The translations under genes and the position numbers were made by a program. A stretch of DNA of 64,000 nt from the NCBI GenBank assembly GCA_030390025.1, contig CM059432.1, forward strand, positions 58,158,001 to 58,222,000. Direction: 5' to 3'. Shown piece after piece: positions 1 to 64,000 of the stretch. The first letter of the stretch is position 1. Every line of letters begins with the position of its first letter. The DNA is from Squalus acanthias (lineage: Eukaryota). The notes beneath the pieces were generated by a model. The model had not been told where the DNA came from. It saw only the letters and a list, made by a program, of their open reading frames with translations, and did not search any database.

Positions 1-612
1 TAGCCTGTCTATGTCCCCTTGCAGGTTTTTTATGTCCTCCTCACTCACTACTTTCCCTCCCATCTTTGTATCATCTGCAAATTTTGATATGTTACACTTG
101 GTCCCTTCCTCCAAATCGTTAATATAGATTGTGAAGAGTTGGGGACCCAGCACTGACCCCTGTGGAACACCACTAGTTACTGATTGCCAGTCTGAGAATG
201 AACCATTTATCCCAACTCTTTGCTTTCTGTTAGATAGCCAATCCTCTATCCATGCCAGAATATTACCCCCAATCCCGTGATTTTTTACCTTAAGCAATAA
301 TCTTTTGTGTGGCACCTTGTCAAATGCCTTTTGGAAGTCTAAATACACTACGTCCACTGGTTCCCCTTTATCCACTCTATATGTTACTTCCTCAAAGAAC
401 TCCAGCAAATTTGTCAAACATGACTTCCCCTTCGTAAAACCATGCTGACTTTGTCCTATTAAATTATGATTATCCAAATGTCCTGTTACTGTTTCCTTAA
501 TAATGGACTCCAAAATTTTACCTACCACAGATGTTAGGCTAACCGGTCTATAGTTACCAGCCTTCTGTCTACTGCCCTTTTTAAATAAGGGTGTTACATT
601 AGCAGTTTTCCT
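1..612 (-). mobile_element. CR1/HER1-type LINE, ORF2 reverse transcriptase fragment (5'-truncated, continues beyond window start)
   Basis: Reverse strand encodes [32 protein letters not shown] and KFADDTK RT motifs; near-identical to 63649-64000. Confidence 0.95.
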
Positions 613-2575
613 GGGTTACACTATCGTATAAGTTGATATAGGGCAGTGTGAGAACCAGGCCAGATAGAGAATCACATTGGATTCAGCTCAATGTTTAGCT
701 TGCCCGCCTGTAGTATAGATTATAGACTGTCAACTAACTAATACCTGCTTTTTAAAATGGTCCATGCCAAGCTTTACAAGTTCCTTCCTTTTAAACAAAA
801 TGGCATAAGAGCAATTTATTCAAGGTACCAACTTTGGATTCAGTAGCAGCAAGAAGGTAAATTTGCAATGATTACATTTCATTTAGGAGCCCATAAAACT
901 AAATACTGAGACACTCCACAAATCAAGCACAATAGTCCTAATTAACATCATAAAGGAAAAGTTTCTGCCCTCAGTTTAAGATGGCAAATTGTTGTAATTA
1001 ATGTGACAGCCAATGAAAGTTGCTTAGTAACACAAGGTCATTCTTCGAAGAGTATTGTATACACAGGGAATGATTTATTGATGCAGTGATTAGGCAGTAA
1101 ATAATATTACAGAATATGAAGCTCAATGTTATTCCGTTTGCATTATGGAAAATCTCAGAACTCATTGAGCTCCCGTTTACTGCACTGAAATTTTTGTTGC
1201 AGTGAAGGAGAACTTAGACTGTCTTAATGAAACACATAGGTACAGACAAGCACCCTGCATCTTCAGCATTATGAGGCAGTACTTGCAGCAACCATTATTC
1301 CTCACAATGCTGCATGGAGCACACAGCATAAAACATGACTTGCAGTTCATCGCAATAGTTTAAGCACCTAGCAAATCAGCTTTGATATCTGAATTTTTCT
1401 TTTTTTTTTAAACCTCACCTTGGTTGTTAATCTGAGACGCTCATCAGCACTGTGTTTTTGCTTCTTTTTTGTCATGGGCATATGTAATTCCTTTCAAAGC
1501 ACAAAAAAAATTAACTTGGCAGTTGGAAATATTGCCAAATAAAATAGAGAAAATAATTCTTCAAAGCGAAATAAAGGACAGTCCAAGCTGAGGTGCCAAT
1601 CCAAATTTAATTCAGCCTTTAATCAGTACAGTATCTATGTACAGTGAATGTCCAAAAATGTAATACATATAGTGAATGCTCGAGGAATTACCGTGGAAGG
1701 TTTCTATTTATCTTCATCATAATTTCTAGATATTAATCAAATTCATAATGGTCATTTATATTTTATTCAAAGCTTGGACATTGTCTAAAATAGCACTGAA
1801 TAATATTTCAGAGAAAACAAATTGTGAGTGCCCCTGATTTAATAGTTTCTAATTTCAATGCAAAGGATTTTTAAAAATATTCTAGGAAGTAAAAGTCCCC
1901 TCCGTTCTGGTCATTTTTACTGTAATTCTGGTGAGACCACAGCAGAAAGGTAAAAATTGGGCCAAGATATGGCAGTTTCCAGTGGGCATTGCTGAAGGCA
2001 GATCTTCCATCCACTGCAAACAGGGGCATTGTGGGATGAGGCATGGTCGGGGATGCAGACACCCAGACCAGGAGCTTCGACATCCCTGGCCTGGCACAGC
2101 ATCAGAGTTTCAGTACGCTCAATGAGAGGAGGTGCACCAGCCCGCTGACGGCTGATGTGGGGCCCACTTGGGGGTCCAGGTCACGGCCCAGGCCTGGACT
2201 CCTGAAAATCTGCAGTAGTTCCACTATTTATCTGCTCCCTTAAAAAGGAGGCCAAGGGATACAGGTTAATGTTCCTTCCATGGGGAGCCTGGTACCAGCA
2301 CCACCCCAGACCTAGCACCCTAGGCCGCAATTCCGGTCTTTTCTAGCAGGTGGGGGACCCGAGATGTGCCCTTAGAGGTGCAGGCACCCACGGCCATTAT
2401 TTAAATTCGGTCACCTCCCCCTAACCTCACAAATTTTGACAGGGTCAGCCTTGAAGTTCACTGGCAAGCAGATGCCAGCGCTAATGCTGGAGTTGGCAGC
2501 CTGTAGGTATTTAGCACCCTGCTTTTATCTTAATTATATACATATTTTATAGTATTGTTTTTATTTACAATCATG

Positions 2576-2900
2576 TTGTCAGAGGTGCCGTCTTTCGGAT
2601 GAGACGTTAAACTGAGGCCCCGTCTGCTCTCTCAGGTGGACGTAAAAGGTCCCATGGCAATATTTCGAAGAAGAGCAAGGGAGTTATCCCCGGTGTCCTG
2701 GCCCATATTTATCCCTCAATCAACATAACAAAAACAGATTATCTGGTCCTTATCATATTGCTGTTTGTGGGAGCTTGCTGTGCACAATTTGGCTGCTGCG
2801 TTTCCTACAGTGGCTTCAAAAGTACTTAATTGGCTGTAAAGTGCTTTGGGACGTCTGGTGGTCATGAAAGACGCTATAGAAATGTAAATCTTTCTTTCTT
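2576..2900 (+). mobile_element. DeuSINE (SacSINE1/AmnSINE1-like), 5'-truncated
   Basis: Deu-domain-like GAGGTGCCGTCTTTCGGATGAGACGTTAAA...; tail GTAAAGTGCTTTGGGACGTC...GCTATAGAAATG followed by a (TTTC)n-like end. Family recognised from memory. Confidence 0.8.
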
Positions 2901-2992
2901 CCTTTTTTTCTTTATGTACACAAATATCTCAGTTTCAAAACATCTGATTGTCATTCAATCACCAACCACCACTTACATTCTCTGTTAGTATA

Positions 2993-3749
2993 GGGGCTAA
3001 TTTTAACCTCCAAAAACGGGTGGGTTTTGGTTGGCTGGGAAGTTAAAGTTTCAAATCCAAACCTAACCTACCTCGAACCCGCCAACTTCTAGTTTTAGCG
3101 GAGGCGGGTGACTAATCTGCTCTCAGGAGGTGGGTCGGCCATTGAAAGCTTTTAAGGAGGCTGCGTGCCTCCATTTTAACATGCTTTCTATTCTCAACTA
3201 ATGTCAGCTGGGTTTCCTTGGCCTTGGGAAGCCCGGCAGCAAAAAGGAGGCGAGAAGGGCTGGATCCATAAGATAAGTACCTTTACAGCACTGCTTGTGG
3301 GCCAGGAGGAGCAGGAGTGTTTCCTCCCAGCCCAACAAGCTGCCCAGTAAACCCCGCCCCGTCCGCCCCCCCCACCTCTACGATCTCCGGCCCCGCTATT
3401 TCACCCCTCCGACCACGCTCTACCCCACTGCGGCCACTATCTCGCCCCGTGATCACCATCACACCGCCACCCCTTCCCCCCCCCGACCAACCTCTACCCA
3501 TCCCCGCAATCTCTCTCCCCCCACAATTCCTCCCTCCTCCCCACCACTAGACCTACCTGCTCCTCCACTGTGTCCTGCTGCTGCAGGCTTTGCTGCCCGA
3601 CAGGTAGCCAGCCTGTCAATGAGGCTGGCTGTCCGGCGGGAAAGCTGGAGAAAAAATTTAAAACACGTCATGCAGTTAAAAACTTTGTGTTTCCCATCCA
3701 TAACTCTTTTCCCCCACTCCGAACGCGCGGCTCGGTAAATATCAGGGCC
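2993..3749 (+). mobile_element. Non-autonomous Harbinger-type MITE (family also at 22368-23170)
   Basis: Imperfect 16-bp TIRs GGGGCTAATTTTAACC / GGTAAATATCAGGGCC; internal blocks such as AAGTACCTTT..AGCACTGCTTGTGGGCC are shared in reverse with 22368-23170. Confidence 0.7.
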
Positions 3750-5139
3750 TATGATGCTGAAGAGCAAAATGTTTATGAAAAAAAATTGAAAACTATTTAG
3801 CCAGACTTGAAAGCATGCTTATCAGGCCAACAACGTATATCATCTGACCTGCTATTTGTAATTGCTTTTTGTATGAGTGTGGGGAGAGGGGAGAGAGAAA
3901 GAGATAGATTCTTTTTTGACCTAGTTCAGTGATTTATTACCAATAACAAATCATACTCTAATTACTAACTGCTTCTAACATGGAACTGAAAATGGAAACA
4001 AAAGAATCAGTTTTTCTATTTAGCAATATGGTGGAATTTTTTGTGTGTGCTCAAGATGATTGATTGCGAGTAAAATTTAGTAATATGCTTCTGGCTTTTA
4101 TTCCTGGAGTTTCTTTCTTCAGTGAAGCTGTTTGCTTTCTATTTGCAATAAGCATTTTTAGGTGCTGTATATTTTTGGAATGTTTTGACAGTAATTAAAA
4201 GGCTGTACTGGAGACTGTTTCTCAGTGGAAATAAAATTGTAAAATAAATTTCAGTTATACTGGTTCATCCACTTTTTTTGTGTTGCTTTTGCAAACATGT
4301 AACATAATGATAAATATAAAAAACAAGTTAAAACATATATGGCAGAAATGAATATTAAATTAAGTGCATTACCTCTCTGGGGATTTGAAATGGATAGATG
4401 TTGTCAGACACATTTGAGGGCAGCTATATGCAAATAATAAACACATCTCTGTGTTGTAGGGTCAATATCATCCATGTTCCTACTTGGTGGGTTACGTTTG
4501 GTGGCAACCTAGGCCATAAAATACTGAGTTAGGTGAAATTATGATGATTTACCACTTCAACAACAAGAAGTGAATCATTTGACCTCTCCTAACAAGTCTT
4601 GGTCAGGTTTCTGTAATGGCTATAGTAAAAATGGCATTCATAACAGACAAAGAAACCACGCTTTCACAAACCAGAGCTCAAAGTTTTAGTCACAAAGGTT
4701 GTAAAATGTCAACTACATTTTATGGGAGCGTCTACAATAGATCTTATATTTTTAGAGTATTGAAAGACCTGGGCAGAAGTGACAAAAGAGCCAATAAAAT
4801 ATCTCTGATATCCAGGGATATAGAAGAACGCAGACAACAATTTAGTGACTCAAAAGGGGTTGCTAGGCTGAAGATGCCACAGTGAGCAACACAAAGACAC
4901 GCTGGTACAGGCTGTGCTCTGCTCTCCTCTCCCCTTCCAGCTACTGAAAAGAGGGTTTTAAATCCTGAGCGAGGAGTTGATCCAAACAACTGGCTCCTCA
5001 TTGTGTGGCAAGTTGATTTACAATGCATGTTTGGTTTGTTTTTAAATTGTTGAGAAACCCAGATAAAGAGCATAAAACAAAAGGCAATGGTTAGGTGGCA
5101 TTAAGCTTGGTTTTTAAAAGTCTGCAACTTACTCTGAGC

Positions 5140-5545
5140 TCATCAAGGTGAGGAATGTTAATGCTGATAGATGGAATACTTACAGTTTAGGCTTCCAGTC
5201 TCTACCCTCAAGCACTCCCAGGTCAAGTACAGCATGGGTGGATACAAAATAAAGCTTCCTCAACTCTGCCCCAACTCTGCCTCCACACCATACTCAAGGT
5301 GGCATTTTCCTTTTCCCACACTAGCCATCCCATGACTTCTCTGAATTCCAATTACCTGCCAAACTCAGAGCAGTTTTCTGCTGTAGACTGTTGCTCACAG
5401 GCACAGGGTTGAAACTGCCCAAACTTATTTCATATAGGGCTTTACAGCATCAGATGGAGGAGACGTTCATTCCAACAGTCTGAGTCAGGTTCAGTCCCAT
5501 ACCTCAAGGGTGAAAGGCCATATCTAAACTATTATGCCACCCTCA
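5140..5545 (-). mobile_element. Old tRNA-headed SINE-like repeat
   Basis: Degenerate tRNA-like head on the minus strand near 5545 (GGGTGGCATAATAGTTTAG...); family not assigned. Confidence 0.35.
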
Positions 5546-6544
5546 AGAGCAGTAGCTATGAGGAACAGTGTCTCAGCTAAATCAATGGCTACCAGTGAGC
5601 ACGTATTGGAATTTGTGCAGAGGTTAGTGTGCTTTGGAGGATTTTCTATTAAGATGAATTCTGAGCCAATATGCACGTCCAGCATATGAAGCCAGGAGCA
5701 AACATTTATGAAATCTTTGCGTACATTGATTAACTCCTTTCAAATATATATATATTTTTTGAAATAGGATTGTGATATAATCAAATGCTCCAAGGTCTGT
5801 AGAGGAAAGCTTGCTGAGGTTGAATAGTAGAGACGGGTGAATGTTCTGGAGTTTTGCTTCTTATCTTTGGGAATCAGAGAATATATTCCACGATAGGATA
5901 GATTGTATGAGGCTGATAATGTTACATTCCCATTGTGCTGAGCTACATTGGGTGCCAACTCCCTCATTATGGACACTGAGGCTCGATGCGCAGTGGACCT
6001 GATAATCTGACCCAGTAACACCTTTTGTGTGCCAGGCTCATGAAGCCCCTGATTTTAATACAAATTAGGGGAGGTATCAATAATGCGCTTGGAATGCCTA
6101 AATCATGCTCCGTGTGCTCAGTGTCCAAATAAAATGGATGCTGCATGGAAGGCCTTTCGCTGTACTTTCGCTGGGTCCTTGCTTTTAAAAATGCATCACT
6201 GTTTTTTGTGCAGCTGTTTGCAATGCACTATTTTTCTGCTTTATTGCTTTTGTGGGAGAAAGCGCAGGGTCCTGCGTGGCGAGCACGTGCATGCAGCACC
6301 TGAAGAACAGATTCCTACTGCTGCTGTGCCCATACCTCATTATCGGCTCCAATTTGGTCTGTGGAAAGAGTGGCTTTAATGGGCCAAATGGTCGTTTATT
6401 ATTTCATGCTTTCTTATGGTTTTACCAATCATTGGCGGCCAGTATGGTAGAATTGGGGGAGGGGGGGGAGAGCTTTTAGTTCTGCCATAACTGCTGTGCC
6501 ACTTTGTGGAAGTTTCAGTGAATCTGACTAAAGTTAAATGGCTC

Positions 6545-6920
6545 CCTGGTGACTCATGGCTCAGTAGTAAGTTGCACTGTGTGCTGTGTCACTAAATTAT
6601 ACAGACCAGCTAGGTCTGTGTGTGCTGAATAGCTAATCTCAGCCTGGGTGGGGCAAAAGTATTACATGGTTTGGGAGGGAGAAAATATCAGCTAGCATTC
6701 CTGCTTCTGACTGGTCGCCAATGACCCCTGTTATAAGCTGGATGTGTGTGGTTGCTGGGTGAAGAAAAGATTAGGCTCAGCTGTGATGCCTCCTTGATAA
6801 AATAGCTCAGCTGCACTTACTATCAAGATTCACACACGAGGAATGGCCACTCTGCCAAGGCACTAAGTGGCTACCCAGCACCTATGGAATCCCACCGGCT
6901 TTCAGGTAAGAGAAGTGGAG
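6545..6920 (+). mobile_element. LF-SINE-like element, diverged
   Basis: TGGCTCAGT head, GCTGAATAGCTAATCTCAGCC, GCTCAGCTGTGATGCC and GAATGGCCAC blocks match the LF-SINE consensus as recalled. Confidence 0.7.
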
Positions 6921-8199
6921 AAGACTTGAGGGTGGTAATTATTATTCAGTTTCCATTGTACATTATTTCCTATAAGTATGATGATTTAGAAGTGAAGTAA
7001 ACTATTTTCAAATTTGTCATGAAAAAATGAAAATGTTTTATTTGTCTTCTTTTACTTGAAGACTTGTAAAATAAATCATTGATTTTTATCATCAGTTCTA
7101 ATCAATTTTTCCTCAAAGAAAGTAGACAGATAAATTGTCAAAAGTAATTGAAAATGTAAAACACATGCAAAGTGACCCCCCCCTCCCCACCTTGTGTTGA
7201 ACATTTTCATGTTCTGAAATCCTCTGGCTCATGTGGTGTTCTTTTACCTTCCGAGTCCTGATTTTCTAAATTTAAACATTCAGTAGATGGCTTGGTTGTT
7301 GCCAACTAATTGGCAAAGCAATGCTGCCTGCTGTGCAAAATCAGAGTCTGATTGTTCGTGCTCCTTCCACACACGGCTCCTGTACGATGTGTTCAAGATG
7401 GGTATTTCTGTCAGAAACTGCTACTTAATAAAATTTAAATGCGCCAGGCATAGTATAATACCAAAGGATAATCAGGACCTACAATGATATTTATCGTAGA
7501 ATATTGATATTTATACAAAGAAAAAAAAGAGACAACTGTGTGAGAAGTTTAAATCAGTGGTGGGTACTAAATTCAATTTTAAATATAATTTAAGCAGCAC
7601 AAGCTCAGCACTAAATAGATAGAAAAGAGGCAAATTATTGCCACATATTCGAATATCAATGCTTCAGATTGACGATGAATTCTTGATGTTGTAATTTACT
7701 GCCACTGGTAGCACACCATATTCAACAGTCAGTAGAGAATAACATTATTCCAGCAGTCTGTCCAAGGAAAACATGTATAAGAAGGTTGTTGGAGTGGGAC
7801 TGATACCGATGGTGAATGCAGCAAGTTGAGCTTTTCAGATCTTGTGGATCTTTAGAATAATATGAATTTAAGTGTCAAATATAGGGCAATGCAAATGTTG
7901 ATTACTTATATTTACAGCATCTTCATACTGAATGGAATCAGGCACGCAATATCAAATCTCCTGAATCTTTACACACTCTAATCTCATCCTGAAGTGTGAA
8001 CCATGCTGGTGTAAGTTTGGAGACACTGCAGTGTAAGGAAAGATGGATTGTAATCCAACCTGTCAGTCCCATTATACCTTAATATTACAAGAATTGGAAC
8101 AAATGTATAGATGCAGACAGGAATTGTGTGTGACCAACAATTCTATTGCGTGTATATCAAATAAGGCTCCAAATAGAATAGCAAAGATCTGACACTTAA

Positions 8200-11100
8200 A
8201 CCTGGATTTTCAGATTGGGCATGAGACCAAAAGTAGTATGGAATGTGAATCGTGCCTGCCCAACATAACGAGCTCTGACATGACTATAACTTTCAGAATC
8301 AGACTCATTATATCCTTTGGGTAAACTTCAGGCATCAGACATGCCTCTAATTTAGAGCTTGTCCACCAGGGGACAGGTAATAGTGTGTTGCTACAGGCTC
8401 TAAAGAACTGCAGCAGCTTAAAGTGGCTGGCATCATCAGAATTGTTTTTTTGTCATGGGAAAAAAATTAATAGAATTGCATAGGATTTACAGCACAAAAA
8501 CAGACCATTCAGCCCAACAAAGCCAGTGTTTATGCTTCATACGAGCCTCCGCCCACTTTATTTATTTTATCTCTCACCCTATCAACAACATTGAGAGAAC
8601 TAAGAATGCCTGGCAATTGTGCAGGGGCAGAGAGCCCTCAGGTTCTCAAATTAAGTTGTGAAAGTACTGTTGGAGGCAGTGAGGAAGAAGAGGGAAACCC
8701 TCTTTGGGATTGAGCATAACAGGACCCCAAAGAGAGTTTCCCAGTGACAATGCATGAAGGAGGGAAGGGCAGTGTGTGACAACTCTACACCAACCCATGC
8801 ATGGTCAGCCAGTGCAGGAAGACGTTTAAAGATCTTACCAGGTTAGACAAAGAAGCAAAGCCAACCTTTGTTGACATAATGTACAGGGTGGATAAAGGGG
8901 AACCAGTGGATGTAGTGTATTTAGACTTCCAGAAGGCATTCGACAAGGTGCCACATAAAAGATTATTGCTCAAGATAAAAAATCACTGGATTGGGGGTAA
9001 TATTCTGGCATGGGTGGAGGATTAGTTATCTAACAGGAAGCAGAGAGTTGGGATAAATGGTTCATTCTCAGACTGGCAACCAGTAGCCAGTGGTGTTCCG
9101 CAGGGGTCGGTGCTGGGTCCCCAACTCTTTACAATCTATATTAACGATTTGGAGGAGGGGACCGAGTGTAACATATCAAAGTTTGCAGATGATACAAAGA
9201 TGGGAGGGAAAGTAGAAAGTGAGGAGGACATAAAAAACCTACAAGGGGATATAGACAGGCTGGGTGAGTGGGCGGAGATTTGGCAGATGCAATACAATAT
9301 TGGAAAATGTGAGGTTATGCACTTTGGCAGGAAAAATCAGAGAGCAAGTTATTATCTTAATGGCGAGAAACTGGAAAGTACTGCAGTACAAAGGGATCTG
9401 GGGGTCCTAGTGCAAGAAAATCAAAAAGTTAGTATGCAGGTGCAGCAAGTGATCAAGAAGGCCAACGGAATGTTGGCTTTTATTGCTAGGGGGATAGATT
9501 ATAAAAACAGGGAGGTATTGCTGCAGTTATATAAGGTATTGGTGAGACTGCACCTGGAATACTGCGTACAGTTTTGGTGTCCATACTTAAGAAAAGACAT
9601 ACTTGCTCTCGAGGCAGTACAAAGAAGGTTCACTCGGTTAATCCCGGGGATGAGGGGGTGGACATATGAGGAGAGGTTGAGTAGATTGGGACTCTACTCA
9701 TTGGAGTTCAGAAGAATGAGAGGCGATCTTATTGAAACATATAAGATTGTGAAGGGGCTTGATCGGGTGGATGCGGTAAGGATGTTCCCAAGGATGGGTG
9801 AAACTAGAACTAGGGGGCATAATCTTAGAATAAGGGGCTGCTCTTTCAAAACTGAGATGAGGAGAAACTTCTTCACTCAGAGGGTAGTGGGTCTGTGGAA
9901 TTTGCTGCCCCAGGAAGCTGTGGAAGCTACAATCATTAAATAAATGTAAAACAAAAATAGATAGTTTCCAAGAGGTAAAGGGAATTAGGGGTTACGGTGA
10001 GCGGGCAGGAAATTGGACATGAGGCTGTGTTCGGATCGGTTAGGGCCCTGTGGGTGGCGGAGCGGGCCCAGGGGCTGAGTGGCCGGGTCCTGCTCCTACT
10101 TCTTGTGTTCTTTAGATTTGAGGTTAGGATCAGATCAGCCATGATCTTATTGAATGGCGGAGCAGGCTTGAGGGGCCGATTGGCCTACTCCTGCTCCTAT
10201 TTCTTATGTTCTTATGTTCTAACCACACCTTTCAAGAATGCACTGGTACTAACCATGTCTGCCACTTAGAATTACCTCCCTATCACAATGTGTTAAAAGT
10301 ATTTTAATTGTTTATCATCAATGCCCATGGGGCAATTGTCTGCTCTTTACATGCCTAGTCTTCAACTGAAGGTGTCCATTCACTCACATCACTACATGGG
10401 TTCACCCCACAGAAAGCTTCATTTGGAACATACATCTGTCATCACATGCTGACACCTTGATGTCACTAAATGTCATAATAACAAAAGGCAATTCTCACTT
10501 TCTGCATTTTTTTCAAGGACAAGGCAGTCCATAATACCTGTGAGAGAGCGAGGTCACAGGTGGCTGCCACCAAACCTCCAAGCTCTCGCCTCCATAACAA
10601 TGAAGAGCTGCAGATCCTGGGAAGGGAGGTCATAGAGTTTGCCAAGGAGGGAATGTACCAGCCACATCTCAGGACTTAACTCCTGCGAGACAAGGGCCAC
10701 CTAGATCCCAGCAACCAGCCACCTTATGCTCTCTTGCTACTGAGGTACCACCTAGGAGAAGCACAACCCTACGGTTAAGACCACATACTTTGTACCCTGG
10801 CACCAAAGAGAATTGCCATGGTAGGATGCACTAGGCACACACACAATACAATTCTGACTAAATTATGGTTGCACTAAAGTTTTGTGAGCAGACATTGTCC
10901 TTGGACGGGTTTGAAAATTATTTTCATCAGGTCACACTCATGTGAATGAAAGCTGGATGAGATGGTGCATAGAGAGAAGGGTCTGTAGATGATGGCAAAC
11001 CTATGGAGGGAAGATGTAGAAAGGACTATTAATGTAGTGGCCAAAGATGGAAGTTATAAGATCTCCTGTATGAGAGTGGCACAAATGTCCTTTGCAGCTA

Positions 11101-11645
11101 GCAATAAGTTGTCCTTTTCAGGATGCTGCTGCTCCTCTTGTTGATCCCCTTGCTGCCCATGGGGCCTTTCTCCTCTGGAGCATTCATGATAAGGCATTCT
11201 TGCAAGGCAAAGTTATGCAGCAGACAGCACAGATGTAATGAGGAGAAAGTGGCAGCCCTACAGCAAATGGCACAAAGGTGAATACTTGGCTAGGGAAAAT
11301 AATCAGATCAGAAATGACCTATAAACTGCTGCTGTGACTGTAGTTACTGGACGCTTTAAATGCTCTTCCACCTTCTCCAGAGTACCTGGATGCCTGTTTT
11401 ATAAGGGCAAGAAGAGGAAACAGTGCAAATGAGGTGTAAATAATGGAAAATGAAGCATCTGACAGCATGATTTCATTTTCGCCTCATTTCTAAAAGTGGA
11501 CACTGGAAATGATGGCAGAAAATGGGGCAGTGTAAAAGGAGTTCTCGGATTTCTAATCATTAATCAGATGATTCCAATTGTATGCTATTTTATCGGGTTC
11601 TCTTTATGGTGGATGAGCGAAAGAAATCCAACGGAAATTCACCCC
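8200..11645 (+). mobile_element. Highly decayed Harbinger transposon (Myb/SANT gene remnants) interrupted by a CR1
   Basis: 8620-8850 encodes KVLLEAVRKKRETLF...QCRKTFKDLTRL (cf. QCRKKFNDLTRL of 24589-24823); an exon-2-like remnant lies at ~10518-10600; TIR-like ends at ~8200 and ~11632-11645 are approximate. Confidence 0.55.
8876..10220 (+). mobile_element. CR1 LINE 3' portion (RT C-terminal half and 3' UTR)
   Basis: ORFs 8801-9025 and 9110-9943 carry RT motifs and are separated by one TAG; ends in CTCCTGCTCCTATTTCTTATGTTCTTATGTT. Confidence 0.95.
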
Positions 11646-11699
11646 TCCTCCCCCAGGTTTCAAACAATTTATTAGTTTGAGCCACTTTATACTAGATGC

Positions 11700-12310
11700 A
11701 AAACATTGAGGTACGCAGATTGGGTGACCGCTTTGCGGAACACCTCCGTTCAGTCCGGAAGGGTGACCCCGAGCTTCCGGTCGCTTGTCATTTTAATTCA
11801 CCCCTCCACGCTCACTCAGACCTCACCGTCCTCGGCCTCTTGCATTGTTCCACGGAAGCGCAGCGTAAGCTCCAGGAACAGCACCTCATCTTCCGTTTAG
11901 GCACTTTACAGCCTTCCGGACTCAATATCGAGTTCAACAATTTCAGATCATAACCCCGGCCCCTACCACATATGTATACATTTTATCCACTCTTTTGGTC
12001 CGTGCCTTTTTCCTTTTTTTCTCTCTCTCCCCCCACGGCAGCTGTCTCTGATTCTGCCAGCATTTCACACCTTACCTTTTGTTTCTCAACCTGTCCCATT
12101 ACCATCTCATCTTGCCTTGAGCATCTCTCAATGTCTCTACTCACTAAAGACCATCCCTTTTGTTCTTTTATTCCTCCCCCCAGCCTCCCCCTTGCATTTT
12201 TATCTGTTTATTTCTTGCTCTCTCAGTTTCGACCTGAAACGTTAACTCTCTTTCTCTCTCCACGGATGTTGCCTGGCCTGCTGAGTTTTTCCAGCATTTT
12301 CTGTTGTTTT
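11700..12310 (+). mobile_element. Penelope-like element 3' fragment (GIY-YIG endonuclease C-terminus plus pLTR)
   Basis: ORF 11696-11953 RRLGDRFAEHLRSV...PVACHFN...EQHLIFRLGTLQPSGLN is typical of PLE GIY-YIG; downstream sequence is homologous to 54600-55100. Confidence 0.88.
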
Positions 12311-15120
12311 GACCCGTGGAGGTGGGTTTGGAGGCGTGTGGGGGGTTAAAATTGCGAAAACTGGCGGGTGGGCACAAGTCCGCCTCCATCCCGCCTCCAC
12401 GCAATTTTCATTAAATCGTGTCTGCTGGTCCCGACTCCGTCCCGCCTCTAAGAGGCAGGATAGGCTGTTAAGGCCCTTAACAAGCACTAAATTGCTTCTA
12501 TAATGCCATTTTGAAAGACCTTTGTGATTTTAACCCTTTTTCTACGTGAAGCACGCCTGTTCTGAACCACGAATGTGAAACCTGGCGGGAGCACATTTGG
12601 ATAGCTGACGCTGGCTGGCTATGGGGATGCATATATGGATAGCTATGTGGATGGATGTATATATGGATGGAGAGGAGACATATCTGGGAGTGGTGGTGTA
12701 AAAATATCTGGGAGCAGACTTCGGGCTGCTGCTGCTCATTTTGCATCCAGGTCCTCTCACAGCAAAGGCCAGGCAGTCTCTGAAGACCTTCAATGCAGCA
12801 GCAATGATGACATCATCAGAGGCGACTTTCAGACTGAAAATACTAATTGGTTCATGGGTTCCCACATGCTGGAACTCAATTGCCCAATTAGGTGAAAATT
12901 GCATCAATCTCCCACATCCAATTGCAGTCGGGTGGATAACACGAAAAGTGGATAACACGACCCCAACCCGCCCCAGTATCAAAATCCAGCCCAATGTGTA
13001 CATTGGAAAACCAGGACAGAACAATGCAGGAAACAATGAAACAAAAATCTGAGGGATCAGAACAGCTGGGGACATCTCTCTGACTCATTTATCAGATTGC
13101 TCTCCTTGCAGCAGTATGAGAACGCAATCTCACTTTAAGAGGTGCAGCTCCGCCTTAAATAGGCCTCAGCATGCCCACCAGAAACTGCGCCCATGAGGTG
13201 AGTGGGCTTGCCCGATTCCAGACATGATCGGGTGGGCAGCCCATCAATCATATTGAAATGAGACCTGGGAGTTAAAATCCCCTGGCTTCGCACTGGTGAT
13301 ATCATGTGCGGGCTTCCCACTCCCCCACTCCCTGATTCGCATCCCGAGTTAAAATCAGGGCTAATATATCTGTTTTATTTCCTTCTCATCTGTAAGAATA
13401 ATATTTATAGAATGTATTGTATTATGTTTCTAGTGCTTAACTTCAAAAAGAAATGGAAGATGGACAGCTGAACAGTACAGGCCCAATGTTTTTCCAGTGA
13501 TAAAATTATGAACAACATTAAGAACAGAAAGCAATTGAACAGTAATGTGAAGCAGTAACCATCCCCTTTAAAAATGAAAGCAGCTTGGTAACTATTTATT
13601 TACCATAATAAGTACGATACAGTCGATAGTTAAGATGTAGCTTTAAGACACCTATAATTCATGCCTGTCATTACAGTGGCTCCGCACTGTACAATACTCC
13701 TTGTTTCTCTGAATCCTGATGCAATCAACATTATCCATGCTTCCTGTCTATAACCATCATTATAGGTGGTACAGTAGAAGTAGGCCACCAGGCCACATCA
13801 TGCCATGTCCCACCATGCCATGCTACGACTCTTGAGAATTTATTGGGCAAACTAAAAATGTTAACGTACTGAACAAATGAATGTTGTACTAGATATTTTA
13901 TAAGCATGTTCACTGTTCTTGACTACTGAAGGCCATTTCCAGCCCATGCCTGAAGTCATCAGCCTTGATTCCGGACATTAATTTTCATCTCTGACTACTT
14001 CTGTTGTTTCCACCAGTCCTTAATAAAAATGTAGTTATTAATCCTTACAATTGTTTCTACTTCATAAAGTAATGTTTTAAAAGCTGCCAGTATATTCATA
14101 CCCCCCTCCTTGGTGTACTAGCATGTTTACATCAGGACTACTATGAAAGGTCATCAGAAGAACACTGAAATTATAATTTAATTGTCCATAAAATTCAATT
14201 CACATTGCCAGAAAATAGATTTATTTAGCTCTATGCTGCATAAAACTTCTATTCATATTGGCAGTGGCAATAACTCTAAGGAGGATAGCATTTTTATGTG
14301 CAGTCTACGGGCATGAATCTTGCTCCTTAGATATTCATCTGGCTCTGTGTTATTTATTATGGGGCAGCCCTTTCTTGTCCTCCATGTGCCACAAAGGGAT
14401 TTCCCACGGGGAATATCTCTGCTCTTTGAAAGAAGAGGACCAGTGCAGGGTAAACTACTGAAGGATGGAGAGATTTGGATTCAGATAAAGATATGGGCCA
14501 CGATTTTCCACCGTCATTGAAACCCGGCACATCTTCAGCACGGTGGGAGTTCCGTCCGGCATAAGGATGTGCTACTGATCCCATCTGATTTTCCAGGATC
14601 AGGGTGATTTATATTTTTGGGCAAGCTCCTCCGGCTTCACTGGGTGTCGACATGGAGAGGCAGCAGAGCAGTGTAGATGGCTCGCCTGTTTGATGACGCT
14701 CCTGGGAAGAGGCTTGGGATATTTTACTACATTGAATGCAGTATGGCCTAGAAATTTGAACCCTTAGCGCCGTCCATTAAGGCCGGTTCTGAAGAAAAAA
14801 TGGCGGCCGTCTTGCTTCCGCCGACTTCTGGCGTGGAATGCGAAAGCTGCCATATTGGGCAAGTCGGCAGCGCTGCTGTTGCCTGCGCTCGCTGCAAGTA
14901 TTTTAATTACCAGGAGCGTGACGGCAATTGCTGTGCAACGCTGAAATGACGCACACTCATCGATTTTGGACATCGCCGTTCCTCTTACCGTCCTTTCCAA
15001 AGCACGCCCGTGCGTGCAGCTGTTGACAGCGCGTAGAGCCGGGAGAAAGCGGCGGTGAGCTATAAATTGTACAGTAAACAGCTGCTGAGATAACTGGTAA
15101 CTATGGAGAGCTCAGACTAT

Positions 15121-15931
15121 GGGGGGAAATTTATCAATGGGGGCACGTTGGGGGCGGAACTGCTGGTTGTCAGGTTTCAGTCCCGCCCCCAACGACGTCT
15201 GGCCAACCCACGCTATTTTCCCTTGATTGACCTCGTTAGCAGGCCAATTAAGGGAAAGCCGGTGACAGAGAACGTCAGCGTATGACGTTTCATCTGTCAA
15301 AAATTTTTGACAGATGAATTGTCATCGTTTGACAGCTTTGAGAAGCTGTCAAACACTGACAATCTCTGTTCTTTGGTGAGTCCTTGTACTCAAGACTCAC
15401 CAAACCTCTTTCCTGAGCAGAAATCAGATGGCTGATGCATCGGAGAATGCAGCAGCCATTCTGTCATCTCTGTCGTGGAGATGAGGAGCCTCCAGATCCC
15501 CAACGGTTGAAGCCTGCAGGAAGAAACAAAGGTAAGTAAACTTTTTCTAACACTTTTCACTCACCTCACATACTTACCTCTCCACACTTGCACCCATCAC
15601 TCACCTCCACAGTGCACTTGTCGACCCCTCTCACCCTCGCAGACCCACTGCTCGCCTCGCTGACCCTGGCGGGGTTTCCCGATGTCGGGAAGCCCGCACT
15701 TGTGTTGGTAAAATGGGGATAAGCCTCTTAACTGTCTGTTAACTACCTGTTAACAGGCAGTTAAGTGGCTGTAATCCCCTTCCCGCCTCGAGGAGATGGG
15801 TCCCTGCGCGAGTCGGGAAGATGGCACGGAGGCGGGTCGGGAACAGGTTCGGTACCCGCTCCCAGTTTCTGCCATTTTTCCGGCAGTCCCGCCTCCAAAC
15901 CCACCTCCCCAGGGCTGGCAAAATTCCGCCC
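15121..15931 (+). mobile_element. Harbinger-type MITE with internal hairpin array
   Basis: TIRs GGGGGGAAATTTATCA / TGGCAAAATTCCGCCC, TAT target-site duplication (15118-15120, 15932-15934); second copy at 62258-62655. Confidence 0.85.
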
Positions 15932-16468
15932 TATGTAATTGGAATGAAAATTGCTTACATGAGATGCATCAAATCTCCCCCGGTCAGTCAAACATTACAG
16001 GTGGTAAATACTTTTAAAATAAACTATACTGTACTACAGTTGTAAGAATCTCAGGAAAAAAAATCAAAGCTGCATTTCCTTAAATTTTATACATTGTTTT
16101 TTCTAGTTTAGGAACTGATAAAATAATATGCAAAGTTTGGAAGTCTGTTTTTTAAGGCCAAGCATTAAGGAAAATTTAGCACCATATTCTCACCAAGAGT
16201 TCTTCAAATGTCTGTTGTTGCTAAAAATTTAATTGAACTTTCTTCTGCATGATTTACACCAGTGAACTCCTGACCAAGAGGTTCATATTTTCCTTTTAAA
16301 AATGCATTTCAATTCACATTTACCGCGCTACTTTTAAATAAGTTACACCCAAATAACTGACTTCAATTATCTTTCAGTTTATTGCAAAAATTCTTTAATA
16401 TGATCCAGATTGAGCTGGCTTTTTTTTCGTTGTTGCTTAATTTAATTTTTTTTGATCTTTTCATCAAG

Positions 16469-16518
16469 ACCCAGTTTACATCAAGAAACTGCTGATGAAC
16501 ACGCTAAACAAAGAAATA
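16469..16518 (+). CDS. Candidate 50-nt internal exon of an unidentified host gene
   Basis: Long polypyrimidine tract plus AG before, GTAAGA donor after, in non-repeat AT-rich DNA; two open frames (PVYIKKLLMNTLNKEI or PSLHQETADEHAKQRN). Confidence 0.35.
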
Positions 16519-16889
16519 GTAAGATTTATAGAGGGTTGTTTGTTCTTATTGAAAATATATACATAGGTGCCAATACAACCATAATCCTAAAGTAAGCTTG
16601 GAAGAACAGCTTGGAATTTCCATAGTGCATGTCTTGTATTCATTGCCCTATTTTAACAAAATTTAGCAAGTGGCCAGTACCCACCGCTATCTCTTGCATC
16701 CTTGCCACTTTAGCAATACCTCTCTTCCATATAATGGCACTACTTCCTTTATATTGCACTCAGTCCATTAAATTTTCTGCATTTGGCTTATATTTTGGGC
16801 ATAATCTCAGGATTTCTCATGCAATAGTTTAAGGGCATCTATGCATGGCTTTCACTTGGAAATGTACTGTTAATATGGTGACTGCCCGA

Positions 16890-18262
16890 GAACGCCGCAC
16901 CAAGTTAGCCCTCCTCCAGTTAAGTATTTTTATGCTTGATTGTACCTTGTCCTTTTCCATAACTATTCTAAAGCTGAAAATATTAAGATGACTATTCCCC
17001 AAATGCTCACCCATTGAAACAGGCTCCACTTCATTCCCCAGAACTAGTTCCAGCACTGCTTCCTTCTTTGTTGGGCTGGAAACTCACTGATCAAGAAAGT
17101 TCTCTTGTACACATTTCAGGAATTTCTCCCACTCTCTGCCCTTTACACTGTTACTATGCCAGTCCATATTAGGATAATAGAAGTCCCCCATTATCACTGC
17201 TCTGTAGTTCTTGCATCTTTCTGTAATTTGCCTGCAGATCTGCTCCTCTATCTCCTTCCCACTATTTGGTGGCCTATAGTATACACCCAGTGACATAACA
17301 GCTCCTCTATTGTTCCTTAATTCTAACCAAATAGACTCTGTCTTTGACCCCTCAACTACATCATCCCTCTCCAGGGCTGTAATAGTTTCTTTGATCAATA
17401 CTGTCACACCCCTCTATTTTCTCCTTCCCTATCTTTCCTAAATACCTTGTAGCCAAGAATATTAAGTTTCCAATCCTCCCCTTCTTTGAGCCAAGTCTCT
17501 GTTATTGCCACGACATCATAGTCCCATGTGGCAACTTGTGCCATTAGCTCACCAACCTTATTCACCACGCTCCGTGCATTTACGCACATTCACTCCAAAC
17601 TCATCTGAGACGGCCTTGCATTTTGCCGTTGTCTGATCTTTCCTATTTCTGAACTATTCTTTAATCTAGTGCTATTTTCTCTCCCAGTCCTCTGTGCACC
17701 TTGTTTCTCCTCTCTAATGTTTCATCCTGGTGCCCATCCCCCTGCCTAATTAGTTTAAATCCTCCCCCACTAGTTAACCTACCAGTGTGGACATTGGTCC
17801 TAGCTCTGTTGAGGTGCAACCTGTTCACCTTGAGCAGCTGCATCTTGCCCCAGATCTGGTCCCAATTCCCCAGGAATTTGAGGTCCTCCCTCCTGCACCA
17901 TTTCTCCAGCCACACGTTAGCTTGTCTTATCCTAGTATTCCTATACTCACTAGCGCACGGCACTGGGAGTAATCCAGAGATTACTACCTTTGAAGTCCTG
18001 CTCGTTAATTTCCTCCCAAGCTCCTGAAACTCTGACTGCAGGACCTCAACTATTTCCTTCCTATGTCATTGCTTCCAACATGAATCATAACTTATGGCTG
18101 TTCCCCTTTCCCCCTCAAAATGTTCTGCACCCTCTCATGATGTCCTTTACCCTGGCACCAGGGAGGCAACACACCATGCGGGACTCACGTCAGCGGTTGC
18201 AGAACTGCCTGTCTATGCCCCTGACTATCGAATCCCCTATGAGCACTGCATTTCTACACTTT
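16890..18262 (-). mobile_element. CR1 LINE fragment: ORF1 esterase part and ORF2 APE endonuclease, decayed
   Basis: IGDSIVRG (SGNH/GDSL esterase), CVNARSVVNK, ITETWL, YRPPNS and GDF motifs in broken minus-strand ORFs. Confidence 0.9.
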
Positions 18263-18825
18263 ACTGTGCCACCCTGTGCTCCCCTGCTGCGGTGGAGATC
18301 CCACCCCCTGCACAGCGAATAAACTCCGACCCAGGAAAATAGGTTGATATTACAGCAGTGTTGAGTTGGCAGGCGGAAGTCCTGCCCTGCTGTGAGAAGG
18401 AGAGTCCAGTCCATTATGTCATCCTATTTTTCCACACGATTTTCCTACAACAGGAAGCGCCCACGTATGCTGGACATTTGTGCAGTTGCAAAGACCTGGT
18501 GCAGATACCTCAAAATTCAATCAAGGTGTGTCCATTTTCTCCAATAACACTAAAAACTCAGAGGAAATTGTGATATTTGGATTTCCACTCAAAAAATTAA
18601 GCAGATTGTAAATGATGCAAACCAGGGCTGTATTCATGTTTTCAAAACTGCAGATATAATACAAACACAAACAATCCCTTTATGAATATATGCTCGTGGC
18701 TGTTGTCTTGCTCTAATTTCAGCTGTCAGCTGTCAGCCGGTATTAGAGAAAATTGTCTTTTGTTCTGTTGCATTAAGAACTCGCCACAAGAGAGTGGGAG
18801 GGATTCTCTTCTTTGGGGTGGAATA

Positions 18826-19020
18826 GAGAAAGAAAGAAATTGCATTTATATAGCTCCTTTCATGACCTCAGAACGTCCCAACGGGCTTTACAGCCAATGA
18901 ATTCCGATTGAAGTGTAGTCACGGTTGCAATGTAGGGAAACGCAGCAGTCAAATTGTGCACAGCAAGATCTCACAGACAGCAAGGAGCTAAATGACCAGA
19001 TCATCTGTTTCTCCAGTAAT
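18826..19020 (-). mobile_element. 3' tail fragment of DeuSINE/L2-type element
   Basis: Reverse complement of the tail at 2760-2900; similar tails at 28630-28735 (+), 29985-30080 (-) and 55810-55915 (-). Confidence 0.7.
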
Positions 19021-19419
19021 GTTGGCAGGACTCTGCCCGCCGCTCCCAATTCCGATGCATTTCCCTGGATCAGGGGTCGTTGGGTATGCACAGCCGGCTG
19101 CTGACACAGTTCCAGCCACCAAGATCCCAGCAGAGCTGCAGCAGGACATTCAAGGCCATATTTGTGATATTTGGTACCTTCGCTAGTCCGGACCCACTGC
19201 CACCTTCCACATGCTGGTCCCAGGAAGTGGAGCTAACTGGGGCAGCTGGGAGGGAAATTGGACATGGAGCGGAGTCCCATCCCTCCCGCTGGCATTTGCA
19301 AGGGGTGGAGGAACGGCAACCAATGTTGGCTCCTACAGGGGCAGGCGGAGGGAAACTGGGGCAGTGATGGGGTGGCATGCCTCACCACCAGATTTTGTCT
19401 CATTCTCTGTCGCTATCCA

Positions 19420-19720
19420 TAAATGTAAGATAGCCACTAATAACTCCAATAAGGAATTCAGGAGAAACTTCTTTACTCAGAGAGTGGTGAGAATGTGGAA
19501 CTCATTACCACATAGAGTGGTTGAGGTGAGTAGCATAGATGCCTGTTAGGGGAAGTTAGATAAGCACATAGCACATAGGGAGAAAGGAATCGAAGGATAT
19601 GTTGATAGGCTGAGATGAAGTAAGGTGGGTGGAGGCTCGTGGGGAGCATAAACACCGGCAGAGACCTGTTGGGCCGAATGGCCTGTTTCTGTGCTGTAAA
19701 TACTATGTATTACTATGTAT
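19420..19720 (+). mobile_element. CR1 LINE 3' end fragment
   Basis: RRNFFTQRVVRMWNSLP, GGGCCGAATGGCC stem-loop and TACTATGTA tail repeats. Confidence 0.85.
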
Positions 19721-20340
19721 TACTGTGCAATATACAGCCCATTTTGGCCGGGATTCTGCAGAAGAATCCAGCCTGGTGGGCTAGATTTTGATCACTGGGT
19801 GGCTGGCCGTCCCCCCCAATAATGCCAACGGAGGCTCGGTCCATTTTGAGGACAGGGCCTCATTACCATCTCGTCGGAAAATGGAGCCCCCAGGCAGCCT
19901 GCTGGCACTGGGTTGGCACAATGTCGGGTCGCCCGGAGGTTGGCCCAGCCTGGAGAAAGGTCAGTCTGTACATGGTGGGGGGAGTGACTCAGCCTGGCAG
20001 TGCCCAAGGTGATTTTTGCGCAGCCCAGAGGAGCACTCCTGCTCCACATAGAAATAAATTAAAACTTATCTTTAGGCTCCTCCTCGGCTGGTCTGCCAGC
20101 TGAAACTGCGCATGCTCCACCTAGGGTCATATCAGGGCCATATGTGCGTTATATTTGCGTATTAAGAGGACCTACTGCCTGCACCGGGCTTTCGCTGCCC
20201 AGTGGTTGGCCCTTTCGAAGGTGGTGGCGGCCGGAGCTAATTCTGGGCCGCTGCAGCCCTGTTTACAGCAAGCAGCCCAAGTTAAAATGAACCCGGTGTC
20301 CCTCTCCAGAGTCTGTCCCCACCCTTGTTTCTCACACATT

Positions 20341-21081
20341 GGCCCAAAAATTAGTGAGGGAGCCTTCGTGCGGGGGTAAGGCTTCCCCGCGATATCTCAC
20401 TGCGCGCCGGCTTTTTCATTCCCAGCTCGCACGAACTTGATGTTCTAGACAGCAGCTGTGCAGTGTTTCCGTATCCCACAGGCGCAGTTAATTCGTGCGA
20501 GCTGTGGGATCACGTGATTCAGTTAGAGCCAATGGCAGCACACCATCTTTCATTCATAGTTTTCACATAAGTGCTGTGAAAGCTATGAATCTATACCCCC
20601 CCCAAAAGAACAGCTAAACCTCAATTAAATTAAAAAAAACCATCACATTAATAAAATAAGTATAGTTAAATAAATTAACCACTTTAAACAAAAAATTAAA
20701 TTTTTGAAAAAATTTAAAATCTTTTAAAAAGTTATAAAAATAAACTTACCTTTCTTTAAAGTCTCTAAAAAAGATATACCTGTTGAAAAAAATTCAAAAT
20801 AATACTTAATTAACTACTTACCTTGTTAAAAGAGGGTCTTACGCCTCCTTTCTTTATGTGCAAAATCTTCCATGCTTACCTGCGCGTTCAAAGCACTAAG
20901 TGCACTGCGTGCGCGCAGCCTGTAGCGCGCACGCGGCTCACTTAGGAACCGCCCCCTTTTGAAATCACCAAGTGCCGGTTTTAAGCGCATGCGCAGTGCA
21001 TGCAGAAAACCGGCAATTGGAGACAGAATACGCGAGAGTACACAGTGCATACTCTCGCGTAGAGGCACTAATTTTTGGGCC
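20341..21081. mobile_element. Harbinger-type MITE
   Basis: Perfect 16-bp TIRs GGCCCAAAAATTAGTG / CACTAATTTTTGGGCC, ATT duplicated on both sides; GC-rich ends and AT-rich core. Confidence 0.9.
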
Positions 21082-22367
21082 ATTATAAACATTGCTGTTA
21101 CTGAGAAGGTGAAAATAACATCGTCCTTTCACTGAAGCAAACTTTTTATTTGCTCCAACAACAGAGCCAAAAATGCATTGGCATCGGGGCAAACTATATT
21201 TGTGCTGCTACAGCAAATGGAACATTTTCTAAAACACAGGGCTTTTCACAGCATTTGCTGCACCTCATGCAGTCACTGCTGAATCCTTTTGATTCTGAAA
21301 CTTTAATCACCATCTAAAAGCTGTCACATTTTGTTTGATCAAATGTAGCAGTGACCAGTTTGAACCGCCTCCTCAAAAGAATGGTCTTGGTCTACTCTAT
21401 TGGTACAAGTGCTGTCAGTTCTCTGGTGAATAACAAGCTATGAGTCAGCTGGATTCTTTCTAGTTCTTTGGTTCTGGGTTCTTTCTAGTAACAACATGCA
21501 CTTAATGACCCTCAAGGAAGTTGCGAGCTCAGTGACCTTTCGAAGCTGTGAACTCACTAAGTTTGGTAACAGGAGGTCACAGCCGGTGACCAGCGGGAAT
21601 GGTAAGTGGTGTGGGGGCGGTAGGTGAGGGAAGCCTGGGGCCCTAGATTTCCTTGTGAGGCCTGGAGAAGCACTCTTACACCTCCCAGCCCACAAGGAAA
21701 CCTTAAAAAATAACATGAAATGACCTTTTTGGCTCTCTTCTGAGCCTGCTGCTCCTTCACATCAAGTGCTCCTGGCGAGGCTGGCACCAGGCGCCGAACA
21801 CGGCTGCTCACTGTTAAAATGGAGTCGGAGTCTGAATTACATTGTCAGGTCCCAACTTTTCAACGTCAATGAGGCTCTTGCCTGCCTGGGGAGAGGACCT
21901 CGCTGGTTGTCCAAACCGTGCCTGTTAAAATGGTGACAGGTGCAAAGATGACGTGCATAAGGCTACTAGGATTTTAACTCCCCGCATGCTATGTTCTCGT
22001 TGGCGGGTTAAAATCCGGGCTATAGGCGCCCCTGCTTCGGTGTGGTGCCTTACTTGAGTTAAACAGAATGACTCTGAAATTCCACAATGGCTTACCAGTC
22101 CCCAGTCTGGTGGAAGACCAGCAGCACCTCTAGGGAAACGGTATTAGGGCTGTTTTCAACTATTTACACCATTTGCCTGGGTTTTCACCAGTATCACACT
22201 GGTGTTAAAGCAGAAGACAGGTAAAGTCCCCACAGAATTACAGGCCAGTACCTCCTAACTAACCTCCCGCATTCTCCTTCTGAGCCTGGTCACAGCTTGC
22301 CCTTGAAGCTTTCTATTTGAAGACCTGGTTGACTTCAGAGCCTTAGCTGAACCTGACTGACTCCCTG

Positions 22368-23170
22368 GCCCCAGTATTTATACGGAGCTGGGGAGGGAGC
22401 AGGGGAGGCTTTTAGTGGCTGGGAAACCTAGAAATATGGGGAATGCGGAGGTCCTGCCGAATTTAATGGCAGTACCTCATTTGAATTTTTTTCTCCGTTT
22501 CCTGCCGGGCAGCTGTTAACTGAGAGGCTGGTCGCCGGGAAGGCCTGTGGTAGAAGGCTGCAGCCAGGGACCGGAGAAAAGGGAGCAAGGGAAGGAGGGA
22601 GGAAGAGATCACTAGGGGGTGGAGGAGATTGTGGGGGGAAGGGAAGAGATCGCAGGGGCTGAGATCGCGGGGGAGATCATGGGTTGGCATCGGATCGTGG
22701 GAGAGTTGAAGTTCGGATCATGGGGGGTTGGTTCTTGGGGGGAGGGGGGGGTTGTATTGTAGGAGAGGGGTCGGCTGGTCATGGGGGGGAAGGCAGATTG
22801 CGGCAGGTAAGCTTGGGGTGCACTGCTGCTTCTCTCGGCCCACAAGCAGTGCTAGAAAGGTACTTACCTGCTGGATCTGGCCGTTCTCGCCTCCCTTTAG
22901 CTGTCTGATGTCTCGATATTGGGAAACCCAGCCTGCAGCCGTTAAATCCACATAGCTACTAAAATCTGAGGCACACAGCCTCATTTAAATATTATAATTC
23001 CTGACCCACCTCTCGAGAGCAGGTTAATCGCCCGACCCCCAACCTGCCCCGGTTAAACCGGAAGTGGGCGCGTTCGCAGCAGGTTGAGGTTGAGTTTCCC
23101 ATTTTTAAGAATTTAACCCCCCCCGCCCCTCTCCCACCCATCCTGGGGGTGGGGGGTTAAAAGTCCCCCC
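22368..23170 (-). mobile_element. Harbinger-type MITE, inverted copy of the 2993-3749 family
   Basis: Shared blocks in reverse orientation (GGCCCACAAGCAGTGCT, GGTACTTACCTG, GGGAAACCCAGC); TIR-like ends. Confidence 0.7.
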
Positions 23171-23548
23171 CCACCCCTTGAGTTTGTCTCTATCTATAAG
23201 TTTGTTTTGACCCACACAATGGTAGTCTGAAGAGTTAATTAGTTAATGAACTGGGAAGGTGGGTTAGTTCCTTGTAATACAAATTGTTTTGTGCTATTGC
23301 CTAAGATTATCCACATTGTTCCTCAGAACTAATTTGGGACGCCTTTCTGCTTAAAGTGTCATTATATTCAATTTTCTCAGCAGAGCACATAAAGAGCCAG
23401 ACTATATGAATCCTGCTGGTCACCGTTCAAAGAATAGGTACAGTCTGGGGTAGTTACTTGGGTTGAGAGTTTTTTCTGACGCGAAGGGGGCAGCGTCCTT
23501 GATTGGCTGAAGCTCTCTGTGATTAGAAGCTCAGCGGGCAGAGACTTC

Positions 23549-24179
23549 GGGGAAGAATTTAAACTCCTGGGCCAGAAAGTGGCCTACCGAGGGGTCGGCC
23601 TGTCTGGGGCCTGTCTGGAGTTGCTGTGGGAGGTCCAACTGATTTTAACAGCCTGGCCTCATTAACATGGCACTGGCCGACATCCCGACCAAAACAAGAT
23701 AACGGCAGGAAGCGGCTGCCCTCCCGTTAAAATTGGGCAGGTTGGAGGATGCTGGCCGGGCCGAAGGTAAGAGTGCGGATGGGGGTTCTGGGGCCGTTAG
23801 TGATTTGGGAAGGGCGGGGGAGTCTGGACAGGAGATGCCTACATTTCCCTTGTGGAACCAGGATGAGCATTCCTGCTTCTCCTGGTCACAAAGGAAAGAA
23901 ATAAGAGGACCCTCTTCTCCTGCTTATCCTCCTCCTGCACTACTTCAATCACTCAGGCTAACGTTAAAATGATAGTCAAATCCCAGTGACGTCATCGGGA
24001 CCTGATCTTCATATTTAAAGCAGGACTCTGCCAGCTTCAGGGGGGTGTCCTTGGTGCCTGCAATTTTAAACTACAGTCAGCCGGGGTTGGAAGGCCAATG
24101 GATAAGCCTCCTGTTCCATTGTACCTACACCCCACCCCCCACTCGGTTTCTGTCAGGTGGCAGAGTTAAAATCTCCCCC
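23549..24179. mobile_element. Harbinger-type MITE
   Basis: TIR-like GGGGAAGAATTTAAACTC / GAGTTAAAATCTCCCC. Confidence 0.6.
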
Positions 24180-24588
24180 ATCTTATGGAACTCTATTATC
24201 AGTCTACAGACAGTCTTGAGAGAGAGCAGTTAGTGGGGGAAAAATCCGGTATCGACCATTTTGGGGCGCTAACATCGCCTGGGCGCTAACTTTAGCGCCC
24301 GCGCTAATTAGCGCGGCGACCGTGAAATTGAGTTTTAGCACCCCAAGAGGGAAGTGGAGCGCTAAATCAAGCACTACACACTTCTCTTAGGGCGCTAACG
24401 TCGGAGAGCGGGGCGCTACCTTCAGAGCGCTAATCAAGTTCCGGCGCTGTCAATTAGAGAGTCCTCAGACAGACTGGCGCCTTCCAGTTCTTAAAGGAGA
24501 GATTAGTCATGCTGCACAGCCTCACTCTGATCATAGCTGCTTGTCAACTGGGCCTGCAAGGAGCTGCAAGCCTTCACTCAAAGAAGTC

Positions 24589-26466
24589 ATGGCTGATCAG
24601 TGGCCCAGGGAGAGAGCTCAGCGACCAGGCATTGGAGGCTTTGGTCGCGGCTGTGGAACACCGATGGACAGTGCTGTTCACAGACACTGGCAGGAGGCCA
24701 TTGCCCTGGGAGTTCAGAAGCATGTGGAAGAAGGTGGCCCATTATGTCTCGGCCAGAAGCGTGGTCCACAGAACTCCCACCCAGTGCCGCAAGAAATTCA
24801 ATGACCTCACTCGATTGGTCAGGGTGAGTGTATGCTTCAAAAACCTCGACATCCCACCATCTCAACCTCACACTGTGTACACAGTATAAACCACCACATC
24901 CCCAATACTCACCCACCAACTATGCCCATCTACTAAACGTCACATCCATATCTCACGCCTTGCATACATTAAAAGCTATTCAACTATGGTAGGCACATCT
25001 GCCAAACACATAGCTGCACACTCACTCACACGCTTTCCTTTTTCTTGCAGGCCAAGCTTGCTCACAACAGGAGGGAGCAGCTATGAACGGGAGGAGGTGA
25101 GGTGGACCTGCACCCCCTTACAGACCTGGAGGAACGAGTGGGCCAAATCATTGGGGCCCAGGTCATGGGCGCTGTGGCCGTCGGAGACGTCGACCCCCTT
25201 GGGGACAATGGTATGTTCATCACCTCTCCCTCTTCTCTCATACCACTTCCCCCTCACAACACAAGCCCTTCCCACTTTCCATCTAAGTATACTGTCTCCA
25301 TTCCTTGCTCCCTTCCTGCCCCCCTCTCCTGACGTTAAACCCACTCTTGTGCCTATATGCTTTCAGATAATTAGCCACCATCTGATCAGCCTGTCCCTCA
25401 GCCTCCCTGTGGAAGCAACGCGGGAGAGGAGGAGGAACACCAAGCCGGAGCCCCACTGCCTGTGTCTCTTGAAGGTGCTAGGTCCAATAATGGAGCAACG
25501 CGCTCGCTGGAGGGGAGCCTAGTAGATGGGTCTGATGTGGGTGAAGCTCCGTGACCCAGCGGGCTGCAGCAGCGCCACGGGGAAGGGGAAGCTCAGGGGA
25601 CATCTCCCTGGAGGGTGAGTGCGCGCACGGGTTCTGCAGCACAGGACTCAGATGATGACGTCGATGTGGAGGCGTTGACCAGATACTGAGCTCATGGTGC
25701 AATGGCAAGGGTGCCCAAGAGCATGGATGCACTGGCAAGAAATGTGGAGGAGACCACCTCCAACATTGCACTCAGCTCTGCTCACACCATCGAGCCTATC
25801 CTTGGCAGTTTGCAAAGGATGGTCGACTTGCAGAGAGACCGTGGGGACCCAGACCTTCTGCCGCGTGTCATGGGTGAGGTGGCAGCAGCTATTGCAGCAC
25901 AGGTCGAGGCAACGCAATGGCTTAGTGCTGTAATGGAGTCAGTGGTTGCTGGCATGCAATCTCAGACTGGTCTCATGCAGTCTCAGATTGATGCCACGCA
26001 AGCGCTGACTGCTGCCATCTTTGCTGGGTCGCCCACTGTCTACTGGGGATCTCACGGTGCCACAGCAGGCCAGCAATCTGTGCTCGAGCAGATTGCTCCG
26101 GATGCTGAGGTTCTGCCCCGGGGGAGTGGCAGTGTGTCGGTCGAGCAGGAAAGTGCTGTCCTCTCTCAGGATGACAGCATTCCTGCTCCCACCACTGCCA
26201 CTCCGCCATTGCAGTTGCCGCAGCCTGTAACCCAGCCATCCCAGACTGCTGCCGCCCATGCTGAGGTGGTGCAGTCTGCAGCCGGGTCTTCCAGGCCCAG
26301 AGCTGGTCGAGGGCATCCTGCAGGGCCATCTGCAGTCTCTGGCTCCCAGACTCAGCAGCCTTCCATCAGCCTTGCTGCAGCCACTGGGGCCACATTACAG
26401 AGGAGTAGTAGGGTTGGCAGGGGGCAACTCAAAAGGGGAGGGAAATTATTGAAGAAGGGGGAGTAA
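24589..26466 (+). pseudogene. Harbinger Myb/SANT-like DNA-binding protein gene, 3 exons (24589-24823, 25051-25210, 25367-26466)
   Basis: ALEALVAAVEHRW..MWKKVA..RTPTQCRKKFNDL Myb/SANT motif; GT-AG introns; early frameshift, TGA at 25084 and further breaks in exon 3. Confidence 0.85.
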
Positions 26467-26494
26467 AGAATACTTTAGTAGCAAATGGGGGTAG

Positions 26495-26730
26495 TGTGTG
26501 TTAATAAATTGATGTGTTTGTAAATATATTGTTGTGTTTGTAAATATATTGTTGTGTTTGTAAATATATTGTGTTTGTGAACAAATAGTTATGCTTGTAA
26601 ATAAATATTTGTGTTTGGTAACAAATAATTCAGTTTGATAAGAAAGAGTTGTGTTTGTTGATAAATGGTTGTGTTTGTTTATGAATAGTTGTGTTTCATA
26701 AGAGAGAGTTGTGTTCGATAATAAATTGTT
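26495..26730. repeat. ~20-bp AT-rich tandem repeat (TGTGTTTGTAAATATATTGT-like)
   Basis: About 11 progressively diverging units between the convergent gene ends of the Harbinger. Confidence 0.8.
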
Positions 26731-26844
26731 AATTTGACATTGCACATTTTGTGATGTTTCTCTTTTGACCTTTGCCCAGTGATAAGGGCTGTGAGCTGGA
26801 TGTAATGATGTGTTTGTGCTGCGCAAACGCCATGTGCTATATCA

Positions 26845-27961
26845 TTGATTGGAAGCACTGTCTAATGAGGCGCTCATGCACAGCCCTTGCAGAAGCAAAA
26901 TTGAGTGCCTCCCTCCTCCGTTGCTGCTGCTCCTCCTCCTCTTCAGTGTCCTCCTCCGCTTCCTGCTCTCCCTTTTCCTCCTCCTGAGGTGGACCTGCAA
27001 TCCCTGGTGGCAATGGCTGGGCCTTGGAATGACCAGGTTGTGCAGCATGCAGCACACAACGATGAAAAGGGAGACTCGATCAGGGGAGTACTGCAGGGCT
27101 CCTCCAGAGTGGTTAAGGCAGCGGAAACGTTGCTTTAGCACCCCGATAGTGTGTTCGATCAGGTTCCTGGTGGCGCTATGGCTCTCATTGTATGCGTGCT
27201 GAGCAGGAGTGTTGGGGTTGCGGAGGGGTGTCATCAGCCAGGTGGCGAGTGGATAACCCTTGTCTCCAAACAGCCAGCCGTGAGTTTCATGTGGTGGATG
27301 CAACAGTGCTGGGACACCAGTCTATCGCAGGATGAATGCATCGTGGCTGCTGCCAGGATAGCGGGCATTGACGGCAAGGATAAGCTGTCTGTGGTCGCAC
27401 ACCAACTGCATATTCAGAGAGTGGTAACCTTTGCAGTTACGGAACACCTTTGCATTGTGATGAGGTGCCCACAATGCCACGTGGGTGCAGTCAATGGCGC
27501 CCTGAACCATGAGGAAGCCCGCTATCCTTGCAAAGCCTCATGAGCGTTCGTCCTGCTTCTCTCTGGTCATGGGGAATGAGATGTACTCCCTTCTCCTTCT
27601 GTAGAGAGCGTCTGTTCCCTCCCGGATGCAGCAATGGACGGCGAACTGCAAAATCTTTACAATATCCCCTGTTGAAGCCTGGAAGGATCCGCTGGCGTAG
27701 AAATTGCGAGCGACTGTGACCTTAACTGCCACTGAGAGACACGTCCTGGTCCTGAGCTGAGGCTGGAGCTCTGGCTGCAGGAGGTGGCAGAGCTCAGTGA
27801 CCACCTCCTTCTAAGGCACTGCTCCTCTGAGAGATGAATGTAGGAGAAGCGCTCCCGGAAAACCCTGGGAGGGTAAGGCCTCCTGTTGTGAGGTCGAGGC
27901 CCTCCTCCTACCTCTGGCCACATTGCCGGAGGGCAAGGTGGAGTGCCAGTACAGCCCCCAA
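26845..27961 (-). pseudogene. Harbinger DDE transposase (HARBI1-like nuclease), frameshifted
   Basis: GAIDCTH, YHSLNMQLVCDH, YPGSSHDAFIL, GDKGYPL and [15 protein letters not shown] spread over several frames. Confidence 0.92.
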
Positions 27962-28734
27962 AAATGAGAGAAAAGAGGACGTAGAAATGTTCAGAGCAAT
28001 ACAAGTGAAGAAACTGTTAGAGCAGCAACAAAGCAAAAATGGAGAAAATGTGAACGCAGCCAAAATGCTATCTGACAAGCCAGCACTGTATCTGACCTCC
28101 CAGTGAACTGATAAGTGATCCCTTTAAATAGTGCCCCGGGAGCGGCAATCCCAGGTATCAACGCCTGCTATTTCTGTTGTTCTCAGCGCCAGGCGGTAAG
28201 TCAGGGGAAGCGACTGAATTTTGTATCCAGGGCGCGAACAGGGTATTGCACACACTCATTGACGTCACGGTCTGAGCGGTGTTAGAGAGCCAGGCACTAA
28301 GTGTTAGCGCCAGCGCTAAATGCTGACTGGATTTTGCGGGCGGCGTTGGAATTGCCACGCCCTTAGCACCCCATTAGCGCCCCGCCCGGGTGCTAACAGG
28401 AGGCGCTAAAGTACTGAATTTCTAGCCCACTGAAACTCACAGCTGTCAACTGCGAGGCTGAGTGTACTAAGCCAGCTTAGCCAGGAGAGTTAAGCTAGAG
28501 GGAATTTACAGTAAGTGATGTTCTATTTAAAAGTCCGGTTGTTTTATATATTGAGGAGTATTGTATTCATAAACCATGTGATGTTTTTCACCCATCTTAC
28601 GTAAAAGAAAACACTTGTTGGTGCAAAGCAGGTGCCATTATTTCCTACATTACAACAGCGACTACACTTCAAAAGTACTTAATTGGCTGTAAAGTGCTTT
28701 GAGACTTCCTGAGGTCATGAAAGGTGTTATATAA

Positions 28735-29490
28735 GCCCTGTCCAAGCTCTGTTCAGCTGGACACAGATCCTGTACTCCAGGGGCCGTCGATGAAAAGGAT
28801 AATTATTAAGGTGCAGCAGAAAGTGTGCGACCTACTGACAGGCCTTCCACGCACACTGTCCACGATTGCACAGAGAATGGAGGAGCCCCACTCAAGCATG
28901 AGTAGATTGATGTCGCAGGGCATTGCGAGGATATCTTTTTCTATGGATAGAGTGACCAACTCTGTGGAACATCAATCACGGCAATCAAATGAGTCCATGC
29001 AGGCCTTGACCACGGCCATGCAGACTCTGGATGCCAAAGTGTCTGGTGCCTTGAAAAGGAAAGACAGACACCTTAGCCTTAGCCATACAGCATGTCTCTG
29101 ATCTGCACCAAGCTGCTCTCCATAAGAGTGGTAGGAGTGAAGTGCGGCTGGTCCATGAGAGGGATGATGGTGAAAGGGGACATGAAAGAAGGGACTTCAC
29201 TCAAAGCACTCCCACTTCTCACCCGTTGCTCCCTGCTCAGTCAGTACCTGACATGCTGCCTCCTCTACCAATGGCTAAGTCTGCCCCTGCATAGGTGCAG
29301 CTGGAGCAGTCTTTGGCGGGGCCCTCATGGGCTCCAAAACCCAGAGGTCATTGGCCAAGAGCATCTCAGCAGTCAGAGCAGGGATGAGAGCAACTTGCCT
29401 CTACCTCTGCTCAAGGCACAGGGGTTGCACCACGTAGGAGCAATGGGAAAAGGAAGAGTAAAGCTTTGTAGTTGTGCAAGGGTATGACAA
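28735..29490 (+). pseudogene. Fragment of last exon of a diverged Harbinger Myb-protein gene
   Basis: LTGLPRTLSTIAQRMEE...MQALTTAM resembles MARVPKSMDALARNVEE...QALTAAI of ORF 25702-26466. Confidence 0.6.
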
Positions 29491-31184
29491 AATGTTACTC
29501 TGTTAAGTTTCCTTTCTGTAGTATAAGCACATAAAATGTATTACTTTACATCACTTTCCCGTGTTATCCATTCTTGGTTGCTGGGTGGCAACTTGCCTTT
29601 AGAGTTGTTTGTTGATGAATGGGAAGACATGAATTGATGGGAACCAATGGGGGGATATGCAATGGATGGTTGCTTGGTTGCAGGACTGCTTTGTATCAGT
29701 GGAATTGGTGGTGGGGGGGGAATGAGATTTGCTGTTTGATGTGGTTGTAATATGGGTCTAGTGCTGGTAACTACTTGAACCTTACAACTATAAGGGAATC
29801 CCTGGCATCCCGGTTCTCTGTTACATTCCCCAGATCATGCTATCTATTACCTAGCTGTTGGGCAGTAAAAGGTGCACGTCAGGTCATAGGTTACAAAAAA
29901 ATCTGCGTATCGGAGTGGTTGGTGATGCTGAACCTGAGATAATATCAAAGATAATAACCCAAAAATATGATGTATGATGTAAAAAAGAAATAACTCGTAT
30001 TTATGTAGCACTTTTCACAGCTTAGGGATTTCCTAAAGTACTTCACAGCTAATAAATTAAATTTTAAGTGTATTACACTCCTATTGTTATAAAATAGTGG
30101 ATCCATGACTCACTGTGAGCAATGCCATGGGAGATCTGCTAATATATATTATCTTGCTTTATGTCATTATTCAAGGACCCATTATTGTCAACTGGTGAAA
30201 AGTGGATGATTACTACTAATAGTGACAGCTTGTTGGCTGTTACTAACATAGTATTTAACATAGTGCTCCACTTTGATCCATCAGATTCTTTACAATGATG
30301 TCTGCTTTGGACAAGTTCTATAAAAAATATTATGTTGTTCAATCTGTTTATTAAATGTAACATCATTCAGAAGTCCACAGCAGACCAGCTGCCCATTCCT
30401 TTATGGCTCATTGTACTGTGAAATGAGATGGTTTGTATAGATTAAGAATTTTTAGCTTACAAGACAGAAGGTCACTACAACAATACCTTACGAAATGTCT
30501 GCCCTGATATATTATCAGGACAAATGCAGCCCCTACCCACATATGGTATGAAATTTAGTCATCTGTGAAACAGTGGTGTGTTTTGGACAGGTGTTATTGG
30601 TGTCCCTTGGCTTTGTTCATGGACACATGACTGCCTTTTACAATGTCAGTGTTCAAAAATAAGTACTAACCTTTCAATATGAGCATCATAATGCAGAAAG
30701 ATCATGAATAAATCAGTCTGCGAAAGGTAGCCACTGGCTACAACACAACGGCTTAGAAATTCGCGGACTTGCTGCTCTCCGTTAAGGCTCGTTTCTGGGA
30801 AGAAAATGATGGCTGCCTCATTTCCGCCTGCCTCCAGAGCTGAACTCAGCGGCCGCCAATTTGGTAAAGGCCATAGCACTCCTGTTAGCAGCGCTGTCCC
30901 TAGAAACGCCATGCCTGCAAACTTCGCTGACTTTAATGCTGGGTCTGAAGCATGCTCAGAAAAGTGTGCATGCAGCAGACCTCGAGAAAGGCTGTCAGCG
31001 TTTCTTAAAGGGACACACACATCTTTCAGGTAAGTTTGGATTTAAGCTTTTGAACTGGGTTTTGTTTATTTTATTGAAGTAGAGGCTTGGTGCAATAGAT
31101 GTTAAAAGTTTTCAAAGTGTGCAGGGAGTGCTGCTGGACAAGATGTCTTGGATGGTAAAGGAAGGTCTCTGAGAAGACAGAACT

Positions 31185-31305
31185 TGCTGGAAATACTCAG
31201 CAGGTCAGGCAGCATCCGTGGAGAGAGAAACAGAGTTAACGTTTCAGGTCAAGATGCTGCCTGACCTGCTGAGTATTTCCAGCATTTTCTGCTTTTATTT
31301 CAGTT
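31185..31305. repeat. Penelope pLTR-derived inverted repeat (32-bp perfect arms)
   Basis: 31185-31216 is the exact reverse complement of 31253-31284; the sequence matches PLE pLTR ends at 54395-54460 and 55028-55075. Confidence 0.85.
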
Positions 31306-32250
31306 TTCCAGTATCAACTTGCAGAGGGAAGAGGAAACCGCAGAAGAGGAGGAAGCAGAAGAGGAGGAAGCGGAAGGAAGGATGCATCCCAGGCAGCCCC
31401 TTTCTGGCCAGGATATCCGGAATGGAATCATCTGCCTCCGCTGCCAGTGACCACAACCCCAATTCTCCTTTCAAAATTTGTCCCACACCTTACCTTCCCG
31501 CTGGTACTGACCATCACAGTGTCCTCTTGGCCACAATGCTGAAATAAAGCCACCACAAAGAAAACTTTTCAATCCAACTGTATACATCTATCCATCCAAT
31601 ATGACATCAAGAAATCAACTCATCACCCTTATGCATTCCCTTAGTGACTGTCTTTTGTGTGCCTTTGCCTATCCTACTGATGTCATGCAGTGCTACCCCA
31701 GTGGCTGCAACATGGTTGGTGGAAGGCTGCTGACTTTTAGTGGGGGACACTGCAGATGGCCTTGCAGGACGACCTTGAGGAGCTGGTGGCTGGGAGTGAG
31801 AAATCGAGTGACGGTGTTTCTTCCTCTTCTTCAGTCTCCTCTCCCTTTTCCTGGTCAACCACTGACTGGGCAGGCTGGATTTCTTGGGTGTGTGAAATGA
31901 GGAAGGCACAAGGGTGGAGTTGTGGTGAGGGGAGAGTGGGAAAGAAAGAGGTGCACGCGAGAAGGAGTATAACGTATGAGGATACCAGCATCTTGTATCC
32001 TTTCAGCTCCGCCACTGGCCAAGGACTCAGCCATGCCCCTGCCAAGAATGGCCAGCATTGTCCCCTCCAAGGGGATGAGGTGAAGCTAGGAATGTGAGGT
32101 GTGCCTCGTGTTTGGTACAGATTGTTGGTAGGTGAGTGATGGTGGGGGAGGAGGTCCTGCAATGAGCAGTGTGCGAGGCTAGTGGTGCAGTTGGTAGGAG
32201 ACGGCTTTTGAAGATGTATTCACTGGCCTTGACCAGTAGTCTGAGGTCAT

Positions 32251-34924
32251 AGATACATAGATACATAGAAGATAGGAGCAGGAGTAGGCCATCCGGCCCT
32301 TCGAGCCTGCTCCGCCATTTAATGAGATCATGGCTGATCCTCCAATTCAGTATCCCATCCCCGCCTTCTCTCCGTAACCCTTAACCCCTTTTGCCTGTAG
32401 AAATATATCTAATTCCCTCTTAAATGTATTTAATGAGCTGGCGTACACTGCCCTCTGTGGCAATGAGTTCCACAGGTTCACCACCCTCTGAGTGAAGAAA
32501 TTCCCCCTCATTTCTGTCCTAAATGGTTTAGCCCTTATCCTTAAATTATGTCCTCTAGTTCTGTTCTCACCCGCCAAGGGAAACATTCCTTCTGCATCTA
32601 GTCTGTCTAGACCTGTCAGAATTTTATACACTTCTATGAGGTCCCCTCTCAATCTTCTAAACTCCAGTGTGTACATCCCTAAACTACATAGTCTCTCCTC
32701 ATAGGTCAATCCCGCCATTCCTGGTATCAGCCTGGTGAATCGCCGCTGCACCCCCTCCATGGCAAGAACATCTTTCCTCAGATGAGGCGACCAAAACTGT
32801 ACACAGTACTCGAGGTGTGGTCTCACCAGTGCCCTGTACAGCTGCAGCAAGGTATCCCTGTTCCTGTATTCCAACCCTTTTGCTATGAAGGCCAGCATAC
32901 CGTTTGCCTTCTTGACCGCCTGTTGCACCTGCATGCTCGCCTTCAGTGACTGGTGTACAAGAACACCCAGGTCTCTCTGTACTTCCCCCTCTCCCAATTT
33001 ATTGCCATTTAAATAATAATTTGCCCTCCCGTTCCTGCACCCAAGGTGGATAACTTCGCACTTGTCCACATTATAGTGCATCTGCCATTTATCCGCCCAA
33101 TCACCCAGTCTGTCCAAATCGCTCTGGAGCTTCCTGGTCTCCTCCTCTGAGCCCACCCCCCCTCCTAGTTTAGTGTCATCTGCAAATTTGGAAATGCTGC
33201 ATCCGACTCCCTGATCCAGGTCATTAATGTAAATTGTGAACAGCTGGGGACCCAGGACAGATCCCTGTGGTACCCCACTTGTTACTGCCTGCCATTCAGA
33301 AAATGAGCCGTTTATTCCAACTCTCTGTTTTCTATCTGACAGCCAGTTCTCTATCCACGTCCATACTTTCCCCTTTATCCCATGAGCTTCAATTTTCCAT
33401 GCTAATCTTTTATGTGGGACCTTATCGAAGGCCTTTTGGAAGTCCAGGTACACCACATCTACTGGCTCTCCCCCATCTATTTTACCAGTTACTCCCTCAA
33501 AAAATTCCAATAGATTAGTCAAGCACGATTTACCCTTTGTAAATCCATGTTGACTCTGTCCTATCCTGTCCCCATTTGCTAAGTGCTCCGCTATTTCATC
33601 CTTAATGATGGACTCCAGCATTTTGCCCACAACTGATGTAAGGCTTACAGGTCTGTAATTACCTGCTTTTTCCCTACCCCCCTTTTTGAATAGTGGGGTA
33701 ACGTTAGCTACCCTCCAATCCATGGGCACTGTTCCCGAGTCTAATGAATTCTGAAAAATCATACTTAGTGCATCCGCTATCTCTAGGGCCACCTCCTTCA
33801 GTACCCTAGGATGCATGTTATCAGGCCCTGGGGATTTGTCCGCCTTCAATCCCTTTAGCTTCCTTAACACCATATCCTTAGAGATATTGATTTGCGTCAG
33901 TTCCTCCTTTGCCAATGTCCCTATTTTTCCCGATATCCCAGGGAGGTTTTTTGTGTCTTCCTTCGTAAAGACTGACCCAAAGTATGCATTTAGTTGGTCT
34001 GCCATTTCCTTATTTCCCGTTATATATTCCCCCGTATCTGACTGCAATGGACCAACTTTGGTTTTCACCAGTCTTTTCCTCTTGATATACTTATAAAAGC
34101 TTTTGGAGTTAGTTTTTATATTTTCCGCCAGCTTGCTTTCGTAAGCTATTTTGCCCCTCTTGATTAAGCCCTTTGTCCTCCTTTGCTCTATCTTAAACTG
34201 TTCCCAATCTTCCGCTCTGGCGATTTTTTTGGCTATTTTATACGCCCTATCTTTGGATTTTATGCTGTCTCTAATTTCCCCTGTTATCCACGGTTGAGTC
34301 ACCTTTTTAGATTTCCTTTTATGCCAGATTGGTATAAACAATTTTTGCAATTTTGTCATTCTATCTTTAAATGCTTGCCATTGTTTATCTACCTCCAGTC
34401 CTCCCAGGAACGTTGTCCAATCAGACCTACTCAGTTCCCGTCTAATGGCATCATAATTCCCCTTGTTTAAATTCAGGACCTTAGTCTCTGAGTCAATTTC
34501 TTCGCTCTCCATTTCGAGTGAGAAATCGATCATGTTATGATCGCTCTGACCCAAGGGTCCCCGTACAACAAGATTACTAATTAGTCCCTTCTCATTGCAC
34601 AGTACCCAGTCCAATATAGCCTGTTCCCGAGTTGGTTCCTCGACATATTGATCCAGATAACCATCCCTTAAACACTCAAGGAATTCCTCCTCCTCATTAT
34701 TTTTACTGATTAGGCTAGTCCAATCTATATGTAAGTTAAAGTCACCTATGATGACAGCTGTGCTCTTATTGCACGCTTCTCTAATTTCCCTCGTGATGCC
34801 CTCCCCAACCTCTATTTTACTATTTGGAGGCCTATATACCACTCCTATTAATGTTTTTCGCCCCTCGCTATTTCTTAGCTCCACCCATATAGATTCTGTA
34901 TTAACTGAGTTAATATCCTTCCTT
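32251..34924 (-). mobile_element. Young CR1 LINE, 5'-truncated within the APE domain
   Basis: Uninterrupted ORF2 frame; (CTATGTAT)n tail; TCAT repeated at both junctions (32247-32250, 34925-34928). Confidence 0.96.
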
Positions 34925-35094
34925 TCATGAAGCTTCTTTGGGCACTGGAGCCAGGTCGTGGGGGCGACACTTCTGGCAGTGACGGCCTCAGTGATCTGGT
35001 CCCACATCCTTCTTTCTGGAGGGCCTCCTGGCCCCTGTGGGTAGAGGACCTCTCTTGCAGTGTTGACCCCCTGCACAAAGCTGGAGTGCTGCAT
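32347..35094 (-). CDS. 915-aa open frame: ~56 aa Harbinger Myb/SANT fragment fused to CR1 ORF2 (partial APE plus complete RT)
   Basis: N-terminus VLYPQGPGGPP..MWDQITEAVTARSVAPTTWLQCPKKLH, then [37 protein letters not shown]. Expression unknown. Confidence 0.7.
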   Translation of the reverse strand: MQHSSFVQGVNTAREVLYPQGPGGPPERRMWDQITEAVTARSVAPTTWLQCPKKLHERKDINSVNTESIWVELRNSEGRKTLIGVVYRPPNSKIEVGEGITREIREACNKSTAVIIGDFNLHIDWTSLISKNNEEEEFLECLRDGYLDQYVEEPTREQAILDWVLCNEKGLISNLVVRGPLGQSDHNMIDFSLEMESEEIDSETKVLNLNKGNYDAIRRELSRSDWTTFLGGLEVDKQWQAFKDRMTKLQKLFIPIWHKRKSKKVTQPWITGEIRDSIKSKDRAYKIAKKIARAEDWEQFKIEQRRTKGLIKRGKIAYESKLAENIKTNSKSFYKYIKRKRLVKTKVGPLQSDTGEYITGNKEMADQLNAYFGSVFTKEDTKNLPGISGKIGTLAKEELTQINISKDMVLRKLKGLKADKSPGPDNMHPRVLKEVALEIADALSMIFQNSLDSGTVPMDWRVANVTPLFKKGGREKAGNYRPVSLTSVVGKMLESIIKDEIAEHLANGDRIGQSQHGFTKGKSCLTNLLEFFEGVTGKIDGGEPVDVVYLDFQKAFDKVPHKRLAWKIEAHGIKGKVWTWIENWLSDRKQRVGINGSFSEWQAVTSGVPQGSVLGPQLFTIYINDLDQGVGCSISKFADDTKLGGGVGSEEETRKLQSDLDRLGDWADKWQMHYNVDKCEVIHLGCRNGRANYYLNGNKLGEGEVQRDLGVLVHQSLKASMQVQQAVKKANGMLAFIAKGLEYRNRDTLLQLYRALVRPHLEYCVQFWSPHLRKDVLAMEGVQRRFTRLIPGMAGLTYEERLCSLGMYTLEFRRLRGDLIEVYKILTGLDRLDAEGMFPLAGENRTRGHNLRIRAKPFRTEMRGNFFTQRVVNLWNSLPQRAVYASSLNTFKRELDIFLQAKGVKGYGEKAGMGY

Positions 35095-36421
35095 GCGAGA
35101 CCCTGGATGCCCCTTCCCTGGCTTGTTGCGTCATTTGTGTTTGTGCTGAAGTACTTTTACCAGTTTTTTAGGTGCGGAAGGCAATTCAGCTTAAAAAGCT
35201 GAAGACTGCCATTTGAGAATTATTTTAAATGTTTATTTTTGTTTCAGAAGGCAGTTGAGCTGTAAGGGCTAAAAACTGCCTACTTTTTATTTTTTTTTTA
35301 TTTTAGAAGGCAGTTCCCCTTTAAGGGACATTGGGCCTCCTGCTGCCGGAAAAGAGTGTTGCACAGTAAGTTTAGCGCTGCGCTAATTTAAATTAGCAGG
35401 CAGCACCAAAATACCAGTGCTGCCTGCGCTATGAATTCAGATGGCCGTTAACTTCAACCCGCGGTAGCACCGGCAGGTTTTCGGCGTACTGGAATTTCTA
35501 GGCTAATATCTCAGTGACTGATGGTACAATGTCATTAAGAATCAGGAAGAAATTCCTCCCGCAAATTTTAGAAATTATCCTTTCCACGTGATGTTATCAC
35601 ATTTTAGGTCAGAGTAAATTAAAATGACATTATATAACGATGTGCTATGTCACTCCACAGTTAGGAATATATTCGTCCTGGCAGGTTTAGATACAGTTGT
35701 TACCATGTGATAACAAAGTGAATCTACTGCAAACTGCAATATCAAATTTTATTCAACCAACAAAACTATCTGTGCTTTATTTTTGTGTTGTTCTGCACTT
35801 TTATGAACAATTTCTGTAGGCTACCAGCAGATTGAAAATCCATTTATACATAGGAATATGAAATTAGCAGTGTAAGGATTGATATACAAAGCTGATGAAT
35901 TGAGAAATGTAAATGACAAAAACAAATGCCTGCAGTGGTCAAACTATAATGTTATTAGAACTGTGAATAGTTGTTACGAGTAGTTTTTAATCTAAATGCA
36001 AACTACTATGGTGTGAGTTATTTAAATAAACCAGAATATGGTGATATGCTGTGCTTGATTCACTGCGACTGTTAGAAATCTTTCTCTTCCCAAAGTAGTG
36101 AATGAAGCCCATTGGGCCTAAAATTTTAGTCTGGTGGAATTCCAGATTGAGGTGTGGAAAATAGGGCAGAATCCAGTTCCACTGGAATTCCACTCTGTTC
36201 CTTAAGCCCTACCTCTTTCCGGTGGGGGGAGATGTCATCTTTGGCCTGCCTCCCCTACGATTAAAGGCCATGTTTGGGGGAATTCCATCCATTCCACCTC
36301 AATAAGGTCTCTACGGTATACTCACAAGCTCAAAGCTAGTGAGAGTTATAGTGAAGCCTGTGGAAAGTCCCTAGAAGCTCTGCAAACAGAGGTAATAAAC
36401 CCCAGAGGGAATCATTTACCT

Positions 36422-37918
36422 CAGAGGTTCTCAACCTTTTTGGTTCTGAGGCTCCCCCTCCCATGTTATAAAAATTCCACATCCCCCTTTAACAAAACAC
36501 AAGTATTTTTTCGGTATAAAAACCCTCTCAGCACTGCTCCTGCTCACCATGTTACTGCTGCTGCTGCTATCCCAACTCTGCAGAAAATACTGGTCCCCAT
36601 GTCCATCCCACTCCCTCTTTCCCTCCACATGAGCCCCAATTACCCGACCTCCAGTCTCCCTATTTCCACCGCAAACCCGAACTCCCTCACTGACTGGTCC
36701 CGACACATCAGCCGGTCCCGGTTCTCTGCTTGATTGTCAGTCAAACAGCCCTTCCCCCTCCCCCCCATCACCTATATTTTTATAACTAATAAACAAAAGT
36801 GTACAATGAAAATGAAAAAAAAGATTAAGGTCCATGTGATTTTTCTCCCAAATTGCTGGCAGCAGTGTCCAGATTAATGTTTTACTCCTGGTGACTCCAG
36901 GACTATCCTGGAAGGTGGAAATTCTGGCTGGAGGCCAACATTGGGTGTGAACAATCAGGTCTGCCTGTGATGCCGTTCTTGGCAGGCCAAGACTGCTAAC
37001 ACTCAAGGTATAGGCTCGCAGCTAAAGAATGAATGGGGTTAGGCACCAAAGGGCAGCCAGCACCCATGTAACTATACAACAGTGTGAGTCAAGACTTTGA
37101 AGACAGCAGGAGAGAAAATGGTGGGGAATGGGGGGAATGAGACAGTGCAGAATAGTTAAATGAGTTTGCAAACGGTTTCAGTTTTGCTGGTAATAAGTGT
37201 CAATCCTAATAGTTTCCGAAAGTTGACATGAAGACAGCAAATCGGTGTGTGGTCCCAGCAGCTCCTTTCCTCCAATCAGCTGCCGCCTATTTCTTTGGCC
37301 CTTCTTCATTTGATTGACAATCGCAAACGCGCAGATAACAAAAAAAATCTAATCTGAAACAGAACCCGCGCAGAGCCGCCATTGGCTGATTTCAATACTC
37401 GCAGGATGCTTCAACTGAGTTACAGTTGGTGCTGGTGACGTAAGGCAGAGAGGATTCGGGTGGTGAGAGGTGAAAGTGGAAGAGCAACTGCCCCAATTAG
37501 CCCGGGGGAGGGGGAGCAACAACCCCCGCAGCATCGCGTTAGGAAGATTAGGGGGGTGGGGGGGAGTGAAATGTACCGCGGGACCGGGTGAGAGGAGAGC
37601 GGAGAGCGGAGGAGGGAACACTCGAGCCAGGAGATCTACGCTCAGTGGCCAGTGACCTCCGCCTCGCTCCCTTCTCAGCGAGTGGAGGCCTGGGCTCAGC
37701 GGCACCTGCTGCCATCATCGCACAGACGTTCTGGAGGGGGAAACAGAGGTCTGTGTCGGGGACGGAGGCAGAGCCGCCAGTTTACACAGCTCGATCCCAC
37801 TTTTCCGCGACAGTGTATTTAAAAAAAATCTGGTTTTATTAAATCCCAGAGGTTATTTATGGCTTACCTCTTGAAACTTCTCGCGGACCCCTGAGGGGCC
37901 CTGTTGAGAGAACCCCTG
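36422..37918. mobile_element. Non-autonomous hAT (Charlie/Buster-type) element
   Basis: TIRs CAGAGGTTCTCAAC / GTTGAGAGAACCCCTG; perfect 8-bp TSD ATTTACCT (36414-36421, 37919-37926) with central TA. Confidence 0.9.
36905..37120 (+). mobile_element. Diverged LF-SINE-like 3' fragment inside the hAT element
   Basis: GGGTGTGAACA..CTGTGATGCC..AACACTCA..AAGAATG..CCAGCACCCATG blocks are colinear with 6750-6900. Confidence 0.5.
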
Positions 37919-38775
37919 ATTTACCTTTGCTGTGCTTGCAAATGACTCCCTTTGGAGCAAAAGATCATTTAAGCTGCAAATTTTTCAGCCCCAGAAAGGC
38001 TTTGAGGGAGCCATATGGCGGAGCGGCTTTGGGTCATTTAGCCTTTCAAGGGCAGATCATGGCAGGTGCTTCAAAACGCCCTAGCAGGTGCGCGCAGCCT
38101 GCCCCTATCTTCCAGAAGACCCTGACCCTCCAATTTGGATGGGGTCCCTGACCTTGAGTTTGGGCAGATCAGGGTCCCACTCCACCGTACACGTGCCATT
38201 GGTGCAGACTAACTCATTGCAGAAGACTTATTCACATTCAACAATTCCGAAGTTATAACATTGTGGATCTGAATAACACCAATAGCAGGAATTATTCTAT
38301 CTGTGAGTGCTAAGGTCATTTTGTCAGGGATACTGTAGTCCAGCACTTTTGGAGCACTAACAGGGAGTCACAACAGTTGGGTGTTTCAGATTGCCATTTG
38401 ACCTAGCCTAATAACTTTTCAGTAGCCAGAAACAGCCTTAAGGCTCATTATTCTGTGCAGAGGTGACTGGTGTATCAAATTAAGAAGCTTCCTTTGACCA
38501 AAAAAATGAAAAATTGGTAAAAAGGGAGACAATATGAGACTAAACTAGCAAGAAATATAAAAACAGATTGTAAGAGCTTCTATAAGTATGTTAAAAGAAA
38601 GAGAGTAGCAAAAGTAAGCATTAGTCCCTTAGAGGCTGAGACAGGTGAAATTATAATGGGGAATAAAGAAATGGCAGAGACTTTAAACAAATATTTTGTA
38701 ACTGTCTTCACAGTGGAAGTCACAAAAAGCATAACAAAAATAGTGGGGAACCAAGGGGCGACTAAGAGTGGGGAA

Positions 38776-41700
38776 CGGTAGTGTAGTGGTAATGTCACTG
38801 GGCTAGTAATCCAGAGGCCTGGACTAATGATCCAGAGACATGAGTTCAAATCCCACTACGTCAGCTGGGGAATTTAAATTCAGTTACAGGAAACTCTTGT
38901 TTAAACGGCACCTAAATATCCGGAATTCTCTAATAACCGGCAAAATTCATACTCCGAAAACAACACCTCAATAACCGGAAATGTTGCCGAGTCCGAGTCT
39001 CCCGCGGTGGCCGAGTTAGTCAGTGGGGGCTAGTGGAGGCCGTCAAACAGCCTCAGAGTGCGCAGAATCCCTCCCCTTTAACGGAAGGGGAGGGGTGATT
39101 AAACGCGTCAGCGCTATGTGGAGCGGCCGCGTAGTGCTCCGGCGCTACCGCGCTTTGCGCTCCAGACACCGCCCCGAGAGGAAGTGGACCGCACGAGATA
39201 GCGCTCCGCTTCCTCGCCGGAGCGGTAAGCCCAATTTAGCGGCCAAGGCGGTACTCCCGCGCTGGGCGCTAATTCGGTTACCGCTCCCAAACGGGGCATA
39301 ACCCTCAACTGGCAGTACTGTACTTAATCAAGCATCTTCCACCATCCATTTAACACAACATTCTGTAGGTGAGTACCCAATTATACTGCACATTTCTTTA
39401 TTTTTTTATTTTTGTTTGTTAAAAATAACCTCGGTAGATATACCTCTCCGTTATCCGGAATTTTTAATCAACCGGCACCATCCCGGTCCCGTCGGTGCCG
39501 GATACGAAAGAGTTTCCTGTAATTAAATAAATCTGGATTAAGAAAAGTTAGTATCAGTAATGGTAATCATGAAACTATCGGATTGTCGTAAAAACCCACC
39601 TGGTTCACTAATGCCCTTTAAGGAAGGAAATCTGCCGTCTTTACCTGGTCTGGCATATATGTGACTCCAGACCCACAGCAATGTGGTTGACTCTTAACTG
39701 CCCTCTGACATGGCACAGCAAGCCACTCAGTTGTAACAAACCGCTACGAAACAAAATAATAAGAAAGAAACCGGACGGACCAACCACCTGGCATCGACCT
39801 CGGCACCAGCTACGGACACGGCAACAGCACACCCAGCCCAGGCAACCCTGCAAAGTCCTCCTCACCAACATCTGGGGACATGCGCCAAAATTGGGAGAGC
39901 TGTCAAGCAACAGCCTGACATAGTCATACTCACAGAATCATACCTTTCAGCCAATGTCCCAAACTCCTCCATCACCATCCCTGGGTATGTCCTGTCCCAT
40001 CAGGGGTGGTGGCACAGTGATATACAGTCAGGACAGAGTGGCTCTGGGAGTCCTCAACATTGACACCGGACCTCATGGCTTCAGGTCAAGCATGGGCAAG
40101 GAAACCTCCTGCTGATTACCACCTACCGCCCTCCCTCAGCTGATGAATCTGTACATCACCATGTTGAACACCACTTGGAAGAAGCACTGAGAGTAGCAAG
40201 GGCACAGAATGTACTCTGGGTGGGGGACTTCAATGTCCATCACCAAGAGTGGCTCGGTAGCACCACTACTGACCGAGCTGGCTGAGTCCTGAAGGACATA
40301 ACTGCCAGTCTGGGCCTGCGACAGGTGGTGAGAGAATCAACACGAGGGGAAAAACCTACTTGACCTCGTCCTCACCAAACTACCGTCCTATGTCGCAGAT
40401 GCATCTGTCCATAACAGTATTGGTAGCAGTGACCACCGCACAGTCATTGTGGAGACAAAGTCCCATCTTCACACTGAGGACACCCTCCATCGTGTTGTGT
40501 GGCACTACCACCGTGCTAAATGGGATAGATTCAGAACAGATCTAGCAGCTCAAAACTGGGCATTCACGGGGAGCTGTGGGCCATCAGCAGCAGCAGAATT
40601 GTATTCCCCCACAATCTGTAACCTCATGGCCTGACATATCCCTCACTCTACCACTACCATCAAGCCAGGGGAGAAGCCCTGGTTCAATGAGGAGTGTAGA
40701 AGAGCATGCCAAGAGCAGCACCAGGCATACCTAAAAATGAGGTGCCAACCTGGGGAAGCTGCAACACAGGATGACATGCATGCTAAAAATCAGAAGCAGT
40801 ATGCTATAGACAGGGCTAAGAGATCCCACAATCAACGGATCAGATCAAAGCTTTGCAGTCCTGCCACATCCAGTTGTGAATGGTGGTGGACCATTAAACA
40901 ACTAATGGGAGGAGGAGGCTCCATGAATATCCCCATCCTCAATGATGGTGGAGCCCAGGATGTGAGTGCAAAAGACAAGGCTGAAGCGTTTGCAACCATC
41001 TTCAGCCAGAAGTGCCGAGTGGATGATCCATATCGGCCTCCTCCCGAGGTCCCCACCATCACTTCAGCCAATTCGATTCACTTCACGTGATATCAAGAAA
41101 CAGCTGAGCGCATTGGATACAGCAAAGGCTATGGGCCCTGACAACATCCCGGCTATCGTGCTGAAGACTTGTGCTCCAGAACTAGCTGCGCCTCTAGCTA
41201 AGCTGTTCCAGTACAGCTGCAACACTGGCATCTATCCGACAATGTGGAACACTGCCCAGGTATGTCCTGTCCACAAAAAGCAGGAAAAATCCAATCCAGC
41301 CAATTACCGCCCCATCAGTCTACTCTCAATCATCAGCAAAGTGATGGAAGGTGTCATCGACAGTACTATCAAGCGACACTTACTCACCTATAACCTGCTC
41401 ACTGATGCCCAGTTTGGGTTCCGCCAAGACCACTCTGCTCTGGTCCTCATTACAGCCTTGGTCCAAACATGGACAAAGGAGCTGAATTCCAGAGGTGAGA
41501 TGAGAGTGACTGCCCTTGACATCAAGGCAGCATTTGACCGAGTGTGGCATGAAGGAGCCCTAGTAAAACTGAAGTCAATGGGAATTGGGGGGAAAACTCT
41601 CCACTGGCTGGAGTCATACCTAGCACAAAGGAAGATGGTTGTGGTGATTGAAGGTCAATCATCACAGCCCCAGGACATCGCTGCAGGAATTCCTCAGGGC

Positions 41701-42680
41701 AGTGTCCTAGGCCCAACCATCTTCAACTGCTTCATCGATGACCTTCCCTCCAACATAAGGTCAGAAATAGGGATGTTCGCTGATGACCGCACAGTGTTCA
41801 GTGTCATTCATAACTCCTCAGATAATGAAGCAGTCCATGCCCGTATGCAACAAGACCTGGACGACGTTCAGGCTTGGGCTGATAAGTGGCAGGTAACATT
41901 CACGCCACACAAGTGCCAGGCAATAACTATCTTCAACAAGCGAGAGTCTAACCACCGCCCCTTGACATTCAATGGCATTACCATCACCGAAACCCCCACC
42001 ATCAACATCCTGGGGGTCACCATTAACCAGAAACTTAACTGGACCAGCCACATAAATACTGTGGCAACAAGAGCAGGTCAGAGGCTAGGTATTCTGTGGT
42101 GAGTGTCTCACCTCCTGACTCCCCAAAGCTTTTCTACCATCTACAAGGCACAAGTAAGGAGTGTGATGGAATACTCTCCACTTGCCTGGATGAGTGCAGC
42201 TCCAACAACACTCAAGAAGCTCGACACCATCCAGGACAAAGCAGCCCGCTTGATTGGCACCCCATCTACCACCTTAAACATTCACTCCCTCCACCACCGC
42301 CGTACCATGGCTGCAGTGTGTACCATCTACAAGATGCACTGCAGCAACTCGCCAAGGCTTCTTCGGCAGTACCTCCCAAACCTGCGAACTCTTCCACCTA
42401 GAAGGACAAGGGCAGCAGGCGCATGTGAACACCACCACCTCCAAGTTCCCCTCCAAGTCAAACACCATCCTGACTTAGAAGTATATCGCCGATCCTTCAT
42501 CGTTGCTGTGTCAAAATCCTGGCACTCCCTACCTAACAGCACTGTGGAGTACCTTCACCACACGGACTGCAGCGGTTCAAGAAAGCGGCTCACCACCACC
42601 TTCTCAAGGGCAATTAGGGATGGGCAATAAATGCTGGCCTTGCCAGCGACGCCCACATCCCATAAACGAATAAAAAAAAA
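38776..42680 (+). mobile_element. APE-RT LINE with tRNA-like (MER131-like) 5' head and MER131-like 3' tail, decayed ORF
   Basis: A box TAGTGTAGTGG, B box GAGTTCAAATCC; APE motifs (ILTESYL, YRPPS, GDFN, SDH) from ~39850; RT ORF 40966-42102 ([21 protein letters not shown]); tail GGGCAATAAATGCTGGCCTTGCCAGCGACGCCCACATCCC plus A run. Confidence 0.88.
38887..39519. mobile_element. Tc1/mariner (Tigger/pogo-like) MITE
   Basis: TIRs CAGGAAACTCTT / AAGAGTTTCCTG, TA duplication on both sides, subterminal ATCCGG/AACCGG repeats; the interrupted SINE-like head rejoins across it. Confidence 0.85.
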
Positions 42681-43749
42681 ACTTAAAGTAATTAGTATCA
42701 GTAGCGATAAAGTACCTGAGAGACTAATGGGACTAAAAGCCGACAAATTCCCTGGACCTGATGGCCTACATCCTAGGGTTCTAAAAGAGGTGGCTGCAGA
42801 GATAATCGATGCATTGGTTGTGATCTTCCAAAATTCCCTAAATTCTAGAAAGGTCCCAACAGATTGGAAGGTAGCAAATGTAACGCTGCTATTCAAGAAA
42901 GGAGGGAGAGAGAAAACGGGGAACTACAGGCCAGTTAGCCTGACATCAGTCATCGGGAAAATGGTGGAATCCATTATTGAGGAAGTGGTAACAGGGCACT
43001 TAAAAAATCATAATATGATTAGGCAGAGTCAACATGGTTTTATGAAAGGGAAATCATGTTCAACAAATGTAATAGAGTTTTTGAGGATTTAACTAGCAGG
43101 GTAGATAAAAGGGAACCAATGGATGTAGTATATTTGGATTTCCAAAAGGGCTGTTGCGGTTGGGGTAATATATTAGCATGGAACAGAGAGTAGGGATAAA
43201 TGGGTCATTTTATGGTTGGCAGGATGTTACTAGTGGAGTGTCATAAGGATCAGTGCTTGGGCCTCAGCTACTTACAATCTATATTAATGACTTAGCTGTA
43301 GGGCCGAGTGCAATGTATCCGAGTTTGCTGACGATACAAAGCTAGGTGGGAAGGTAAACTGTGAGGAGAACACAAAGAGTCTGCAAAGGGATATAGACAG
43401 GTTAAGTGAAAGGGCAAAAAGGTGGCAGATGGAGTATAATGTGGGGAAATGTGAGGTTATTCACTTTGGTAGGAAGAATAGAAAAACAGAATATTTTTTA
43501 AATCGTGAGAAACTATTAAATGTTGGTGTTCAGAGAGATTTGGATGTCCTCGTACAGGAAACACAAAAAGTTAACATGCAGGTACAGCAAGCAATTAGGA
43601 AAGCAAATGGCATGTTGGCCTTTATTGCAAGGGGATTGGAGTACAAGGGTAAGGAAGTGTTACTATAATTGTACAGGACTTTGGTGAGACCACACCTGGA
43701 GTACTGTGCACAGTTTTGGTCTCCTTATCTGAGAAAGGACATACATGTC

Positions 43750-44618
43750 TGTAAGATCTTAACGATCTCTGAGTTCTTGGACAAGACACCAATAGGCAGC
43801 AGCCAGTATGTTTGAGCAATAGATCAAGATTTATTAAGCATACAGCATAATATACTTAATATTAGGCGATAGTTTTAACAAGTAGCTCGCAGCCCTAGGT
43901 CTCTGGAACCTCTCGGACACAGATGATGTCATCTTAAGTCTGTTCCTTTGTCCTCGCAGTACGTCTGTGTGAAGTTGTTCTTTTAGTATCGAGGTTTTAA
44001 CCCTTTTCTTATCAAAAGTTGGTTTGGCCAGTGTCCATATATGGTCTTTAACAAAATCACCTTTTATAATTGGTTCTAATGGTCAAAATACCATTGTCAC
44101 TCAGACTAAGGTAGCATCCCGCCTTTCCAGTATTTTTCCACCAACTTTGCCATGTTCAGTGTTATCTTGTTTATAGTTTTTCACCCCATTGGAATTTACT
44201 TTATCTCTTTCATTTCTAGCTTCGAGCAGTACAAGGCCTTTCTATACCAAGGGCCCTGAGGTATCCAAGCTATTTCACTTTAATCTACCAGATAAATACC
44301 TTATCTCCATGATCTCTCTCATTTTATGTCCTTATACTAATTATTCTTTAAATATCGTTGCAATTAGTTTTGTTAAGCGAATTTCTACTTAGCATCATAA
44401 TATTATTTAATGATTTAACCTTCACTCGTAGTCTGTGGCTGTTTGTTATCAAAACTTAAAACTGCTTTTGACTGTGCAGCTACATTTTGAACAAGTCTTA
44501 GATTTTTAGTTACCCAGGAGTAATTATGGGTAATATTATTTGGTCAATGGCTGCACTTGAAGTTATACATATATGATTCTCGTCTACTAAATATCTTTAA
44601 ATATCAGCCTTTCGTACA
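43750..44618 (-). mobile_element. Solo LTR (ERV or Gypsy)
   Basis: TGTA...TACA ends, 4-bp TSD TGTC, minus-strand CCAAT+TATAAAAG (~44075-44060) and AATAAA (~43830); the CR1 sequence resumes across it. Confidence 0.85.
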
Positions 44619-45100
44619 TGTCTTAAAGGCAGTGCAACGAAGGTTCACTAGATTGATCCCTGGGATGATAGAGTTGACCTATGAGGAGAGATTGAGTAGA
44701 TTGGGCCTATACTCTCTGGAGTTTAGAAGAATGAGAGGTGATCTCATTGAAACATATAAGATTCTGAGGGGGATTAACAGGGTAGATGCTGAGAGGTTGT
44801 TTCCCCCGGCTGGAGAGTCTAGAACTAGGGGGCTTAGTCTCAGGATAAGGAACGGCCATTTAAGACTGAGATGAGGAGGAATTTCTTCATTCAGAGGGTT
44901 CTGAATCTTTGGAATTCTCTACCTGAAAGGGCTGTGGATGCTCAGTCGTTGAGTATATTCAGGGCTGAAATAGATAGATTTTTGGACTCTAGGGGAATCA
45001 ACGGATATGGGGATAGTGCAGGAAAGTGGAGTGGCGGTCAAAGATCACCATGATTTTATTGAATGGCGGAGCAGGCTCGAAGGGTCCTATTTCTTATGTT

Positions 45101-45333
45101 CTGCGAGGAGTCAGCAGCAGTGAAGGAGGCGGCAGAGGATAAAGAGCGCGGGAGGTGGAGGCAGCGGACCTGCGAGGAGTCAGGTGTAGCGGAAGAGGCG
45201 GCAGAGGATAAAGACCGCGGGAGGCGGAGGCAGCGGACCTGCGAGGAGTCAGGTGTAGCGGAGGAGGCGGCAGAGGATAAAGACCGCGGGAGGCGGAGGC
45301 AGCGGACCTGCGAGGAGTCAGGAAAAGCGGAGG
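45101..45333 (+). repeat. 69-bp GC-rich tandem repeat, ~3.3 copies, at the 5' end of a CR1
   Basis: CTGCGAGGAGTCAG recurs at 45101, 45170, 45239 and 45308. Confidence 0.92.
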
Positions 45334-46073
45334 AAACATACAAATCCAGAGAATTCCAAAAGAACAGCAAAAGCAAGGAATGACGTCACAGGACTGCAGG
45401 TACGTGATTGGTGGGTGAGTATTAGCGTTTTATTCTCTCTAACATAACTTAGATAAACTAATTAATATAACTATAAATAATCATGTGAATAAAGACTTTA
45501 ACTAAGAGAGTGAGAGAAACGGCTGGAGCTAAAGGTAGGCCCGATTTTTAAGATTCTTAGGGGGGAAAATTCAGTTGGTTAGCGCCTCCTGTTAGCACCT
45601 GGTGGGGACGCTAACGTGGATGCTAACAGGGCGCTGATGCAGTAGTTCCGGGGCGATGCAAATCCAGCGCCGCATGGCAAATCTGGCCCCTCCCGCTGTG
45701 CCGCCGCTACCAGTTAGCGCTGGGGACCTCACCGGTAGGCAGATCGTAGTGTCAGTGAGCGTGCAACACTCACTGGGTGCCCGATTTGCCAAATTCATTT
45801 TCGCCCTCGCCTTAGTGCCTCACCCCAATAGCAACAGGGATAAGAGGCGCCAAGCAGGCGGATGCTGGCTCCAGGGGCGGTATTTAAAGGCATCCTCCAT
45901 AATGAGTCGCTGCTCTCAGGTTAGTGCTGTTTCACTGCTTCCTTGTCAGTTTGACATTGTGCAAGTTTAATTCAGTCACTTAAAGGTTGTTTAGTATCAG
46001 GAGTGTTGTGGCTACTAACAATTAGTTACATTTATTCTCACAACATATCAAAGTGCTACACTTGGTTACATTA

Positions 46074-47223
46074 ATGGGGGCTGTACTGGCAGTGGACCTC
46101 GCCCTCCAGGATCTACGGCAGAGGGAGCGGAGGCAACGAGAACGATTGGAGCATGTGGCCAGCGGGAGGAGAAGGGCCATGAGGACTCTCAAAAGGAGGC
46201 CTTACCCTCCGAGGGTATCCGAGAGCACTTTTCCTACCTCCAATTAAGTGAGGAGCAGTGGATTAGAAGGCTCTGCTTCAGCAAGGAGTTAGTCACAGAA
46301 CTCTGCCACCTCCTGCAACCAGACCTTGAGCCTCATATCAGGGCGACCACGGCTCTCTCAGTGGCAGTCAAGGTCACCGTTGCCCTCAATTTCTTCGCCA
46401 GCGGATCCTTCCAGTCTGCAATAGGAGATATAGCTAACATCGCGCAGTTCGCCGTCCATCGCTGCATCTGGGAGGTGACAGAGGCTCTCTACAGTAGGAG
46501 AAGAGACTACATTTCCTTCCCCATCACCAGAGAGAAGCAGGACAAACGTGCATGTGGCTTTGCCAGGATAGCGGGCTTCCCCATGGTGCAGGGTGCCATT
46601 GAATGCACCCACGTTGCTTTGTGGGCACCGCATATCAATCCTGAGATCTTCCGTAACCACAAAGGCTACCACTCACTTAATGTGCAGTTGGTGTGTGACC
46701 ACACACTGCGAATCCTCACCGTCAATTCCCACTATCCTGGCAGCAGCCACGATGACTTCATCCTGCACTAGACCGGTGTGACAACACTCTTCCAGCCACC
46801 ACATCAAGCTCATGGCAGGCTGGCTCATGATTCCCCTCAGCAACCCCAACACTCCTGCCCAGCACTCCTATAATGAGAGCCATGCTGCCACCAGGAGTGC
46901 TCAAGCAATGGTTCCGCTGCCTTGACTGCTCGGGAGGAATCCTCCAGTACTAGGCAGTGCGGGTGTCCCATTTCGTGGTGGTCTGCTGCATGCTTCACAA
47001 CTTGGCCATCATGAGGGCCCAGCCCTTGCCACCAGGGATTGTGGGACCACCTCTGGAGGAGGAAGAGGTAGAGGAGGAGGAAGAGGAGGATGAGGAGGAG
47101 GAAGACGAAGATGAGGAGGACGAGGACGAGGAAGAGGAACAGAAGCGAGGGAGGAGGCAGCCACTCAATCGGCCTTTTGGAAGGTCGGTCCGTGACCGGC
47201 TCATCAGACTGTGGTTCGAATAA
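46074..47223 (+). pseudogene. Harbinger DDE transposase (HARBI1-like), disrupted
   Basis: GAIECTH, YHSLNVQLVCDH, YPGSSHD, CCMLHN, long poly-Glu/Asp tail; GDKGY region deleted; frameshift and stop. Confidence 0.92.
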
Positions 47224-47388
47224 ATTAAACCCCAGATCCCCGTTGCTCACCATATGTCCATCATTCCATTCCTGTCGCAGGCCATATCACAGCGCAAAGC
47301 TGAAATGAGAGAGATCACAAAATAATCCAAACTGAATTAATAAATTTATCAATAATCAGTGAAAACATATTTACAACAAAAATATTAA

Positions 47389-48832
47389 CTATTCACCCTT
47401 GTGCAATCCCTTAGTGCCTCTCGTTATTGTGCCTTTGCCTACTCTAGTGCTCCTACGAAGTGTTGGCCCAGTGGCTGCAACACGGCGGGTGGAAGGCTGC
47501 TGAGTGTCCATGTGGAAGACTTCAAATGGCCTTGCAGGACGACCTCGACCAGCTGTGGGCCTGGAAGAGCCGGCTGTAGACTGCACCACCTCAGCATGGG
47601 CGGCAGCAGTCTGGGCTGGCTGGGTGACAGGCAGCGACAAGGGCAATGGCGGAGTGGCAGTGGTGGGAGCGGGAATGCTGTCATCCTGAGAGAGGACAGC
47701 AGGTTCCTGCTCCACTGACCCACTGCCACTCCCTGGGGCAGCACCTCAGCATCCCTAGCAATCTGTCAGAGCACAGATTGCTGGGCTGCTGCGACACCGT
47801 GAAAGCCCTGGTCGACTGTGGTAGACCCAGACACAATGGCAGCAGTCAGAGTTTGCGTAGCATCAAACTGAGACTGCATGAGAGCAGTCTGAGATTGACT
47901 GGCACCAAGCATAGACTGCATTACAGCACTAAGACGTTGCGTCACTTCCGCCTGTGCTGCAATGGAAACTTCCAGATCGCCCATCACACGTGGCATCAGT
48001 TCTGGGTTGCCACGGTCTCTCTGGGAGTCTACCATCCTTTGCAGACTGGAAATGATGGGCTCCATGGTGTGCGCACAGAGCCTTGTGCAATGCTGGAGGC
48101 GGACTCCTCCATGCTCCTTACCATTGCTGACAGGCTTTTGGGCACCCTTGCCATTGCACCTATTATCTCCATGTGTATGCCCTTCTTCTAAACGCCTCTC
48201 CATCGAGCTCCTCATCAGAACTCGCGTGTGAACTCGCCCTCTGGGGAGCTGGCCCCCAAGCTACCCTTTCCCCTTGGCCTTGCTGCAGACCACTTATCCC
48301 CGGTGCATCACCCTGTGCAGATCCCGCTACTATACTAGCCTCTAAAGAATGTGTAGTCCCAGTATCTGACCTGGTGCCCGCGGGTGAGACATGCAGTGAT
48401 GCGGTGTCTTCTTCCTCCTCCTCTTCTCCCGCCTCGCTCTCAATGGTGCCCTCAGGGACAGGCTCCTCAGGTGCTTGCTCATTATCTGAAAGCATAAAGG
48501 CACAAGAGTTGGGTTAAGGTGAGGGGAGGGGGGCAGGAAGGGAGAAATGCATGGAGACAGTATGATTAGCTGAAAAGCGCAAAACTCACCCTGACCACCC
48601 GAGTAAGGTCATTAAATGTCTTCCTGCACTGTGTCTGGGTCCTGGGGACCACAGTGCTACCCGAGACCTGCTGGGCTACCTCCCTCCACATGGTGCGGAA
48701 AACTTGCGGCAAGGGCCTCCTGCCACTTTCTGGGTACAGCACTGCCCTCCGTCTCTCCACAGCAAAGACTAACGCCTCCAATGCTTCATCACTGAATCTG
48801 CGGGCTCTCTCTCTGGGGCGTGGATGTGCCAT
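47389..48832 (-). pseudogene. Harbinger Myb/SANT-like protein gene lacking exon 2
   Basis: Exon 1 48832-48590 MAHPRPRERARRFSDEALEAL...QCRKTFNDLTRVVR; last exon from 48485 homologous to 25367-26466. Confidence 0.88.
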
Positions 48833-51689
48833 TAGTGCAGTTTCTTGAGTTGTCCGGCTCCTTTTACTTGGCCTATTTGTGCTTGCTGAGGCAGCTGCAC
48901 AGCCAGCAATGCTGAGAATGAGGTTCTGCAGCATCAATGAACCTCCCCTTTAAGAACTGCAAAGAGCATGTGACAATGATGACTTGTGATTAGACTGCAT
49001 CTGATATTGGTCAGCGCTTCGAGTTTAAAGCCACTGAGCTAAGCCATTAGCACTTGATAAAGCACTCCAATCCTTTCTTGTGCAATGAGACTGAATTTTG
49101 CGTGCAGTCTGAATAATTAGCACTGGCGCTAATTCTCAAACTTTTCTAAAGTTAGCGCCCATTCCTGGGCTATACTGAATTTCTCCCCCTTAGTCTTAAG
49201 TTTACTTCAGTCAGTTAGTTAATAGTCGAATAAATAGAGGCATGGCAGGGCACCTCAATCCCATGGAATGTACATGCTGTGCCATGTGGGGACTCCAGGA
49301 CGCTTCCCATGTCCTGGACAACCACATGTGCAGGAAGTGTTGTCAGCTGGAGGAGCTCGATCTCCGGGTTTTGGAGCTTGAGCAGCAGCTGGCGTCACTG
49401 CGGTGCATCCGTGAGGCTGAGAGCTACATGGATAGCACGTTTCAGGAGGTGGTCATCCCGCAGCGTAAGAGTGTGCAGGCAGAGAGGGAATTGGTGACCG
49501 TCAGACAGACAAGGAGGACCAGATAGTTCAGCAGTCCCCTGAGTGCATCTCGCTCTCCAACAGTACTGAATATTGGTGAGGGCGATGGTTCTTCTGGGGA
49601 GTACAGCCAGAGCCAAGTCCACAGCATCATGGGTGGCTCAGCTGTAAGGGGGGGAGGAGGAAAATTGGGAAGGTAATAGTGGTCGGGGATTTGATAGTTA
49701 GGGGAATAGACAGGAGTTTCTGCGGCTGCAGACATGATTCCAGGATGGTATATTGACTCCCTGGTGCCAGGGTCAAAGATGTCATTGAGCGGTTGCAGAA
49801 CATTCAGAGGGGGGAGGATGAACAGCCAGAGGCCATGGTCCATATCGATACCAGTGACATTGGTAGAAAAAGGGATGAGGTCCTGCAGGCAGATTTTAGG
49901 GAGCTAGGAAAGAGATTAAAAAGCAGGACCTCAAAGGTAGTAATCTCCGGATTAGTCCCTGTGCCACGATCTAGTGAGTATAGAAATAGGAGGATAGAGC
50001 AGATGAATGCGTGGCTGGAGGGATGGTGCATGAGGGAGGGCTTTAGATTCCTGGGACATTGGGACCAGTTCTGGGGGAGGTGGTACCTGCAAAGGCCAGA
50101 CGGGTTGCATCTCAACAGAGCTGGGACCAATGTCCTCGTGGGGGGGTGGGGGGGGGGCGGGGCGGGGGGGCGGTGTTTGCTAGTGCTGATGGAGAGGGTT
50201 TAAACTCATTTGGCAGGGGGATGGGCACCAGGATGTAGCATTAGAAAGGAGAAACAAAGTGCACAAAGGATTGGGAGAGACAGATAGCACTAGAGTAAGA
50301 AATAGTAAGGTATCAGGTGGGGTCAGATTTAGAGAGCATATAAGAAGGTCTAAGGCAGGTTTACAGTGCGTGTGTGTAAATGCACGAAGCGAGGTAAATA
50401 AGGTTGGTGAGCTGCAGGCACAAATAGCAAGATGGGAATATGATGTTGTGACGATAACGGAGACCTGGCTCAAAAAAGGGCAGGATTGGGTTTTAAATAT
50501 TCCTGGATATAAGGTGTTCAGGAAAGATAGGGAAGGAAAGAAAGGAGGTGGGGTAGCAGTATTGGTTAAGGAGAATGTTACAGTGCTGGAGAGAGAGGAT
50601 GTCCTGGAGGGGTCAAGGACAGAATCTATTTGGTTAGAGTTCAGAAATAATAGAGGTGCCATTACAATACTAGGTGTATTCTATAGATCACCAAATAGTG
50701 GGAAAGATATGGAGGAGCAAATCTGCAGAGAAATTACAGAGAGGTGCAAGGATAGAGTAGTAATAATGGGGGATTTCAATTATCCTAATATAGACTGGGA
50801 TCGTAATAGTGTTAAGTGTCGAGATGGGGAAGAATTTCTGAAGTGTGTTCAGGAGAACTTCCTTGATCAGTACATTGCCAGTCCAACAAGGAAGGAGGCA
50901 TTGCTGGATTTGGTTCTGCGGAATGAGGTGGGTCAAATGGAGCAAGTGCCAGTCGGTGAATATTTAGGGAACAGTGATTATAGTATCATAAGGTTTAGAT
51001 TAGCTATGGAAAAGGACAGGGAGCAATCTAGAGTAAAAATACTTAATTGGAGGAAGGCCAATTTCAGTGGGTTGAGAATGGATCTGGCCCGGGTAAATTG
51101 GAATCAAAGATTGGCAGGCAAAACTGTAATTGAACAATGGGCTGCCTTTAAAGAGGCGATGGTTCGGGTACAGTCGAGGTACATTCCCACTAGGAGGAAA
51201 GGTAGGGCAACTAAAGCCAGCGCTCTCTGGATGATGAAAGAAATAGAGAGTAAGATGAAGCAGAAAAAGGGCACGTATGACAGATGTCAGGTTGAGAATA
51301 CAAGTGAGAATCAGGCTGAATATAGAAAGTTTAGAGGGGAATTGAAAAAGAAAATAAGAGGGGTAAAGAGAGAGTATAAGAATAAATTGGCAGCTAACAT
51401 CAAAGGGACTTCCAAAAGGCATTTGATAAAGTGCCACCAGCACTTACCAGTTTACCAACAAAGTTGAAGCCCATGGAATAAAAGGGACAGTGGCAGCATT
51501 TATTGTGCCTGTATTGGACACATGGCATTGAGCTTCAGCTTCCAGGTCAAAGTTTATTTACTTTAGAGAGAGCTCTGAGCATGACTTGAAGCTACAATAG
51601 GACATATCTATCCTAATCTTTGCCATGCCTATGTAACCTGAGTTTCCTCATGTCCATTCACGTGTGCACTTTAACTTCAGAGGTCCAAC

Positions 51690-51835
51690 CTTTCATTTGT
51701 TAAGTAACACTTATTCATGCAAAGAGTGGTAGAAGTGTGGGACTGCCTCCTATAAAAAGCAGTAGATGCGAGCTCAATTAATAATTTAAAATCTGAGATT
51801 GATAGATTTTTGCTAGACAAGGGTATAAAGGGAAA
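51690..51835 (+). mobile_element. CR1 3' ORF2 fragment
   Basis: QRVVEVWDCL...FKSEIDRFLLDKGIKG similarity. Confidence 0.65.
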
Positions 51836-52652
51836 AACAAAACAAGCCCAGAGGAACACTAATTGCAATATGCATTTTAGCGTTTTTTGGTTGCAGTAAC
51901 CAGGAATCCTCAGCTCCCCTTTAAGAAGTTCTTGGGCCAGTCTAGAACATTTCTCCCTTTTATACCCACTACTTACGGATGAGCCATGCTCACATTGCGA
52001 TCCCATCAAAAAGAAAAAACAGGATTTCGTGCCTGACCTCATCAGTGGAATTGCCATCAAACTGACTATTAAAATGACGCTCATGAATATTCTGTGCGAT
52101 AGCAGTTTATGCCAACTATAAAAGCCAGCTGGAAGTTTATGCGGCATGTAATTTGAGTGGGAATCTGGTGAAATGGATTCCTGCCATGTTCCCAATCCAC
52201 ACTCATTTCTTTCACATCCGATTGAATTTTCTACCCTGCCAACCATTTTACAAGCATCATACAATAAAAGTAAAAGGTTATGGGGTAGATTTTTTCCTGG
52301 CACAGAGCTTCACACAACATATGGGGAATTTTGGTAGGGAGATCTGTAGGCCCAATTCACGGCCCTCATAATTTTCTAGCTCATATTTTCAGTCAACAGA
52401 AAGTCATGGTGGATGGGAATTAGACGCACTGAACTTTGCACCTAAATTTCCAATATGCATTTCCTTTGTGCTAAATTCTGCAGGACCTTGTAAGGAGCAG
52501 AGCTTCTGTGTGGGAGTAAATGAGGCCTCCTAATCCAGCAACCGCAGCCTCAGAGGCACCCAGGGTATCCTTGGCGGCTGGTATTCCCATTGAAAACAGC
52601 GACCCCAAAGAATGCCCCTTTATGAAGGGAGCTGAGGAGGCCAAAAGATTAT

Positions 52653-53242
52653 GGGGGAAAAATTGGGTTGCTTTGCGCCTCCCGTCAGTGCCCCGCTTGC
52701 GCCCCAGCCACAAACTTGCCTTGTGCCCCCTGACCTATTGCCGAACCATATGTCCGACCGGTTTGGGGGGAGGGGGTCGTTTTGGCAGCAGCGACGACGC
52801 AAATTAAAGGGCAGGTGCCGGGCGGCCATTTTTCTTTTGGCCGACTGCCAGCACCTGCTCCTTCTTACCTCTATATGCGAGGTTCTGGCCGCGATCGCGC
52901 AGCCCGGCATGCCTCTTGAGTGCCGGGCTGTTTTCCCAGCATCCCGCTCCCCGGTGGTCCAGCAGGGCCCCGGTGCGTGCAGCGCTAGGCCCCTCCCCTT
53001 TAACCGGGGGAGGAGGCCTGCAATGACGCGGCGCTATGTGCCGCTGCACGTGGCGCTGTTGCACGTAGCACCGTGAAATTCACTGGTAGCGCCTCAGGAA
53101 GGAGGGGGAGCGTTTTTCAGTAGCGCCCCGCCTCCTGCTTCCGGCGCTACTACTGAATTTACGGCGCAGGGGCACTAACTTTTATGGTTAGCGCCCCAGT
53201 GACATTTGCACCCCAAAGGGGATGCCACTGAATTTTTTCCCC
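52653..53242. mobile_element. CpG-rich Harbinger MITE
   Basis: TIRs GGGGGAAAAATTGGGT / ACTGAATTTTTTCCCC, TAT TSD, many GCGCTA/TAGCGC motifs. Confidence 0.88.
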
Positions 53243-54444
53243 TATCTTTCCTGACCTGGTGGCTGTGAGCGGCTTCCTAACCAGGTGAGTGCCAGGATGC
53301 ACTCCTGGTGGTGCTGGCACCTGCCATTCTTGTATAAAGGACTTCCCCTCGATCCCACAAAGTATCATGGGATATGGCCATCATGGATTTTTGAGGCCTT
53401 ACTGTTTTTGTTACTCTTGCAGCATTTGCTTATATTAGCAATTCAGGTACTTTACCCCTGTCTTATCACTGTATGTTAAAATGCCTTTTTGCTTAGTAAA
53501 ATTTATATTAAAAGGGTAATTTGATGAGCCTCCACTTCCAGTGTGGAGTCTCACTAGTTTTAGAAGTATTCCTATACTGTTATAGCCCTGTCTCTGATGG
53601 GTGTCCCATCTAGTGAGGCTACATGCTGGGTGCAAAGCCTTGCATCACTAGCCCGTTAATCTTTATTGGTAAATTGTTAGCTATTGTGGTTTCAAACCTT
53701 TGCACTGACAATCTAGAACTAGCAAAATGTTTTGATTTCCTGTGAGCAACTATTTCTATTACTGTCTAACTCAACCAATGGAACCTCCTCACAACTATTG
53801 CACAGAGATCTCCAATGAACATTTAATTCTGTGAAGGATTGGTAACTATATGTATTGGACTAACATACACAGCACACAAGAGTGTAATAGAATGTTTTGA
53901 TGTTTATAAAACTGAACAGCACGTTCAGTACAGAATGTCCCAGACTCATTTTAAGGTGCCTATGCAGGGTTGGAAAGCTTATGAGTAATACAAGTTATTT
54001 TAAAAATCTATTTTCTGAAAATGACGTAATGTTGGCCTTGGTGTTGGGGAAATTGATGCAAGTAATTTGAGAATACTGCATGGCTTTTATTCCAACGTGA
54101 TTATTGAAAAACTAAGTAAGGGATTTTATCTTATTCATTTTCTTGGAAGATTATCAGTGACTAAAAGCAGTTCAGCTTCCAATGAAGGTCACTGTTTTGA
54201 TGTTGTAATTTAGTAACATGTATATTGTCAGTGTATATTGAAAATGTAAAATCTATTCTGGAGCCAGACATAAACCTCATAATCTTTAATGAGGAAAAAT
54301 ATATTAAACCAGACGGGCATCTATTTGCAATACCAATTGATTCACCTGTTGACTATTCAAACAATAATAGATTTATAATAAATAAAAACAGAAAATGCTG
54401 GAAATACTCAGCAGGTCAAGCAGCATCTGTGGAGAGAGAAACAG

Positions 54445-54481
54445 AGTTAACGTTTCAGGTCGATGACCCTTCGTCAGAACT
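54445..54481 (-). ncRNA. Minimal type I hammerhead ribozyme motif (PLE-associated)
   Basis: AGTT-CTGACGA-AGGGTC ATC GACCT-GAAAC-GTT-AACT on the minus strand. Confidence 0.7.
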
Positions 54482-54974
54482 GGAAAATTTGGAGATGGAA
54501 CAGGTTTTTAAGCAAGTGTAGAGGCAGGGGAAGTGGGGAGGGGAGGAAAGAACAAAAGGGAAGGTCTGTGATAGGATGGAAGGCCTCTTACACTGTTCCA
54601 GTGAAGCTCAATGTAAGCTTGAGGAACAGCATCTCATCTTTCGATTAAGCACTTTACAGTCTCCTGGACTCAACATCGGGTTCAACAATTTCAGACCATA
54701 ACCTCTGCCCCTATCTTTTTTTTCATTTTTTTTCTCTCACATGGCAGCTGTCGATCATTCTACCATTGCCATTTACACTTCATCTAGAGCCATCTTTTGT
54801 TTCTTAACTTGTCCCATTACCATCTCCTTTTGCCTTGCACCATCATCCCTTTTGTCTCTTAATCTCTCCTGCCTTCCATGCTATCACTGACCTTCCCTTT
54901 TGTTCTTTCCTCCCCTCCCCCCTTTCCCTGCCCCTGCACTTGCTTAAAATCCTGTTCGATCTCCAGCTTTTTCC

Positions 54975-55011
54975 AGTTCTGACGAAGGGTCATCGACCTG
55001 AAACGTTAACT
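54975..55011 (+). ncRNA. Minimal type I hammerhead ribozyme motif (PLE-associated)
   Basis: AGTT-CTGACGA-AGGGTC ATC GACCT-GAAAC-GTT-AACT: CUGANGA and GAAA core, stem II, loopless palindromic stem III. Confidence 0.72.
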
Positions 55012-55169
55012 CTGTTTCTCTCTCCACAGATGCTGCCTGACCTGCTGAGTATTTCCAGCATTTTCTGTTTTTATTTCAGATTTCCAGCATCCGCAGCTTT
55101 AATAATAGATTTATACACAGTCTTTCCCAGCTTAAGAAAGGAAGAAAAAAAAAGACTTGCATTTATATA

Positions 55170-55570
55170 GTCCAGTCACTCTACGCCTCCTGCCCCCACA
55201 GGGTGGCTTGAGGGCCCTCCGCTTCTTCCTTGAACGGAGGCCCGACCAGTTTCCATCCACCAACACCCACCTCAGCCTGGCTGAACTTGCTCTTACATTG
55301 AACAACTTCTCCTTTGACTTCACTGACTTCCTCCAAATAAAAGGTGTTGCTACGGTAACCCATATGGGCCCTACTGTGCCTGCCATTCTGTGGGATATGT
55401 GGAACATTCTATGTTACAGTCCGACATAGGTTTCCTCCCTCACCTTTTTTTTTCTGGTACATTGATGACTGTATCGGTGCCACTTCTGCTCTCGCCCCCA
55501 ACTGGAAAATTTAAACAACTTGCTTCAAATTTCCACCCCTCCCTCGCCTTCACATGGTCCATCTCCGACA
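55170..55570 (+). mobile_element. Penelope-like element RT fragment, decayed
   Basis: GLRALRFFLERRPDQFPST..LAELALTLNNFSF..FLQIKGVA..MGP and a YIDDCIG motif near 55457. Confidence 0.85.
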
Positions 55571-55638
55571 TTGTCTGTGTTGAAATTGTGGAAAGTACTC
55601 ACAGCTACTTGATAAATGTTGTTTGCTTTCAATTATAG

Positions 55639-55700
55639 AAAGCTGCAGAATGGGACAGAAAGATTTGGCTGAAATTGAAGAGTGCGAAGAAAGTTTCCTG
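55639..55700 (+). CDS. Candidate 62-nt internal exon of an unidentified host gene
   Basis: TTTGCTTTCAATTATAG acceptor, CTG|GTAAAA donor, purine-rich, open frame SCRMGQKDLAEIEECEESFL ending on a codon boundary. Confidence 0.38.
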
Positions 55701-56039
55701 GTAAAATTAGTGAAGTTCGAGTTAGCTATGGCTTTGAGCCCTATTATTCCAGGTGACTGCATATTTGCCCATGTAATATAGTTATTCCATGTGACAAGTG
55801 ATACACTAAAGAAATACTTGCATTTATATAGCGCCTTTCACGACCTCAGGACGTCCCAAAGTGCTTTACAGCCAATGAAGTACTTTTGAAGTGTAGTCAC
55901 TGTTGTAATGTAGGATACTAAGTGCCAGATATGTGGATGGGTGACTAAATACTTGGCTAATCCTACCCGACAAAGATTTTTGTCTTAATTTTAATCATTA
56001 TTTTGTCTTTATTATTATGATTTGCTTTTTTCCTTAATT

Positions 56040-56625
56040 TTTCACCCCATTTCCTGAACCTGGTGGTTCATGGTCGGATATGTTTCTATGGGCGATAGCA
56101 AGTCTCCAATATTTAGCCTGGAAGTGAGTATTGACAGGCTATTTGGAACACAAGCTACACTCAGTCCTGTCCTCATCTGATGTCCACACATACATCAGGG
56201 CTGGATTCATAATTGTTGGGATCCTCAGCCCCCGCTGCACAACACCACCCCCCCTGCCCCGCCCCATCCATTAAAGCACAAACATATAATAAAATGCAGG
56301 AAGAAATAGGCTCGTAGAATGTTTACACACTGCATTAATAATAAAACAAATCATGTCAATTTATACTACACTTAAATCATGCTTAAATGAAACATATTTG
56401 CATGGGACCCCATATTTGCAAAAGCCCGTGCTTTAATCTGCCCCGACATACATACCTTTTCAGGAGGGATCACAGGATCATGGTAAGGAGTAGGAACTGC
56501 TGCAGATATTTTTTCTTCCCTAGACCAGAGACCAATTGTAGTGCCACCGTGTCTGCTCTAACTAAAAGCAGCTAGCCAGCAGATCACAATTTGGATCCAT
56601 CCTGTCCGTATGGCTCATTACCATA
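56040..56625 (-). mobile_element. LF-SINE-like element, diverged and interrupted
   Basis: GTGAGTATTGACAGGCTATTTG, CCTGTCCTCATCTGATGTCCACAC and CCAATTGTAG blocks match the recalled LF-SINE consensus in reverse. Confidence 0.6.
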
Positions 56626-57857
56626 TATAGGATAAATTCTCGACTTCAAATTCAGAATAGTGATCACTGTCGTTGGCACTAAGCCTGGCAGAAAGCAGGG
56701 AGATTTGAGCTACCAGCAGCAGCTGCTTCCACTGGCACTGCCCTCCACTGATATGTAATAAAATGACAGCCCCCACTTTGAATTGGAGTTAAATTGCCAC
56801 AGTTAACTGGATGAGCAGTTTGCCAATGTTTGTATTTACTGCATGGGTTAAGAAGACAGAAGACTGAAAGAGAGTGCAAACTGCAACAGACGCTTATGGG
56901 AGTGCTTCCATCCCCCCAGCACCAGCTACCTGGGTGCATAGGCAGAACACTGCGTGTAATGCCTGCAGCTTTCCAGGGAACAGCTCTGACTCCTACATTT
57001 AGTGACAGACAAAGATTACAATCTATTCCACCCAGATGGCAGGTTAAATGAATGGTTACTAAGGGATTCTGGCTACCCTCCAGCTATCCTTTTTTGATAA
57101 TGCCTGCTACAATGCTTGCCATGGCAACCAACAGGGCAAAGCAGCCCTACAGTAAAACCCATGTCAAAACTGGGGTGCTTGATGCCTGAAACAACGACTT
57201 TACCCCAGACAGTTTGTGACAGGTAGTGGTATTGCCTGCTGACCAAAAGGCTGCCTGATGTCAATCCAACAGCATTTCCACAAGCTCTGACTTAACGCAG
57301 TCGGTGAACCTGACTTTGTCACTATGCTATGCTTTCCTACTATTTAAATGTCCAAGTCTCTGCTCTCACAGCTGCTTCAGTAGTTACAGTCACTTTAATT
57401 TCATTTTTTATGGCTCTTAAGACATCAAGCAGCCAATGGCTGGCACCGGCCAGAAGAGAGTATTGCAGTTGTGGCTAATTTAACAAATATCAATGGGTGT
57501 GGGTGGCCGCAGCACCTAAAGTGGAGAACTTAGACCCATGTGGTACATTCACCCACTGATCCATAGTGAAAGCTTATGTTTGGCAAAATGATTTAGCCTA
57601 ACCGAGAAAGTTACTGGGGGAAGGAGGGGATATATTTTGGTCTGGGTACGCTGTGAGCTTTGTACTCACCTAAAATGAGAATGACTGACCCCGACAAATC
57701 TTCTAAGGTCAGTTCAATTTTTTGTGAGCTCTTGGGCAAGGTTTGGCCCCGAAGGTGGAAATGGAATATCTGGCACCACTGCAGCTGTCGTTTAAAGAGA
57801 TGATGCTTTTTTTCTGCAGTACAATCAAAGGCAGGAAATTGTTGTAAAACAATTGTA

Positions 57858-58166
57858 CAATAGTGGTTAGCACTGTTGCCTCACAGCGCCAGGGACCCGG
57901 GTTCGAATCCGGCCTCGGGTGACTGTCTGTGTGGAGTTTGCACATTCTCCCCATGTCTGCGTGGGTTTCCTCCGGGTGCTCCGGTTTCCTCCCACAGTCC
58001 AAAGATGTGCGGGTTAGGTTGATTTGGCTATGTTAAATTGACCCTTAGTGTTAGGGGGATTAAATACGTGGGGTTACGGGGATAGGGTGGGTATGTGTCA
58101 GTGCAGGCTCGATGGGCTGAAATGGCCTCTATCTGCACTGTGGGGATTCTGTGATTCTGTGATTCA
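57858..58166 (+). mobile_element. HE1-type shark SINE (V-SINE superfamily)
   Basis: tRNA head (AGTGGTTAGC, GGTTCGAATCC), V-domain TGTGTGGAGTTTGCACATTCTCCCC..GGGTTTCCTCCGGGTGCTCCGGTTTCCTCCCAC, HER1-like tail (GATTCTGT)n. Confidence 0.92.
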
Positions 58167-59236
58167 ATGTTCACAAAGACCCCACCACTCAACAAAGAAG
58201 CTGTGGAGCTTCCCTTTTACCAAGTAGGCCCTAACAGGGTTTCTCTGTTTGACATTGAAGGACACTTTCCCAGTAAGAGAGCTGTCATGGGAAAAGGTGT
58301 TAGAAAGTGTTAACTTGGTGTCCAACATGAAAGCCATACCCCGCCCATCCACTCAAATAACAGAAGGTGTGCCAGAAACCAAACCGGTACTGTAGCAGTG
58401 GGTATGTTGGAATCAAGTGAGGTGCCCTCTCATAACCCAGCACAAGATAGCGCAGAAACCCAGAAGCCAACCACGTCACTTACTTACTCCCACTGGAGAA
58501 GCACCTAAAAGGAGGACTACACTATGTTCTGGAAGACACACAGCATACACTGTCAACAAAGGGAATCTGTGGCATAAAACACTCAAAGATAAATTCAGCA
58601 GTCCTGCGCTTCCAGTGAGGAAGGAGATTGGATCAGAGATGTGCTGTAGAAACAAATTCTCCAACCTGCACGTCCTTCAAGTGCAGCTCCCTTCTGGGAT
58701 GGTGGGTTTGCTGAATTTACACTAAGTAATCATCACTTCTTGGGTATAAAATTTTATTTCACTTTGTTTCAAATTTGTCCAGGAAGTTTACTTTTGATGG
58801 CAACAGCAAGGTAACAGATCAAAGGATGGCCTTAGATGGTATTTGAAAGCATTGAAATATGTAGCAATGCAGCTTTCAAAACGCACTTCTTGAAATGTCA
58901 GAACATTTCTGCCCTTTGTCATCTATTTCTGGGCAAAAAGTGCATTACTGTGAGAAAAATGGGGAATCTCACCTTCAGGTAAATGGCATTCTTTCAATGA
59001 AGATCTCCCATCTCACATACTGGAGAATCATGTGCTGCAGTAATCGGATAGAATATGCCAAAAAGAATTCCCTCCAATTCTGCTGACTCTAATGCATACA
59101 TTCAGCACCAGAAGAACCTATCACGCTGGCTGCAAAATCAATCTTTGGAAGTTTTGCGCTTATAGTTACAGTAGATTCCATATCTTCCTTTGAAGATCTC
59201 CTGTACCAAATCTGTGGTGTTACAAAGTTATATATA

Positions 59237-59969
59237 GGGGTAGAGTTTCCACTTTGGGCACAATCGGCGATTCTGGCGCAAATTGCACCCAAACTTGTGC
59301 CCGTTTTGAAAGTGTTTTTTTCCCCCGAGTTTCCGCTCAAACTCATTTGCATATTGGTAACGCAAAACCTGCCATGAGCTAGCGCAATCGTGCAACGTCT
59401 TAAAGCACAATTTAAAAAATATTTTTTTTAGCTTTAAATAATTTTTCTAAATATATTTAAAAGTGGTAATTTGGTGAAGTTTGATTAAAACAGCTGAAAA
59501 TAGGTTTATCACAAAAAATAAGCATAGTGTCAATCCACCACCTCTGAGTAACCCGATTTTAAATGACTGAAACTTTTAAGAAATATATAAACCTATTTTC
59601 CAGTTATATTGGGGCACATTAGTCAGTTTCTTAATAAATGAAAACAAAAATCACGTTTAAAAGCTTTAAAAACGTATATATCAGTGTCCTTGCGCCCAAA
59701 ATAACGAGCTTAATTTTTAGAGCTTCCTCGAAGGTCTGTAAACGAGCGCAATTAACGGAAACTCCTAATGGTGATTAATTCACCATCGGGCCGTGGTCAG
59801 TTTTGTGGGCGGGGCCTGCTTCCAGCGCGATGTTTTTAAAAGATTGCTGAAACCCGAGTTACACTGAATACAAATTGCGCTTAAAGTTATGTGATCTTTT
59901 GCGCCGGTTATGCCGATTTCAACCGGATAGGGCCGAAAAAAAGTGCAATTAAGCGGAAACGCCAGACCC
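59237..59969. mobile_element. MITE with GC-rich ends and AT-rich core
   Basis: TIR-like GGGGTAGAGTTTCCACTT / AAGCGGAAACGCCAGACCC; repeated GCGCAA motifs; TSD not evident. Confidence 0.6.
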
Positions 59970-60133
59970 GAGTGTTTAATAAGAATTGTTAACCGCTTAA
60001 GAACATACCTTTTGCAACACAGAACCTCCTTCTCTAAGCATAATGTGATCTACCTTCATTATTATTTAATTTGTCCACATTGAACCATTGTTTTGCCTTG
60101 GAGTAATTTTATGAATTAAATATATTCCAACTG

Positions 60134-62257
60134 GAATCATAGAATCATAGAATGGTTACAGCATGGAAGGAGGCCATTTGGCCCGTTGAGCCCGTGCTGG
60201 CTCTCTGCAAGAGCATTTCAGCTAGTCCCACTCCCCTGCCTTTTCCCCGTAGCCCTGCAAATGTTTTTCCTTCAGGTACTTATCCAACTCCGTCTTGATT
60301 GAATCTGCCTCCACCACCTTTGCAGGCAGTGCATTCCAGATCCTAACCACTCGCTGAATAAAAAAGTTTTTCCTCATGTTGCCTTTGGACCTTCTGCCAA
60401 TCACCTTAAATCTGTGTCCTCTGGTTCTCGACCCTTCCGTCAATGGGAACAGTTTCTTTCTATTTACTCTGTCCAGACCCCTTATGATTTTGAACACCTC
60501 TATCAAATCTCCTCTCAATCTTCTCTGCTCCAAGGAGAACAACACCCGCTTCTCCAGTCTACCCATGCAACTGAAGTCCCTCATCCCTGGAACCATTCAT
60601 GCAAATCTTTTCTGCGCCCTTCTAAAGCGTTCGCATCCTTCCTAAAGTGCGGTGCCTAGAATTGGACACAATACTCTAGTTGAGGCCGAACCAGTGTTTT
60701 ATACAGGTTCATCATAATCTCCATGCTTTTGTACTCTATACCTCTATTCATGAAGCCCAGGATCCCGTATGCTTTTTTAACTGCTTTCTCAACCTGCCCT
60801 GCCACCTTCAACGATTTGTGTACATATACCCCTAGATCTCTCTGTTCATGCACCCCGTTTAGGATTGTACCCTTTAGTTTAGATTTCCTCTCTTCATTAT
60901 TTCCACCAAATGTATCACTTCGCACTTTTCTGCATTAAATTTCATCTGCCACGTGTCCGCCATTCCACCAGCCTGTCTATGTCCTCTTGATGTCTATCAC
61001 TGTCCGCCTCCCTTTTCACCATACTTCCAAGTTTTGTGTCATCTGCAAATTTTCAAATTGTGCCCTGTACTCCCACATCCAAGTCATTAATATATATCAA
61101 GAAAAGCAGTGGTCCGAGAGCCGATCCCTGGGGAACACGACTGTATACCTTCCTCCAGTTCGAAAAACAGCCGTTCACCATTACTCTCTGTTTCCTGTCA
61201 CTTAGCCAATTTTGTATCCATGCTGCCACTGTCCCTTTTATTCCATGGGCTTCAACTTTGCTGGCAAGCCTATTATATGGTACTTTGTTGAATGCCTTTT
61301 GGAAATCCGTGTACACCACGTCAACCGCATTGCCCTCATCAACCCTCTCTGTTACCTCATCAAAAAATTCGATCAAGTTGGTTAAACATGATTTGCCTTT
61401 AACAAATCTGTGCTGGCTTTCCTTAATTAATCCACATTTGTCCAAGTGACTGTTAATTTTGTCCCTGATTATTGTTTCTAAAAGCTTCCCACTACAGAGG
61501 TTAAACTGACTGGCCTGTAGTTGCTGGGTTTATCTGTACATCCTTTTTTGAACAAGGGTGTAACATTTGCAATTCTCCAGTCCTCTGTCACCACCCCCGT
61601 TTCTAAGGAGGATTGGAAGATTATGGGCAGTATCTCCACGATTTCTTCCTTCGCTTCCCTCAGCATCCTAGGATGCATCCCATCTGGTCCTGGTGACTTA
61701 TCTACTTTAAGTACAGCCAGCCTTTCTAATACCTCCTCTTTATCAATTTTTATCCCATCCAGTATTTCCTCTACCTCCTCCTTCACTATATGGCAACATC
61801 TTCTTCCTTGGTGAAGACAGATGCAAAGTACTCATTTAGCACCTCAGCCATATCCTCTGCCTCCATGCTTAGGTCTCCTTTTTCATCCCTAATTGCCCCA
61901 CCCCTCCTCTTACTACCTGGTTACTATTTATATGCTTATAGAAGACTTTTGGATTACTTTTTATGTTAGCTGCCATTCTATTCTCATACCCTCTCTTTGC
62001 CCCTCTTATTTTCTTTTTCACTTCTCCTCTGAACTTTCTATATTTAGCCTGATTCTCAGATGTATTCTCGACCTGACATCTGTAATACGCGCTCTTTTAC
62101 TGCTTCATCTTACTCTCTATCTCTTTCATCATCCAGGGAGCTCTGACTTTAGTTGCCCTACTTTACCCCCGAGTGGGAATGTACCTCGACTGTACCCAAA
62201 CTATTTCCTCTTTAAATGCAGCCCATTGTTCCACTACAGTTTTGCCTGCCAATCTTT
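60134..62257 (-). mobile_element. CR1 LINE ORF2 (decayed) with (ATTCTATG)n tail
   Basis: Broken RT ORFs 60222-60596, 60656-60925, 61053-61445 and 61478-61786; interrupted at 62258 by a MITE. Confidence 0.93.
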
Positions 62258-62655
62258 GGGGGTGATTTTGCCAATGGGGGCGCGTTGGAGGCGGGACTGC
62301 TGCTTGTTGGGTTTTAGTCCTGCCTCCATCGACTTGTGGCCAACCCACGCTATTTTCCCTTGATTGACCTTGTTAAGCCTGCCCAGCAGGCTTAGCAGGC
62401 CAATTAAGGGGAAGCCGGTTACAGAGAACGTCAGCGTATGATGTTTCATCTGTCAAAAATTTTTGACAGATGAATTGTCATCGTTTGACAGCTCTGTGAA
62501 GCTGTCAAACACTGACATTCTCTGTTGTTTGATGAGTCCTTGTATTCAAGACTCATCAAACCTATCTGCTGAGCAGAAATCAGATGGCTGTTGCATCGGA
62601 GAATGCAGCAGCAATCTGTCATCTCTGCCGGTGAGATGCGGGAGTCTTCGGTTTC
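62258..62655 (+). mobile_element. Second copy (left part) of the hairpin-array MITE, interrupted by a young CR1
   Basis: Colinear with 15121-15490; TIR GGGGGTGATTTTGCCA. Confidence 0.88.
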
Positions 62656-64000
62656 ATAAGAACATAAGAACATAAGAAATAGGAGCAGGAGTAGGCCAAT
62701 CGGCCCCTCGAGCCTGCTCCGCCATTCAATAAGATCATGGCTGATCTGATCCTAACCGCCAATCTACTATCACAGAACCATCTCCTGCATCTAACAGAAT
62801 TGCACACACGAAATAGGAGCAGAATCAGGCTACACGGTCCCTGGGCCCGCTCCACTACCCACAGGGCCATGACCGATCCGAACCTAGACTCATGTCCAAA
62901 TTCCTGCCCGCTCCCCGTAACCCTTAATGCCCTTTACTTCTAGGAAACTGTCTATTTCTGTTTTAAATTTAATTAATGTTGTAGCTTCTACAGCTTTTTG
63001 TGGCAGCATATTCCATGGACCTACCACCCTCTGAGTGAAGTAGTTCCTCCTCATCTCAGTTTTGAAAGAGCAGCCCCTTATTCTAAGACTATGTCCCCTA
63101 GTTCTAGTCTCACCCGTCATCGGGAACATCCTCCCCGCATCCACCCGATCCAACCCCTTCACAATCTTATATGTTTCAATAAGATCGCCTCTCATTCTTC
63201 TGAACTCCAATGAGTAGAGTCCCAATCTACCCAACCTCTCCTCATATGACCACCCCCTCATCCCCGGGATTAACCAAGTGAACCTTTTTTGCACTGCCTC
63301 GAGAGCAAGGATGTCTTTCCTTAAGTAAGGACACCAAAACTGTATGCAGTATTCCAGGTGCGGTCTCACCAATACCTTGTACAACTGAAGCAATACCTCC
63401 CTATTTTTATATTCTATCCCCCTAGCAATGAAAGCCAACATTCCATTTGCCTTCTTAATCACTTGCTGCACCTGCATACTAACCTTTTGAGTTTCGTGCA
63501 CCAGGACCCCCAGATCCCTTTGCACTTCAGTACTCTCCAGTTTCTTGCCATTAAGATAATAAATTGCTCTAGGATTTTTCCTGCCAAAGTGCATCACCTC
63601 ACACTTTCCAGTGTTGTATTCCATCTGCCAAATCTCTGCCCACTTATTTAGCCTGTCTATGTTCCCTTGCAGGTTTTTTATGTCCTCCTCACTCACTACT
63701 TTCCCTCCCATCTTAGTATCATCTGCAAATTTTGATATGTTACACTTGGTCCCTTCCTCCAAATCGTTAATATAGATTGTGAAGAGTTGGGGACCCAGCA
63801 CTGACCCCTGTGGAACACCACTAGTTACTGATTGCCAGTCTGAGAATGAACCATTTATCCCAACTCTTTGCTTTCTGTTAGATAGCCAATCCTCTATCCA
63901 TGCCAGAATATTACCCCCAATCCCGTGATTTTTTACCTTAAGCAATAATCTTTTGTGTGGCACCTTGTCAAATGCCTTTTGGAAGTCTAAATACACTACG
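62656..64000 (-). mobile_element. Young CR1 LINE 3' part, RT frame open from window edge to 62890
   Basis: 368-aa ORF 62890-63996 without stops; tail (TTCTTATG)x3 at 62656-62680. Confidence 0.96.

Follow-up and report, generated by a model that had tools for sequence, protein, structure and literature searches.

Our analysis of a 64,000-nucleotide stretch of Squalus acanthias DNA (the window) identifies an element of an ordinary kind with an unusual interior. The preliminary description had called 15145–15485 part of a MITE family; the evidence supports this and assigns the whole element at 15121–15931 more precisely to the non-autonomous PIF/Harbinger elements (a Tourist-like MITE), and the hairpin array that occupies the left 40% of its 811 bp (15145–15485, 341 nt) is far beyond chance. 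The hairpins look like a feature of the DNA rather than a hidden RNA gene. The element, its flanking duplications and its second copy are as follows.

15121–15931 (no strand assigned): whole non-autonomous Harbinger-type element, copy 1, 811 bp (contig depth limits, element-skipping joints, no long open reading frame)
15118–15120 (plus): left target-site duplication, TAT (empty-site joints 15118–15934 and 15121–15959)
15932–15934 (plus): right target-site duplication, TAT (flank comparison and skipping contigs)
15121–15164 (plus): left imperfect terminal inverted repeat of about 45 bp, with a G-rich end and a subterminal GGAGGCGGG-type motif (aligned to the reverse complement of the right end)
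15883–15931 (minus): right imperfect terminal inverted repeat (alignment with the left end)
62258–62654 (plus): copy 2, of which only the left part is present, with 85% identity across 389 columns (copy alignment)

Inverted ends, a TAT duplication, empty sites and abundance together bear out the claim that this is a MITE. The inverted ends of copy 1, about 45 bp long and imperfect, start with a run of G and then AATT or ATTT, and 15883–15898 is the perfect 16-bp inverse of 62285–62300 in copy 2. Contigs from both sequencing runs X1 and X2 jump over the element (joints 15118–15934 and 15121–15959) with one triplet left, which confirms a duplication of 3 bp, as in PIF/Harbinger elements; repeats also cover the flanks of copy 1, and the empty sites may therefore be paralogous. 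Those flanks (14745–15120 and 15935–15981) attract many contigs and have Harbinger-like ends close by, and the MITE has therefore probably inserted into an older repeat. The target duplication usual for this superfamily is TWA according to the available text of PMC13668399, whereas copy 1 has TAT; since matching flanking triplets were found at three of six other elements checked (TTA, TAT and ATT), the duplication consensus is loose in this genome.

No open reading frame of at least 120 aa overlaps 15121–15931, and the element is short, non-coding and high-copy. Its family is very abundant: 15,570 contigs from run X1 and 36,117 from run X2 align to 15040–16020, figures that measure abundance and not copy number, summed contig depth drops some 100-fold beyond 15931 and also steeply ahead of 15139, and the stretch or part of it occurs in at least 20 sequencing-run records under six organism codes. 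None of the records listed is of RNA, which speaks neither for nor against transcription. Within the 64-kb window, a profile built from copies 1 and 2 found no third copy, and copy 2 is cut off at 62655 by the (CATAAGAA)n tail of a CR1-type LINE. Pattern scans gave no match in viral contigs and none in prokaryote genomes; two matches in metagenome contigs, of 25–29 nt each, were set aside as chance, and a regular-expression list of termini proved too loose for use by itself. The duplication and the inverted termini do not fit a Helitron or other HUH rolling-circle element, which lacks both and has a single, subterminal hairpin.

Two decayed two-gene elements, neither assigned to a strand, lie in the same window.

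45560–49189: two-gene Harbinger element with convergent DDE_Tnp_4 and Myb_DNA-bind_5 genes, decayed, with a TTA duplication and similar G-rich termini (Pfam)
24235–28428: second decayed two-gene Harbinger element, its termini likewise similar (Pfam, motif list)

The first shares with copy 1 the terminal pattern of a G run and AATT, and is of the kind that would mobilise the MITE without being its direct parent; no internal homology was found between the MITE and the window's two-gene elements. These two elements are oppositely oriented and carry arrays of GCGCTAA-type motifs at their ends, the left end of 24235–28428 holding eight GCGCTAA motifs, some in each orientation, which fold into short hairpins. 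Pfam matches were obtained in five of the seven window proteins scanned, four of them to DDE_Tnp_4 or Myb_DNA-bind_5, and the first 43 of 53 transposase homologues are annotated in sharks (Pristiophorus, Heptranchias and Heterodontus).

Several further features accompany them. A Harbinger MITE at 52653–53242, with a TAT duplication, shares a GGCGCTA motif with the two-gene elements and is likely a derivative; GC-rich hairpins similar to its own are carried by an element at 38886–39520, which has different, TA-flanked inverted ends and is possibly a captured or nested piece. A tandem repeat of about 69 bp, in at least three units (45101–45334), adjoins the Harbinger end at 45560. Inverted ends of about 206 bp at 54380–55076 and 31174–31315 have a Penelope-type or fold-back look, with further pieces of the same element at 11834–12308. 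A 927-aa CR1-type LINE frame with endonuclease and reverse transcriptase domains occupies 32347–35130 on the minus strand, and AG/GT-bounded open frames at 23381–23445 and 55640–55702 are possible plus-strand exons of a host gene.

The seven inverted repeats reported for the array are present in both copies where they had been placed, including the 30-bp perfect palindrome c, identical at 15289–15318 and 62445–62474. They tile 15146–15484, and hairpins then resume in the right half of the element (none is assigned to a strand).

15146–15194: hairpin a, 17 bp, formed by the subterminal CCCGCC motif as an inverted pair, with double change 15152/15188 (hairpin count, motif list)
15217–15257: hairpin b, 17 bp, with an inward TTAAGGG box at 15248 (hairpin count)
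15265–15369: outer stem around c and d, a three-way (T) or four-way junction in a CTGTCA-rich module (partition-function folds)
15289–15318: hairpin c, perfect 30-bp palindrome, no spacer (copy comparison)
15327–15354: hairpin d, 11–12 bp, variable loop (copy comparison, family variants)
15372–15404: hairpin e, 11 bp, with double change 15376/15400 (copy comparison)
15428–15459: hairpin f, 13 bp, with a single mismatch or wobble, at 15435/15452 (hairpin count, variants)
15464–15484: hairpin g, 6–7 bp, variable loop (copy comparison, family variants)
15722–15770: right-half hairpin, 22 bp, with an inward TTAAGAGG box (hairpin count)
15779–15820: right-half hairpin, 12 bp, on a CCCGCC motif (hairpin count, motif list)

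Copy 1 contains six gap-free Watson–Crick hairpins in 341 nt against a mean of 0.03 and a maximum of 1 in 30 shuffles, and copy 2 contains six in 397 nt against a shuffle mean of 0.10. None of 100 shuffles was as stable as the fold of 15145–15485 on either strand (−167.8 kcal/mol, z −12.6 on the plus strand; −174.8 kcal/mol, z −13.75 on the minus strand). Moderate z values are common here, since 48 of the 426 windows of a sliding fold scan fell below −2.5, the lowest (−13.5) being copy 2. The loop of b in copy 2 has an extra 19 nt forming its own 9-bp hairpin (62374–62394) that is missing from copy 1, and b and the 22-bp right-half hairpin, both of which contain a box, are loosely alike. The loop of d does vary, as had been described, but the difference is not confined to it, for the loop-closing pair changes too.

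The T-shaped three-way junction proposed for the c–d module stands in part. It is favoured in 13–14 of 20 partition-function folds (13 T against 7 four-way by higher probability), but a four-way isomer, to which the same TGAC motifs lend themselves by alternative pairing, competes with it and is preferred whenever copy 1 is folded as DNA (six folds) and, by a small margin, in the 341-nt plus-strand RNA fold of that copy. Contig depth over c–d is about ten times that over e–g, contigs also carry deletions of 31–72 nt across c–d, and traces of the module (six partial reads) occur in run X21 from a further species.

The hairpins are accompanied by recurring short motifs and by what may be promoter remains. 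CCCGCC occurs five times, at both element ends, against 0.4 expected and is a candidate site for a Myb-like protein; TGACA occurs nine times, all in the left half, against 1.9 expected; and the four copies of CTGTCAAA, which read forward, reverse, reverse and forward in turn, make up the cores of c and d. Recurring motifs of the element thus underlie hairpins a, c and d. An inward promoter-like box, presumably TATA-like, lies at 15248 (plus) and at 15731 (minus), and six donor-like GGT(A/G)AGT sites stand against 0.34 expected from the window rate. The putative exon ends are as follows:

15529–15537 (plus): splice-donor-like site past the left box, a putative first-exon end (donor pattern)
15557–15607 (minus): three splice-donor-like sites, a putative remnant of the opposite gene's first-exon end (donor pattern)

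This layout would be that of the fused ends of a convergent two-gene parent, each end with promoter, first exon and donor. The hairpins are not a mere by-product of the motif array, a possibility refuted by block shuffles that kept the motifs: these gave 0.4 hairpins (maximum 2–3) against the six observed, and none of 300 runs reached six. Only 29 of 98 stem pairs fall within recurring motifs, and hairpins b, e and f contain no such pair. Symmetry outside the motifs is produced or maintained by some process.

Terminal-repeat elements tend to contain internal palindromes, and the family of copy 1 is the extreme case of this in the window. Its array, at 1.76 hairpins per 100 nt, is the densest of 23 stretches tested; among 15 other terminal-repeat stretches one has six hairpins, one has three, eight have one or two and five have none, whereas four LINE controls of 801 nt each yielded a single hairpin in 3,204 nt. 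The three hairpins of an autonomous end partly overlap and are made of its own motif. The stretch with six is an unrelated MITE at 20341–21081, with 14-bp inverted ends, an ATT duplication and two minus-strand donor-like sites.

Both strands of the array fold equally well, so that it looks like a DNA-level structure and not an RNA gene. The two-copy consensus energy is −142.8 kcal/mol on the plus and −142.9 on the minus strand, and the individual preferences are opposite, copy 1 folding better on the minus strand and copy 2 on the plus strand. No Rfam family matched at gathering score in the window, where four weak matches to miRNA models scored 19–25 bits, below cut-offs of 56–99. The structured RNA that had been suggested thus finds no support in Rfam, in the strand-equal consensus energy or in RNA reads, of which no ends pile up inside the array. 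The G-U strand asymmetry expected to tell RNA from DNA comes down to five against two wobbles in equal folds, from few data.

The paired G-C to A-T changes described in a (15152/15188) and e (15376/15400) are real, and those at 15152 and 15188 are both common family variants. Besides its double change, stem a has four one-sided differences. When 14 random changes were dropped on the stems in simulation, two or more double-changed pairs arose in 950 of 100,000 runs (P ~0.01), a figure that is optimistic because the stems were defined on the same two full sequences that were compared. The two double changes stand among 120 consensus pairs in two sequences only, and the family variant tables are unphased. 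Of the 106 stem pairs that copy 1 defines, ten differ in just one partner and one more holds a gap; the ten comprise five plus-strand wobbles, two minus-strand wobbles and three mismatches, a bias that is not significant. Nor do changes by kind, scaled to base counts, show a strand bias.

That stems are more constrained than loops is borne out only to a degree. Between the copies, 14 of 210 stem bases differ against 17 of 129 other bases, a lower divergence of weak significance (Fisher P=0.052). Similarly, 17 array variants among the 40 listed of 417 place three in stem cores against 7.1 expected (P=0.03), two of the three being the matched pair 15152 and 15188; the listed variants are selected and unphased, and flipped read placement on palindromes can add loop variants. 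A modest constraint on stems is therefore plausible and not proven.

Tentatively, and with a little less than half of our belief, we suggest that the palindromes belong to the DNA level: inverted protein-binding motifs, in what remains of a promoter and first exon, would have seeded them, and template switching would have made and repaired them as copies amplified. The MITE would depend for its movement on a Myb-like protein and a DDE transposase acting in trans, and would have kept both ends of its parent, with subterminal motifs, inward promoter-like box, splice donors and a first exon. Where short protein-binding motifs lay as inverted pairs, quasi-palindromes would arise; during master-copy replication and excision-gap repair via single-stranded DNA, a template switch would then copy arm onto arm, lengthening stems, making paired changes in one step and sometimes deleting a hairpin. 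Excision-gap repair exposes single strands and readily undergoes such switches. The array would have arisen in DNA through repeated rounds of copying, as a strand-symmetric product whose influence on mobility is weak at most. Of the options raised in the preliminary description, the one in which intrastrand repair keeps the palindromes symmetric is, in this template-switch form, the one we favour, albeit at the same not quite even confidence.

Several observations argue for template switching. It is able to create stems and paired changes in one step, as the available sections of PMC8794818 describe, and the array has strand-symmetric folding, two double changes and a spacerless palindrome c, a form that an RNA stem-loop does not need. 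The absence of the inner hairpin of b from copy 1 and the 31–72-nt deletions across c–d are expected if hairpins form in replicating DNA. Ten of the 15 other terminal-repeat stretches bear hairpins, whereas the LINE controls are nearly free of them; conversely, with only two of those 15 reaching at least three hairpins, a general mutational process leaves the extremity of this family unexplained. The nested outer stem needs more than local copying of arms, and the lower divergence of stems fits selection equally well. Loop inversion between copies, a footprint of template switching, was not seen by eye in a, d or g, and it is for this reason that the template-switch step is one we infer.

A smaller but real share of our belief goes to selection, in which the palindromes would be dyad double-stranded sites for the Myb-like protein, the transposase or host promoter factors, dimeric binding accounting for dyad symmetry. 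CCCGCC at both ends and the mixed orientation of the four CTGTCAAA copies are in keeping with such sites, as are the motif arrays of another family, in both orientations, in the window's two-gene elements; TGACAG is the TALE-homeodomain site. A precedent is the Myb-like protein of Harbinger3_DR, which binds a subterminal 9-bp motif according to the available text of PMC9710019. The arms of 11–17 bp are, however, long for Myb/SANT domains, which read about 6–8 bases in the sections of PMC9921582 at hand, and neither the small share of stem pairs lying in motifs nor the motif-block shuffles agree with binding sites as the whole explanation. Seeding by binding sites, as in the template-switch reading, and selection of dyad sites are compatible rather than exclusive.

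We regard it as rather unlikely that hairpins c–g are RNA structure inherited from the untranslated first exon of the parent, where they would damp translation or splicing. They do lie between the TTAAGGG box at 15248 and the plus-strand donor at 15529 in an element with six donor-like sites, and among the one-sided changes plus-strand wobbles outnumber minus-strand ones by 5 to 2; but hairpins a and b are upstream of or on the box, and the lack of an Rfam family and of any strand preference in folding speaks against an RNA. About a quarter of the RNA run X23 was read, in which small RNAs would be missed. Reads occur in both orientations all along the element, and first mates lean minus over most of 15139–15633, except the c–d module, and plus over most of 15634–15930, a pattern that would fit inward transcription from both ends, the library strandedness not being recorded. 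Set against this, none of the three X23 pile-ups (15134, 15699 and 15927) is in the array, no joint among those listed has X23 support, and most reads come from relatives (4,602 of the 6,775 placed are under 90% alike).

It is improbable, in our judgement, that the array is a functional cruciform or folded single-strand DNA, selected for its structure, that raises MITE amplification, for instance through an influence on gap repair or on assembly of the transposition complex. Densely tiled, strand-symmetric stems with a nested junction would suit such a role, as would the scarcity of listed common variants in stem cores, the tenfold depth of c–d and its traces in a further species. But five of the 15 other stretches, Harbinger MITEs, lack a strong hairpin, deletions run through the c–d module, the geometry of the junction as DNA differs between copies, and the 17 variants are the selected and flip-prone subset described above. 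We give equally little credence to the broader proposition of a vertebrate MITE with tiled hairpins and a switchable three-/four-way junction that is selected as sequence-independent structure and amplified via a single-stranded or cruciform intermediate.

MITEs are more numerous than their autonomous parents, and their internal sequence is known to influence mobility. Tens of thousands of pieces with many stems offer a natural test of whether paired changes arise by selection or by template switching. If mutation alone suffices, paired changes in repeats are no proof of a functional RNA; if instead the structure is selected, it would be a new cis-element of DNA transposition.

Adeno-associated viruses and parvoviruses have T-shaped terminal hairpins, in which two arms are closed by an outer stem; unlike these ends, the junction here is internal, has a four-way isomer, and belongs to an element that is flanked by a target duplication and lacks a replication gene. 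The array resembles template-switch hairpins, as far as the available parts of PMC8794818, PMC5453318 and PMC3820800 describe them, in its perfect stems, strand symmetry and paired changes that need no selection on RNA; those parts deal with RNA genes and individual loci rather than with a family of transposons, and no loop inversion was seen here. A 2022 survey reported no Harbinger in the elephant shark and asked for tests in other cartilaginous fish, according to the accessible text of PMC9179366, in contrast to which the window is rich in Harbinger elements. Our search of literature outside subscription journals and supplements found no description of shark Harbinger MITEs or of such an array; the family may already be catalogued in Dfam or Repbase.

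Tourist-like MITEs such as mPing are, in the available text of PMC2836001 and PMC9921582, likewise short, non-coding and high-copy, with inverted termini and a 3-bp duplication, and mPing depends on two protein partners and can owe part of its mobility to internal sequence. Unlike mPing, as those excerpts present it, the present element is longer (811 bp), has TAT rather than TWA, and contains tiled internal hairpins and splice-donor-like sites; the same excerpts report no comparable hairpin array for mPing. The preliminary statement that cut-and-paste transposition needs only termini was too strong, as internal sequence alters mPing mobility in the sections of PMC9921582 consulted. This effect and the subterminal binding in Harbinger3_DR imply that the termini alone are not the whole story.

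Zebrafish Harbinger3_DR and Harbinger3N_DR, for which Sinzelle et al. 2008 is said to be the source study, provide the closing comparison. They are served by Myb-like and DDE proteins and have repeated subterminal motifs, as given in the available portions of PMC9710019, PMC3016246 and PMC2836001, and similar two-gene elements are present in the window. Unlike Harbinger3_DR as those portions describe it, the element studied here has a CCCGCC-type motif that is no more than a candidate site, and its stems extend well past the motifs.
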